NCBI GenBank assembly: GCA_025060415.1 | Contig: JANXBT010000001.1 | Coordinates: 36,313-68,312, forward strand | Reading direction: 5' to 3' | Length of the DNA: 32,000 nucleotides | Source of the DNA: Candidatus Bipolaricaulota bacterium | GTDB lineage: Bacteria; Bipolaricaulota; Bipolaricaulia; Bipolaricaulales; Bipolaricaulaceae | Shown here: positions 1 to 32,000 of the stretch, piece after piece | Numbering within the stretch: the stretch's first letter is position 1 | Layout: each line of letters opens with the position of its first letter | Translations under genes and position numbers: made by a program | Notes under the pieces: generated by a model | Told to the model about the DNA's origin: nothing | Database searches by the model: none | The model's input: only the letters and a program-made list of their open reading frames with translations

Positions 1-62
1 GCCACGCGCTCCTCCTCCCAGGAGGCCGGGCCCAGGGTGACCACGATCTTGGTGCGCCGCAC
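1..62 (-). CDS. pyk: pyruvate kinase, first ~20 codons only (gene continues off the left edge)
   Basis: Reverse-strand translation from GTG at 62..60 reads (M)RRTKIVVTLGPASWEEERV. This matches the conserved RRTKIV.TLGPAS N-terminus of pyruvate kinases. The fragment is too short for certainty. Confidence 0.5.
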   Translation of the reverse strand, partial: MRRTKIVVTLGPASWEEERV

Positions 63-134
63 GCCCGGTAGCGTAGGGGAAGGGGCCGGGGGAGGCCAAG
101 TTGCGGCGCCCACCCCCCGGGGATAATTTTTGCG

Positions 135-527
135 ATGGACTTCTCCTTCGGCCGGGAGCACCGCATCACCCGGCAACGCGACGTCGAGCGCCTGTTCCGG
201 GAAGGAAAGCGGTTGGAGGGCCAGCTCTTCTCCTTCCGGGTGCTGCGCAAGGCGGACCCCACCCCGCGCCTCCTGGCGGTGGTGGGCCGGAAGGTGGGGA
301 AGGCGGTGGTGCGTAACCGGGTGAAGCGCGGGATCCGCGAGGGCTTCCGGCTCCATAAGGAGCTCTTCCGCCACCTGGACGTGGCGGTGATCGCCCGGCC
401 CGAGGCGGCCCAACTCCGGCCCGGCGCGATCGCGGAGAGGTGGGTGCGGGAATTCCAGGAGGTGTACGATGGCACGCGAGACCCTGCTCACACGGGAGGG
501 CTACGAGCGGAAGAAGGCGGAGCTTGA
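135..527 (+). CDS. rnpA: ribonuclease P protein component
   Basis: 130-aa basic ORF carrying the RNase P protein RNR motif (AVVRNRVKRGIRE), with typical size. GATAAT at 122-127 sits just upstream of the ATG. The last 59 nt overlap greA out of frame. Confidence 0.85.
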   Translation: MDFSFGREHRITRQRDVERLFREGKRLEGQLFSFRVLRKADPTPRLLAVVGRKVGKAVVRNRVKRGIREGFRLHKELFRHLDVAVIARPEAAQLRPGAIAERWVREFQEVYDGTRDPAHTGGLRAEEGGA

Positions 528-951
528 GGCCAAGGAGCGCCGCCTGTACCAGGAGATCCCCGCGCTCCTGGCCCAGGCCAAGGAGCACTCCGGCGGCGAC
601 TTCCGGGAGAACAAGGAGTACCTGTACCTGGTGGAGGAGCAGGAGCTCCTGGAGCGGGAGGTGCGGGCCCTGCGCGAGCTTTTGGCCAACGCCCGCCTCA
701 TCTCCGAGGAGGAGATCCGCACGGACGAGGTGGGCATCGGCTCCCGGGTCATCCTCAAGGACATCGAGACGGGCGAGGAGTGGACGGTGACCCTGGTGCC
801 GCCGGCGGAGGTGGACCTCCTGGAGGGCCGGATCGGCATCGACTCCCCCGTGGGCCGCGCCCTCCTCACCCACGGGAAGGGCAAGCAGGTGGTGGTGCAG
901 GCGCCCGCGGGCAAGATCCGCTACGAGATCCTGGGGATCGAGAGGGGCTGA
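469..951 (+). CDS. greA: transcription elongation factor GreA family
   Basis: 160 aa. LTREGYERKKAELE coiled-coil N-terminus with acidic tip GGDFRENKEY, plus a C-terminal globular domain (IGSRVILKD...SPVGRALL). GGAGGTG lies 4 nt upstream of ATG 469. Confidence 0.85.
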   Translation: MARETLLTREGYERKKAELEAKERRLYQEIPALLAQAKEHSGGDFRENKEYLYLVEEQELLEREVRALRELLANARLISEEEIRTDEVGIGSRVILKDIETGEEWTVTLVPPAEVDLLEGRIGIDSPVGRALLTHGKGKQVVVQAPAGKIRYEILGIERG

Positions 952-2420
952 TGCCCGAGCAGGAGCTCATCGCCGTCCGAAAGGAGAAGCTGGCGCGCCT
1001 GCGGGCCCACGGGATCGACCCCTACCCCTACCGCTTCCCCCGCACCCACACCGCGGCCGAGCTCCACCGGAGCTTCGGCCACCTGGGCCCCGGCAGCCAC
1101 ACGGGCCAAGGGGTGGCGGTGGCCGGCCGGATCCTGGCCCTGCGGCGCATGGGCCGCCTCACCTTCGCCGACCTCCACGACCGCTCCGGCCGCATCCAGA
1201 TCCTCGCTGCCCCCCAGACCCTGGGCCCGGAGGCCTACGCGTTCTGGCTCGAGCACCTGGACATCGGGGACCTCGTGGGCGTGCGGGGGGAGGTGTTCAC
1301 CACCAAAACGGGGGAGCTCAGCGTGGCCGCGCAGGAGCTCGTGCTTTTGGCCAAGGCCCTCCGCCCCCTCCCCGAGAAATGGCACGGTCTAAGGGATGTG
1401 GAGACGCGCTACCGCGAGCGGGCCCTGGATTTCCTGGCCAACCCCGAGAGCCGGGCCATCCTCCTCAAGCGGGCCGTGATCCTCCGCACCCTCCGCCAAT
1501 ACCTGGACGCGCGCGGGTTCATCGAGGTGGAAACCCCCATCCTCCAGCCCATCCCGGGCGGGGCCTCGGCCCGGCCCTTCGTCACCCACCACAACGAGCT
1601 GGAGCGCGACCTTTATTTGCGCATCGCGCCCGAGCTCTACCTCAAAAGGCTCCTTGTGGGCGGCCTGGAGAAGGTCTACGAGATCGGCCGGAACTTCCGC
1701 AACGAGGGCATCTCCTCCGAGCACAACCCGGAGTTCACCGCCCTCGAGGCCTACGAGGCCTACACGGACTACCTGGGGATGATGGAGCTCGCGGAGGGGC
1801 TGATCGAGGCGTGTGTCCTTGCCGTGGCCGGAAGCCACCAAATAGAATACCAGGGCCGGATGCTCGATTTTTCCCGGCCTTGGCGTCGGGTTCCGCTTTT
1901 GGAGCTCGTGGCGGAGGCGAGCGGCTGCGACGTGGAAAAGCCGCTTCCGGAGCTCCTGGCGGAGCTGGAGCGGAAGGGGATCCCCGTGCCGGAGCACCTC
2001 CGCCGCGGCCCTAAAGGCAAGGTCATCGAGCACCTCCTGGAGACCTGCGCGGAAAAGGAGCTCTGGCATCCCACGTTCGTCCTGGACTACCCTGTGGACA
2101 TCTCGCCCCTGGCCAAGCGCAAGCGGGGCCGGCCCGACCTCACCGAGCGTTTCGAGCTGTACATCGCCGGGAAGGAGGTGGCCAACGCCTTCTCCGAGCT
2201 CAACGACCCGGAGGAGCAGCGCGAGCGCTTCCTGGCCCAGGAGCGGCTGCGGGCCCAAGGGGATGAGGAGGCCCAGCGGATCGACGAGGACTTCCTGCGC
2301 GATCTGGAGCTGGGGATGCCCCCGGCCGGAGGGATCGGGATCGGCATCGACCGCCTGACCATGATCCTCACCAACGCCCCCTCCATCCGGGAGGTATTGG
2401 CCTTTCCCCTCCTGCGATGA
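951..2420 (+). CDS. lysS: lysine--tRNA ligase, class II
   Basis: The ORF-track start at 780 is rejected. ATG 951 overlaps the greA stop (TGATG) and gives MPEQELIAVRKEKLARLR... The N-terminal OB anticodon-binding region, class II motifs (FRNEG, GGIGIGIDRL) and ~489 aa length are all typical. Confidence 0.95.
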   Translation: MPEQELIAVRKEKLARLRAHGIDPYPYRFPRTHTAAELHRSFGHLGPGSHTGQGVAVAGRILALRRMGRLTFADLHDRSGRIQILAAPQTLGPEAYAFWLEHLDIGDLVGVRGEVFTTKTGELSVAAQELVLLAKALRPLPEKWHGLRDVETRYRERALDFLANPESRAILLKRAVILRTLRQYLDARGFIEVETPILQPIPGGASARPFVTHHNELERDLYLRIAPELYLKRLLVGGLEKVYEIGRNFRNEGISSEHNPEFTALEAYEAYTDYLGMMELAEGLIEACVLAVAGSHQIEYQGRMLDFSRPWRRVPLLELVAEASGCDVEKPLPELLAELERKGIPVPEHLRRGPKGKVIEHLLETCAEKELWHPTFVLDYPVDISPLAKRKRGRPDLTERFELYIAGKEVANAFSELNDPEEQRERFLAQERLRAQGDEEAQRIDEDFLRDLELGMPPAGGIGIGIDRLTMILTNAPSIREVLAFPLLR

Positions 2421-3007
2421 GGGTGGGGGACGCGCTACGGCGGTGGGAGGAGCGGGGGCTGGCGCGCCTGGACCGCGCCGTGGAGCGGGTCCTCCTGTGG
2501 GACGAGCGGGCCCTGGAGCGGGTGAGCGCCGCGCCGGCCCTGCGGCGGATGGGCCTCCTGCTCCTGGCCGCCACCTACGTGGGGTACGGCTACGTGTGGG
2601 CGGCGCTGGCCCTGGCCCTGATCCTGTTCGGCAGCCCCCGGGACCAGCTGAACGTCCTCCTGGGCTTGGCCGTGCTCATCGTGGTCATGGCCGTGGGCCA
2701 GGCCTTGAAGCACCTCGTGGCCCGGCCGCGGCCCGCCTTCCTCCGCCGCGGCTTCCACCACCAGTTCCTCACCCCCTCCTCCTTCCCCTCCAACCACACC
2801 GCCGTGGCCTTCGCCTTGGCCTACGTGGTGGTCCGGCTCTATCCCGCCTGGCACACCGCCCTCCTCCTCTACGCCCTGGCCGGGTTGATCGGCCTTTCCC
2901 GGGTGTACCTGCGGGAGCACTACCCGCTGGATGTGCTGGGGGGAGCGGCCCTGGGCACGTACCTGGCCCACGGGCTCCTCCCGTGGTTGGCGCGCTGTGT
3001 GGGCTGA
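2417..3007 (+). CDS. PAP2-family membrane phosphatase (phosphatidic acid / undecaprenyl-diphosphate phosphatase-like)
   Basis: Shows the three PAP2 motifs KHLVARPRP, PSNH and SRVYLREHYPLD, and several hydrophobic helices. ATGA start/stop overlap with lysS. Confidence 0.8.
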   Translation: MRVGDALRRWEERGLARLDRAVERVLLWDERALERVSAAPALRRMGLLLLAATYVGYGYVWAALALALILFGSPRDQLNVLLGLAVLIVVMAVGQALKHLVARPRPAFLRRGFHHQFLTPSSFPSNHTAVAFALAYVVVRLYPAWHTALLLYALAGLIGLSRVYLREHYPLDVLGGAALGTYLAHGLLPWLARCVG

Positions 3008-3023
3008 AGCGAGGTGATCGCGC

Positions 3024-4241
3024 GTGCTACGTTTTGCGGAGCGGACCAGAGGGGCGAAGCGCTCGGCCATCCGGGAGCTTTTGAAGTACACGGAGCAGCC
3101 CGAGGTGATCTCCTTTGCCGGCGGGCTGCCGGACCCCGCCACCTTCCCCTTGGAGTTCCTGGCCCGGGTGGCCCAGGAGGAGATCCTCCACAACGCCGTG
3201 AAGTCCCTGCAGTACACGACCACAGAGGGGAAGCGCCCCCTGCGCGAGGCCCTGTCCCGCTGGCTGGCGGAGGAGGGCATCCACGCCACCATGGACCAGA
3301 TCGTCATCACCAACGGGGCGCAGCAGGGGCTGGACCTGGTGGGCCGGGTGTTCCTGGACCCCGGGGACGCCGTGTTCGTGAGCCTCCCGGACTACCTGGG
3401 TGCCCTGCAGGCCTTCCGCGCCTACCAGCCCACCCTGGTGGGCGTCCCCCTGGAGGAGGACGGCATGGACCTGGAGTTCCTGCGGAAGGCCATCCGGGAG
3501 GCCCGGCGGGCCGGCCACACGCCCAAGCTCATCTACACCGTCCCCGACTTCCAAAACCCCACCGGGATCGCCTGGAGCGAGGAGAAGCGCCGGGAGCTCC
3601 TGGAGATCGCCCGCGCCGAGGACCTTCTGGTGGTGGAGGACATCCCGTACCGCTGGCTGCGGTACCGGGGGGAGCCCCTCCCCACCCTCGCCTCCCTGGA
3701 TGAAGAGGGGCGGGTCCTCGTCCTCCTCACCTTCTCCAAGATCCTGGCGGCGGGGCTGCGCGTGGGCGCCCTGGTGGGCCCCCAGGACGTGGTGCACATG
3801 GTGGTGACCCTGAAGCAGGGGGCGGACCTGTGCGGGGCCTCCCTCACCCAGCGCCTCGTCGTCCGCTTCCTCACCGAATACGACCTGAAGAGCCACTTCG
3901 CCTTCCTGTGCCGGCATTACCGGGCGAAGCTCGAGGCCATGCTGGCGGCGCTGGAGCGGTACATGCCGGCGGAAGCGCGGTGGACGAGGCCGGAGGGCGG
4001 GCTTTTCGTGTGGGCCACGCTCCCCGAGGGCGTGGACACCGCCCGGATGCTGGAGCGGGCCCTGGCCCACAAGGTGGCCTACGTCCCAGGGCAGCCCTTC
4101 TTCGCCGACGGCTCCGGCGCCAACACCCTGCGCCTGTCCTTCGCCCTGGCCAGCCCGGAGGAGATCGAGGAGGGGATCAGGCGGCTGGGCACGGTGGTCA
4201 AGGAGGAGATCGCCGCCCTGTCCCTGGCTCAGCGGAGCTAA
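3024..4241 (+). CDS. PLP-dependent aminotransferase, class I/II (2-aminoadipate/LysN- or KAT-II-like)
   Basis: 405 aa. SAIRELL...ISFAGGLPDP N-terminus and TFSKILAAGLRVG (PLP-lysine context) resemble LysN/MocR-type catalytic domains without an HTH. GTG start with GAGGTGA 6 nt upstream. Confidence 0.85.
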   Translation: MLRFAERTRGAKRSAIRELLKYTEQPEVISFAGGLPDPATFPLEFLARVAQEEILHNAVKSLQYTTTEGKRPLREALSRWLAEEGIHATMDQIVITNGAQQGLDLVGRVFLDPGDAVFVSLPDYLGALQAFRAYQPTLVGVPLEEDGMDLEFLRKAIREARRAGHTPKLIYTVPDFQNPTGIAWSEEKRRELLEIARAEDLLVVEDIPYRWLRYRGEPLPTLASLDEEGRVLVLLTFSKILAAGLRVGALVGPQDVVHMVVTLKQGADLCGASLTQRLVVRFLTEYDLKSHFAFLCRHYRAKLEAMLAALERYMPAEARWTRPEGGLFVWATLPEGVDTARMLERALAHKVAYVPGQPFFADGSGANTLRLSFALASPEEIEEGIRRLGTVVKEEIAALSLAQRS

Positions 4242-4247
4242 GCCCCA

Positions 4248-4279
4248 AGGGCGGGAGGAGCTCCCGCCCTTCTTTTTTG
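4248..4279 (+). terminator. rho-independent terminator after the aminotransferase gene
   Basis: GGGCGGGAG (4249-4257) pairs with CTCCCGCCC (4261-4269) across a 3-nt loop, followed by TTCTTTTTTG. An A-rich tract on the other side (read on the minus strand) could give weak bidirectional function for the convergent ABC ATPase gene. Confidence 0.7.
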
Positions 4280-4292
4280 CCCCCTTCCCCGC

Positions 4293-5396
4293 CTAAATGA
4301 TGGCCCGCTCCGTGTCCCGGTCGAAGAGGTGCATGTGCTCCAGGAGGGCCACGAAGGTCACCTCCTGGCCGGGCGCGAGGGAAAGGCGCGGGTCCAGTTT
4401 GGCCACGATCTCATCGCCCGCCACGTCGGCGTAGACGATGAGCTCGTCCCCCAGGGCCTCCCGCACCTTGACCCGGCCCAGGAAGGTCCGGCCCGGCAGG
4501 GGCTCCCGCACCGTGTCCAGGGTGCGGATGTCCTCGGGCCGGATGCCGAACACCACCTCTTTCCCCAGATAGCTGCGCACCTCCGGGGTCACCTTCTCCG
4601 GCGGCATCCAGAGCTTGAACCCCCGGCCCTGGAGCCACACCCGGCCGTCCTCCTCCACCAGGCGGACGGGCACGAAGTTCATGGGCGGGGAGCCGATGAA
4701 CCCGGCCACGAACATGTTGGCCGGCTGGTCGTAGATCACGCGCGGGCTGTCGTACTGGAGGACCTGGCCGTCCTTCATCACCGCGATGCGGTGCCCCAGG
4801 GTCATGGCCTCCACCTGGTCGTGGGTCACGTAGATGGAGGTGGTCTTGAGCCGCTGGTGGAGCTCCTGGAGCTCGGCGCGCATGCGCACCCGAAGCTTGG
4901 CGTCCAGGTTGGACAGGGGCTCGTCGAACAGGAACACCTTGGGGTTGCGCACGATGGCCCGGCCCAGGGCCACGCGCTGGCGCTGCCCGCCGGAAAGTTC
5001 CCGGGGCTTGGCCCGCAGCTTGTCGGCGATGCCCAGCATCTCCGCCACTTCCCGCACCCGCCGATCGATCTCCTTCTTGGGGACCTTGCGCAGCTTCAGG
5101 CCGAAGGCCATGTTGTTGTAGACGTCCATGTGGGGGTAGAGGGCGTAGTTTTGGAACACCATGGCGATGTCCCGGTCCTTGGGGGGGACGTCGTTCACGA
5201 GGCGGCCGCCGATGTAGATCTCGCCCTCCGTGACCTCCTCCAGGCCGGCGATCATGCGGAGGGTCGTGGTCTTGCCGCAGCCCGAAGGCCCCACCAGCAC
5301 CACGAACTCGCCGTCCTTGATCTCCAGGGAGACCTTGTTGACCGCCACAAAATGCCCAAACTTTTTGGTCACCTCTTTGAGGACGACCTCCGCCAT
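4293..5396 (-). CDS. sugar ABC transporter ATP-binding protein (MalK/MsiK/UgpC type), stand-alone
   Basis: Walker A GPSGCGKTT, signature LSGGQRQR, Walker B VFLFDEPLS, H-loop VTHD, and a C-terminal MalK-type regulatory domain. The ORF-track start (5495) is rejected because AAGGAGG lies 6 nt upstream of ATG 5396 (MAEVVLKEV...). Confidence 0.9.
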   Translation of the reverse strand: MAEVVLKEVTKKFGHFVAVNKVSLEIKDGEFVVLVGPSGCGKTTTLRMIAGLEEVTEGEIYIGGRLVNDVPPKDRDIAMVFQNYALYPHMDVYNNMAFGLKLRKVPKKEIDRRVREVAEMLGIADKLRAKPRELSGGQRQRVALGRAIVRNPKVFLFDEPLSNLDAKLRVRMRAELQELHQRLKTTSIYVTHDQVEAMTLGHRIAVMKDGQVLQYDSPRVIYDQPANMFVAGFIGSPPMNFVPVRLVEEDGRVWLQGRGFKLWMPPEKVTPEVRSYLGKEVVFGIRPEDIRTLDTVREPLPGRTFLGRVKVREALGDELIVYADVAGDEIVAKLDPRLSLAPGQEVTFVALLEHMHLFDRDTERAII

Positions 5397-5457
5397 TCCC
5401 CGCCTCCTTTGCCCCGCTTGAGGGACAAGATACCGCTTGCCGGCCGGGCCCGCAACT

Positions 5458-5736
5458 TCAGCCCCCGCTGATGGGGGTGAAGAAGGTGAGGACATCCCCC
5501 TCGGAAAGCCTCGTGGCCAAGCCCCCGAGGTTGTTCACGTTCTGCCCGTTCAGGAACACGTGAAGGTGGTCCTTCAGCTTCTCCCCCGCGAACAGCAGGG
5601 GGCCGAGGGCGGGATGGTGCGCCACAAGGGCGCGCAGGGCCTGCAGGCAGTCCGCCCCCGCGGGGAGCTCCAAGGCCACCGCCTCCCGCCCCACCGCCTC
5701 CCGGAATTCCCCAAACAGCTTGACTTGGACGCGCAT
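5458..5736 (-). CDS. MoaD/ThiS/SAMP-like ubiquitin-fold sulfur-carrier protein (C-terminal GG)
   Basis: 92 aa: MRVQVKLFGEFREAVG...HPALGPLL...DHLHVFLNGQNV...GDVLTFFTPISGG. It is embedded as the tail of a longer alternate-frame ORF in the track. The ATG overlaps the rarA stop (TGATG) and is preceded by GAGAAGGAGGGG. Confidence 0.8.
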   Translation of the reverse strand: MRVQVKLFGEFREAVGREAVALELPAGADCLQALRALVAHHPALGPLLFAGEKLKDHLHVFLNGQNVNNLGGLATRLSEGDVLTFFTPISGG

Positions 5737-7046
5737 CACCCCTCCTTCTCCCCCCGGATTTTGGCCCGCAGCTCCTTGAGCCGCTCGCGCATCCGCCCCT
5801 CCCAGCCCCGCTCCGTGGGTTGGAAATACTCCCGACCTTGGAGGCTTGGGGGAAGGCAGGGCATGGCCGCCACCCCCTCGGGCAGGTCGTGGGCGTATTG
5901 GTACCCCTGCCCGTACCCGAGCGCGCGCATCGCCTCCGTCACGGGGTTGCGCAGGTGCAGGGGGACCGGCTCGTTGACCGTTTCCTGCACGTCGGCGCGG
6001 GCCGCGAGGTGCGCGCGGTAGAGGGCGTTGGATTTGGGGGCCAGGGCCAAATAGACCGTGGCCTGGGCCAGGGCCAGCTCGGCCTCGGGCAGGCCCACGT
6101 ACTCCACGGCCTGGGCCGCGGCCACGGCCTGCACCAGGGCCCAGGGGTCGGCCAACCCGATGTCCTCGGAGGCCATGCGGATGAGCCGCCGCGCGATGTA
6201 CCGGGGGTCCTCGCCGGCCTCGAGCATGCGCACCAGCCAGTACAGCGCGGCGTCCACATCGGAGTTGCGCACCGACTTGTGCAGGGCGGAGATGAGGTTG
6301 TAGTGCTCCTCGCCGGCCCGGTCGTAGTGGAGGGCCTTGCGCCCCAGGACCTGGCGGAGCTTGGGGAGGTCGATCTCCCCTTCCCCCAGGGCCTCCACGG
6401 CGGTCTCCAGGGCGTTGAGGAGGCGGCGGGCGTCGCCGTCGGCCCGGCGGAGGAGGTATTCCTCCGCCGGCGGGGTCAGGGAGACGCGGCCGCCGTAGCC
6501 CCGCGGATCCTCCAGGGCCCGGCGCAGGAGGACCCGCAGATCCTCCGGGGCAAGGGGCTCGAACACGAAGAGCTGGGCCCGGGAGAGGAGGGCCGAGCGC
6601 AGCACGAACGAGGGGTTCTCCGTGGTGGCCCCGATGAAGTAGACGGAGCCCTCCTCGAGGTAGGAGAGGAGCACGTCCTGCTGGGCGCGGTTCCAGCGGT
6701 GGATCTCGTCGAGGAAGAGGAGGTCGCGGGCGCCCGTGCGCCGCCAGAGCTCCCGCGAGGCCTCCAGGGCCTGGCGCACCTCGGCGACCGTGGCCAGGGC
6801 CGCGGACTTCTGGACGAACTTGGCCCCGAACCGCTGGGCGATGAGGCGGCCGACCGTGGTCTTCCCCGTGCCGGGCGGGCCCCAGAAGATGAGGGGGACA
6901 GCAAGCCCCTTTTCGATGAGGGCCCGCAGGGGGCCCTGGGGGCCGAGGAGGTGGGCCTGGCCCACCACCTCCGCCAGGTCGCGGGGGCGAAGCCGCTCGG
7001 CCAGGGGGGGTCGGGCCTGCCAAAGCCCCTCCATCCCGGAAGGCAT
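5736..7046 (-). CDS. rarA: replication-associated recombination protein A (MgsA/RarA AAA+ ATPase)
   Basis: 436 aa. Walker A GPPGTGKTT, Walker B LLFLDEIHRWN, sensor GATTENP, and the MgsA C-terminal domain (HYNLISALHKSVRNSD, RRLIRMASEDIGLADP). The start could alternatively be ATG 7034. Confidence 0.9.
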   Translation of the reverse strand: MPSGMEGLWQARPPLAERLRPRDLAEVVGQAHLLGPQGPLRALIEKGLAVPLIFWGPPGTGKTTVGRLIAQRFGAKFVQKSAALATVAEVRQALEASRELWRRTGARDLLFLDEIHRWNRAQQDVLLSYLEEGSVYFIGATTENPSFVLRSALLSRAQLFVFEPLAPEDLRVLLRRALEDPRGYGGRVSLTPPAEEYLLRRADGDARRLLNALETAVEALGEGEIDLPKLRQVLGRKALHYDRAGEEHYNLISALHKSVRNSDVDAALYWLVRMLEAGEDPRYIARRLIRMASEDIGLADPWALVQAVAAAQAVEYVGLPEAELALAQATVYLALAPKSNALYRAHLAARADVQETVNEPVPLHLRNPVTEAMRALGYGQGYQYAHDLPEGVAAMPCLPPSLQGREYFQPTERGWEGRMRERLKELRAKIRGEKEG

Positions 7047-7058
7047 TCTACCCCAACC

Positions 7059-7088
7059 TTGACAGGGCCGGCGCGCGGCCGCTAAGAT
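7059..7088 (+). promoter_or_regulatory. candidate sigma70-type promoter of the tRNA cluster
   Basis: TTGACA (7059-7064), an 18-nt spacer, then TAAGAT (7083-7088). The first tRNA starts at 7094. Confidence 0.55.
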
Positions 7089-7093
7089 CGGTT

Positions 7094-7166
7094 GGGCCGT
7101 TAGCTCAACCGGTAGAGCAGCGGACTCTTAATCCGCGGGTTGGGGGTTCGAGTCCTCCACGGCCCA
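7094..7166 (+). tRNA. tRNA-Lys (anticodon CTT)
   Basis: Hand-folded 73-nt cloverleaf. Acceptor GGGCCGT/ACGGCCC, anticodon stem GCGGA/TCCGC, loop CTCTTAA, T-loop TTCGAGT. No encoded CCA. Confidence 0.9.
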
Positions 7167-7179
7167 TTTCCTTTCCTCC

Positions 7180-7252
7180 GGGTCGTTAGCTCAGTCGGCA
7201 GAGCACCGGCCTTTTAAGCCGGGGGCCGCAGGTTCGATTCCTGCACGACCCA
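7180..7252 (+). tRNA. tRNA-Lys (anticodon TTT)
   Basis: 73-nt cloverleaf. Acceptor GGGTCGT/ACGACCC, anticodon stem CCGGC/GCCGG, loop CTTTTAA, T-loop TTCGATT. No encoded CCA. Confidence 0.9.
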
Positions 7253-7255
7253 CCC

Positions 7256-7330
7256 GTCCCCGTCGTCTAGGCTGGCCCAGGACACCGGGCTTTCAATCCG
7301 GAAACGGGGGTTCGAATCCCCCCGGGGACA
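7256..7330 (+). tRNA. tRNA-Glu (anticodon TTC)
   Basis: 75-nt cloverleaf. Acceptor GTCCCCG/CGGGGAC, anticodon loop CTTTCAA, T-arm GGGGG-TTCGAAT-CCCCC. Confidence 0.88.
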
Positions 7331-7332
7331 GA

Positions 7333-7404
7333 GGGCGAGTAGCTCAGGGGCAGAGCATCCGGCTTACATCCGGAAGGCCAGAGGTTCGAATCCTCTCTCG
7401 CCCA
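7333..7404 (+). tRNA. tRNA-Val (anticodon TAC)
   Basis: 72-nt cloverleaf. Acceptor GGGCGAG/CTCGCCC, anticodon stem TCCGG/CCGGA, loop CTTACAT, T-loop TTCGAAT. Confidence 0.9.
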
Positions 7405-7408
7405 AACC

Positions 7409-7438
7409 TTGGCTGGCTGGGCCGGCCCGGGGTACAAT
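7409..7438 (+). promoter_or_regulatory. possible internal promoter in the Val-Asp tRNA spacer
   Basis: TTGGCT (7409-7414), an 18-nt spacer, then TACAAT (7433-7438), inside the only long (44-nt) spacer of the cluster. The next tRNA starts at 7449. Confidence 0.35.
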
Positions 7439-7448
7439 CGCCCCGCAC

Positions 7449-7524
7449 GGGGACGTGGTGTAGCCCGGACTAACACACCGGATTGTCACTCCGGAGATCG
7501 CGGGTTCAAATCCCGTCGTCCCCG
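7449..7524 (+). tRNA. tRNA-Asp (anticodon GTC)
   Basis: 76-nt cloverleaf. Acceptor GGGGACG/CGTCCCC, anticodon stem CCGGA/TCCGG, loop TTGTCAC, T-loop TTCAAAT, discriminator G. Confidence 0.88.
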
Positions 7525-7527
7525 CCC

Positions 7528-7600
7528 GGCGAGGTAGCTCAGGTGGTAGAGCACCCGGCTGAAAACCGGGGTGTCCCCAGTTCGACTCTGGGCCTCGCCA
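7528..7600 (+). tRNA. tRNA-Phe (anticodon GAA)
   Basis: 73-nt cloverleaf. Acceptor GGCGAGG/CCTCGCC, anticodon stem CCCGG/CCGGG, loop CTGAAAA, T-loop TTCGACT. Confidence 0.9.
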
Positions 7601-7616
7601 TTTCCCTTTTCCCGGC

Positions 7617-8942
7617 ATGGGCCAGCCCTGGGAGGAGATCTGGGCGCGGGTGCGGGCGGATCTGGCCGAGGAAATCCCCCCGACGAGTTTTGCCGCCTGG
7701 TTTTCGGCGGTGCGGGCCCGCGCCGACGGGGAAGAGCTCGTCCTCGAGGTGCCCTCCTCCTTCGCCAAGCTCGCCATCGAGCAGAAGTACCAGGAGCTCC
7801 TGAGCCGGCTCTTGGCCGAGGCCGTGGGCAGGCCCGTGGCCTGGCGGATCGAGGTCGCGCCCCACCTGGCCCCCGCCCACCCCCCCGAGCCGCCCTTCGC
7901 CCGCCGCTACGTGGGCTCCCTGCCCCTCAACCCGGAGTACACCTTCGAGACCTTCGTGCGCGGCAAGAACTCGGACCTCGCCTACGCCGCGGCGCAGGCC
8001 GTGGCCGTCTCCCCCGCTCGGGCCTACAACCCCCTCTTCATCTACGGGAAGGTGGGGCTGGGGAAAACGCACCTCCTCCAGGCCATCGGGAACCACGTGC
8101 TCAAAGCCCACGCCAACTTGACCGTGGCCTACACGACCTCCGAGCGCTTCACCATCGAGCTCATCCAGGCCATCGGCGCCAACACCACCGACCAGTTCCG
8201 CTCCCGCTACCGCACGGTGGACGTCCTCCTCATCGACGACGTGCACTTCTTGCGCAACAAGGAGGGCACCCAGGAGGAGCTTTTCCACACCTTCAACGAG
8301 CTCTACGGGAACAGCAAACAGATCGTGCTCTCCTCGGACCGCCCGCCCGAGGAGCTCCAGGGGCTCCAGGACCGCCTGATCTCGCGCTTCCGCTGGGGCC
8401 TGGTGGTGGACATCCAGCCGCCGGATCTGGAGACGCGCATGGCCATCCTGCGGGAGAAGGCCCGTCGCCGGGGCGTCACCGTCCCCGACACGATCCTGGA
8501 GATGATCGCCTCCCGCATCACCACCAACGTGCGGGACCTGGAGGGCGCGCTCATCCGGGTCATCGCGTACCTCGAGCTGGGCCAGGGCCCCCTCACCGCC
8601 GAGGTGCTGGAGGCCATCCTCCCCAAGGAGGAGCGCCCGCAAAAGCTCACGATCCAGGCGATCAAGGAGGAGGTGGCCGCGTACTACCGCGTGCCCCTGG
8701 AGGAGTTGGACGGCCCCTCGCGGAAGAAGGAGGTGGCCTTCGCCCGGCAAATCGCCATTTACCTCGCCCGTGAGCTCACGGACTCCTCTTTCCCTGCGCT
8801 CGGCAAGGCGTTCGGCGGCCGCGACCACACCACGGCCATGCACGCCTACCAAAAGGTGCAAGAGCTGTTGCGGGAGACCCCGCTCCTGCGCGCGGAGATC
8901 GACGAGCTTCGGGGGCGGCTCCTGGCCAAGTACAGCCGATGA
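7617..8942 (+). CDS. dnaA: chromosomal replication initiator protein DnaA
   Basis: 441 aa. AAA+ Walker A GKVGLGKTHLLQA, Walker B LLIDDVHF, sensor SSDRPP, and the C-terminal DNA-binding domain (RQIAIYLAREL...GGRDHTTAMHA). No Shine-Dalgarno in the 16 nt after tRNA-Phe. Confidence 0.95.
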   Translation: MGQPWEEIWARVRADLAEEIPPTSFAAWFSAVRARADGEELVLEVPSSFAKLAIEQKYQELLSRLLAEAVGRPVAWRIEVAPHLAPAHPPEPPFARRYVGSLPLNPEYTFETFVRGKNSDLAYAAAQAVAVSPARAYNPLFIYGKVGLGKTHLLQAIGNHVLKAHANLTVAYTTSERFTIELIQAIGANTTDQFRSRYRTVDVLLIDDVHFLRNKEGTQEELFHTFNELYGNSKQIVLSSDRPPEELQGLQDRLISRFRWGLVVDIQPPDLETRMAILREKARRRGVTVPDTILEMIASRITTNVRDLEGALIRVIAYLELGQGPLTAEVLEAILPKEERPQKLTIQAIKEEVAAYYRVPLEELDGPSRKKEVAFARQIAIYLARELTDSSFPALGKAFGGRDHTTAMHAYQKVQELLRETPLLRAEIDELRGRLLAKYSR

Positions 8943-9197
8943 ATCCCCAGCCCCCTGTGGATAACCCTGGGGAGAAATCCGCCGTGGCCTGTGGAAAACG
9001 CCGGAAGCCCTGGGGAAAACGGGTGGGGACAAGCGCCGGTTACGCTTGTCCACAATTGTTTTCCCGAGCCGTCCCCAACTTATCCACAGGCTATCCCCCG
9101 GGTTATCCACAGGGGCGGACCCACATCCCAAGGGGGCTCCCCAAGGTTTTCCCCAGCCCCCACGTAGCCCCTACAACTTCTTCTGGCAAGGCTGAAC
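8943..9197. other. putative chromosomal origin (oriC): DnaA-box array
   Basis: Perfect TTATCCACA at 9080-9088 (+), 9103-9111 (+) and 8956-8964 (-). One-mismatch boxes at 8990-8998 (-) and 9046-9054 (+). Two-mismatch boxes at 8968-8976 (-), 9011-9019 (-), 9024-9032 (-) and 9147-9155 (+). Non-coding, directly downstream of dnaA. Confidence 0.7.
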
Positions 9198-9701
9198 ATG
9201 AAGGAGCACAACCCGTGGGCTAGCCTGCGCTTCGGCCCGGGCTGGGAGGAACAGGAGGCCGTCCTCCTCTGGAAGCGCATCGTCGGGGAGAACCTCGCCC
9301 GGCTGGCCCGGCCCCTGTACGTAGAGGACGGGGTCCTCCACCTGGCGGTGGCCAGCCCGGTGGTGGCCAACGAGCTGCGCTTCTGGAAAAAGGAGCTCCT
9401 GCAAAAGCTGGACCAGCACGCCCCCAGGAGCAAGGTCCGCGACCTCCGCTTTCACCTCGCCCCTTTGGCCGAAAGCGCGGCGCCCCCGACCGCGCCCGGG
9501 CCAGCGGAGTGGAACCGCGCGGAGGAGGCCATCCCCGCCGCGCTCCCCCGGGAGCTTCGGACCCGGCTGGTGCGGCTCTTGGCTTGGGCCCTGGCCCAGG
9601 AGGCCGGGATCCTGCGGGGAGGGGGGCGGCGCTGCTCCGCCTGCGGCGTGGCCTTCCTCGCCGAGGGCGATCTTTGCCCCCTCTGCCGCCTGCACCTCTG
9701 A
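9198..9701 (+). CDS. dciA: DUF721/DciA-family protein with C-terminal CxxC...CxxC zinc ribbon
   Basis: 167 aa. The N-terminal ~85 aa (WKRIVGENLARLARPLYVEDGVLHLAVASPVVANELRFWKKELLQKL) fits the DUF721 (COG5512) pattern. C-terminus is RRCSACGVAFLAEGDLCPLCRL. Weak RBS. Confidence 0.7.
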   Translation: MKEHNPWASLRFGPGWEEQEAVLLWKRIVGENLARLARPLYVEDGVLHLAVASPVVANELRFWKKELLQKLDQHAPRSKVRDLRFHLAPLAESAAPPTAPGPAEWNRAEEAIPAALPRELRTRLVRLLAWALAQEAGILRGGGRRCSACGVAFLAEGDLCPLCRLHL

Positions 9702-9757
9702 TCCTTGCTGAAAAACCGGGCTCCGGGTATGGTTCGCGTCCTTTGGGGGTGGCAGCC

Positions 9758-11668
9758 ATGGCCAAGGTGATCCTGCCTGGAGGGGAGGCGATCGAAGCCC
9801 GGGGCGTTTCCTTCCTGGAGCTTTTGGGCCCGCGGGCGAAGGAGGCGGCCGGCGCCCTTTGGAATGGGCAGCTTCTGGATCTGCGGGAGCCGGTGCCCCC
9901 GGAGGGCGAGGTCCGGATCCTTGGCTTGCGCGATCCCGCGGCCCTGGAGGTCCTCCGCCACACCGCGGCCCACGTGTTGGCCCACGCGGTGACGCGCCTC
10001 TTCCCGGGGACGAAGTTGGCCATCGGCCCGGCCATCGCCGACGGCTTCTACTACGATTTCCTCTTCCCAAATCCGATTTCCCATGAGGATTTGCCCCGCA
10101 TCGAGGAGGAGATGCGCAAGATCGTCGCGGAGGATCTGCCCCTGGAACGGGTTTGGCTTTCCCGAAGCGAAGCGGAAAGGCTTCTGCGCGAGCGGGGGGA
10201 GGACTACAAGCTCGAGCTCCTTGGGGAGATCCCCGGGGAGAAGATCTCTTTCTATCGGCAGGGCGATTTCCTGGATTTGTGCCGCGGCCCGCACCTCCCC
10301 TCCACCGGCCTTGTAAAGCACTTCAAGCTCCTTGATCTAGCAGGCGCCTATTGGCGGGGCGATCCCAACCGCGACATGCTCACCCGCATCTACGGTACGG
10401 CCTTTCCCACCCAAGAGGAGCTGGAAAGATACCTGCGTTGGCGGGAGGAGGCGCGGCGCCGTGACCACCGAACCCTCGGCCCCCAGCTCGATCTTTTCTC
10501 CATCCAAAACGACACGATCGGGGCAGGGCTTGTCCTTTGGCACCCCAAGGGCGCCCGCGTCCGTCGCCTCATCGAGGACTTTTGGGTGGCCGAGCACTAC
10601 AAAGCCGGGTATCAGCTCGTCTACACGCCCCACATCGGCCGGAGCCGCCTCTGGCAGACCTCCGGCCACCTCGACTTCTATCGGGAAAGCATGTACGCCC
10701 CCATCGCCGTCGAAGGGCAGGAGTTTTTCCTGAAACCCATGAACTGCCCCTTCCACATCGCCATCTATAAGACGAAGACCCGGTCTTATCGCGAGCTGCC
10801 CATCCGTTACTGCGAGCTCGGCACGGTCTACCGCTTTGAGCGCTCCGGGGTCCTCCATGGGCTCCTGCGCGTGCGCGGCTTCACCCAGGACGATGCGCAC
10901 ATCATCTGCCGCCCCGATCAGGTGGAGGAGGAGATCCGCAACGTCCTGCGCTTCGCGCTCTTCGTCCTGCGCTCCTTTGGGTTTACGGAGTTCACGGCGT
11001 ACCTCTCCACGCGCCCGGAGAAGTTCATCGGCAACCCCGAGGATTGGGAAAGGGCCACGGAGGCCTTGCGCAAGGCCGTGGAGGGGGAGGGCTTGTCCTA
11101 TGAAGTCAAAGCGGGCGAGGGGGCGTTCTACGGGCCCAAGATCGATCTAGAGGTTCAGGACTCGCTGAAACGTCCCTGGCAGCTCACCACCGTCCAATTC
11201 GACTTCAACCTGCCGGAACGGTTCGACATGACCTTCATCGGGCCCGACGGCCGGGAGCATCGCCCCTACATGATCCATCGCGCCCTTTTGGGGTCGCTGG
11301 AGCGGTTCTTCGGGATCCTCATCGAACATTACGGTGGGGCCTTCCCGGTTTGGCTCGCGCCCGTACAGGCTGTGGTGTTGCCCGTAAGCGAAGGGGACAT
11401 CCCCTACGCGGAGGAGGTGGCGGCGAAACTCCTGGCGGAAGGGATTCGGGCCGAGGCCTGGACCAGGGAAGGGAAGACCCTGCGCTGGCTGGTGCGGGAG
11501 GCCCAGATTCAAAAGATCCCCTACATTTTGGTCTGCGGTGCCCGGGAGGCCGCCGAGGGCAAGGCCGCCCTCCGCCTGCGCACGGGGGAGGACCTGGGGC
11601 CTCGCCCGCTGGACGAGGTGATCGCGCGCATTCGGGAGGCCGCCTCGACCCGGTCCTCAGGGCTTTGA
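9758..11668 (+). CDS. thrS: threonine--tRNA ligase
   Basis: The ORF-track start 9509 is rejected. ATG 9758 gives MAKVILPGGEAIEA... (TGS domain). Editing-domain motif HTAAHVLAHA, class II core (FRFERSGVLHGLLRVRGFTQDDAHI, GAFYGPKIDL), and a C-terminal anticodon-binding domain. 636 aa. Confidence 0.95.
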   Translation: MAKVILPGGEAIEARGVSFLELLGPRAKEAAGALWNGQLLDLREPVPPEGEVRILGLRDPAALEVLRHTAAHVLAHAVTRLFPGTKLAIGPAIADGFYYDFLFPNPISHEDLPRIEEEMRKIVAEDLPLERVWLSRSEAERLLRERGEDYKLELLGEIPGEKISFYRQGDFLDLCRGPHLPSTGLVKHFKLLDLAGAYWRGDPNRDMLTRIYGTAFPTQEELERYLRWREEARRRDHRTLGPQLDLFSIQNDTIGAGLVLWHPKGARVRRLIEDFWVAEHYKAGYQLVYTPHIGRSRLWQTSGHLDFYRESMYAPIAVEGQEFFLKPMNCPFHIAIYKTKTRSYRELPIRYCELGTVYRFERSGVLHGLLRVRGFTQDDAHIICRPDQVEEEIRNVLRFALFVLRSFGFTEFTAYLSTRPEKFIGNPEDWERATEALRKAVEGEGLSYEVKAGEGAFYGPKIDLEVQDSLKRPWQLTTVQFDFNLPERFDMTFIGPDGREHRPYMIHRALLGSLERFFGILIEHYGGAFPVWLAPVQAVVLPVSEGDIPYAEEVAAKLLAEGIRAEAWTREGKTLRWLVREAQIQKIPYILVCGAREAAEGKAALRLRTGEDLGPRPLDEVIARIREAASTRSSGL

Positions 11669-11690
11669 TTTTGTATAATCCCCTTGGACC

Positions 11691-12458
11691 ATGGAGAAGG
11701 AGCGATACCTCAACACCTCGCTAGCGAAAGCCCTACGGGTTTTCGAGTTGTTCAACGGGGTGGAGGGGGGCTTGAGCCTATCGGAGATCGCCAGCCGCAT
11801 GGGGGCGCGTCCGGGGAGCATTTATCCCATCGTCTACACGCTACAAAAATTCGGTTATCTTGAGCGGGATGCGGAGACCAAGAAGTATCGGCTGGGCCTG
11901 CGCATTTTGGCTTTAGCCAACCAAATTTTGTCTTCTTTGGACGTTCGCGAGAAAGCCAAGCCTGTGCTGAAGCGCCTTGCGCGTGAGCTTGAGGTGAACG
12001 CACATCTTGCGGTCCTCTACGAGGGCGAGGTCTTATACTTGGATCGGGAGGAAGCTGCGCCCAGCGTGGTGATCCCTTCGGTGATTGGACGGCGGGTTCC
12101 CCCGCATTGCACCGCTTTGGGCAAGGTCTTGTTGGCTTACAGCCCGGAAGCTCTGGAGGGGTTTTTGGCCAAGGGATCCCTTCCTGCGCTTACCCCCAAC
12201 ACTATTACCAATCCGGAACTTTTGCGACGGGAGTTGGAACGGGTACGCCAGCAAGGTTATGCAATCGACTGGGAGGAATTTCACGAGGGCAACATCTGTG
12301 TGGCCGCTCCCGTGCGCAATTATCGAGGAAAGGTGGTGGCAGCGATCTCAGTTTCCTTGGCCAAGGTCCGCCTTACGCACACTCCGTTAGATAGTTTTGT
12401 GCAAGCCGTCACAAAGGGGGCGCAGGAAGTTTCGCTAGAAATGGGGTATCGCTCCTAG
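11691..12458 (+). CDS. IclR-family transcriptional regulator (KdgR-like)
   Basis: 255 aa. N-terminal wHTH (SLAKALRVFELF...LSLSEIASRMGARPGSIYPIVYTLQKFGYLERD) and C-terminal IclR effector domain (GNICVAAPVRNYRGKVVAAISVS). TGTATAAT lies at 11672-11679, just upstream. Confidence 0.9.
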   Translation: MEKERYLNTSLAKALRVFELFNGVEGGLSLSEIASRMGARPGSIYPIVYTLQKFGYLERDAETKKYRLGLRILALANQILSSLDVREKAKPVLKRLARELEVNAHLAVLYEGEVLYLDREEAAPSVVIPSVIGRRVPPHCTALGKVLLAYSPEALEGFLAKGSLPALTPNTITNPELLRRELERVRQQGYAIDWEEFHEGNICVAAPVRNYRGKVVAAISVSLAKVRLTHTPLDSFVQAVTKGAQEVSLEMGYRS

Positions 12459-12511
12459 AGCTCAGTCCTATTGGTCTTCGCCTTAAACGGTGAGGGTTTG
12501 GGGGGACAGGC

Positions 12512-12540
12512 TTGACGCCCCGGGTTTTTAATGGTATAAT
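12512..12540 (+). promoter_or_regulatory. strong sigma70-type promoter of the ABC transporter operon
   Basis: TTGACG (12512-12517), a 17-nt spacer, then TATAAT (12535-12540), with an extended -10 TG (TGGTATAAT). Confidence 0.65.
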
Positions 12541-12541
12541 A

Positions 12542-12553
12542 GTTTTGCAAAAC
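12542..12553. promoter_or_regulatory. perfect 12-bp palindrome GTTTTGCAAAAC, candidate IclR operator
   Basis: The sequence is its own reverse complement. It begins 2 nt after the -10 hexamer and so covers the expected transcription start. Confidence 0.5.
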
Positions 12554-12577
12554 AGCTAAATTGCTGGGAGGTGGGTG

Positions 12578-13909
12578 ATGAACCGCGTAAAGAGGTTCTG
12601 GTTGTTTTTAGCATTCGTTACTTTTGCTGTCCTAGGTAGTGCACAAAAGGTTACCATCGTCCTTTCCAACTGGCACTTGGTTGAACCGCACTGGGAGAAG
12701 TCCATCAAGGAAGCGGTAGCTGAGTTTATGCGCCGCAACCCTGATATCGAGGTCGTTTTAGACTACGTTTCGTACGCCGAGAAGGAAACCAAGTATATGA
12801 CCGCAATCGAGGCTGGGGTCGGGCCTGACGTCATGCACCTCGGTCCCGCGGAGATCTCGTTTGGCTTGTTTGCTAGCCGCGGATACTTCTATGATCTTAC
12901 CCCCTTCATCGCTCGGGAGGAGCCAGGCTTCTTGGACGCATGGTACCCCGCGGTGGTTCAGGCCCTCACGTACAACGGCAAGATCTACGCGTTGGGCAAC
13001 AACTATCAGCCTATGGTCCTTATGTGGAACAAACGCCTCTTCGCTGAGGCTGGGCTCGATCCTGAAAAGCCACCGGCCACGTGGGATGAGTTCCTTGCTT
13101 ACGCGAAGGCCCTGACCCGGGATCGCGATGGGGATGGGCGCATCGACACCTGGGGGTTTGGCACTGTGGGGCGCGTGGATCCCGGCTTCCAGCTTCGTTT
13201 CACCCCCGTGCTTTATAGCTTTGGAGCCGACTATTTGACTCCCGATCTGCGGTGCGCCGCCATCAACAGCCCTGCCGCCAAAGAAGCGGTGAAGTTCTGG
13301 GTGGAGCTCTACACCGTTCACGGAGTGATCCCTCCGGGCGTGACCGACATGAGCCCCGGCAAGGTGCGGGAGCAATTCGCGGCGGAAAAAATTGCGATGA
13401 AGATCACCTCGGCTTGGAACTTGCCCATCGTGCGGACCCTCCGTCCGGAGCTCCCTTGGGCGGAGATCATCGGTGTGGCCCCCATACCCGTGAAAAGGGG
13501 CCTGGATCCTGAATACCGTACCACCGCCTTCCTCAGCTACTACGCGATGAACCGCAACACCAAGCATCCTGAGGCCGCTTGGCGCCTGCTGAAGTTCCTG
13601 ACAAGCAAAGAGGCTCAGGAGAAATGGTTCCGGGATGCCTACGTGCTCTCGGCGCGTCGGGATGTGTCGGAGCAATATGAGCCTCTCCTGGCCGATCCCT
13701 ACGCTCGGGCGATCGCTGCGGCGCTCCCCACGGCCAAGATGGTGCCTATGATCCCGGAGTGGCCGCAGATTATCGAGGCCATCAATGTGGCGGTGCAGAA
13801 AGGGTTCATCGGCGAGCCCATCGATCGGGCCTGGGCTGAGGCTTATCGTAAGATCAACGAGATCCTGGAGCCTTATCGCCCGCGGGGCGCGGCTTGTCCG
13901 CCCTACTAA
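12578..13909 (+). CDS. ABC transporter extracellular solute-binding protein, family 1 (CUT1 sugar/oligosaccharide type)
   Basis: 443 aa with a signal peptide (MNRVKRFWLFLAFVTFAVLGSAQK) and no lipobox Cys. Overall MalE/UgpB-like pattern. GGAGGTG lies 4 nt upstream of ATG 12578, whereas the track start GTG 12575 is too close to the SD. Confidence 0.9.
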   Translation: MNRVKRFWLFLAFVTFAVLGSAQKVTIVLSNWHLVEPHWEKSIKEAVAEFMRRNPDIEVVLDYVSYAEKETKYMTAIEAGVGPDVMHLGPAEISFGLFASRGYFYDLTPFIAREEPGFLDAWYPAVVQALTYNGKIYALGNNYQPMVLMWNKRLFAEAGLDPEKPPATWDEFLAYAKALTRDRDGDGRIDTWGFGTVGRVDPGFQLRFTPVLYSFGADYLTPDLRCAAINSPAAKEAVKFWVELYTVHGVIPPGVTDMSPGKVREQFAAEKIAMKITSAWNLPIVRTLRPELPWAEIIGVAPIPVKRGLDPEYRTTAFLSYYAMNRNTKHPEAAWRLLKFLTSKEAQEKWFRDAYVLSARRDVSEQYEPLLADPYARAIAAALPTAKMVPMIPEWPQIIEAINVAVQKGFIGEPIDRAWAEAYRKINEILEPYRPRGAACPPY

Positions 13910-13935
13910 AGACGCTGACCGAAAGGCGAAAGGAA

Positions 13936-13968
13936 AGAGGGGCTGGCTCGTCTCAGGCCAGCCCCTCT
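13936..13968 (+). other. intercistronic stem-loop between the binding-protein and permease genes
   Basis: AGAGGGGCTGGC (13936-13947) pairs perfectly with GCCAGCCCCTCT (13957-13968) across a 9-nt loop. No U-tract follows on the + strand (TGCTTAAAAAATC). Confidence 0.5.
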
Positions 13969-13993
13969 GCTTAAAAAATCTAGGTTCGGGAAC

Positions 13994-14866
13994 ATGAAAA
14001 CCAAACAGCGCTCGGTCGATTTCACGGGGTACTGGTTTATCTTGCCGTGCTTTCTCTTGCTGTTGGGTGTGCTGGGTTTTCCCATGGTCATGGCTGTGCT
14101 CAATAGCTTTGCCCCTATTTGGACTAAAGGTCTATCCAATTTCACTCTCGCTTATTATCGAAAACTCTTCAATGATCCGATTTTCTTCAACTCGCTGCTG
14201 CGTACGGTCTACTTTGTCGGAGCTACGGTGGCCTTGCATCTTGTTTTGGGGCTTTTGGTGGCCTTGGCCTTGAACAGCGCTATTCGAGCGCGGCGGTTCT
14301 TCCGTGTGGTGGCGATTTTGCCTTGGACGGTGCCTGACGTCATCGCTGGTTTGGTTTGGGCCTGCATGTACGATCCCTTAAGCGGGCTGTTGAATGACGC
14401 GCTGCATCGTCTTGGGTTGATCGCTTCCCCGGTGGAATGGCTGGCGAACCCGCGGCTGGTGATGCCTAGCGTGATTTTGGCGGATGTATGGCGGGGGTAT
14501 CCGTTCGTCATGCTCGTGCTCCTGGCGGGGCTTCAAGCCATTCCTCGGGAACAGTACGAAGCGGCCAAAGTGGATGGGGCTTCGGCCCTGCACGAGTTCC
14601 TTTACATCACTCTTCCTAACCTGAAACCCCTGATCGCGATCGCCACTATTCTAGACATCATTTGGCAGACCCGTCGTTTTGGGCTGATTTGGGTTATGAC
14701 CGAAGGAGGGCCGGCACGGGCCACGGAGATTCTTTCTGTGTTGGCGTACCGGCAATATTTTAAGTTCTTTAATTTCGAGTACGCTTCGGCCATCTCCGTG
14801 GTCTTGGCGTTGATTTTGCTTGCGATTGGGATCCCTTATATTCGGGCGATATCCCGAAGGATATGA
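13994..14866 (+). CDS. sugar ABC transporter permease (MalF/UgpA-like)
   Basis: 290 aa, about six hydrophobic helices, EAA loop EQYEAAKVDGASALHEFLYITLPNLKP. Confidence 0.9.
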   Translation: MKTKQRSVDFTGYWFILPCFLLLLGVLGFPMVMAVLNSFAPIWTKGLSNFTLAYYRKLFNDPIFFNSLLRTVYFVGATVALHLVLGLLVALALNSAIRARRFFRVVAILPWTVPDVIAGLVWACMYDPLSGLLNDALHRLGLIASPVEWLANPRLVMPSVILADVWRGYPFVMLVLLAGLQAIPREQYEAAKVDGASALHEFLYITLPNLKPLIAIATILDIIWQTRRFGLIWVMTEGGPARATEILSVLAYRQYFKFFNFEYASAISVVLALILLAIGIPYIRAISRRI

Positions 14867-15705
14867 ACATGGCGATGCGCGCGCTGTTGATTCGGGGAGG
14901 CGTTTACTTGTTCCTCTTTTTCATCCTGGTCTTCAACTTGACGCCTTTCTTTTGGATGCTTTCCACTTCTCTAAAAACTGATGCCGAGGTCCACGCCATT
15001 CCCCCCACGTGGTGGCCACGGCAGCCCACCCTGGAAGAGGGGTACAAAAAAGTTCTGATGTGGACGAACTTCCCGCGTTATTTCCTGAACAGCACCTTGG
15101 TTTCCCTGAGCGCCGCCTTTATCTCTACCCTTGTGGGCGCCTTAGCTGGGTACGGCTTTTCCCGCTTTTATTTCCCTGGGCGCAGCTTTCTGATCGGAAT
15201 ATTGCTCGCTTCTCAGATGTTGCCCGGCGTTCTCTTGGTGGGCCCGTACTTCAAGATGCTCGCAAAAATCGGCTTGTACGACAGCCACTTAGGCTTAATC
15301 TTGGCTTTCTCCACGCTCACGCTCCCGTTTAGTGCATGGATGCTGAAAGGCTTTATCGATACGGTTCCGCATGAATTGGACGAAGCCGCTTTGCTCGACG
15401 GATGCACCCGGTTGCACGCGTTCATTCGTGTGATCTTCCCTCTAATCACCCCGGGCATGGTGGCCACTGTGATCTTTGCGTTTTTGCTGGCTTGGGGCGA
15501 TCTATTGTGGGCGCTCTGTTTGACCACCACGGATTCCATGGCCACGGTGACCCTTGGGCTAAGCCGGCTCGTCACGCAATTCCGCGTTATTTGGCCGCAA
15601 TTGATGGCGGGATCGGTGATCGCTGCTTTTCCGCCCATGCTCCTTTACTTGTTTTTGCAGAAATACTTGGTTCGAGGGTTGACGGGCGGGGCGGTCAAGG
15701 AGTGA
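14863..15705 (+). CDS. sugar ABC transporter permease (MalG/UgpE-like)
   Basis: 280 aa, EAA loop ELDEAALLDGCTRLHAFIRVIFPLITPG. ATGA overlap with the upstream permease gene. Confidence 0.9.
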   Translation: MNMAMRALLIRGGVYLFLFFILVFNLTPFFWMLSTSLKTDAEVHAIPPTWWPRQPTLEEGYKKVLMWTNFPRYFLNSTLVSLSAAFISTLVGALAGYGFSRFYFPGRSFLIGILLASQMLPGVLLVGPYFKMLAKIGLYDSHLGLILAFSTLTLPFSAWMLKGFIDTVPHELDEAALLDGCTRLHAFIRVIFPLITPGMVATVIFAFLLAWGDLLWALCLTTTDSMATVTLGLSRLVTQFRVIWPQLMAGSVIAAFPPMLLYLFLQKYLVRGLTGGAVKE

Positions 15706-15714
15706 CGGGGGTGA

Positions 15715-16467
15715 ATGTTCATGCGGCTTGAGGGGAAGGTTGCGCTCGTCACAGGAGCTAGCCGAGGCATAGGAAGGGCTATCGCTCTGGCATTGGCTAA
15801 AGAGGGATGTGACGTGGTCCTCGTGGACTTGGATGAGCCCGCTGCCCAACGCGTAGCGCGGGAGGTGGAAACCCTGGGAAGGAGAGCGCTTCCGGTGAAA
15901 GCAAACGTTGCTTCCTTGGCCGACGTTCAACGAGCGGTTGCTTTGACCGTGGAAAAATTTGGAAGACTTGACATCCTCGTGAACAACGCGGGGATTATTA
16001 AGCGGGGTACGCTCGAAGATCATAGTGATGCGGATTGGGAACTCGTGATCTCCGTCAACCTGCGCGGGACTTACTATTTTTCCCGTGAGGCCGCGAAGAT
16101 CATGAAACGCCAAGGATGGGGACGCATTATTAACATTTCCTCCGTAGCCGGAAAAATTGGAGATATTACCTCAGCGCCCAGCTATGGTCCCTCCAAAGCA
16201 GCTGTGAATGCCCTGACCAAGTCGCTGGCCAGGGAGCTTGCCCCCTTTGGGATCACCGTGAACGCGGTTGCTCCTCATGCCATCGAGACGGAAATGACGG
16301 CCGAGTGGTCGGAAGAACGAAGGCGGGCCTTAATCGCACAAATTCCTTTGGGGCGCATGGGGAAGCCCGAAGAAGTAGCAGCGGCTGTGGTTTTCTTGGC
16401 GTCCCCGGAGGCCTCCTTCATTACGGGGGAGATCCTCGATGTGAACGGGGGGTATCTCATGGACTGA
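15715..16467 (+). CDS. classical SDR oxidoreductase (FabG/KduD-like), substrate unknown
   Basis: 250 aa. TGASRGIG, NNAG, and catalytic S...YGPSK. The start could be ATG 15721. Confidence 0.85.
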   Translation: MFMRLEGKVALVTGASRGIGRAIALALAKEGCDVVLVDLDEPAAQRVAREVETLGRRALPVKANVASLADVQRAVALTVEKFGRLDILVNNAGIIKRGTLEDHSDADWELVISVNLRGTYYFSREAAKIMKRQGWGRIINISSVAGKIGDITSAPSYGPSKAAVNALTKSLARELAPFGITVNAVAPHAIETEMTAEWSEERRRALIAQIPLGRMGKPEEVAAAVVFLASPEASFITGEILDVNGGYLMD

Positions 16468-16482
16468 GGTAGGTGAGGCCAG

Positions 16483-17289
16483 ATGCGCGGGTTGCGGGGG
16501 AAGGTTGCGGTGATTACTGGCGGCGGTGGAGTCCTTTGCTCGCAGATCGCGGAGTGTTTGGCTGAGGAGGGCGTGCGCATTGCCTTGTTGGACATCGCCG
16601 AGGAGAAAACGCAAGAGGCTCTACGGCGGGTGTTAGCCAAAGGAGCCGAGGGCTTGGCTTTTAGAGCGAGCGTTCTTTCCCGTGAGGATCTCATACGGGT
16701 AGCTGAACAGGTTTTGGCCTCCTTCGGTCGCGTCGATTTCCTCATTAACGGAGCCGGCGGGAATCACCCGCGCGGCACAGTTACCGACGAGGTTTCCTTT
16801 TTTGATCTTCCCGAGGATGGCGTGCGGTTCGTTTTCGACCTGAACTTTTGGGGCACATTTCTGCCTTCGCAAGTTTTCGGGAAGATTATGGCTCATCAAA
16901 AAGAAGGGGTGATTCTCAACATCGCCTCCATGAGCTCGTTCCGACCGCTGACGCGGGTCCCGGCCTACTCTGCGGCCAAAGCTGCAGTAGCCAATTTCAC
17001 CCAGTGGCTGGCCGTTTACTTGGCGCAGGAGTATTCTCCTCGGATTCGCGTGGTTGCCATCGCGCCAGGTTTTTTCTTGACCGAGCAGAACAAATATCTG
17101 CTCTTAGGTCCGCAAGGGGAGCTGACGGAACGCGGTCAGAGGATCCTCGCCCACACCCCTATGGGGCGGTTCGGGGCTCCAGTCGATCTTTGCGGTGCCG
17201 TGAAGTGGTTACTGTCGGACGAAGCGGCCTTTGTGACCGGAATTGTGCTCCCCGTGGACGGCGGGTTTTCCGCGTACGGCGGAGTTTAG
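16483..17289 (+). CDS. SDR oxidoreductase, UxuB/YjmF-like subfamily (possible hexuronate/mannonate-type oxidoreductase)
   Basis: 268 aa. TGGGGVLC glycine-rich loop, INGAGGNHP, YSAAK. From memory, the INGAGGN...FFDL...DLNFxGTFLPSQVF pattern resembles SDR-type D-mannonate oxidoreductases. Not verified by search. Confidence 0.75.
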   Translation: MRGLRGKVAVITGGGGVLCSQIAECLAEEGVRIALLDIAEEKTQEALRRVLAKGAEGLAFRASVLSREDLIRVAEQVLASFGRVDFLINGAGGNHPRGTVTDEVSFFDLPEDGVRFVFDLNFWGTFLPSQVFGKIMAHQKEGVILNIASMSSFRPLTRVPAYSAAKAAVANFTQWLAVYLAQEYSPRIRVVAIAPGFFLTEQNKYLLLGPQGELTERGQRILAHTPMGRFGAPVDLCGAVKWLLSDEAAFVTGIVLPVDGGFSAYGGV

Positions 17290-17290
17290 G

Positions 17291-18286
17291 CTAACAAGGG
17301 CGAAACCGCTCGGCCAACGCGCGGTTCACCAGCCCAACGGGCAAGAGGCCGTGAAGCGCGCGCCCGATGTCTTCTGCCAGTTTTTTACGCAGTTCCACCA
17401 AAGAGTCCTCGGAGTACCAAGCGGCGTGCGGTGACCAGAGCACTTGGGGCAAGGTCCGCAGCGGGTCTTTGGGATCAGGGGGTTCCGGATCGCTTACGTC
17501 TAAACAAGCACCCGCAAGGGTTCCGGCCTTAAGGGCCTGGAACAAAGCGTCTTTGTCGACAATTGCCCCGCGTGCCGTGTTGATTAAACACGCTGTGGGT
17601 TTCATCTTGGCCAGCGCCTCGGCGTTGAGTAAATGGCGCGTTTCCGGGGTGAGCGGGACGTGGATTGAAAGGAAATCGCTTTCGCGAAGCAAGCGTTCCC
17701 AATCAACACGCTCCACGCCTTCCGCAGCGAAACTTTCGTCGGACACATACGGATCGTAAGCGATAACCTTCAGCCCAAAAGCTTTCGCCTTACGCGCTAC
17801 GAAGCGGGCAATCTTTCCAAAACCCAAGAGGCCAAGTACCTGACCGCGCAGACGGCGCATGGGACGCCCTGTCTTCCAATCCCATTCCCCTTTGCGAATC
17901 TCTTCCGTGTAGTGGACTACTCTTCGCGCCCAAGCTAGGAGAAAAGCCATAACATGGTCCGAGACCTCCTCTTCGCAGTAAGACGGCACATTGACTACGG
18001 CAATCCCCCGTTCCGTGGCAGCCGGCACATCGATGTTGTCTACGCCGATGCCGTACCGGCCTATTACCTTGCATCGGTTCAAACCCCAAATGACGTCCCG
18101 TGTTATGGGGGCGTACTGCGAGATAAGGGCGTCGGCTTCCCGTGCTACAGCAAGGACTTCCTCAGGGGTTCGGCATTGCGCAGGCACCACTTGTGCGTTC
18201 CACTGCCTTAGCGTGTTTTCCTCGATGGATAAATCCGGATAGTTGTAGTCCGTAACTATCACCGTCCACCGCATCGGTCCAGCCAT
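17291..18286 (-). CDS. D-isomer-specific 2-hydroxyacid dehydrogenase family (CtBP/GhrB/2-ketogluconate reductase-like)
   Basis: 331 aa. NAD site GLLGFGKIARFVARKA, INTARGAIVD, and a catalytic HAAW region. The start could be ATG 18274. The stop lies 1 nt from the convergent SDR stop. Confidence 0.85.
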   Translation of the reverse strand: MAGPMRWTVIVTDYNYPDLSIEENTLRQWNAQVVPAQCRTPEEVLAVAREADALISQYAPITRDVIWGLNRCKVIGRYGIGVDNIDVPAATERGIAVVNVPSYCEEEVSDHVMAFLLAWARRVVHYTEEIRKGEWDWKTGRPMRRLRGQVLGLLGFGKIARFVARKAKAFGLKVIAYDPYVSDESFAAEGVERVDWERLLRESDFLSIHVPLTPETRHLLNAEALAKMKPTACLINTARGAIVDKDALFQALKAGTLAGACLDVSDPEPPDPKDPLRTLPQVLWSPHAAWYSEDSLVELRKKLAEDIGRALHGLLPVGLVNRALAERFRPC

Positions 18287-18297
18287 GGTGTGGGCGC

Positions 18298-18326
18298 TTT
18301 ATACTTTAAAAGGCCTGTTTTGTCAA
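18298..18326 (-). promoter_or_regulatory. consensus-like promoter for the 2-hydroxyacid dehydrogenase gene
   Basis: Read on the minus strand: TTGACA (18326..18321), a 17-nt spacer, then TATAAA (18303..18298). The ATG at 18286 would leave only a few nt of leader and there is no SD. Confidence 0.55.
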
Positions 18327-18345
18327 GGGCAAAAGGAGGCTAGAA

Positions 18346-19113
18346 GTGTTGCGGCTTGACTTGACGGGAAAAGTCGCCATAGTGACCGGGGCGGGCGGGG
18401 GGCTGGGGCGGGCAATGGCCCTTGGTCTGGCGCAAGCCGGGGCCGCTGTGGTTCTGGTGGGCCGTTCTGGGTTGGGTCTTGAGGAAACCCTCCGAGAAAT
18501 CCAGGCCTTGGGTCGTCCGGGCTTGGCCCTGCGCGCTGATGTTGCCATCCGAAATGAGACGAAGCGTGTGGTCCAAACCGCGCTGGAACGCTTTTCCCGC
18601 GTGGACATCGTGGTGAATGCCGCCGGGGTTAACCGGCGCATCCCCTCGCTCGAGGTGCGTGAAGAGGACTGGGATTGGATTCTGGGGGTAAACCTTAAAG
18701 GGACGTTCTTTATGTGTCAAGCCGCGGGAGAGGTGATGCTGCGCCAGAGAGCAGGGAGCATTATTAATGTCGCCTCGCTTCTTTCCGAAGTAGGGATACC
18801 CACGCTGGCTCCGTACGCGGCTTCGAAAGCAGGGGTGGTCGGGCTCACCCGCGTATTGGCCGCGGAATGGGGGCCTTATGGGGTCCGGGTGAACGCGATA
18901 GGGCCGGGCTACTTCCGTACACGGATGACGGAGCCTTTGTTCAGCGACCCCCACTGGGTGGCAAGGCTTCTGCAGCAAGTACCATTAGGGCGTGCCGGGA
19001 TACCTGAGGATTTGGTGGGAATCACGGTTTTTCTGGCCTCCGACGCGTCGGCCTACCTCACCGGACAAGTGATCTACGTGGATGGCGGCTACTTATGCGC
19101 CCGCCCGGCCTAG
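18346..19113 (+). CDS. SDR oxidoreductase, KduD/gluconate-5-dehydrogenase-like
   Basis: 255 aa. TGAGGGLG, NAAG, YAASK, and a W..ILGVNLKGTFF pattern. AAGGAGG lies 6 nt upstream of GTG 18346. Confidence 0.85.
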   Translation: MLRLDLTGKVAIVTGAGGGLGRAMALGLAQAGAAVVLVGRSGLGLEETLREIQALGRPGLALRADVAIRNETKRVVQTALERFSRVDIVVNAAGVNRRIPSLEVREEDWDWILGVNLKGTFFMCQAAGEVMLRQRAGSIINVASLLSEVGIPTLAPYAASKAGVVGLTRVLAAEWGPYGVRVNAIGPGYFRTRMTEPLFSDPHWVARLLQQVPLGRAGIPEDLVGITVFLASDASAYLTGQVIYVDGGYLCARPA

Positions 19114-19136
19114 GTTTTTTCTAAAACAAACAAAGA

Positions 19137-19164
19137 TTGACTAAAACGTAGAATGGGATATAAT
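19137..19164 (+). promoter_or_regulatory. candidate promoter upstream of (or within the annotated 5' end of) eda
   Basis: TTGACT (19137-19142), a 16-nt spacer, then TATAAT (19159-19164). The -10 lies downstream of ATG 19153 but upstream of GAGGAGG (19171-19177) and the in-frame TTG 19183. Confidence 0.45.
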
Positions 19165-19827
19165 GCTTTTGAGGAGGGAAAGTTGCGCGAGGTATTGGCG
19201 GACGAGGAGATCAAGCGTACAGGCGCTATCGGGATAATTCGTATACGTACGGCAGAGGACCTGGTAAGAATAGCCGAGGCCCTCCACGCTGGGGGGCTTT
19301 TATGCATCGAGATCACGATGAACACCCCGGGGGCGTTGCAGGCCATCGAACAGGCCCGGGAACGCCTCCCCACCGTGGTGCTGGGGGCCGGCACGGTCCT
19401 CGACGGGGTGACCGCGCGGGAGGCGGTTCTGGCCGGAGCCCAGTTCTTGGTGACCCCGACCGTCAGGCTGGACGTCCTAGAAGTGGCTCATAGGTACGGC
19501 ATCCCTGCTATCATCGGCGCGATGACCCCCACGGAGATCCTCACCGCTTGGGAGGCCGGGGCCACCATGGTCAAGGTTTTCCCCGCTTCGGTCCTCGGGC
19601 CGCGGTACCTCCAAGAGGTGCGCGGGCCTTTGCCCCAAATCCCGCTCGTGCCCACGGGCGGCATCACAGCCGAAAACGCGGCGGAATTCATTCGCGCTGG
19701 GGCCGTAGCTGTCTGCGCCGGGTCCTGGCTTATTGATAAACAGGCCATCGCCGAGGGGCGATACGAGGTGCTCACGGAGCGCGCACGTCGCCTGGTGGAG
19801 GCGGTCCGGAAGGCCCGCGAATCTTGA
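19153..19827 (+). CDS. eda: 2-dehydro-3-deoxyphosphogluconate (KDPG) / KHG aldolase
   Basis: Pattern IGIIRIRTAEDLVRIAEALHAGGLLCIEITMNTPGAL...GAGTV...FLVTP...G...VKVFPA...PTGGI is typical of the Eda family, including the Schiff-base Lys context VKVFP. The true start may be TTG 19183 (SD-supported). Confidence 0.85.
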   Translation: MGYNAFEEGKLREVLADEEIKRTGAIGIIRIRTAEDLVRIAEALHAGGLLCIEITMNTPGALQAIEQARERLPTVVLGAGTVLDGVTAREAVLAGAQFLVTPTVRLDVLEVAHRYGIPAIIGAMTPTEILTAWEAGATMVKVFPASVLGPRYLQEVRGPLPQIPLVPTGGITAENAAEFIRAGAVAVCAGSWLIDKQAIAEGRYEVLTERARRLVEAVRKARES

Positions 19828-19844
19828 ATTCCCAAGGAGGCGGT

Positions 19845-20834
19845 ATGGGGTACGACCTTGTGACCTTCGGGGAGACGATGATCCGGCTTTCCCCTCCCCA
19901 CTTCCAGCGCTTGGAGCAGGCCACGTCCTTCGACGTCAACGTCGGGGGGGCCGAGCTCAACGTGGCCGTGTCCGCCCAGAGGTTAGGGCTTCGCTGCGCC
20001 TACGTAACCCGGCTCACCGATAACCCCTTGGGCCGCATGATCGCCAACAAGGCCCGCGAGCACGGTGTGGACGTTTCTCACATCCTCTGGACCAAAGAGG
20101 ATCGGGTTGGGCTTTACTTCGTGGAGTTCGGCGCCAGCCCCCGCGCCAGTTCCGTCCTCTACGACCGGGCCCACTCCGCAATGGCGAGGATCAAGCCCGG
20201 CGAGGTGAACTGGGATCGCGTGTTCGAGGGAGCCCGGGCGTTCCACACCACGGGGATCACCCCCGCCCTCTCCCCTTCCGCCGCGGAGGCCACCAAAGAG
20301 GCGGTGCGAAAGGCCAAGGAAAAAGGGGTGTTGGTCTCCCTCGACCTCAACTACCGTGCGCGCCTGTGGAGCCCTGAGGAAGCCCGGCGGGTGATGACCG
20401 AGCTCGTCTCCCAGGCGGACATCCTCATCACCACCGAAGAGGATGCGGAACGGGTGTTCGGGGTGAAGGAAGGGTCCTTTGAGAAGATGGCGGAACGGCT
20501 GGGGCAGATGTTTGGCAACCTGAAGGTTGTGGCCGTCACGATCCGGGAAACGCCCTCCGTGTGGCGCAACACGTGGACGGCCTTGGCCTACAGCGCAGGC
20601 CGGATCCTTCGCGGCCCGGTTTTTGACGTGGAAATTGTGGACCGCGTGGGAGCAGGCGACGCCTTCGCCGGCGGATTCCTCTACGGCTACCTCACCAAAG
20701 ACGTGGAGGCCGGGCTCCAATACGGGGTGGCCCTCTCCGCGCTGAAGCAGACCAACCCCGGGGACCTCGTCTGGGCCACCAAAGAGGAGTGCGAACGGAT
20801 CCTGGCCGGAGCGGGGTTGCGGATCGTGCGCTGA
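19845..20834 (+). CDS. kdgK: 2-dehydro-3-deoxygluconokinase (PfkB family)
   Basis: 329 aa. GGAELNVAV, the [15 protein letters not shown] pattern and [20 protein letters not shown] lies 4 nt upstream of ATG 19845, so the track start at 19824 (TTG) is rejected. Confidence 0.85.
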
Positions 20835-20844
20835 GGAGAAGGGG

Positions 20845-21588
20845 ATGAGGATCGTTCGCTTTGGCCGGGGAAGCTGGGGTGTGGTGGAAGGGGAAGTGGT
20901 GCGCGTCACCCGTGGGCCAGGCGGGAGCTTCACAAGGAAGCGCCTCCCCCTCGCGGAGGTGCGGCTCCTCCCCCCCACCAAGCCCACCAAGATCGTCTGT
21001 GTGGGGCGCAACTACCGCCGGCACGCGCAGGAGATGGGCGAGGAGGTGCCCAAGGAGCCCGGGCTCTTCCTCAAGGCCCCGAATGCGCTGGCGGCGCCGG
21101 GCTCGATCCTCCCCTATCCTTCCTTCACGCACAGCCTTCACTACGAGGGCGAGCTCGCGGTGGTGGTGGGCAAAAGGATGCGCCGCGTCTCCGAGGACAA
21201 AGCCCTCGCGTATGTTCTTGGCTACACATGCGCCCTGGACCTCACCGCCCGCGATGTGCAAAAGACCGATCTCCAATGGATTCGCGCCAAGTCCGCCGAT
21301 GGGTTTTGCCCCCTTGGCCCCTGGGTGGAGACGGACGTCGCCCCGTTTGACTTGCGCTTGCGCACCTTCGTGAACGGCGAGGTGCGCCAGGATGCCCGCA
21401 CTTCGGCCATGATCTTTTCCATTCCCTTCCTGCTCGCGTACGTCAGCTCGTTCATGACGCTCGAGCCCGGGGATGTCCTCCTCACGGGCACCCCGGAGGG
21501 GGTGGGCGAGCTGAAGCCGGGCGATGAGGTGGCCGTAGAGATCGAGGGCATCGGGAGGCTTTCCGTTCGCGTCGCCCCCGCCTCCTGA
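20845..21588 (+). CDS. fumarylacetoacetate hydrolase (FAH) family protein (hydratase/decarboxylase/diketo-acid hydrolase type)
   Basis: 247 aa. [43 protein letters not shown] and [13 protein letters not shown] are hallmark FAH-domain blocks. AGGAGAAGGGG sits upstream. Confidence 0.85.
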
Positions 21589-21628
21589 CCGGGGGCCCGT
21601 TGTCGGTAAAATTCGCCCTCGTTCGGCC

Positions 21629-22525
21629 ATGGGCAGGTGGCTTTTCTGCCTCGGTTTGCTCCTCGTGGCCTGCGCGGGCGCTGCGGAGCCGGTACGGGTT
21701 TACGTGGGCGTCTACGTGCTGAACCTGGGGAAGTTCGAGCTCGCCACCGGGGCGTACACGGTGGACTTCTACCTGTCCCTGCGGGCGGAGCGGCCCATCA
21801 CCATGGACGAGTTCGAGTTCATGAACGGGCGTGCGGCCACCATCGATCGGCTCATCGATACGCCGACGGAGAAGTTCTACCGCATCCAGGCCAACCTCTC
21901 GCAAAATTTGGATTTGCGCCGCTACCCCTTCGATGAGCATCTCTTGACCATCGAGATCGAAGACAAACGCCGCACGGTCAACGAGCTCGTCTACGTGGTG
22001 GACGAAAAGGCCTGTGGGGTTGACCCCGGCGTGATCGTGGTGGGCTGGCGCCTCGCGGGCTGGGAGGCCACGGTGACCACGCACGAGTACACGATCTACG
22101 AGGAAACCTACTCGCGGTTCGTGTTCGGCCTCCGTATCCGGAGGGTTACGCTCAACGCCGTGATCAAATCGTTCCTCCCCATCGTCTGCATGCTCCTGGT
22201 GGGGTTCCTTTCCCTCCTCCTTACGCCGGACAAGGTCACCACACGGCTCTCCCTGAACATCTCCACGCTCCTGGGGGCCGTGATGTTCCACGTGAACCTG
22301 ACCTCCTCCATCCCGCCCGTGGGCTACCTCACCCTGGCCGACCGGGTCATGATCGCCACCTATTTGATCCTGGTCCTGATCCTGCTGAGCGGGGTGGCGA
22401 TCCTCCGCTGGGCGGAGCGGGAGGAGAAGAAAGCCCAAGTCAAGCGCATCTATCACCAGGCCCTGGCGGCGATCCCCGTGCTCACCGTGGTCCTCTACGC
22501 CCTGGTGTTCCTGCTCCCGAGCTAG
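21629..22525 (+). CDS. prokaryotic pentameric ligand-gated ion channel (Cys-loop receptor) homologue
   Basis: 298 aa: signal peptide, a ~150-aa beta-rich ectodomain (VYVGVYVLNLGKFELATGAYTVDFYLSL; YPFDEHLLTIEIE, cf. the FPFD loop), then four TM segments. M1 is LNAVIKSFLPIVCMLLVGFL with the conserved Pro. M2 is RLSLNISTLLGAVMF with a Leu at the 9' position. M3 and M4 are joined by a short linker. Motif-level call only. Confidence 0.65.
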   Translation: MGRWLFCLGLLLVACAGAAEPVRVYVGVYVLNLGKFELATGAYTVDFYLSLRAERPITMDEFEFMNGRAATIDRLIDTPTEKFYRIQANLSQNLDLRRYPFDEHLLTIEIEDKRRTVNELVYVVDEKACGVDPGVIVVGWRLAGWEATVTTHEYTIYEETYSRFVFGLRIRRVTLNAVIKSFLPIVCMLLVGFLSLLLTPDKVTTRLSLNISTLLGAVMFHVNLTSSIPPVGYLTLADRVMIATYLILVLILLSGVAILRWAEREEKKAQVKRIYHQALAAIPVLTVVLYALVFLLPS

Positions 22526-23631
22526 GGGCGGAAGGCCACCTTGATCCCCCGCCGGGTGAGGACCGTGCGCAGGGCGGTCCGGTAGTCCGCGAGCGGGAAG
22601 GTGTGGGTGACGATTTTCTCCAGGCCCTCCGCATCGCGCAGCGCCGTCAGAGCGTGGTGGAAGTCCTGGGCGCTGTAGGCGTAGGTGCCGAGCACGCGGA
22701 TCCCGCGGAACCAAAGGGGGGAAAGGTCGAGCCGGGACCGACCGGGCGCCCCGAGGAGGAGCACGGTCCCTCCCTCCCGGACGGCCCACAGGGCTTGGTC
22801 CAGGCTGGTGGGGCTTCCGGCGGCGTCGATGACCAGCGGGAAGCCGCCGCGCCAGGCCGGCGGGCCCAGCGGCGCGCGGTAGCTCCGCGCCCCCTGCGGC
22901 GGGGCCGCCTCCCAGGGGGAGGCGTGCACCCCCTTGCTCCCCAAGGCCCGCGCCATCTCGGCTTGCTGCCGGTGGCGGGCCACGACGTGGATGTCCCGGT
23001 GGCCGAACCACCGGAGGGCGGCCACGGCCAAAAGGCCAAGCGTTCCGGCCCCAAGGACGAGCACGGGATGGGCTTTGTCCATGGAGAGGAGGCGCAGCCC
23101 GCGGAGCACCACGGCCAAGGGTTCGGCCAAAAGCCCGCGTTCCGTGGGCATCTGGGGGGGCAAGGGGTGCACCCGATCCGGATGCACCACGATCCGTTCG
23201 CCCCAGCCGCCGGGCAAATCCCGGTGGTACCCAAGCATCCCCGGGGCAAGGCCCCCTTCCGCCACGTTTTGGCAGAGGGCCTCCTCGCCCTGGGCGCAGG
23301 CCCAGCAGGGGGGAAGGCCGCGCTCGCGGCAAGCCAGAAGGGGGTTGATGGCGGCCCGCACGCCCCCCACCTCCGCCACGATCTCGTGCCCCAGCACGGC
23401 GGGGAACGAGAAGAAGGGGGCCAAGCGGGGCGAGCTTTTCCCAAAAAGAAGGGCGAGATCGGATCCGCAGATCCCCGAAAGGAGCACCCGGCCCTTCTCC
23501 CACCCGGGCGGGGGCTCGGGCTCCGGAAGCTCGCGCAAGCGCAGGGGCAAAAGGCCGAAGGGCGTGTGCTTTCCCAGGGCGCGCGCCGCGAGGTACCGGG
23601 GGACGGAGGCCGTGTAGACGAGGGCCTTCAT
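22522..23631 (-). CDS. zinc-dependent MDR alcohol/polyol dehydrogenase family
   Basis: 369 aa. GICGSD, GHE, a structural-Zn Cys cluster (C..ERGLPPCWACAQGEEALC) and the Rossmann motif VLGAGTLGL. ATGA overlap with the upstream aldolase-like gene. Confidence 0.85.
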   Translation of the reverse strand: MKALVYTASVPRYLAARALGKHTPFGLLPLRLRELPEPEPPPGWEKGRVLLSGICGSDLALLFGKSSPRLAPFFSFPAVLGHEIVAEVGGVRAAINPLLACRERGLPPCWACAQGEEALCQNVAEGGLAPGMLGYHRDLPGGWGERIVVHPDRVHPLPPQMPTERGLLAEPLAVVLRGLRLLSMDKAHPVLVLGAGTLGLLAVAALRWFGHRDIHVVARHRQQAEMARALGSKGVHASPWEAAPPQGARSYRAPLGPPAWRGGFPLVIDAAGSPTSLDQALWAVREGGTVLLLGAPGRSRLDLSPLWFRGIRVLGTYAYSAQDFHHALTALRDAEGLEKIVTHTFPLADYRTALRTVLTRRGIKVAFRP

Positions 23632-24692
23632 GTCATGGGCACCTGGCGGACGAGCCGCCCCTCGATGCGGCGAAGGATGTCCCGCAGGGAGCGGCCGGTG
23701 ATGGTGAGGCCGTGGTTTTTGAGGCCGATCACGGCGCCCGCGGGGTCGGGGGCTTGGCGCACGAGCTCGGCCACGGACCGGGCGAGCTCATAGCTTCCGC
23801 AGGGGTAGTGGGCCTGGGTGGCGGGCACCCCGTCCATCCAGGCGTGCACGTGGATGATGGCCCCCACCTCGGGGTGCTCCCGGTAGATCATCCAGTGCTC
23901 GATGGCGTCCACGGAAACCCGACGGGGCTCGACGTGCGGGGGCACGGAGAGGACGATGCAGTTCTCCTGGGGATCGTAATCCTTGACGAGGAGGATGTCC
24001 CGGCCGATCACGCGCAGGTTGGCCTTGTCCACCCCGGAGGCCGACATCCAAAAGCGCTTGGCGTCCTTGCGCACGGAGAGGTTGCCGTAGGAGAGGCCGC
24101 CGATGCCGTAGAGCCTCTGCACGTGGCGGAAGTCCTCGGGCGGCAGGATCCGATCGAGGGGGAAAGGGGCGGGTAGGAGGTTCCAGGAGGCCAAAACCCT
24201 CCCGGCTTCGGCCAGCTCGCGGGTGAGCGCGTCCCCCTCCCAAAGCTCCGGCTCCAGGTCCGGCTCGAACCGGTTTTTGATGACCAGGGTGGCCGAGGCC
24301 ATGGGGTGGATCCGCGCCACAAGGCGCGGGAAAAAGCCCTCGCCCTCCGCCTCGCTGTAGTGCCCCAGATCCAGGGTGAAGAAGTGGGCTTCCCTCCCGG
24401 GGAGGTACACGAGGAGCATGTTGGCCAGGGTGCGCACGAGGTAGGGGTACATGGCCGACACCGGATCGGCCGGGAGCTCCGGGGCCTCCAGGAGCGAGAG
24501 CACGAAGGTGGCCTGGGCCCGGCGCCGGTAGGGCCGGGGGTTGGCCGTGGACACGAAGTTCAGCACCAGGCGGGGCGCGGGGTCCTGCGGGGCGTAGCGG
24601 TAGCCCTGCTCCTCCAGGGCCTGGGGCAATCCCGTAGCGAGGGGCCTCAGCCCGGGCGTAGGCTCGCCGTGGCAGGCAAACGTGAGGGCCAT
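23628..24692 (-). CDS. class II aldolase/adducin-domain protein with an uncharacterised ~190-aa N-terminal domain
   Basis: 354 aa. The C-terminal half has aldolase_II-like blocks (GNLSVR, WMSASGVDK, DAIEHWMIY, GAIIHVHAW, NHGLTITG). I could not assign the N-terminal half. GAGGTGG lies 5 nt upstream of ATG 24692, so the track start 24779 is rejected. Confidence 0.7.
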   Translation of the reverse strand: MALTFACHGEPTPGLRPLATGLPQALEEQGYRYAPQDPAPRLVLNFVSTANPRPYRRRAQATFVLSLLEAPELPADPVSAMYPYLVRTLANMLLVYLPGREAHFFTLDLGHYSEAEGEGFFPRLVARIHPMASATLVIKNRFEPDLEPELWEGDALTRELAEAGRVLASWNLLPAPFPLDRILPPEDFRHVQRLYGIGGLSYGNLSVRKDAKRFWMSASGVDKANLRVIGRDILLVKDYDPQENCIVLSVPPHVEPRRVSVDAIEHWMIYREHPEVGAIIHVHAWMDGVPATQAHYPCGSYELARSVAELVRQAPDPAGAVIGLKNHGLTITGRSLRDILRRIEGRLVRQVPMT

Positions 24693-24781
24693 GCAGACCA
24701 CCTCGAAACGCAGGATATCCCAAGGGCACGGGCGGGGCCAGGGTTGTGCGGGAGGGCCGCAGAGGGGAACATTGCCCATCC

Positions 24782-26455
24782 ATGCGGGTTTTGGCCCTCG
24801 CCCTCTTGGGGGTCTGGGCCTGGGCCCAAGTCCCCACCGCCCTCGTGCGGGTGGAGGTGGTGCCGCCCGCGCCGGTGCGCCCAGGTGGGGAGGCCGTGGC
24901 CCAGGTGCGGATCGACATCGCTCCCGGCTGGCACATCCACGCCCATGCTCCCTCCCAGGCCTTCCTCATCCCCACCCGGCTCGAGTGGGATTGGCCGGAG
25001 GGCTTCACGGGCGAGGAGCGCTGGCCCGCCCCGGAGATCCGCCGGCTCCGTTTTTCCCAGGCCCCCTTGGAGCTCTACGAGGGCGTGATCGCGGTGGAGC
25101 TGCGGATCCGCGCGGGGGCCGGGGTCGCCCCGGCCACCTACCGGATCCGCGGAAGGCTCCGCTACCAGGCTTGCAGCGACGAGGTGTGCGTCCCGCCGGC
25201 GAGCGTGGAGGTGGAGCTCCCCGTGGAGGTCGTCCCGGGCGGGGCGGCCCCTCCCGGGCCGGGCGCCGGCTTCGCCCGCGGGTTCCTGTGGGCCCTGGGC
25301 GCCGCGTTCCTGGTGGGGTTGGGGTTGAACCTCACCCCCTGCGTGTACCCCATGGTGCCCGTGACGGTGGCCTACTTCGCGAAGGTCGCGGGGCAGCGGG
25401 TCCTGGGCACGCTGGGCCTGGCCCTGGCCTACCTTTTGGGCCTCGCCCTCACGTATTCCGCGCTGGGGGCCTTGGCCGCGCTGGGAGGGGGGCTTTTGGG
25501 CATGGCCCTCCAGCACCCCGCGGTGCTCGCCTTCCTGGCGGCGGTGATGGTGGCCCTCGCCCTGAGCTTCTTTGGGGTCTACACCCTGCGGGCTCCGGCC
25601 GCGCTCCTTCGGCGCCTGCCCCGGGCCCAGGCCGGCCCCTGGGGGGCGTTCCTCATGGGCGCGGTGGTGGGCCTGGTGGCCGCGCCCTGCGTGGGCCCCG
25701 CCACGGTGGCCTTCCTCTCCTACGTGGCCAGCCTCGGCGACCCCCTCAAGGGGTTCGTCCTCTTCTTCGCCCTGGCCCTGGGGCTGGGCCTCCCCTACGT
25801 GGGTTTGGCCCTCCTTTCCGGGAAGCTCCGGCGCCTGCCCCGGGCCGGCCCCTGGACGGTGTGGGTGGAGCACCTCCTTGGGTTCCTCCTCTTGGGGATG
25901 GCCTTGTACTTCCTTTCCCCACTCCTGCCCGAGCTGGGCCTGCGGGTGGGGATCGGCCTTCTCGCCGGCGGGGGCGGCCTCTTCCTCCTCGCCTCCGGGC
26001 TGCGCCGGCGCAGCCGGGTCGTGGCCGTCCTGAGCGCGCTGGTCGCGGCCGCCGGCCTGGGGGTAGGGGTGCGCTGGGGGCTCCCGGCGCGCCGCGCCCC
26101 GGAGATCCCCTGGGTTCCCTACAGCGCCGCGGCCCTCGCCCAGGCGCAGGAGCGGGGCACGCCCGTTCTCCTCTACTTTTCCGCGGAATGGTGCATCCCC
26201 TGTAAGGAGCTGGCGGCCACGACGTTCCGCGACGCCCAGGTGCACAGGGAGCTGGCCGCCTGGACGCCGGTGAAGGTGGACCTCACCGAGGTGAGCCCTG
26301 AGGAGGAGGCCCTGCGGCGGCGGTTCGGGGTGGTGGGGGTGCCCACCCTGATCTTCTTGGGGCCCCAAGGGGAGGAGCGGGGGCGCCTGTTCGGCTACGT
26401 CGATGCCCGGGGGTTCTTGGCCGCCCTGCAGCGGGCCTACCCCCGCCCGGGCTGA
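24782..26455 (+). CDS. dsbD: thiol:disulfide interchange protein DsbD (three-domain)
   Basis: Signal peptide MRVLALALLGVWAWA, an N-terminal DsbD-alpha-like domain with YQACSDEVCVPP, a CcdA-type membrane core (NLTPCVYPMVP, APCVGP), and a C-terminal thioredoxin fold with WCIPCK. Confidence 0.9.
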   Translation: MRVLALALLGVWAWAQVPTALVRVEVVPPAPVRPGGEAVAQVRIDIAPGWHIHAHAPSQAFLIPTRLEWDWPEGFTGEERWPAPEIRRLRFSQAPLELYEGVIAVELRIRAGAGVAPATYRIRGRLRYQACSDEVCVPPASVEVELPVEVVPGGAAPPGPGAGFARGFLWALGAAFLVGLGLNLTPCVYPMVPVTVAYFAKVAGQRVLGTLGLALAYLLGLALTYSALGALAALGGGLLGMALQHPAVLAFLAAVMVALALSFFGVYTLRAPAALLRRLPRAQAGPWGAFLMGAVVGLVAAPCVGPATVAFLSYVASLGDPLKGFVLFFALALGLGLPYVGLALLSGKLRRLPRAGPWTVWVEHLLGFLLLGMALYFLSPLLPELGLRVGIGLLAGGGGLFLLASGLRRRSRVVAVLSALVAAAGLGVGVRWGLPARRAPEIPWVPYSAAALAQAQERGTPVLLYFSAEWCIPCKELAATTFRDAQVHRELAAWTPVKVDLTEVSPEEEALRRRFGVVGVPTLIFLGPQGEERGRLFGYVDARGFLAALQRAYPRPG

Positions 26456-27423
26456 GCCGAGGCCTGGAGCTCCGCCAGGAGCGCCCGTGCCTCCGCCCAA
26501 GCCCTCTCCGCCAGAACCGGGGAGATGAGCCCCTCCGCGGCCTTCTTCTCCAGGACCTCCGCGTCCAGAAGGCGGAGCTCCCCGCCCACGCGGGCGATGT
26601 CGATCTCCAGGTCCAGGTAGCGGATCTCGCCGGGCAGGAACTCGGGGGGCGTTTGGATGTTGTAGATCTCGCCGAGGAGCTCGCCGTTGGCGCGGAAGTA
26701 GGTGCGGCGGCTCCACCACCGGTCCGGAAGGAACTCCACGTAGCCTTGGTCGCCCGCGTTTTTGGGGAGGCCCAGCCCGTCGTAGGTGCCCCCGGCTCGG
26801 AAGGCGCGGCGCACCACCACCCGCCCCCGCTGGGCCTCCACAAGCTCCCCGCCCTGCCGGATCGGGGCCTCCCCAGCCTTCCCGTGCACGATGCTCACCG
26901 GCCTTCCCGGCGCGTAGTGGGCCCAGATAAGCTCCTCCTCTAAAACCTGGGCCAGCGCCGCCTCCCCCTTGGCCTCGGCCTCGTCCACGCGCGCGGGATC
27001 GAGGGTTTTCAGGAGGTGGTGTCCGGGCAGGGTGAAGAGGACCTCCGCCCGCACCCGGTCGAGGAGGTCCTTGGCGGGTTTGGGGAAGTCCCCTTCGGCC
27101 CGGGCGAGCAGGGCCGCCGCGGCGGCCAGGGGGCCCTCCTTGCGCGGCCTCGGGGGCGGGGCCTGCCAGCTGAACACCGCCCAGGGGATCCTCTCCCGCA
27201 AAAACGCCACCACCTCCTCCGCCGCGCTCCGCACCCCTTCGATCACGATCCCGTGCCGGTCCGGCCGGTCCTGGATCGTCACCTCCGCGGGGCCCTCCGC
27301 CGGGCTCAGCCCGAACCGGGCCTGGATCACCTCGCTCGGCTCCACCAGGGCGAAGCGCTCCCGCAAGAGGGCGGTGAGGGCGGTGGCGTAGATCCCGCGC
27401 ACGCGCACCCTAACGGGGCTCAT
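26437..27423 (-). CDS. FAU-1-like / DUF402-domain protein (putative RNA-binding ribonuclease or nucleotide phosphatase)
   Basis: 328 aa. From memory, the N-terminus MSPVRVRVRGIYATALTALL resembles archaeal FAU-1. The C-terminal ~110 aa (RWWSRRTYFRANGELLGEIYNIQTPP...IRYLDLEIDIARVGGELRLLDAEVL) fits the DUF402 pattern. 14-nt overlap with rtcA. Confidence 0.55.
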   Translation of the reverse strand: MSPVRVRVRGIYATALTALLRERFALVEPSEVIQARFGLSPAEGPAEVTIQDRPDRHGIVIEGVRSAAEEVVAFLRERIPWAVFSWQAPPPRPRKEGPLAAAAALLARAEGDFPKPAKDLLDRVRAEVLFTLPGHHLLKTLDPARVDEAEAKGEAALAQVLEEELIWAHYAPGRPVSIVHGKAGEAPIRQGGELVEAQRGRVVVRRAFRAGGTYDGLGLPKNAGDQGYVEFLPDRWWSRRTYFRANGELLGEIYNIQTPPEFLPGEIRYLDLEIDIARVGGELRLLDAEVLEKKAAEGLISPVLAERAWAEARALLAELQASAQPGRG

Positions 27424-28453
27424 ACCCGATGCCCTGGAGGGTCAGGCGCTTGCCCTCGAGCTTCCAACGCACCCCAAGCAGGCCCTCCACCAGCCACAGG
27501 TTGGCCTCCACGTGGTCGGTGACCGCGGGCACAAGATAGGCGGATTCGCCCTTGGCCAGGGCCGCGTAGAGGATGAGCTGGTCGGCGAGGTGGCGGTCCA
27601 CGGTGGCCCCGGCCTCGAGGTCCTCGAGGAGCGCGCGGGCCACGTATTCGGCGATGGCCTCGGCGGGGCGACCGGGGGCGCCGGCCTGGTCCGCCCCCAG
27701 GCGCGCGCCGGCCTGGTCCTCGGCGATCAGGGCCAAGGCGGCCCCGGGTTGGATGGCGCTCTCGTCGTGTTCGATCCGAAAGTCCGCGGAGATCCCCCGG
27801 CGCGCCAGCTCCTCCTGGCAGCGGCGGGCCATGCGCTCCGCCACCCGCCGCTCCCGCAGGTGCGAGTCCAGGGCCAGGCCCCAAAAGCGCAGGGGCTTGC
27901 GGAGCTCCTCCCGGCGGAGCGGCGCCAAAGGGCCGCGGAGCGGCTGGACCCGAAGCTCGATCTCCCCTCCGCCCTTGGGCACGTACCCCGGCCGGAGGAC
28001 GCGGAGCTCAGCCCTCAGCCCCATCCCCTGCAGGGCGGGGAGGAGCACGTGCTGGGTGTGGAAAGCGGAGGGCGCGAAGTCCTGAAAGAGGCCGCCCCGG
28101 ATGCGGAAGGCGCAGGGCCGTCGGGCGAAGGCGGCGATGGGGAGGAGGGTGAGGGCGAGCATGGTGGTGGAGCCGGCGGTGCCGATGTCCCAGGTGAAGT
28201 CCCCGCCCAGGGCCGCGGCCCTGGGGCGGAAGAGGATCTCTCGGCTGCCCACCTCTGCGCCCTCGAGCTCCCCCTGGACCAGGGCGGCCGCGGCCTCCAC
28301 GGCCCGCAGGTGCTGGGGCCGCAGGCCCGGGTTGTCCCGCTTGGCGCGGATGTTGTAGATCCGGATGGGCTCGCCCAGGAGGGCCGCCAGGACCACCCCG
28401 GTGCGCACCAGGGTCCCGCTCCCCGACTTCTGCCCGCCGTCCACCGTCCACAT
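27410..28453 (-). CDS. rtcA: RNA 3'-terminal phosphate cyclase
   Basis: 347 aa. N-terminus VDGGQKSGSGTLVRTGVVLAALLGEPIRIYNIRAKRDNPGLRPQHL and the active-site His context DRHLADQLILYAAL match the RtcA family pattern. Confidence 0.85.
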   Translation of the reverse strand: MWTVDGGQKSGSGTLVRTGVVLAALLGEPIRIYNIRAKRDNPGLRPQHLRAVEAAAALVQGELEGAEVGSREILFRPRAAALGGDFTWDIGTAGSTTMLALTLLPIAAFARRPCAFRIRGGLFQDFAPSAFHTQHVLLPALQGMGLRAELRVLRPGYVPKGGGEIELRVQPLRGPLAPLRREELRKPLRFWGLALDSHLRERRVAERMARRCQEELARRGISADFRIEHDESAIQPGAALALIAEDQAGARLGADQAGAPGRPAEAIAEYVARALLEDLEAGATVDRHLADQLILYAALAKGESAYLVPAVTDHVEANLWLVEGLLGVRWKLEGKRLTLQGIGYEPR

Positions 28454-28474
28454 CGGGCCCCAAGTTTAGGGCGC

Positions 28475-29233
28475 CTAGTTGCGCAGGGAAATGAGGCGGA
28501 GGCCCTCCAGGGTGAGCCAGGGGTCCACGGCCTCCACCTCGGAGAGGAGCGGCGCCAGGAGGGAGGCCCATTCGCCCGTGGCCACGGCCCGCGCCGTCCC
28601 CCCAAGCTCCGCGCGCATGCGCCGCACCACCCCGTCCACCAGGGCCGCGTGCCCCAGGACGGCCCCGGCCTGGACGGCGGCGAGGGTGTTTTTCCCCAGG
28701 GCGCTGGGGGGCAACGCCAGGGGGACGCGGGGGAGCTGGGCCGTGCGCTCCGCCAGGGCCTCCAGGCCCAGGGCCAAGCCGGGGGCGATGGCCACGCCCA
28801 CCAGGGCGCCCGGCGCGGCCACGGCCACGAAGCTCGTGGCGGTGCCGAAGTCCACGGCGATGCAGTTCCCCTGGAAGCGGGCGTAGGCGGCCACGGCGTT
28901 GGCCACGAGGTCCGCCCCCACCTCGCTGGGGTGGTCCGTGCGGATGGCCAGCCCCGTGCGCACCCCCGGCCCCACCACCAGCACCTCCGCGCCCAGCCAG
29001 CCCTCCCCCAGCTCCCGGAACACCGGCACCAGCGGGGGCACGGCGCTGGCCACCACCACCCGCGTGATCCGCTCCTCCAGGCCCCGCGCCCGCAGGAGCT
29101 CCCGGAGGAGCACCGCGTACTCGTCCGCGGTCTTGCCGGGAACGGTGCGCAGCCGGAACCGGGCCCGCCAGCCGGCGCCGTCGTGGCAGCCCAGGCTGAT
29201 CAGGGTGTTCCCGATGTCGACGGCCAAAAGCAC
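28475..29233 (-). CDS. coaX: type III pantothenate kinase
   Basis: 252 aa from GTG 29233 (VLLAVDIGNTLISLG...). DFGTATSF and the ASKHA fold pattern. The 575-aa track ORF (to 30202) is an alternate-frame read-through artefact. The start is 1 nt after the upstream stop. Confidence 0.85.
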   Translation of the reverse strand: MLLAVDIGNTLISLGCHDGAGWRARFRLRTVPGKTADEYAVLLRELLRARGLEERITRVVVASAVPPLVPVFRELGEGWLGAEVLVVGPGVRTGLAIRTDHPSEVGADLVANAVAAYARFQGNCIAVDFGTATSFVAVAAPGALVGVAIAPGLALGLEALAERTAQLPRVPLALPPSALGKNTLAAVQAGAVLGHAALVDGVVRRMRAELGGTARAVATGEWASLLAPLLSEVEAVDPWLTLEGLRLISLRN

Positions 29234-29234
29234 G

Positions 29235-29648
29235 TCAGGACGGGGGGAGCTCCTGGACCAGCTCCTCGTACACCGCTTCCTCGATGTAGATGGGCGAGCC
29301 GGTGCGGAGGGCCAGGGCCACGGAGTCCGAGGGCCGGGCGTCCACCCGCACCCGCTCCCCGCTTTCCTTGCGGATGTGGAGGGAGGCGTAGCAGATCCCC
29401 TCCTCCAGCCGGTCCAGCACCACCTCCTCCAGCGTGGCCTCCAGGGCCGCGAGCACGGCGGAGAGGAGGTCGTGGGTGAGGGGGCGCGGGGGCGCGGTGC
29501 CTTCCAGCCCGATGAGGATGGCCACGGCCTCCGCCTCCCCAATCCGCAGGGGCACGAAATGCTCTTCCTCGTTGGGGTCGCGCAGAAGGAGCACCGGCCC
29601 CCCGCTTTCCTGGTCCACGGCGATGCCCGCCACCACCAATTCCCGCAT
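29235..29648 (-). CDS. bifunctional nuclease (DUF151/BFN) domain protein
   Basis: 137 aa. VLLLRDPNEEEHFVPLRIGEAEAVAILIGLEGTAPPRPLTHDLL...VDARPSDSVALALRTGSPIYIEE is the DUF151 signature layout. Confidence 0.8.
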   Translation of the reverse strand: MRELVVAGIAVDQESGGPVLLLRDPNEEEHFVPLRIGEAEAVAILIGLEGTAPPRPLTHDLLSAVLAALEATLEEVVLDRLEEGICYASLHIRKESGERVRVDARPSDSVALALRTGSPIYIEEAVYEELVQELPPS

Positions 29649-29727
29649 GTTCCTTTCTCACCCCCGGGGCCGAAACGCGGCCCGTTTCGTCGTCCATGAT
29701 ACGGGGGGCCCGGGGGCGGGACCAGGC

Positions 29728-30390
29728 TCAGCCGGAGACGTTGAGCTCCTCCATCCTCCCCGTGACCACGAAGATCACCCGCTCGCAGATGTTCGTGACC
29801 AGGTCCGCGAAGCGCTCGAGGTTGTGGCTGGCCCACATGAGGTAGGTGGCCTGGGTGATGTTGCGGGGCTCCTGGATCATGAGGAGGAAGAGTTCCCGGT
29901 GGACCTGGTCGTGGAGGGCGTCCACCTCGTCGTCGCGGAGGGCGATGCGGCGGGCGGCCTCGGCGTCGCGCCGGCGCAGGGCGTCCAGGGCCCCCTCCAG
30001 CATCCCCAGCGCCAGCTCCGTCATGCGCGGAATGTCCACCAGCGGCTTGATCAGGGGGGTTTTCCCGATGAGGAGGGTGATGCGGGCCAGGCCCGCGGCA
30101 TGATCGCCCATGCGTTCCAGGTCCGTCACGATGTGCATGAGGGCCGTGATCAAGCGTAGGTCGGAGGCCATGGGCTGCTGGGTGGCCAAGAGCTCCAGGC
30201 ACTTCTCCTCGATGGCGAAGCGCTGGCGGTTGATCTCCAGGTCCCCGCTCACCACGGCCTGGGCGAGCTCGAGGTCCTGGGCCTTGAGGCTGTGCAGGGC
30301 GTGGCGGAGGGCCTGGGCCACCGCCCGCCCCAGCCCCTCCACCTCCGCCTCCAGGGCCTGCAGGCTGCGAACCAACCCTTCCCGTACCAT
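29728..30390 (-). CDS. phoU: phosphate signalling complex protein PhoU
   Basis: 220 aa with a two-repeat PhoU fold (DLERMGDHA and NLERFADLV). AAGGAG lies 7 nt upstream of ATG 30390. The track start (TTG 30411) overlaps pstB and is rejected. Confidence 0.9.
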   Translation of the reverse strand: MVREGLVRSLQALEAEVEGLGRAVAQALRHALHSLKAQDLELAQAVVSGDLEINRQRFAIEEKCLELLATQQPMASDLRLITALMHIVTDLERMGDHAAGLARITLLIGKTPLIKPLVDIPRMTELALGMLEGALDALRRRDAEAARRIALRDDEVDALHDQVHRELFLLMIQEPRNITQATYLMWASHNLERFADLVTNICERVIFVVTGRMEELNVSG

Positions 30391-30403
30391 CCCGGGCTCC
30401 TTT

Positions 30404-31180
30404 TCAGCCAAAGCGGCCGGTGATGTAGGCCTCCGTGCGGGGGTCCTTGGGCCGGGTGAAGAGCTCCCGCGTGGGCCCGTACTCCACCAGCTCCCCCAGG
30501 AGCAAAAAGGCCGTGTAGTCGCTCACCCGCGCCGCCTGCTGCATGTTGTGGGTCACGATGACGATGGTCACGGAGGAGGAGAGCTCGCGGATGAGGTCCT
30601 CGATCTTGGCCGTGGCCACGGGGTCCAGGGCCGAGCAGGGCTCGTCCATGAGGAGCACCTCGGGCTCCACGGCCAGGGCCCGGGCGATGCACAGCCGCTG
30701 CTGCTGCCCCCCGGAGAGGTCGTAGCCCGTCTTGCGATGGAGGTCGTCCTTCACCTCGTCCCACAGGGCCGCCCGGCGCAGCGCCCACTCCACCCGCTCC
30801 CGCAGGTTCCCCCGGAACCCGTTCACCCGCAGCCCGAAGGCCACGTTCTCGAAGATGCTCTTGGGGAAGGGGTTGGGCTTTTGGAACACCATGCCGATCC
30901 GGCGCCGGATCTCCACGGGGTCCACTTTAGGGTCGTAGACGTTGAGGCCCCGGAAGAGGATGGCCCCCTCCGCCCGGAACCCGGGGATGAGGTCGTTCAT
31001 GCGGTTGATGGACCGGATGAGCGTGCTTTTGCCGCAGCCGGAGGGGCCGATGATGGCGGTGACCCGGCGCTCCGGGATCTCCAGGGTCACGCCCCGCAGG
31101 ACCTGGGCCTTCCCGTACCAGGCGGAAAACCCCTGTATAGCGAGCACCGGCGAGGGCACCTCATCCCAATAGATCGTCAT
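30404..31180 (-). CDS. pstB: phosphate ABC transporter ATP-binding protein
   Basis: Walker [10 protein letters not shown], signature LSGGQQQRL, Walker [12 protein letters not shown]. The ATG at 31180 overlaps the pstA stop (ATGA) and is preceded by GGAGGTG. Confidence 0.92.
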
Positions 31181-31992
31181 TCGGCCCACCTCCGCTGGAA
31201 GCGCGCCCGCAGGAGGATGGCCAGGGCGTTGAGGAGGAGGACGAGCCCCAAAAGGACGAGGATGGCGCAGGCCGCCACCACGGCGTAGCCGTCCTGGGGC
31301 CGCGTGGCCCAGTCGAAGATCTGGATGGGCACCACGGTGAAGCTGTCCCGCAGGCTCTGGGGCACGTAGGTCACGTAGAGGAAGGCGCCCAAAAACAGGA
31401 GGGGGGCGGCCTCGCCCAGGGCGCGGGAGAGGCTCAGGACCACGCCGGTGAGGATGCCCGGGAGAGCGTAGGGGAGGACGTGGTGGCGCACGGTCTGCCA
31501 GGGGGTCGCGCCCACGCTGAACGCCGCCTCCCGCAGGGTCCTGGGCACGGTGCGTAAGGCCTCCCGGCTAGCGATGATAACCAAGGGGAGGACCAGGACG
31601 GCCAGGGTGAACCCGCCGGCGAGGATGGACCTTCCCAGGTTCATGGCCCGGGCGAAGATCTCCAGGCCCAGAAGCCCCACCACGGCCGAGGGCAGCCCGG
31701 CCAGGCTCGCCACGAGCACCTCCAGCGCCGCAGTGAACCGGGTCTGGCGGGCGTACTCCTCGAGATAAATCGCGGCCGCAATCCCCAGGGGGAAGGCCAC
31801 CGCGGCCATCACGAGCACGACCCCCAGGGACCCCAAAAAGGCGGGCAGGAGCCCCGCCTGCTCCGGGTAGCGGGGGTCGCCCAGGCGCGTGAGGAGCGCG
31901 CGCCAGGCCCGCCAAGCGTTCCGCTCCACGGGGAGCACCCCGCTCCGCCGCGGGTCCCACAGGAGCTCCAGGGTTTCCTCCCCCCGGCGCAC
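31177..31992 (-). CDS. pstA: phosphate ABC transporter permease PstA (5' end uncertain, ORF open to the window edge)
   Basis: PstA-type membrane protein with EAA-like loop [26 protein letters not shown]. The reading frame stays open to position 32000, so the real start may lie outside the window. Confidence 0.85.
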
Positions 31993-32000
31993 CTGCAGCC

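What the first reader, a model, noticed from the sequence alone, without database searches (positions are those of the whole stretch)
11669..19300. About 7.6 kb of markedly lower GC embedded in a high-GC chromosome: probable acquired catabolic island with no mobility genes
Hand-counted 60-nt lines give 40-55% GC inside the block (lines 12601, 14041, 16081, 17701, 18661). Outside they give 62-82% (lines 1081, 8101, 25201). The drop starts within a few bases of the thrS stop, and composition recovers about 150 nt into eda. The block carries eight functionally linked genes: IclR, a binding protein, two permeases, three SDRs and one 2-hydroxyacid dehydrogenase. Its promoters are near consensus (TTGACG-17-TATAAT, TTGACA-17-TATAAA, TTGACT-16-TATAAT) and its GGAGG ribosome sites are strong. 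Both are much clearer than anything in the high-GC flanks. I see no integrase, transposase, flanking direct repeat or tRNA at either edge, so the insertion mechanism is not evident. thrS and eda-kdgK-FAH look compositionally intermediate.
Basis: seen in the sequence. Interest (0 to 1): 0.7.

Follow-up and report, generated by a model that had tools for sequence, protein, structure and literature searches.

The report
Low-GC sugar-acid operon beside thrS
The low-GC stretch is real and holds a regulated sugar or sugar-acid uptake and breakdown operon, but it is an ordinary exchangeable locus found at this same spot in related uncultured Bipolaricaulota, not a foreign element newly inserted here.

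Summary
Observation confirmed. Window 11669-19300 is 56.7% GC (GC3 0.61-0.73), against 69-72% (GC3 0.90-0.96) in the flanks. GC3 change points lie at the thrS stop and about 40 codons into eda.

Interpretation partly supported. The organism is an uncultured Bipolaricaulota/Bipolaricaulaceae bacterium, and the block starts 2.6 kb from oriC (dnaA-dciA-thrS). The same arrangement occurs in at least 3 NCBI MAGs and 3 Logan assemblies, so it is not a chimera.

The block is not a foreign insertion between thrS and eda. The thrS-iclR junction is conserved in six relatives. The order SBP-permease-permease-SDR-SDR-2HADH-SDR-eda-kdgK(-FAH) recurs in relatives at 49-65% GC, and every close homologue is from Bipolaricaulota. 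Other relatives lack the block (thrS then FAH in L008), or carry different modules or IS genes there. Transporter-gene similarities also contradict the thrS similarities.

Best reading: a long-standing flexible locus whose lower-GC DNA is exchanged within the phylum by homologous recombination across conserved flanks. That explains the missing mobility genes and the edge inside eda. Timing and donor are unresolved. It is ordinary and of low interest.

The parts
11669..19300 (.). Low-GC block: 56.7% GC, GC3 0.61-0.73.
9758..11668 (+). thrS (threonine-tRNA ligase, 636 aa as called in L081). This is the conserved left flank. Its GC3 stays at 0.80-0.87 up to its stop codon.
   Evidence: TIGR00418 scores 694 bits against a cut-off of 384. 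Gene call in L081. GC3 profile.
11691..12458 (+). IclR/KdgR-type regulator, GC3 0.66. The extended -10 TGTATAAT at 11671-11678 lies right after the thrS stop.
   Evidence: HTH_IclR and IclR_C domains. It is below every NCBIfam equivalog cut-off. Sequence read.
12512..12540 (+). Promoter-like site TTGACG-17-TATAAT (11 of 12, with TG) ahead of the transporter genes.
12542..12553 (.). Perfect palindrome GTTTTGCAAAAC just after the -10 hexamer. Candidate operator of the IclR regulator (inferred).
   Evidence: The pattern GTTTT-N0-8-AAAAC occurs only twice in the window, against 0.06 expected.
12575..13909 (+). Sugar-type ABC transporter solute-binding protein of the SBP_bac_1 family. The likely start is the ATG at 12578, giving 443 aa.
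13994..14866 (+). ABC permease 1 (MalF/UgpA-like).
14863..15705 (+). ABC permease 2 (MalG/GlcU-like).
15715..16467 (+). SDR1, in the glucose-1-dehydrogenase/FabG-like subfamily.
   Evidence: NF005559 scores 265 bits against a cut-off of 215. PDB hits.
16483..17289 (+). SDR2, in the D-mannonate oxidoreductase (UxuB-type) subfamily.
   Evidence: NF006132 scores 365 bits against a cut-off of 281. Best PDB hit 4wuv.
17291..18286 (-). D-isomer 2-hydroxyacid dehydrogenase of unassigned specificity.
18298..18326 (-). Promoter-like site TTGACA-17-TATAAA for the 2-hydroxyacid dehydrogenase gene. It lies in the divergent region shared with SDR3.
   Evidence: 0 expected by chance. Sequence read.
18346..19113 (+). 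SDR3, KduD/gluconate-5-dehydrogenase-like. The best solved relatives are Thermotoga maritima 1vl8 and KduD 4z9y.
   Evidence: It scores below the KduD equivalog cut-off (253 against 339).
19114..19127 (.). Inverted repeat GTTTTTTCTAAAAC upstream of the eda promoter. Second candidate operator (inferred).
19137..19164 (+). Promoter-like site TTGACT-16-TATAAT for eda-kdgK, followed by GAGGAGG and the TTG start at 19183.
19183..19827 (+). eda (KDPG/KHG aldolase). The GC3 change point near 19305 lies inside it, so the right edge of the block is within this gene.
   Evidence: TIGR01182 scores 199 bits against a cut-off of 156. Change point. Gene call.
19824..20834 (+). PfkB kinase, KDG/KDGal-kinase-like, GC3 0.84. 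It belongs functionally to the operon but compositionally to the flank.
   Evidence: The best NCBIfam hits are KDG/KDGal kinases, all below their cut-offs.
20845..21588 (+). FAH-family hydrolase/isomerase. It is a core gene: in relative L008 it directly follows thrS.
4293..5495 (-). MalK/UgpC-type ABC ATPase in the high-GC core. It is the probable energiser of the ATPase-less transporter in the block (inferred).
   Evidence: NF008653 scores 478 bits against a cut-off of 432. Pfam ABC_tran, OB_MalK and TOBE_2.

Best explanation
What it does. The block is an IclR-regulated operon for uptake and breakdown of a carbohydrate or sugar acid. It encodes a sugar-type binding-protein-dependent ABC importer that has no ATPase of its own and probably uses the MalK-type ATPase at 4293-5495. 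Three short-chain dehydrogenases and a 2-hydroxyacid dehydrogenase would convert the substrate towards 2-keto-3-deoxy-gluconate or -galactonate. The adjacent KdgK-like kinase and Eda aldolase would then split that into pyruvate and glyceraldehyde-3-phosphate. The exact substrate is unknown.

Where it sits. It occupies a long-standing variable locus immediately downstream of thrS, 2.6 kb from oriC, in Bipolaricaulaceae. In this clade the locus holds interchangeable sugar-acid modules. Their DNA is usually lower in GC than the host core.

How it got its composition. The modules move between lineages of the same phylum by homologous recombination. The conserved neighbours serve as the homology arms: thrS and iclR on the left, eda, kdgK and FAH on the right. 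That is why there is no integrase, no tRNA target and no direct repeat. It is also why the right compositional edge lies inside eda. In this roughly 70% GC lineage, a copy at about 57% GC stands out sharply.

Shown versus inferred. Shown: the composition, the edges, the gene identities, the conserved position, the presence/absence among relatives, and the disagreement among gene similarities. Inferred: recombination as the mechanism, the direction and age of transfer, the operator sites and the substrate.
For: - Composition and edges.
- Gene functions.
- Host identity: thrS relatives and source names are all Bipolaricaulota.
- Real structure: window proteins occur in at least 3 NCBI MAGs with colinear accession numbers. 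Independent contigs L081 (99.43% over 20.8 kb) and L082 (99.98%, spanning both edges) carry the same arrangement.
- Conserved position: thrS-iclR adjacency in L002, L003, L007, L013, L086 and L168. Full gene order through eda-kdgK-FAH in L085, L086/L087, L164 and L166.
- Variable content: L008 has thrS followed directly by FAH. L005 has other genes after thrS. L007 and L013 have an extra Liv-type transporter and a creatininase. L168 has a different transporter and a galactonate dehydratase. IS genes flank the cluster in L165-L167.
- Lateral exchange inside the phylum: L013 versus L086/L166 is 92-93% identical in perm2 and 81-82% in the binding protein, yet 69% in thrS.
- Composition of cluster copies: they range from 49% to 65% GC. 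Some match the thrS beside them (L013, and nearly L007). Others are far below it (L086, L168, the window).
- Likely source type: the block's oligonucleotide signature is closest to a 58% GC Bipolaricaulota relative, L004 (delta* 41, r 0.90), not to its own flanks.
- Taxonomy of homologues: all binding-protein hits that carry a source name at 66% identity or above are Bipolaricaulota. Chloroflexota appear only at 57% or below.
Against: - No donor was found. Nucleotide identity to every sampled relative is 78% or less across the cluster, with no step at either edge.
- Protein similarity to the nearest cluster copies does not change across the GC edge in eda. L164 Eda is 89% identical on both sides, and L085 KdgK is 88%.
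- The left GC step is shared with the closest lineage, L168. The iclR genes have GC3 0.64 and 0.66, with symmetric synonymous differences of 30 versus 28. So iclR at least was not imported recently, and the pattern could reflect a stable regional composition.
- The genome-wide GC distribution of this organism could not be examined. Only 24 kb of non-block sequence was available.
Confidence: 0.6

Rival explanations
1. Vertical inheritance with a locally lower compositional equilibrium. The locus has been at this site since the common ancestor of the clade. It stays GC-poor because accessory, weakly expressed, presence/absence-polymorphic DNA experiences less GC-biased gene conversion or weaker selection than the core.
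For: - The step at the thrS stop is shared by the window, L168 and L086.
- The iclR similarities match the thrS similarities.
- Window and L168 iclR have the same GC3 (0.66 and 0.64) despite 78 synonymous third-position differences, and these are symmetric in direction.
- The window's cluster is as far from L085/L164 (76-91% amino-acid identity) as its core genes are from other relatives (84-95%).
Against: - L013 and L007 carry the cluster at the composition of their own thrS.
- The transporter-gene similarities contradict the thrS similarities.
- A change point inside a single gene, eda, is hard to obtain from regional mutation bias.
- Nearly identical cluster copies differ strongly in GC3. 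L086 versus L166 are 95% identical in the binding protein, yet perm2 GC3 is 0.45 versus 0.59.
Confidence: 0.22
2. Classical genomic island. Foreign DNA from another phylum was inserted between thrS and eda by a mobile element whose integrase and att sites have since been lost.
For: - Strong compositional deviation with sharp edges.
- The block is absent from some relatives.
- A 19-nt imperfect direct repeat (16 of 19) lies near both edges, at 11579-11597 and 19246-19264.
- A tRNA cluster lies 4 kb away.
Against: - The thrS-iclR junction and the whole gene order are conserved in relatives.
- All close homologues are from Bipolaricaulota.
- No integrase or transposase was found among the window ORFs scanned.
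- By my estimate the 19-mer has roughly a 0.1 probability of arising by chance. Both copies encode R-T-G/A-E-D-L within conserved coding sequence.
- The tRNAs are not at an edge.
Confidence: 0.06
3. Assembly or binning artefact. The contig is a chimera that joins two co-occurring Bipolaricaulota populations of different GC through conserved genes.
For: - The source is a metagenome.
- One related MAG, GCA_039630565.1, does contain two versions of thrS-iclR.
- The contig of relative L006 breaks inside thrS.
Against: - Both junctions are spanned by independent assemblies from different samples: L081 at 99.43% and L082 at 99.98%, plus L083 and L084.
- Three NCBI MAGs have colinear protein accession numbers from dnaA to SDR2.
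- SNPs against L081 are spread over both the block and the flanks.
Confidence: 0.03

Closest known systems
Flexible genomic islands replaced by homologous recombination between conserved core flanks, as described for variable loci of marine bacteria and for capsule and O-antigen loci. This comparison is from my own knowledge and was not checked in the literature here.
   Same: The chromosomal position is fixed between conserved genes. Content varies between close relatives. There are no integrase or att sites. The composition is lower in GC than the core. One edge lies inside a conserved gene.
   Different: The cargo is a catabolic operon rather than a surface-structure locus. The locus sits 2.6 kb from oriC. 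Recombination is inferred from composition and synteny and was not demonstrated with a donor.
KdgR (IclR-family)-controlled hexuronate/KDG regulon of Thermotoga maritima and Enterobacteria: KdgR, UxuB, KduD, KdgK, KdgA/Eda and oligogalacturonide ABC transporters. The regulon description is from my own knowledge.
   Same: Shared components are an IclR-family regulator, a UxuB-type SDR (above the NF006132 cut-off), a KduD-like SDR whose best solved relative is T. maritima 1vl8, a PfkB KDG-type kinase, the Eda aldolase and a sugar-type ABC importer.
   Different: No UxaC, UxuA, KduI or any lyase or hydrolase is in the window. The regulator is below the KdgR equivalog cut-off (149 against 275). 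SDR3 is below the KduD cut-off. There is an extra SDR and a 2-hydroxyacid dehydrogenase. The substrate is unknown.
Semi-phosphorylative Entner-Doudoroff / DeLey-Doudoroff sugar-acid route: sugar 1-dehydrogenase, dehydratase, KDG/KDGal kinase, then KDPG/KDPGal aldolase.
   Same: SDR1 and SDR3 pass the glucose-1-dehydrogenase subfamily cut-off. The kinase's best matches are bifunctional KDG/KDGal kinases. The sister locus L168 carries a galactonate dehydratase (542 bits against a cut-off of 311).
   Different: No lactonase or dehydratase is encoded in this window, so the route cannot be completed from what is seen here.
Classical tRNA- or integrase-associated genomic islands.
   Same: Both show a compositional anomaly, accessory distribution and a coherent metabolic cargo.
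   Different: No integrase, no att repeats and no tRNA at an edge. The locus is native to the clade.

Membership tests
Classical (integrase/tRNA-type) genomic island | Base composition and oligonucleotide signature deviate from the host. | tested here: met
   GC is 56.7% against 69-72%. Tetranucleotide r is 0.73-0.82 against 0.92-0.98 among flanks.
Classical (integrase/tRNA-type) genomic island | An integrase, recombinase or transposase within or beside the island. | tested here: not met
   The block is filled by the eight annotated genes, and the flank ORFs scanned are housekeeping. IS genes occur only in relatives' loci.
Classical (integrase/tRNA-type) genomic island | Insertion at a tRNA/tmRNA gene with flanking direct repeats. 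| tested here: not met
   The tRNAs are at 7093-7600, not at an edge. The only edge repeat is a 16-of-19 match inside coding sequence, compatible with chance.
Classical (integrase/tRNA-type) genomic island | Best homologues come from a taxon other than the host. | tested here: not met
   All binding-protein hits that carry a source name at 66% identity or above are Bipolaricaulota, Acetothermia or Bipolaricaulaceae.
Flexible locus exchanged by homologous recombination | The same chromosomal position between conserved genes in several relatives. | tested here: met
   thrS-iclR adjacency in six relatives. FAH and downstream genes are colinear in L008. The left flank is colinear in L001, L002, L005, L006 and L008.
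Flexible locus exchanged by homologous recombination | Content differs among close relatives, through presence/absence or alternative cassettes. | tested here: met
   L008 and L005 lack the block. L007 and L013 have an extra Liv-type transporter and creatininase. L168 has a different transporter and a galactonate dehydratase.
Flexible locus exchanged by homologous recombination | The history of the cargo genes disagrees with that of the flanking core genes. | tested here: met
   L013 versus L086 is 92% in perm2 and 81% in the binding protein, against 69% in thrS. This rests on pairwise identities, not a formal tree test.
Flexible locus exchanged by homologous recombination | A recombination breakpoint is identifiable, with the donor allele recognised. 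| tested here: inconclusive
   There is a sharp GC3 change point inside eda at about 19305. No sampled relative shows a matching jump in identity.
KdgR-type KDG/hexuronate operon | An IclR-family regulator equivalent to KdgR. | tested here: inconclusive
   HTH_IclR and IclR_C domains are present. The KdgR model NF011671 scores 149 bits against a cut-off of 275.
KdgR-type KDG/hexuronate operon | KDG kinase and KDPG aldolase. | tested here: met
   Eda passes TIGR01182 (199 against 156). The kinase is PfkB and its top hits are all KDG/KDGal kinases, though below equivalog cut-offs.
KdgR-type KDG/hexuronate operon | Enzymes that generate KDG: UxaC/UxuB/UxuA, or KduI/KduD, or a sugar-acid dehydratase. 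| tested here: inconclusive
   The UxuB-type SDR2 passes NF006132 (365 against 281). KduD-like SDR3 is below its cut-off (253 against 339). No isomerase or dehydratase was found among the window ORFs scanned. The rest of the genome was not available.
Binding-protein-dependent sugar ABC importer (MalEFGK type) | An SBP_bac_1 binding protein, two BPD_transp_1 permeases and a MalK-type ATPase. | tested here: met
   The binding protein and permeases are in the block. The ATPase is not in the block, but a UgpC/MalK-type gene lies at 4293-5495 (478 bits against 432). Their pairing is inferred.

The most novel reading that the evidence does not exclude
The locus downstream of thrS, next to oriC, may be a clade-wide, vertically held compartment. 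It would keep its own much lower GC equilibrium, 10-20 points under the core in the window, L086 and L168, over long divergence. A possible cause is that presence/absence-polymorphic DNA escapes GC-biased gene conversion. That would make it a natural within-genome control for what drives high GC in these uncultured thermophile-associated bacteria.
Probability: 0.15. Interest if true: 0.45.

Novelty: new member of a known kind. Interest (0 to 1): 0.2.

Why it matters
The practical value is in annotation. The block marks a carbohydrate or sugar-acid utilisation trait that varies between closely related Bipolaricaulota populations. It also shows that gene exchange in this uncultured phylum can proceed without mobile-element genes. 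The reading corrects the idea of a foreign insertion. It does not open a new question. The only wider angle is the use of such loci to study how GC content is maintained.

Tried and rejected
- Donor search. Sliding nucleotide identity of the window was computed against L085, L087, L088 and L091 across the cluster, and against L002, L003, L007 and L086 across dnaA-thrS-iclR. No segment exceeds 78% in the cluster and there is no step at either edge.
- Test for a recombinant eda. Eda similarity to L164 and L085 is the same on both sides of the GC edge.
- Flanking repeats. The 19-mer D10 lies at both edges. I judged it chance, at roughly 0.1 by my binomial estimate, and both copies are coding.
- tRNA target. 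None lies at an edge.
- Chimera. Rejected on the evidence of independent assemblies.
- The AT-rich 2.8-kb spacer in L086. It has no long ORFs and no homology to the Liv-type transporter, creatininase or IS genes of other relatives.
- L168 as a test of discordance inside the block. Only a 66-aa perm2 fragment was available. It is 80% identical to the window, against 91% for window versus L085, and it sits in a decayed neighbourhood. The result is inconclusive.
- Substrate from solved structures. The best binding-protein hit is only E = 9e-33 (5ci5), with no ligand inference possible.
- Literature. One search and one paper (PMC9992828) gave nothing on GC heterogeneity or this operon.
- Rfam. Only the tRNAs were found.


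Full report

Yes. The stretch 11669-19300 is 56.7% GC. The left 9.5 kb is 69.2%, thrS is 65.7%, 19301-22525 is 65.1%, and the right 9.5 kb is 72.1%. Taken as 60-nt lines, the block averages 0.567 (sd 0.066) and the outside 0.707 (sd 0.062).

Third codon positions show the contrast best. GC3 is 0.61-0.73 in the eight block genes. It is 0.83-0.84 in thrS, kdgK and FAH, and 0.90-0.96 in the other flank genes.

The edges are sharp. GC3 stays at 0.80-0.87 to the end of thrS and falls in iclR. It then rises from 0.67 to 0.83 at about 19305. The real start of eda is the TTG at 19183, which follows GAGGAGG and matches the independent gene call in L081.

The tetranucleotide and dinucleotide signatures of the block also differ from all flank segments. 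Correlation is 0.73-0.82 against 0.92-0.98, and delta* is 90-158 against 46-107.

**2. What is encoded?**

- an IclR-family regulator;
- an SBP_bac_1 binding protein and two permeases;
- SDR1 and SDR3, both above the cut-off of the glucose-1-dehydrogenase subfamily;
- SDR2, above the cut-off of the D-mannonate oxidoreductase subfamily;
- a D-2-hydroxyacid dehydrogenase on the opposite strand.

After the block come Eda (above the TIGR01182 cut-off), a PfkB kinase whose best matches are KDG/KDGal kinases, and an FAH-family protein. SDR3's best solved relatives are Thermotoga maritima 1vl8 and the KduD structure 4z9y.

The transporter has no ATPase gene of its own. A UgpC/MalK-type ATPase is encoded in the high-GC core at 4293-5495.

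An inverted repeat GTTTT-N2-4-AAAAC occurs only twice in the window, against 0.06 expected. One copy follows the -10 of the transporter promoter and the other precedes the eda promoter. A looser version lies in the divergent 2HADH/SDR3 region. I take these as candidate IclR operators. This is an inference.

**3. Whose genome, and is the assembly sound?**

The thrS relatives at 69-91% identity are all Bipolaricaulota/Acetothermia MAGs. The window's own proteins are named Candidatus Bipolaricaulota or Bipolaricaulaceae in at least 3 NCBI MAGs. Their accession numbers run colinearly from DnaA to SDR2.

Independent contigs carry the same arrangement. L081 matches at 99.43% over 20.8 kb. L082 matches at 99.98% and spans both edges. 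L083 and L084 match as well. SNPs against L081 are spread over both block and flanks. A chimera is therefore very unlikely.

**4.

The left flank (GreA, a class II tRNA synthetase, PAP2, an aminotransferase, MalK-type ATPase, MgsA, six tRNAs, DnaA, DciA, ThrRS) is colinear with L001, L002, L005, L006 and L008 at 84-96% protein identity.

What follows thrS varies between relatives:
- In L008, thrS is followed directly by FAH and then by the window's downstream genes. It therefore lacks iclR through kdgK, and also orf298.
- In L005, thrS is followed by unrelated genes.
- In L002, L003, L007, L013, L086 and L168, thrS is followed within 22-50 nt by iclR.

The complete order SBP-perm-perm-SDR1-SDR2-2HADH(-)-SDR3-eda-kdgK(-FAH) recurs in L085, L086/L087, L164 and L166. 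Variants of it occur in L088, L090, L091 and L165. Some relatives have extra modules between iclR and the binding-protein gene: a Liv-type transporter and creatininase in L007 and L013, and IS genes in L165-L167. L168 has another transporter plus a galactonate dehydratase.

So the block is the local version of a variable locus that is native to this clade. It is not an insertion into a naive thrS-eda junction.

**5. Taxonomy of the best hits**

The binding protein's homologues are its own 99% cluster, then 88% (L164), then 66-78%. Those that carry a source name at 66% identity or above are all labelled Bipolaricaulota, Acetothermia or Bipolaricaulaceae. Chloroflexota appear only at 57% or below. 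Island and flanks thus point to the same phylum.

**6. History**

Several facts argue for lateral exchange within the phylum.
- *Disagreeing similarities.* The thrS and iclR similarities agree, with L013 at 64-70% to all others and those others at 79-88% to each other. The transporter genes group differently: L013 is 92-93% (perm2) and 81-82% (binding protein) identical to L086/L166.
- *Range of compositions.* Cluster copies range from 49% to 65% GC. In L013, and nearly in L007, they match the composition of the host's thrS. In L086 they do not (thrS 57-63% GC, then 35-55%). In L168 they do not (thrS GC3 0.82, iclR 0.64, then 42-48% GC). In the window they do not either.
- *Similar copies with different composition.* L086 and L166 are 95% identical in the binding protein, yet perm2 GC3 is 0.45 versus 0.59.
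- *Signature of the block.* It is closest to a 58% GC Bipolaricaulota relative, L004 (delta* 41, r 0.90).

Homologous recombination across the conserved neighbours would move such DNA without mobility genes and would leave an edge inside eda. This is my preferred mechanism, at a confidence of 0.6.

**7. What weakens a 'recent import into this genome'**

- No sampled relative shows a jump in nucleotide identity at either edge.
- Eda and KdgK are as similar to L164 and L085 outside the block as inside it.
- The left step is shared with the nearest lineage, L168, at 87.7% nucleotide identity. The iclR genes there have the same GC3 (0.64 versus 0.66) and symmetric synonymous differences.

So the low-GC state, at least of iclR, predates this species. 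A stable regional composition remains a live rival (0.22). Against that rival stand the cluster copies that match their host's thrS in L013 and L007, the disagreeing transporter similarities, and the mid-gene edge.

A classical foreign island (0.06) and an artefact (0.03) are unlikely.

**8. Function**

The parts fit a route that imports a sugar or sugar acid, interconverts it by dehydrogenases to KDG or KDGal, phosphorylates it and cleaves it. It resembles the KdgR-controlled hexuronate/KDG regulon, and also the semi-phosphorylative Entner-Doudoroff / DeLey-Doudoroff route. The galactonate dehydratase in the sister locus L168 supports the second comparison.

No dehydratase, isomerase or lyase was found among the window ORFs scanned, and solved structures give no ligand. 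The substrate is therefore open.

**9. Verdict**

This is a new example of a well-known kind of feature: a flexible, compositionally deviant catabolic locus. It sits in a poorly known phylum, and its interest is low.

Noticed in passing
window 8956-9111 (with dnaA 7617-8942 and dciA 9198-9701): Five DnaA-box matches (TTATCCACA, at most 1 mismatch) cluster in 156 nt between dnaA and dciA. Six matches occur in the whole window, against 1.6 expected. The cumulative GC-skew minimum is at about 10.5-11 kb, and gene orientation switches here. This is very probably oriC, so the variable locus begins only 2.6 kb from the origin.
   Followed up: partly
window 7093-7600: Six tightly packed tRNA genes (Lys-CTT, Lys-TTT, Glu-TTC, Val-TAC, Asp-GTC, Phe-GAA) lie directly upstream of dnaA.
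   Followed up: no
window 11579-11597 and 19246-19264: An imperfect 19-nt direct repeat (16 of 19), CGCACGGGGGAGGACCTGG and CGTACGGCAGAGGACCTGG, lies near both edges of the block, 7667 nt apart. Both copies are coding (R-T-G/A-E-D-L, in ThrRS and Eda). I estimate roughly a 0.1 probability by chance.
   Followed up: partly
window 21629-22525: orf298 is a 298-aa protein with only a weak match to the transmembrane region of ligand-gated ion channels (PF02932, below cut-off) and no NCBIfam hit. Its GC3 is 0.90. It is absent from relative L008, where FAH is followed directly by the Zn-dehydrogenase gene.
   Followed up: no
L086 2800-5600: A 2.8-kb AT-rich stretch (35-54% GC) lies between iclR and the binding-protein gene. 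It has no ORF over 105 aa and no similarity to the Liv-type transporter, creatininase or IS genes found at that place in other relatives. It looks like decayed DNA.
   Followed up: partly
L168 (GCA_039630565.1, JBCNUT010000065.1) 1-11067: This sister-lineage version of the locus has thrS, then iclR (92.5% identical), followed by 42-48% GC DNA. That DNA has long ORF-free gaps, a different sugar-type ABC transporter (35-40% identical) and a galactonate dehydratase. The same MAG also holds the exact window iclR, so it mixes two related populations.
   Followed up: partly
L165 388-729; L166 4950-6967; L167 4895-6913: IS-type genes (DUF4096 plus DDE_Tnp_1) sit next to the homologous cluster in relatives, at 63-69% GC inside otherwise 47-58% GC surroundings. 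None is present in the window.
   Followed up: no
window 11671-11691: An extended -10 element, TGTATAAT, lies 3 nt after the thrS stop and only 12 nt before the iclR ATG. This suggests a leaderless or very short-leader iclR transcript.
   Followed up: no

Follow-up and report, generated by a model that had tools for sequence, protein, structure and literature searches.

By what route could a sugar acid reach 2-keto-3-deoxygluconate (KDG) kinase and KDPG aldolase in a gene cluster whose other enzymes are mostly dehydrogenases? The cluster lies in a 32 kb stretch of DNA from a Bipolaricaulota MAG (hereafter the window), with dnaA nearby. The cluster opens with an IclR regulator and a CUT1 ABC importer and continues with three SDRs, a divergent D-2-hydroxyacid dehydrogenase (2HADH), Eda, KdgK and an FAH-family protein (Table 1). 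Every gene named in an earlier, sequence-only reading of this DNA was found where that reading had placed it. The reading had also claimed that lyase, glycosidase, isomerase and dehydratase genes are absent, and Pfam scans and tblastn searches bear this out for the entire window. Specifically, tblastn with UxuA, UxaA, UxaC, KduI, Edd, DgoD and RspA gave no matches, and no homologues of UxuA, ManD, UxaA or IlvD/Edd occur in the 32 kb. By Pfam scans, the remaining open reading frames of the window are housekeeping genes only (rnpA, lysS, PAP2, an aminotransferase, the MsiK-like ATPase, mgsA, dnaA, dciA, thrS, a pLGIC-like membrane protein, a Zn-ADH, an MtnB-like fragment, DsbD, DUF402, rtcA and coaX). 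The cluster is real, widely conserved and unstudied, and it belongs to uncultured bacteria. We propose, with somewhat less than even confidence, that it serves to import a sugar acid, to reshape it by paired dehydrogenases and to pass it to standard KDG breakdown.

Table 1. Features of the cluster and its surroundings, in window coordinates.
Feature	Coordinates	Strand	Basis or remark
MsiK/MalK-like ABC ATPase	4293..5495	-	PF00005, OB_MalK, TOBE_2 domains
IclR-family regulator (KdgR/PcaR-like)	11691..12458	+	PF09339, PF01614
Promoter-like site TTGACG-17-TGgTATAAT	12512..12540	+	35 nt 5' of binding-protein gene; consensus match only
CUT1 extracellular solute-binding protein	12575..13909	+	PF01547, PF13416
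ABC permease 1 (MalF/UgpA/GlcT-like)	13994..14866	+	PF00528
ABC permease 2 (MalG/GlcU-like)	14863..15705	+	PF00528
SDR1, classical NAD-type FabG-like SDR	15715..16467	+	PF13561, PF00106
SDR2, SDR-type fructuronate reductase / D-mannonate oxidoreductase (UxuB/YjmF family)	16483..17289	+	NF006132
D-isomer-specific 2-hydroxyacid dehydrogenase (SerA/CtBP-like)	17291..18286	-	PF02826, PF00389
SDR3, KduD/Gno/UxaD-like SDR, NADP type	18346..19113	+	TIGR01832; GR motif after beta-2
Promoter-like site TTGACT-16-TATAAT	19137..19164	+	eda start; 11/12 matches; consensus match only
KDPG/KHG aldolase (Eda)	19153..19827	+	PF01081; matches PDB KDPG aldolases
2-keto-3-deoxygluconate kinase (KdgK, PfkB family)	19824..20834	+	best PDB match 2afb
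FAH-family protein	20845..21588	+	PF01557, PF10370; Rv2993c-like N-terminal domain

About 25 independent related loci in Bipolaricaulota, Chloroflexota and Thermotogota MAGs share this arrangement, a recurrence that excludes chance juxtaposition. Their conserved unit is smaller than the cluster itself and comprises the solute-binding protein, both permeases, SDR1 and SDR2. In most cases a C2-acting 2-hydroxyacid enzyme (2HADH or Ldh_2), KdgK and Eda come next. The transporter (57-87% identity for permease 1 and 68-90% for permease 2), SDR1 (behind the permeases in 24 of 25 dereplicated loci, 54-90% identity) and SDR2 (16 of 21 loci) are tightly co-conserved, whereas KdgK and Eda retain only 33-45% identity across phyla, which supports a modular organization. 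Eda is encoded in 10, and KdgK in seven, of the 12 loci with enough downstream sequence. The sequence-only reading had joined four dehydrogenases and FAH in a single route. This view does not survive the comparison, because across phyla only SDR1, SDR2 and the C2-acting enzyme accompany the transporter, and SDR3 (found in 5 of 14 dereplicated loci) and FAH (in 2 of 10) are restricted to loci of the Bipolaricaulota type. SDR3 is an accessory of these loci and FAH probably stands outside the conserved pathway; we regard both as lineage-specific passengers of the eda-kdgK unit.

Two separate promoter-like sites are a further pointer to modularity. The site preceding the binding-protein gene agrees with 11 of 12 consensus positions and has an extended -10 element, and the site at the start of eda suggests that eda, kdgK and FAH may be carried on a transcript of their own. 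Because the latter overlaps the start of the longest open reading frame, translation of eda probably begins a few codons further on. Only 10 nt separate kdgK from the FAH gene, which is probably co-transcribed with it.

The family membership of SDR2 links the cluster to known metabolism. SDR2 scores 365 bits against the NCBIfam model NF006132 'D-mannonate oxidoreductase' (cut-off 281), and its closest solved structure is 4wuv (254 bits), which we take to be H. influenzae UxuB of the L-gulonate pathway. Its identity is 53-60% to haloarchaeal SDRs encoded between uxaC and uxuA, and 48-54% to Bacillus and Paenibacillus SDRs adjoining uxuA. Overall, the identity between the cluster SDR2s and the SDRs that accompany UxuA in cultured organisms (46-60%) is on a par with that between the two cluster clades (54-62%), and the cluster SDR2s thus form no separate subfamily. 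In every cultured-organism context examined, a mannonate dehydratase gene adjoins the SDR2 homologue: uxaC-SDR-uxuA in haloarchaea, kdgK-ZnADH-eda-uxuA-SDR in B. velezensis, GH115-SDR-uxuA in Paenibacillus and MR/MLE-ZnADH-SDR in Bosea. One related locus carries a second SDR2 copy beside UxaE, and another has, in place of SDR2, a mannitol-dehydrogenase-family protein that fits the fructuronate reductase model best. Judged by its family, SDR2 is an SDR-type fructuronate reductase. Since this family serves the L-gulonate and glucuronate routes (PMC5788505), the gene set does resemble a nameable pathway, and the earlier statement that it fits none is not supported.

The close relatives of SDR1 include no characterized protein (at most 48% identity, as is also the case for anything on sequenced plasmids), and all named proteins among its 120 listed matches come from uncultured MAGs. 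We propose that SDR1 takes the first step, C5 oxidation of the imported acid, or else acts as a parallel keto-uronate reductase. To our knowledge, no SDR of this clade has a precedent for oxidizing L-hexonates at C5, an activity known from Zn-ADHs. Both SDR1 and SDR2 carry the NAD-type Asp after strand beta-2, which fits coupled oxidation and reduction.

The third position of the cluster is occupied by 2HADH in 11 of 16 loci and by Ldh_2 in two; in one further locus a LarA-like protein, which fits the model 'nickel-dependent putative hexonate epimerase' best, accompanies 2HADH. The use of C2-acting enzymes from three unrelated families points to a hexonate with a C2 hydroxyl as an intermediate. 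We propose that 2HADH, which matches no NCBIfam equivalog above cut-off, has a hexonate or 2-keto-hexonate as its substrate and acts there on C2. Counting against such a role, the cluster enzyme is nearer to SerA/CtBP than to the GhrB/TkrA 2-ketoaldonate reductases.

In line with the sequence-only reading, this is an uncharacterized sugar-acid module ending in KdgK and Eda. Eda exceeds the cut-off of TIGR01182 (199 bits versus 156). KdgK aligns with 2afb (deposited as 2-keto-3-deoxygluconate kinase; presumably T. maritima TM0067) at 269 bits, with identity at about half of the aligned positions (an estimate read off the printed alignment), and scores 323 and 380 bits on KDG/KDGal kinase models, both below their cut-offs. 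SDR3 reaches 253 bits on TIGR01832 (cut-off 339), and its best PDB match is 1vl8 (deposited as gluconate 5-dehydrogenase; 238 bits), which we take to be Thermotoga TM0441. FAH is not recognizable as the suggested 2,4-diketo-3-deoxy-acid hydrolase, as it scores 156 bits on the diketo-rhamnonate hydrolase model NF053535 (cut-off 500). Its best relative is 2dfu (341 bits; deposited as probable 2-hydroxyhepta-2,4-diene-1,7-dioate isomerase, HpaG/HpcE-like, and presumably from Thermus thermophilus), and it scores 224 bits on the HpaG C-terminal model (cut-off 276).

What might the importer carry? The binding protein, whose true start is probably the ATG at 12578, has an N-terminus resembling a signal peptide. 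It has 170 homologues at E <= 1e-30; the 120 listed share 48-99% identity, and all named ones among them come from uncultured MAGs. Its best PDB match, 5ci5, reaches just 117 bits, and permease 2 scores 154 bits on the GlcU model. The cluster itself contains no ATPase gene; the MsiK-like ATPase encoded 7 kb upstream, 95% identical and syntenic in two related loci, is probably the shared energizing subunit. The secreted binding protein and two permeases would bring in a monosaccharide-sized sugar acid. The most plausible candidates are L-configured hexonates of the L-gulonate/L-idonate type and the 5-keto and 2-keto acids that correspond to them (D-fructuronate, D-tagaturonate, 2-keto-L-gulonate). 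We know of no CUT1 system that imports monomeric aldonates, which counts against aldonate uptake. The IclR protein, whose gene also precedes the binding-protein gene in five related loci, scores 149 bits on the KdgR model NF011671 (cut-off 275) and is likely to be a repressor answering to KDG or to the substrate.

Our best explanation, which we hold tentatively as a whole, is a horizontally mobile uptake and C5 stereo-inversion module that would feed a locally encoded KDG lower pathway; a low-GC3 patch spanning iclR through SDR3 is counted in its support. SDR1 would use NAD+ to oxidize C5 of the imported L-hexonate or keto-uronate to yield D-fructuronate, which SDR2 would reduce with NADH to D-mannonate, for a net, redox-neutral C5 inversion. 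2HADH would handle the C2 center, either as an entry point for 2-keto-aldonates or by interconverting C2 epimers, a place that Ldh_2 or a neighboring LarA-type hexonate epimerase may take in other lineages. KDG would then be formed by a mannonate or gluconate dehydratase whose gene would lie elsewhere in the genome; KdgK would phosphorylate it, and Eda would split the product to pyruvate and glyceraldehyde-3-phosphate.

That the missing steps may be encoded elsewhere, the fallback of the sequence-only reading, is the leading explanation because the SDR2 family ties the gene set to a nameable pathway. Among 57 related loci, many with 10 kb flanks, none carries a dehydratase gene within the cluster. 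The sole such gene, an unrelated DgoD-like member of the enolase superfamily, belongs to another transporter operon 7 kb away in a locus whose binding protein is 90% identical, which makes dispersed upper modules sharing KdgK and Eda plausible. Yet so systematic an absence is odd when the equally 'generic' KdgK and Eda are retained in 7-10 of 12 loci and when SDR2 homologues of cultured organisms adjoin a mannonate dehydratase. Given the result for the 57 loci, a 3-deoxy substrate might instead be processed with no dehydratase at all, although we consider this unlikely.

Every textbook route has a dehydratase or an isomerase, whereas this cluster has neither, and nor do the 57 related loci apart from the one DgoD-like gene. 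The nearest known system is the L-gulonate route, in which the series GulD-UxuB-UxuA-KdgK-KdgA has been proven experimentally (PMC5788505).

Searches against Pfam, NCBIfam and PDB place every gene of the iclR-to-FAH cluster where the sequence-only reading had put it. That reading had described the cluster as devoid of any lyase, glycosidase, isomerase or dehydratase, and Pfam scans and tblastn extend this description to the entire 32 kb. The window has a G+C content of about 70%, and the presence of rnpA, lysS, mgsA, dnaA, dciA and thrS identifies it as the part of a bacterial chromosome around dnaA, where the origin presumably lies. Its remaining large ORFs with a Pfam match are housekeeping genes, a few ORFs are matchless, and the adjoining 2.4 kb of the same contig encodes pyruvate kinase. 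SDR1, the first of the three short-chain dehydrogenases of the cluster, has a 100% identical match in a 'Candidatus Bipolaricaulota' MAG. In the Bipolaricaulaceae MAG GCA_049972715.1 (locus L004), gene order is as in the window from an aminotransferase gene through a membrane protein gene located after FAH.

Features of the window and of related loci, with the basis for each call and the fraction of dereplicated loci that carry it
Feature	Coordinates	Strand	Basis or remark	Loci
MsiK/MalK-like ATPase	4293-5495	-	OB_MalK and TOBE domains	
DciA gene	9198-9701			
thrS, longest-ORF call	9509-11668		GTG start at 9509	
IclR	11691-12458	+	Pfam, NCBIfam	
CUT1 binding protein (SBP)	12575-13909	+	PF01547	
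Two permeases	13994-15705	+	two PF00528; best matches MalF/MalG/GlcTU	
SDR1	15715-16467	+	Pfam, PDB	24/25 (permeases then SDR1)
SDR2	16483-17289	+	NF006132, PDB 4wuv	16/21
D-2-hydroxyacid dehydrogenase (2HADH)	17291-18286	-	Pfam, PDB	11/16
SDR3	18346-19113	+	TIGR01832 below cut-off, PDB 1vl8	5/14
Eda	19153-19827	+	TIGR01182	10/12
KdgK	19824-20834	+	PDB 2afb	7/12
FAH	20845-21588	+	Pfam, PDB 2dfu	2/10
Membrane protein, 298 aa	21629-22525	+		
Zn-ADH	22522-23631	-	26% identical to RspB; non-syntenic in L004	
MtnB-like ORF, 383 aa	23628-24779	-		
coaX ORF, 575 aa	28475-30202	-		
DgoD-like dehydratase, L023	1746-2894			
LarA-like protein, L032	8142-9560			
LarA-like protein, L012	5234-6571			
SBP homologue without permeases, L008	10001-14688			
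SBP homologue without permeases, L011	10001-14742			
Upstream AKR module, L002	3375-6139			
Upstream AKR module, L007	1856-6069			
Upstream AKR module, L039	4744-7289			
Upstream AKR module, L017	4672-7285			
Upstream AKR module, L010	4249-6325			

Several other ORFs in the window have unusual features. The membrane protein begins 40 nt after FAH, weakly resembles the membrane-spanning portion of pentameric ligand-gated ion channels (PF02932, 26 bits; TIGR00860, 74 bits), and keeps its position in L004 and in a further related locus, L037 (80% identity). The longest-ORF call for thrS gives 719 aa and overlaps the DciA gene; because threonyl-tRNA synthetase is 636 aa in L004, the true start is probably near 9760. 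The coaX ORF is oddly long, with its type III pantothenate kinase domain confined to residues 325-528, and the sole domain of the MtnB-like ORF is a partial class II aldolase/MtnB-like match at residues 224-313. These two ORFs may be fusions or have mis-called starts.

Related loci were gathered through the binding protein by a genome scan, a metagenome scan and nine context look-ups on its homologues, and the window proteins were mapped onto the resulting 57 loci (about 25 after removal of duplicates, the set to which the fractions in the table refer). Chloroflexota-type loci (for example Anaerolineales CP070811.1, our L007; L012, L033 and L046) have the order IclR-SBP-permease-permease-SDR1-SDR2-2HADH, with KdgK and Eda next in an order that varies, and SDR3 and FAH are confined to Bipolaricaulota-type loci. 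Across phyla, the transporter, SDR1 and SDR2 are 54-74% identical, against 33-45% for 2HADH, KdgK and Eda. GC3 in the window is 0.61-0.73 from iclR to SDR3 (0.61-0.76 with eda included) versus 0.86-0.96 in the flanks, with recovery through eda, kdgK and FAH, and L004 has a matching dip (0.45-0.65 versus 0.75-0.84). Promoter-like sites with 11/12 consensus matches precede the SBP gene and eda. Together, the identity gap, the GC3 dip and the two promoter-like sites show that the locus is made of two units, a mobile one comprising the transporter, SDR1 and SDR2, and a more local one encoding the KDG lower pathway, with FAH and SDR3 as passengers of the latter in one lineage. The low-GC3 island (11691-19827) suggests that an ancestor of the family took up the module of transporter and dehydrogenases, whose composition has yet to reach that of the host. 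A search of three intergenic regions for operators in the form of inverted repeats found none. Inserts between iclR and the SBP gene in two loci (L001 and L003) were considered as the missing enzymes and rejected, because they encode an ABC system of the Liv amino-acid type and a member of the creatininase family.

This pattern revises the sequence-only reading, which had joined four dehydrogenases and FAH into a single route and had hinted at diketo-acid hydrolysis by FAH. The conserved route consists of two SDRs and one C2-acting enzyme. A non-phosphorylative route, in which an SDR oxidizes a 2-keto-3-deoxy acid at C4, FAH splits the resulting 2,4-diketo acid hydrolytically into pyruvate and either glycerate or lactate, and 2HADH takes the hydroxy acid, strikes us as very improbable. 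FAH is probably co-transcribed with kdgK (10-nt gap), holds a conserved position within the family, and has characterized FAH diketo-acid hydrolases as detectable homologues (8gsr, 144 bits). However, it scores only 156 bits against the cut-off of 500 on NF053535, the diketo-rhamnonate hydrolase model, so that an FAH-family hydrolase of the kind used in LRA5/LRA6-type routes is not recognized here. It does far better on HpaG/HpcE-type relatives (HpaG C-terminal model, 224 versus cut-off 276) and on its best PDB match, 2dfu (341 bits), a deposited probable 2-hydroxyhepta-2,4-diene-1,7-dioate isomerase presumably from Thermus thermophilus. Moreover, all Chloroflexota-type clusters do without FAH, and KdgK and Eda already provide a complete ending. 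A hidden part for FAH in the pathway, whether as dehydratase or as diketo hydrolase, was likewise rejected, since FAH is unconserved with the cluster beyond one lineage.

KdgK best matches 2afb, a deposited 2-keto-3-deoxygluconate kinase that we take to be Thermotoga maritima TM0067 (269 bits; identity at about half of the aligned positions, judged from the alignment), and Eda exceeds the TIGR01182 cut-off (199 versus 156 bits). The KDG kinase and KDPG aldolase of the L-gulonate/hexuronate-to-KDG pathway are present, as is its fructuronate reductase in the form of SDR2. Specifically, SDR2 scores 365 bits on NF006132 'D-mannonate oxidoreductase' (cut-off 281), making it the sole cluster dehydrogenase that passes a specific curated model, and its best PDB match is 4wuv (254 bits). 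The cluster copies of SDR2 are 46-60% identical (window copy, 50-55%) to SDRs of cultured organisms that adjoin a mannonate dehydratase, either UxuA or an MR/MLE-family enzyme. These neighborhoods read uxaC-SDR-uxuA on haloarchaeal plasmids, kdgK-ZnADH-eda-uxuA-SDR in B. velezensis, GH115-SDR-uxuA in Paenibacillus and MR/MLE enzyme-ZnADH-SDR in Bosea, and a mannonate dehydratase occurs in every cultured-organism context examined. In the identity matrix, Bipolaricaulota and Chloroflexota cluster copies are 54-62% identical. Thus, SDR2 is as near to the UxuA-linked enzymes as the cluster copies are to one another, giving no hint of a separate specificity group. The earlier view that the gene set fits no nameable pathway therefore gives way, since SDR2 falls in a known pathway family whose nearest system is that for L-gulonate.

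From these assignments we hypothesize, tentatively and with less than full conviction, that the cluster is a non-orthologous variant of the L-gulonate scheme of Haemophilus influenzae. C2 and C5 are the only centers that distinguish L-gulonate, L-idonate, D-mannonate and D-gluconate from one another. The CUT1 importer would bring in a hexonate of L configuration or its keto-acid counterpart, and SDR1 (with NAD+) and SDR2 (with NADH) would invert C5 by way of D-fructuronate to give D-mannonate. The C2-acting enzyme would let in 2-keto-aldonates or adjust the C2 configuration, and a dehydratase, which we infer to be encoded distally, would then form KDG for KdgK and Eda. The cofactor-binding residues are an Asp in SDR1 and SDR2 (NAD-type) and Gly-Arg in SDR3 (NADP-type). 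SDR1 forms its own clade, with at least 54% identity within the clusters, at most 48% to anything on plasmids, and only FabG-like PDB relatives. For the entry step, UxaC gave no match and the only Zn-ADH in the window bears little resemblance to the GulD/RspB type (table). SDR1 is a non-homologous candidate for this entry enzyme. As a separate observation, SDR1 homologues that are 85-87% identical carry the label 'Candidatus Bathyarchaeia archaeon' MAG (P0128, P0130), so that either the contigs were binned wrongly or the module has crossed between domains very recently.

The step that has no gene is the dehydration. When E. coli UxuA, UxaA, UxaC, KduI, Edd, DgoD and RspA, two haloarchaeal UxuA sequences and one UxaC were used as tblastn queries, the window yielded zero matches and the 57 related loci a single one. 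Accordingly, no copy of the cluster, be it that of the window or of any of the 57 loci, includes a mannonate dehydratase (UxuA or enolase-superfamily ManD) by tblastn. The window also has no lactonase or aldonate dehydratase domain (Pfam scans, tblastn). The single match, in L023, is a DgoD-like enolase-superfamily dehydratase gene 50% identical to E. coli DgoD (D-galactonate dehydratase). It lies 7 kb upstream of the cluster in a different operon, beside a second CUT1 permease pair, in a locus whose SBP is 90% identical to that of the window, and it could possibly represent a separate galactonate module drawing on common KdgK and Eda. Pfam matches of the unassigned neighboring ORFs across the loci are to regulators, other transporters, aldo-keto reductases (AKRs), FGGY and PfkB proteins, aldolase II, a DUF4015 protein and a diol dehydratase that depends on B12 and performs a different chemistry. 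Sugar-acid dehydratases are not among them. This absence is a real anomaly, because cultured SDR2 homologues always adjoin a mannonate dehydratase and because the equally generic KdgK and Eda are clustered here. The sequence-only reading's sense of a missing step is thereby borne out, now in about 25 loci of three phyla.

Such a systematic absence keeps alive a reading in which no dehydratase is needed, although we regard it as unlikely. The imported acid would already be 3-deoxy, either a 4-deoxy-5-keto-uronate (DKI or DEH) released by the lyases of other organisms or 2-keto-3-deoxy-L-galactonate (L-KDGal), and SDR1 and SDR2 would invert C5 as in the L-gulonate scheme but on 3-deoxy compounds. 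L-KDGal or reduced DKI would be converted to 2,5-diketo-3-deoxygluconate and then to KDG, bypassing KduI and DhuI and feeding KdgK and Eda directly. Within and next to the cluster, both in the window and in the 57 loci, dehydratases and isomerases are lacking (the L023 gene lies 7 kb off), and KdgK and Eda are regularly included. KduI was found neither in the window nor in any locus (tblastn), and a DhuI (RpiB/LacAB-type) domain is absent from the window Pfam scans. The stereochemistry works, since L-KDGal and KDG differ at C5 only, and a UxuB-like SDR could reduce 2,5-diketo-3-deoxygluconate because this compound shares the C4-C6 end of fructuronate. An L-KDGal 5-dehydrogenase/reductase pair has reportedly been found in 3,6-anhydro-L-galactose catabolism, which we count in favor of this reading. 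SDR3 also bears on it, as a KduD-like enzyme encoded directly before eda-kdgK in Bipolaricaulota-type loci. SDR3 scores 253 bits on TIGR01832 (cut-off 339) and matches 1vl8, a deposited gluconate 5-dehydrogenase (238 bits), better than 4z9y, a KduD-type 2-deoxy-D-gluconate 3-dehydrogenase (213 bits). We take 1vl8 to be TM0441, the uxaD product of T. maritima and a KduD/Gno-like SDR. Functional assignments cross between the UxuB-like and KduD/Gno-like classes, and this too favors a route without dehydratase: uxaD is among the galacturonate-catabolism genes of T. maritima (PMC3750489), and the gene beside gntE in the uxaD locus has been called fructuronate reductase (PMC6978723).

Against a 3-deoxy substrate, SDR2 lies within the diversity of UxuA-linked fructuronate reductases and shows no sign of forming a distinct subfamily. 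KdgF, PL, GH88 and GH105 occur in none of the loci, including the window. The 2HADH, Ldh_2 and LarA-like enzymes would have no role on a 2-keto-3-deoxy acid. Finally, two neighbors indicate ordinary hexuronate intermediates. In L012, a second SDR2 copy adjoins UxaE, the tagaturonate/fructuronate epimerase, and in L030 a protein of the mannitol dehydrogenase (MDH) family, with fructuronate reductase as its best model, takes the place of SDR2. As for the alginate route, there is no lyase domain in the window or loci and no entry named as a DEH reductase among the listed PDB matches of SDR1 to SDR3, but going by sequence these SDRs may still act on DEH.

The third position of the cluster is occupied by three unrelated families that act on the C2 hydroxyl of 2-hydroxy acids. 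Most often this is 2HADH, which is SerA/CtBP-like and passes no equivalog model; an Ldh_2 enzyme occupies its position in L010 and L038, and in L032 a LarA-like protein accompanies 2HADH. LarA-like proteins (nickel-pincer cofactor family) occur in or near the cluster in L032 and L012, and among NCBIfam models they score best on 'nickel-dependent putative hexonate epimerase' (119-188 bits versus cut-off 500); the L012 gene adjoins a 6-phosphogluconate dehydrogenase gene. Bacterial 2-ketoaldonate reductases (TkrA/GhrB) belong to the 2HADH family, and such D-specific enzymes yield the D-gluconate configuration at C2. These facts lend some weight to a scheme that dispenses with UxuA, which we nevertheless hold to be quite doubtful. 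D-Mannonate would become D-gluconate by a change at C2, either via 2-keto-D-gluconate (Ldh_2 plus 2HADH) or by a direct LarA-type epimerase, and a gluconate dehydratase or a promiscuous dihydroxy-acid dehydratase would then supply KdgK and Eda in a semi-phosphorylative Entner-Doudoroff ending. This scheme accounts for the constant C2-acting third member, for KdgK and Eda without GntK or Edd, and for the lack of a dedicated dehydratase in the cluster, because a housekeeping IlvD would never be clustered. However, each single locus holds just half of the redox pair for C2 inversion, tblastn of the window and 57 loci found no gluconate dehydratase, and the 2HADH is unlike GhrB. Promiscuity of IlvD toward gluconate is weak and is not known outside Sulfolobus. 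There is a small chance that KDG is entered with neither dehydratase nor isomerase, either through KduI/DhuI-independent salvage of lyase-derived 4-deoxy-5-keto-uronates or L-KDGal, with SDR1 and SDR2 oxidizing and reducing C5, or through a new way to build the 2-keto-3-deoxy group, with a C2 enzyme (2HADH, Ldh_2 or LarA) replacing UxuA chemistry.

The importer is of the CUT1 type, combining a Family-1 binding protein, two permeases and an MsiK-like ATPase encoded 7 kb upstream. The importer cluster itself has no ATPase gene, and we infer that this MsiK/MalK-like ATPase is coupled to it. The best PDB match of the binding protein is 5ci5, at only 117 bits, a structure that presumably has tagatose bound. 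Reading the ligand from 5ci5 was rejected as uninformative: a 74% orthologue of 5ci5 (using the 5ci5 sequence rebuilt from the alignment) belongs to an unrelated ketohexose-phosphate cluster, with the order SBP-permease-permease-SorC-PfkB-FGGY-class II FBP/tagatose-bisphosphate aldolase. In the search for orthologues in cultured organisms, the binding protein was at most 31% identical to anything on sequenced plasmids, and among the best 120 listed matches each of the binding protein and SDR1 all named proteins come from uncultured MAGs. In Chloroflexota, SBP homologues without permeases after them (L008 and L011, 54-55% identical; one further place, 52%) are followed by a HAMP-HisKA sensor kinase together with a response regulator, and giant PAS/GAF hybrid kinases surround them. 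Given this adjacency, the same ligand seems to serve there as an extracellular signal.

CUT1 cargo typically consists of neutral sugars and polyols, and in Rhodobacter the smoEFGK-smoS-mtlK genes make fructose from sorbitol and mannitol. An analogous module for polyols or neutral ketoses might consist of the transporter with SDR1 and SDR2, leaving KdgK and Eda as mere island neighbors, but we judge this improbable. The conversion of sorbitol and mannitol to fructose is the exact neutral counterpart of the path from L-gulonate via fructuronate to mannonate. Moreover, one locus (L005) has only the transporter, SDR1 and SDR2, L030 couples SDR1 with its MDH-family enzyme and a distant PfkB, and AKR, FGGY and PfkB genes lie upstream in five loci. 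Conversely, Eda recurs in 10/12 loci and a KdgK that is 42-88% identical to that of the window in 7/12, in several gene orders and three phyla, SDR2 belongs to a uronate-specific SDR family rather than to the sorbitol/mannitol SDRs, and the binding protein scores only 40 bits against the sorbitol-binding protein 4rya. Concerning the upstream genes themselves, the AKR gene lies just upstream of the SBP gene in five otherwise different loci, and the window has no such gene. Its partner is either an FGGY kinase, joined in one locus by an aldehyde dehydrogenase, or the combination of a class II aldolase with PfkB, and these AKR-FGGY/PfkB genes may constitute another sugar module linked to the first.

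MAGs of Bipolaricaulota and Anaerolineae commonly carry the cluster, and its proteins are annotated there only as 'FabG' or 'sugar ABC transporter', and a search of the literature on Bipolaricaulota/Acetothermia sugar-acid metabolism found nothing relevant. Both groups have been reported from anaerobic digesters, hot springs, hypersaline sediments and subsurface fluids in published surveys. Once the substrate is assigned, metabolic models of these phyla would gain a carbon source, and a function would be given to the new SDR1 clade and to the binding protein family, including its sensor input in Chloroflexota. If a dehydratase is truly missing, then the cluster would constitute a new entry into the KDG/Entner-Doudoroff node. 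This entry could be an isomerase-free salvage of lyase products, with bearing on cross-feeding from pectin, alginate or EPS. Either dehydratase-free route, if true, would have a wide distribution among uncultured Bipolaricaulota and Chloroflexota. Should the dehydratase simply be encoded elsewhere, as we tentatively prefer, the cluster would be a routine non-orthologous variant of the L-gulonate/hexuronate pathway.

Among known systems, KduI/KduD-type routes for 5-keto-4-deoxyuronate resemble the cluster in that SDR reductases supply KDG straight to KdgK and KdgA with no dehydratase, and SDR3 is KduD-like. They differ in that KduI, DhuI, KdgF, lyases and unsaturated glycuronidases are found neither in the window nor in the loci, and SDR3 is under the KduD cut-off and outside the conserved core. 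Ketogluconate/idonate redox chains, such as the fungal D-glucuronate route (PMC4870679, PMC5814732) and the annotated IdnD/IdnO pair of E. coli, also invert hexonate C2 and C5 by NAD(P) oxidoreductases alone, combining a keto-hexonate reductase with an SDR-type 5-keto reductase. However, these chains finish at D-gluconate and gluconokinase rather than at KdgK and Eda, and the 2HADH of the cluster is SerA/CtBP-like rather than GhrB-like. The glucuronate isomerase pathway (UxaC-UxuB-UxuA-KdgK-KdgA) in its haloarchaeal form (uxaC-SDR-uxuA) has an SDR that is 53-60% identical to SDR2, and the KDG lower pathway is the same, whereas the cluster lacks UxaC and UxuA and would be entered by a dehydrogenase instead of an isomerase.

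The L-gulonate pathway of H. influenzae is the closest proven system. Its GulPQM TRAP transporter serves a route in which GulD oxidizes L-gulonate at C5 to D-fructuronate, UxuB forms D-mannonate, UxuA dehydrates it, and KdgK and KdgA finish the conversion (PMC5788505). The kdgK-ZnADH-eda-uxuA-SDR operon of B. velezensis has the same enzyme set. The cluster departs from this plan in several ways. Its importer belongs to the CUT1 ABC type and not to the TRAP or MFS types, its first dehydrogenase comes from a novel SDR clade (SDR1) instead of being a Zn-ADH, a C2-acting 2HADH is added, and UxuA is missing from the cluster both in the window and in the 57 loci. In other respects the two systems agree. 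Both use an SDR-type fructuronate reductase of the SDR2 family and carry KdgK and Eda in the same cluster, and the binding-protein-dependent uptake of a monomeric sugar acid and the C5-inverting pair of oxidation and reduction steps that we propose for the cluster would match those of the L-gulonate system.

What the first reader, a model, noticed from the sequence alone, without database searches (positions are those of the whole stretch)
26437..29648. rtcA translationally coupled to a FAU-1/DUF402-like protein, in one operon with a DUF151 nuclease and coaX, without rtcB or rtcR
Four minus-strand genes are packed with a 1-nt gap, a 21-nt gap and a 14-nt overlap: DUF151 bifunctional nuclease, type III pantothenate kinase, RNA 3'-phosphate cyclase RtcA, and a 328-aa protein. 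From memory, that protein's N-terminus (RVRVRGIYATALT) resembles archaeal FAU-1, an RNase E/G-like RNA-binding protein. Its C-terminus is a DUF402 domain, a fold also found in a staphylococcal nucleoside tri/diphosphatase. The established bacterial context of rtcA is the RtcR-controlled rtcBA RNA-repair operon, and neither rtcB nor rtcR is in this window. A cyclase paired by overlapping codons with a putative ribonuclease or phosphatase, downstream of another nuclease, suggests an RNA 3'-end cleavage and modification module different from RtcAB. The FAU-1-type architecture in a bacterium may itself reflect archaeal-bacterial transfer.
Basis: inference. Interest (0 to 1): 0.7.

Follow-up and report, generated by a model that had tools for sequence, protein, structure and literature searches.

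The report
RNA cyclase paired with trimmed RNase W
In this uncultured bacterium, an RNA 3'-phosphate cyclase gene overlaps a shortened version of RNase W, a ribonuclease so far described only in archaea, and the same gene pair recurs across many bacterial and archaeal lineages, which points to an undescribed two-enzyme system acting on RNA 3' ends.

Summary
Four minus-strand genes (DUF151/BFN nuclease, coaX, rtcA, a 328-aa gene) have the stated 1-nt gap, 21-nt gap and 14-nt overlap. The genome is Candidatus Bipolaricaulota.

The 328-aa protein is a homologue of archaeal FAU-1/RNase W (PDB 8RZA, 8WO8, 8RZF; E about 1e-37; Foldseek TM 0.75-0.83). It keeps the N-terminal/central domain, the helical bundle and the catalytic DUF402 domain with the active-site residues. 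It lacks the S1 and 5'-sensor insert, which is the RNase E/G-like part.

The conserved unit is rtcA followed by RNase W, not the four-gene block.
- rtcA lies immediately upstream on the same strand in 55 of 78 assessable short-form loci (at least 8 bacterial phyla plus Bathyarchaeia, Nitrososphaeria and Aenigmatarchaeota).
- The same holds in 22 of 65 assessable full-length archaeal loci.
- coaX and BFN accompany the pair only in the two closest relatives.

All 78 linked RtcAs that could be read at this motif carry S/T-G-S-G-T where canonical RtcA has E-G-G-G-Q.

No rtcB lies nearby, but rtcB-rtcA linkage is already known to be the exception.

FAU-1 is reported to leave 2',3'-cyclic-phosphate ends. 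I therefore infer a cut-and-cyclise RNA 3'-end module. No paper found links the two genes.

The parts
26437..27423 (-). Short ('mini') RNase W / FAU-1 homologue, 328 aa. It has the N-terminal/central domain, the helical bundle and the catalytic DUF402 domain, but no S1 or 5'-sensor insert.
   Evidence: PDB phmmer E 7.5e-37 to 8wo8/8rza/8rzf, in two blocks: aa 2-70 and aa 112-306. AlphaFold2 model pLDDT 94.8, pTM 0.92. Foldseek top hits are RNase W structures with query-normalised TM 0.75-0.83. Pfam DUF402.
27163..27423 (-). N-terminal/central domain (about aa 1-87), including R7 and R9, which correspond to PfRNase W R10 and R12.
   Evidence: Alignment to 8rza residues 5-72. R9, G10, I11, Y12, T14-T17 are conserved in at least 90% of 34 short forms. 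Residue identities checked.
27091..27162 (-). Short linker (about aa 88-111) at the position where full-length RNase W carries roughly 150 aa of S1 plus 5'-sensor domains.
   Evidence: Multiple alignment with long forms shows a clean gap. This is the lowest-confidence block of the model, pLDDT 75. Domain layout of RNase W is from PMC11602121.
26914..27090 (-). Helical-bundle region (about aa 112-170) with R125, H135, H136 and K139, which correspond to Pf R261, H271, H272 and K275.
   Evidence: (R125, H135 and H136 invariant).
26455..26913 (-). Catalytic DUF402 domain plus C-terminal helices (about aa 171-323). H180, K182, R206, D215, Y242, N255, D271, D275 and D287 correspond to Pf H326, K328, R355, D364, Y391, N404, D420, D424 and D437. 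Pf T378 is V229 here.
   Evidence: Residue mapping from the alignment, checked. All nine are invariant or conserved in at least 90% of short forms.
27410..27423 (-). 14-nt overlap between the rtcA stop and the mini-RNase W start (ATGAGCCCCGTTAG).
   Evidence: The same -14 overlap occurs in L001-L009 and in L171 and L174.
27410..28453 (-). rtcA, RNA 3'-terminal phosphate cyclase, 347 aa, of the SGSGT-motif clade.
   Evidence: TIGR03399 310 bits against a cut-off of 250. Pfam RTC plus RTC_insert. PDB: 4o89 (P. horikoshii RtcA) E 5e-68 and 1qmh (E. coli) E 4.5e-38.
28412..28426 (-). Codons for S10-G11-S12-G13-T14 of RtcA, which replace the canonical E-G-G-G-Q (E. coli E14...Q18; P. horikoshii E10...Q14).
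   Evidence: Among the 78 RNase-W-linked RtcAs that could be read here, 77 have Ser and 1 has Thr at the Glu position.
27512..27514 (-). Codon for His314 of RtcA, aligned with the adenylylated His309 of E. coli RtcA and His307 of P. horikoshii RtcA.
   Evidence: The role of His309 is from PMC3854526.
28475..29233 (-). coaX, type III pantothenate kinase (GTG start). A lineage-specific neighbour, not part of the conserved module.
   Evidence: Found upstream of rtcA only in L001 and L002.
29235..29648 (-). DUF151 / bifunctional-nuclease-domain protein, 137 aa. A lineage-specific neighbour.
   Evidence: Pfam BFN_dom E 3e-34. Found only in L001 and L002 among related loci.
29728..31992 (-). phoU, pstB and pstA upstream on the same strand, 79 nt from BFN. 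Context only.
   Evidence: PhoU domain. The pstB and pstA calls rest on my reading of the ORF translations. Part of PhoU is retained in L002.
24746..26455 (+). Convergent dsbD-like thiol:disulfide interchange gene. Its 3' end overlaps the mini-RNase W 3' end by 19 nt and marks the end of the transcription unit.

Best explanation
The core feature is a two-gene cassette, rtcA followed by a shortened RNase W. The two genes are co-transcribed and overlap by 14 nt, so translational coupling is likely.

The downstream protein is a member of the FAU-1/RNase W lineage. It retains the catalytic DUF402 ribonuclease domain and the regulatory central domain, but lacks the S1 and 5'-monophosphate-sensor insert.

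Proposed mechanism (inferred, not shown): the nuclease cuts single-stranded RNA by transesterification. This leaves 2',3'-cyclic-phosphate and 5'-OH ends, and some cyclic ends decay to 3'-phosphate. RtcA, made in step with the nuclease, uses ATP to convert the 3'-phosphate ends back to 2',3'-cyclic phosphate. Both enzymes therefore act on the same RNA 3' end and fix it in the cyclic state, for later ligation by an RtcB encoded elsewhere or to shield it from 3' exonucleases. RNase W acts in archaeal 16S rRNA maturation, so the likeliest substrates are rRNA or other stable-RNA precursors.

The cassette probably arose in archaea and spread to several bacterial phyla.

Shown here: protein identities, the domain loss, conservation of active-site residues, and conserved gene linkage. 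Inferred: the order of the two reactions, the substrates, and any physical complex.
For: Identity and anatomy:
- phmmer and Foldseek place the protein with RNase W structures rather than with the DUF402 phosphatases (E about 1e-37, TM 0.75-0.83, against TM about 0.4).
- The RNase-W-specific residues H180, K182 and D215, and the shared residues N255, D271, D275 and D287, are conserved across 34 short forms.
- The S1/5'-sensor block is cleanly missing.

Linkage:
- rtcA is immediately upstream on the same strand in 55 short-form loci, with gaps mostly from -17 to +64 nt. In 4 more loci it lies within 1.5 kb (2 divergent, 2 downstream). This is out of 78 assessable loci from GTDB species representatives.
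- All other neighbours differ between lineages: LpxK, cytochromes, GT9, DUF401, SMC-like.
- Full-length archaeal forms are linked in 22 of 65 assessable loci, with gaps of 2-24 nt.
- Every linked gene falls in one clade of the RNase W tree.

Chemistry:
- Pfu FAU-1 products resist phosphatase and migrate faster, which the authors read as 2',3'-cyclic phosphate plus 5'-OH. The activity is EDTA-insensitive (PMC5627344).
- In the PfRNase W crystal, the 3'-phosphate of a dinucleotide sits in the DUF402 active site. The authors list resolution of a cyclic 3'-phosphate as one possible reaction (PMC11602121).
- RtcA in this window keeps the His nucleophile and all residues that bind the RNA 3'-phosphate in P. 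horikoshii RtcA: R17, R36, Q47, H48 and the G13 backbone.
Against: - No experiment has been done on any short form or on any linked pair.
- RtcB can ligate 3'-phosphate ends directly, so re-cyclisation is not obviously needed.
- The FAU-1 end chemistry rests on gel mobility and phosphatase resistance only. Vayssieres et al. found no phosphatase activity and did not define the product ends.
- The linked RtcAs lack the Glu of the canonical EGGGQ motif. From memory, this Glu is a metal ligand in the adenylylation step; I could not open the papers. Their activity could therefore differ.
- About a quarter of short forms and two thirds of the sampled long forms are not next to rtcA.
- 3 of 5 sampled SGSGT-type RtcAs have no DUF402 neighbour.
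- The tree is a rough neighbour-joining tree on 284 columns.
Confidence: 0.5

Rival explanations
1. The order is reversed. RtcA acts first, and the DUF402 domain acts on RtcA's product or intermediate. It would hydrolyse the 2',3'-cyclic phosphate, or the activated RNA(3')pp(5')A, to remodel or remove the 3'-terminal phosphate. This would be an RtcB-independent 3'-end healing pathway.
For: - Other DUF402 enzymes (Ntdp, FomD, SC4828) cleave phosphoanhydride or nucleotidyl-phosphonate bonds.
- RNase W binds an RNA 3'-phosphate at the position where those enzymes bind a nucleotide 5'-phosphate. Its authors list '3'-phosphate cleavage or resolution of cyclic 3'-phosphate' as possibilities.
- The gene order is always rtcA first.
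- RtcA is said to release its activated intermediate into solution.
Against: - PfRNase W showed no phosphatase activity on the RNAs and nucleotides tested, but the isolated DUF402 domain was a potent RNase.
- Hydrolysing the cyclic phosphate back to a 3'-phosphate would create a futile cycle with RtcA.
Confidence: 0.2
2. RtcA regulates or targets the nuclease instead of simply acting after it. Having lost the 5'-sensor/S1 module that gates full-length RNase W, the short form would be gated by a complex with RtcA that recognises RNA 3'-phosphate ends.
For: - In PfRNase W the N-terminal part auto-inhibits the DUF402 RNase, and the 5'-sensor provides the switch. The short form keeps the inhibitory central-domain residues but not the sensor.
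- The start and stop codons overlap, which suggests matched amounts of the two proteins.
- RtcA devotes most of its RNA contacts to the terminal 3'-phosphate.
Against: - Full-length forms that still have the 5'-sensor are also linked to rtcA, so the linkage does not depend on loss of the sensor.
- No RtcA-DUF402 fusion protein was found among the ten unusually long proteins checked.
- No complex prediction could be run.
Confidence: 0.15
3. The 328-aa protein is a small-molecule nucleotide phosphatase of the Ntdp/FomD type, for example one that clears AMP, PPi or ADP-type by-products, and has nothing to do with RNA cleavage.
For: Pfam calls only DUF402. Foldseek also hits SC4828, FomD and Sa1684.
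Against: - Those hits cover only the C-terminal half (TM about 0.4), whereas the RNase W hits reach 0.75-0.83.
- The protein also has the RNase W central domain and helical bundle, with their conserved Arg and His residues.
- It has the RNase-W-specific H180, K182 and D215.
Confidence: 0.07
4. The adjacency is inherited synteny with no functional coupling, and the four-gene block is just a compact housekeeping operon.
For: coaX, BFN and phoU-pst are unrelated housekeeping genes packed on the same strand. Many of the loci come from related Desulfobacterota.
Against: - The pair survives across at least 8 bacterial phyla and 3 archaeal lineages while every other flanking gene changes.
- Order, strand and tight spacing are preserved.
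- The chance that one given single-copy gene is the immediate upstream neighbour is roughly one in a few thousand per genome (my estimate).
Confidence: 0.05

Closest known systems
RNase W / FAU-1 (archaeal RNase G/E-like-DUF402 hybrid; PDB 8RZA, 8WO8, 8RZF; Vayssieres et al. 2024, Ikeda et al. 2017)
   Same: - N-terminal/central domain with the RxRGIYxTALT motif.
- Helical bundle with the conserved His-His pair.
- Divergent DUF402 domain with the same active-site residues.
- Sequence E about 1e-37 and TM up to 0.83.
   Different: - It lacks the roughly 150-aa S1 plus 5'-sensor insert.
- It is bacterial, whereas the family was described as archaea-specific.
- It is genetically coupled to rtcA, a link not mentioned in either paper.
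- Pf T378 is Val here.
RtcA, RNA 3'-terminal phosphate cyclase (E. coli 1QMH; P. horikoshii 4O89)
   Same: - Passes the TIGR03399 equivalog cut-off.
- Has the RTC plus insert-domain architecture.
- The His nucleophile and the Arg, Gln and His residues that bind the RNA 3'-phosphate are conserved.
   Different: - The N-terminal loop reads S-G-S-G-T instead of E-G-G-G-Q.
- It belongs to a small clade: SGSGT proteins fill most of the top ~25 ranks and make up 27 of the best 150 cluster representatives, and the rest are mostly canonical (86 EGGGQ).
- It is closer to the archaeal enzyme than to the E. coli one (233 against 135 bits).
RtcR-controlled rtcBA RNA-repair operon (E. coli, Salmonella)
   Same: It contains rtcA, and it pairs the cyclase with a second enzyme that handles 2',3'-cyclic-phosphate or 3'-phosphate RNA ends.
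   Different: - The partner is a nuclease, not the ligase RtcB.
- There is no rtcR, Ro or archease here.
- rtcA comes first in the pair.
- One SGSGT-type RtcA elsewhere does sit in an rtcB-cobW-archease-rtcA cluster.
DUF402 nucleotide phosphatases (S. aureus Ntdp/Sa1684, FomD, SC4828)
   Same: The fold of the C-terminal domain, and the shared metal-binding Asn and Asp residues.
   Different: - They are single-domain enzymes acting on free nucleotides.
- The window protein has the extra RNase W domains and the RNase-W-specific residues that bind the 3'-phosphate.

Membership tests
RNase W / FAU-1 | N-terminal/central domain with conserved Arg residues (Pf R10, R12) | tested here: met
   aa 2-70 align to Pf 5-72. 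R7 and R9 are present, and R9-T17 is conserved in at least 90% of short forms.
RNase W / FAU-1 | S1 domain inserted in the N-terminal domain | tested here: not met
   No aligned residues for roughly Pf 90-247. There is a clean gap in the alignment with 8 representatives. Pfam finds no S1 or RNase_E_G domain.
RNase W / FAU-1 | RNase E-like 5'-sensor domain | tested here: not met
   Same evidence as for the S1 domain. Long forms carry Pfam PF10150 and short forms do not.
RNase W / FAU-1 | Helical bundle with the conserved His-His pair (Pf H271, H272), R261 and K275 | tested here: met
   R125, H135 and H136 are invariant in short forms, and K139 is present.
RNase W / FAU-1 | Divergent DUF402 active site (Pf H326, K328, R355, D364, Y391, N404, D420, D424, D437) | tested here: met
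   H180, K182, R206, D215, Y242, N255, D271, D275 and D287 are all present and conserved. Only T378 changes, to V229.
RNase W / FAU-1 | Ribonuclease activity residing in the DUF402 domain | not testable with these tools
   Shown only for P. furiosus RNase W.
RNase W / FAU-1 | Overall fold matching the solved structures | tested here: met
   Foldseek E 1.8e-29 to 5.8e-28, query-normalised TM 0.83, 0.79 and 0.75. The model has pLDDT 94.8.
RtcA (RNA 3'-phosphate cyclase) | Equivalog HMM TIGR03399 above its trusted cut-off, and not the paralogue Rcl1 | tested here: met
   310 bits against a cut-off of 250. The Rcl1 model scores 103 bits against 228.
RtcA (RNA 3'-phosphate cyclase) | Adenylylated histidine (E. 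coli His309) | tested here: met
   His314 in T-D-H-V-E-A-N aligns with His309. It is conserved in all linked RtcAs that could be read at this position.
RtcA (RNA 3'-phosphate cyclase) | Residues binding the RNA 3'-phosphate (P. horikoshii R17, R36, Q47, H48, G13 backbone) and R39 | tested here: met
   R17, R36, R39, Q47, H48 and G13 are all present.
RtcA (RNA 3'-phosphate cyclase) | Glu of the G-E-G-G-G-Q loop (E. coli Glu14). From memory this is a metal ligand for the adenylylation step. | tested here: not met
   Ser10 here. Ser in 77 and Thr in 1 of the 78 linked RtcAs that could be read. The papers on this residue were not available.
rtcBA / RtcR RNA-repair operon | rtcB adjacent to rtcA | tested here: not met
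   tblastn with RtcB finds nothing in the window or in the flanks of L001-L166.
rtcBA / RtcR RNA-repair operon | Divergent sigma-54 activator rtcR | tested here: not met
   Pfam scans of the 27 window ORFs I submitted, nearly all of the larger ones, found no Sigma54 activator domain.
DUF402 nucleotide phosphatases (Ntdp/FomD) | Single-domain DUF402 enzyme with a two-metal Asp cluster acting on NDP or NTP | tested here: inconclusive
   The fold is shared in the C-terminal half only, TM about 0.4. The extra domains and RNase-W-type residues argue against membership. The third-Asp-to-Lys substitution described for RNase W was not mapped here.

The most novel reading that the evidence does not exclude
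RtcA and RNase W form an obligate two-enzyme machine in which the DUF402 active site works on RtcA's activated end, either RNA(3')pp(5')A or the nascent cyclic phosphate. This would be an ATP-driven, RtcB-independent pathway that remodels or removes RNA 3'-terminal phosphates during rRNA or stable-RNA maturation. It would finally assign a physiological role to RtcA. The SGSGT-loop cyclases would be a mechanistically distinct subclass adapted to this partnership.
Probability: 0.15. Interest if true: 0.85.

Novelty: new variant of a known kind. Interest (0 to 1): 0.65.

Why it matters
- To my knowledge, the physiological role of RtcA has stayed unclear since the enzyme was discovered. Its one known operon partner, RtcB, does not need it.
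- RNase W was defined in 2024 as an archaea-specific rRNA-processing nuclease. Its product ends and its regulation are unresolved.
- A conserved rtcA-RNase W cassette ties these two open questions together. It predicts that the two enzymes share a substrate end. It shows that RNase W relatives are widespread in bacteria in a form without the 5' sensor. It also singles out a distinct RtcA clade with an altered nucleotide/metal loop.
- All of this can be tested directly with two small, thermostable-looking proteins from this window.

Tried and rejected
- NCBIfam has no model for the 328-aa protein or for BFN.
- The promoter and terminator scan of 26200-30600 found no promoter-like site and only two overlapping weak hairpins on the other strand, so the transcription-unit limits remain inferred.
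- Rfam and ARAGORN found only a tRNA cluster far from the locus.
- I looked for Rosetta-stone RtcA-DUF402 fusions among ten unusually long proteins. None was found. The extensions were a GNAT domain or unannotated, and one protein was an AAA_33-mini-RNase W fusion.
- I considered the SGSGT loop as a partner-specific adaptation and rejected it as exclusive. 3 of 5 sampled SGSGT RtcAs have no DUF402 neighbour, and one sits with rtcB and archease.
- I tried to verify the role of E. coli RtcA Glu14, but the papers are not held. The statement about it rests on memory.
- The afdb50 fold library was unavailable, so no cultured host was identified. The last protein search returned only MAG proteins.
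- I rejected the four-gene operon as the functional unit, because coaX and BFN occur only in L001 and L002.

Full report
**Observation.**
- DUF151/BFN is at 29235..29648.
- One base separates it from coaX at 28475..29233 (GTG start).
- A 21-nt gap follows, then rtcA at 27410..28453.
- The 328-aa gene at 26437..27423 has its ATG 14 nt inside the end of rtcA.

Upstream on the same strand lie phoU, pstB and pstA. Downstream, a convergent dsbD-like gene overlaps the 3' end by 19 nt. Pfam and NCBIfam confirm BFN_dom, type III pantothenate kinase, and RtcA (TIGR03399 at 310 bits against a cut-off of 250). They find only a DUF402 hit in the 328-aa protein. Closest database relatives are 96% (the 328-aa protein) and 86% (RtcA) identical and are named Candidatus Bipolaricaulaceae, so the organism is an uncultured Bipolaricaulota (Acetothermia) bacterium.

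**What the 328-aa protein is.** phmmer against PDB sequences hits only FAU-1/RNase W: 8WO8 and 8RZA from P. furiosus and 8RZF from S. acidocaldarius, at E 5e-33 to 7.5e-37. The match comes in two blocks. Residues 2-70 align with Pf 5-72, and residues 112-306 align with Pf 248-455.

An AlphaFold2 model built on 34 homologues is confident, with pLDDT 94.8 and pTM 0.92. Foldseek ranks the three RNase W structures first, with query-normalised TM of 0.83, 0.79 and 0.75. The single-domain DUF402 phosphatases (SC4828, FomD, Sa1684) follow far behind at TM about 0.4.

Vayssieres et al. (PMC11602121) describe five RNase W domains:
- an N-terminal/central domain;
- a helical bundle;
- a divergent DUF402 domain, which carries the RNase activity.

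The window protein has the first, fourth and fifth domains. In place of the S1/5'-sensor insert it has a linker of about 25 residues, seen as a clean gap in the alignment. All the residues the authors single out are present: Pf H326, K328, R355, D364, Y391, N404, D420, D424 and D437, and the regulatory R10, R12, R261, H271, H272 and K275. They correspond to H180, K182, R206, D215, Y242, N255, D271, D275 and D287, and to R7, R9, R125, H135, H136 and K139. Most of them, including all nine active-site residues, are invariant or conserved in at least 90% of the short forms; R7 and K139 were checked only in this protein. Only T378 differs, as V229. I therefore call the protein a short ('mini') RNase W. 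It fails the S1 and 5'-sensor membership features, so it is a variant of the family and not a typical member.

**Distribution.** Homologues fall into two length classes, about 300-360 aa and about 450-520 aa. The best 80 matches among GTDB species representatives were all short forms. They come from:
- bacteria: Bipolaricaulota, Chloroflexota/Dehalococcoidia, many Desulfobacterota (Syntrophobacteraceae), Aerophobetes, Nitrospirota, Calditrichota and Syntrophomonadaceae;
- archaea: Bathyarchaeia, Nitrososphaeria, Methanocellales and Aenigmatarchaeota.

Armatimonadota carry it too. All are MAGs or metagenome contigs, and no cultured carrier turned up. The RNase W paper calls the family archaea-specific and leaves open whether bacterial DUF402 proteins are RNases.

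**The conserved unit is rtcA followed by RNase W.** tblastn and ORF clustering of the 80 short-form loci gave these results:
- rtcA is present in 59 loci.
- In 55 it is immediately upstream on the same strand, with spacing mostly from -17 to +64 nt.
- The -14 overlap is conserved through the Bipolaricaulota and one Chloroflexota locus.
- In two loci rtcA is divergent, and in two it is downstream.
- Two loci are cut off by contig ends.

Every other recurrent neighbour is lineage-specific housekeeping: LpxK, multihaem cytochrome, GT9, DUF401 and others. coaX and BFN appear only in L001 and L002. In another Bipolaricaulota lineage the pair sits between gatB and an SMC-like gene.

As a control I fetched 80 full-length forms from metagenomes. 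Of the 65 with enough upstream sequence, 22 have rtcA 2-24 nt upstream on the same strand. One of these clusters carries an NCBI Bathyarchaeota name. Long forms from Hyperthermus and from an Acetothermia MAG are not linked.

A neighbour-joining tree on 284 shared columns places every linked gene (55 short, 24 long) in one clade of 118 sequences. The haloarchaeal clade (41 sequences) and a third clade (45 sequences, including Hyperthermus) contain no linked genes. Bathyarchaeial short forms nest among the linked long forms. The tree is rough, but it suggests that the linkage predates loss of the insert and that the cassette moved between domains.

**The cyclase.**
- The window's RtcA keeps the His nucleophile (His314, aligned with E. 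coli His309).
- It also keeps the residues that hold the RNA 3'-phosphate in P. horikoshii RtcA.
- In place of the canonical G-E-G-G-G-Q loop it has S-G-S-G-T.
- All 78 RNase-W-linked RtcAs that could be read at this position show the same change.

In a search of 1.8 billion cluster representatives, SGSGT proteins fill most of the top ~25 ranks (27 of the best 150 in all), and below that canonical EGGGQ proteins dominate, 86 of the 150. So this is a small, distinct RtcA clade. It scores closer to the archaeal enzyme than to the E. coli one.

The clade is not exclusive to RNase W. Of five SGSGT RtcAs sampled from the cyclase side, two are followed by the DUF402 gene and three are not. One of those three lies in an rtcB-cobW-archease-rtcA cluster. 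I therefore treat the loop as a clade signature.

**Mechanism.** Ikeda et al. (PMC5627344) report that Pfu FAU-1 cleavage products resist phosphatase and migrate faster. They read this as 2',3'-cyclic phosphate plus 5'-OH ends, and the activity is insensitive to EDTA. In the crystal structure, the 3'-phosphate of a dinucleotide sits in the DUF402 active site, and the authors list resolution of a cyclic 3'-phosphate among the possible reactions. RtcA converts 3'-phosphate to 2',3'-cyclic phosphate.

Both enzymes thus converge on the same chemical group. The simplest reading is a cut-and-cyclise pair, in which the nuclease creates the end and the cyclase keeps it cyclic or returns it to that state. 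RNase W acts late in 16S rRNA maturation in H. volcanii, so stable-RNA processing is the likeliest setting.

Three alternatives are listed with their tests: the reverse order, with the DUF402 domain acting on RtcA's product or adenylylated intermediate; RtcA as a targeting or gating subunit; and a plain nucleotide phosphatase. The lack of the 5' sensor in the short form means that its substrate selection must differ from that of full-length RNase W. Because linked long forms exist, the rtcA partnership is not simply a replacement for the sensor.

- No rtcB or rtcR is in the window or in any fetched flank.
- Das and Shuman already noted that rtcB-rtcA linkage is the exception and was never seen by them in archaea. 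Its absence here is therefore ordinary.
- What does look new is the positive association with RNase W. Full-text searches found no paper containing DUF402 together with RtcA or with 'terminal phosphate cyclase'. The only paper containing both FAU-1 and 'cyclase' is on P. furiosus 23S rRNA.
- Neither RNase W/FAU-1 paper mentions the cyclase or gene neighbourhood: a term search of the 2024 paper found no RtcA, cyclase, neighbourhood or operon, and the 2017 paper did not come up in the FAU-1 plus cyclase search.

**Verdict.**
- The feature is a new variant of known kinds: a sensor-less bacterial RNase W, coupled to a distinct RtcA clade, in a cassette conserved across both prokaryotic domains.
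- The protein identities and the linkage are secure.
- The mechanism is inferred.

Noticed in passing
window 7093-8942: Six tRNA genes (Lys-CTT, Lys-TTT, Glu, Val, Asp, Phe) are packed into 7093-7600, directly upstream of dnaA (7617-8942). The window therefore probably lies near the replication origin.
   Followed up: partly
window 11691-21588: A block of lower G+C (0.53-0.62, against about 0.70 in the flanks) encodes an IclR regulator, a sugar ABC transporter, three SDRs, a 2-hydroxyacid dehydrogenase, KDPG aldolase, a PfkB kinase and an FAA hydrolase. It looks like a sugar-acid catabolic island, possibly acquired by transfer.
   Followed up: partly
L172 2510-4051 (protein P0063): A 513-aa protein fuses an N-terminal AAA_33 P-loop kinase-like domain to a mini-RNase W. 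No rtcA lies upstream. This may be another kind of pairing between RNA end processing and the nuclease.
   Followed up: partly
L169 132-4074: An SGSGT-type RtcA sits at the end of an rtcB-cobW-archease-rtcA cluster. This shows that the variant cyclase clade also occurs with the RNA ligase.
   Followed up: no
L171 5014-6786 and L174 4984-6756: In another Bipolaricaulota-like lineage, a 590-aa SMC_N/AAA_23 ATPase gene overlaps the end of the mini-RNase W gene by 4 nt. This makes a three-gene run: rtcA, mini-RNase W, SMC-like.
   Followed up: no
L136 1253-1672: An archease homologue lies on the opposite strand about 3.3 kb upstream of the rtcA / full-length RNase W pair in a locus whose protein cluster carries a Bathyarchaeota name.
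   Followed up: no
L001, L003, L004: Contigs labelled Thermotogaceae or Neomarinimicrobiota carry rtcA and mini-RNase W that are 50-82% identical to the Bipolaricaulota genes, with the same 14-nt overlap. The MAG taxonomy labels may be wrong.
   Followed up: no
window 21629-22525 and 23628-24779: A 298-aa ORF has no Pfam match. A 383-aa protein has a class II aldolase domain covering only its C-terminal part (aa 224-313), which leaves a long unassigned N-terminal region.
   Followed up: no
L035 4998-5852 and L170 2214-2945: A DUF72 gene lies directly upstream of a mini-RNase W that has no rtcA (L035), and directly upstream of an SGSGT RtcA that has no RNase W (L170). This may be coincidence or a third recurrent neighbour.
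   Followed up: no
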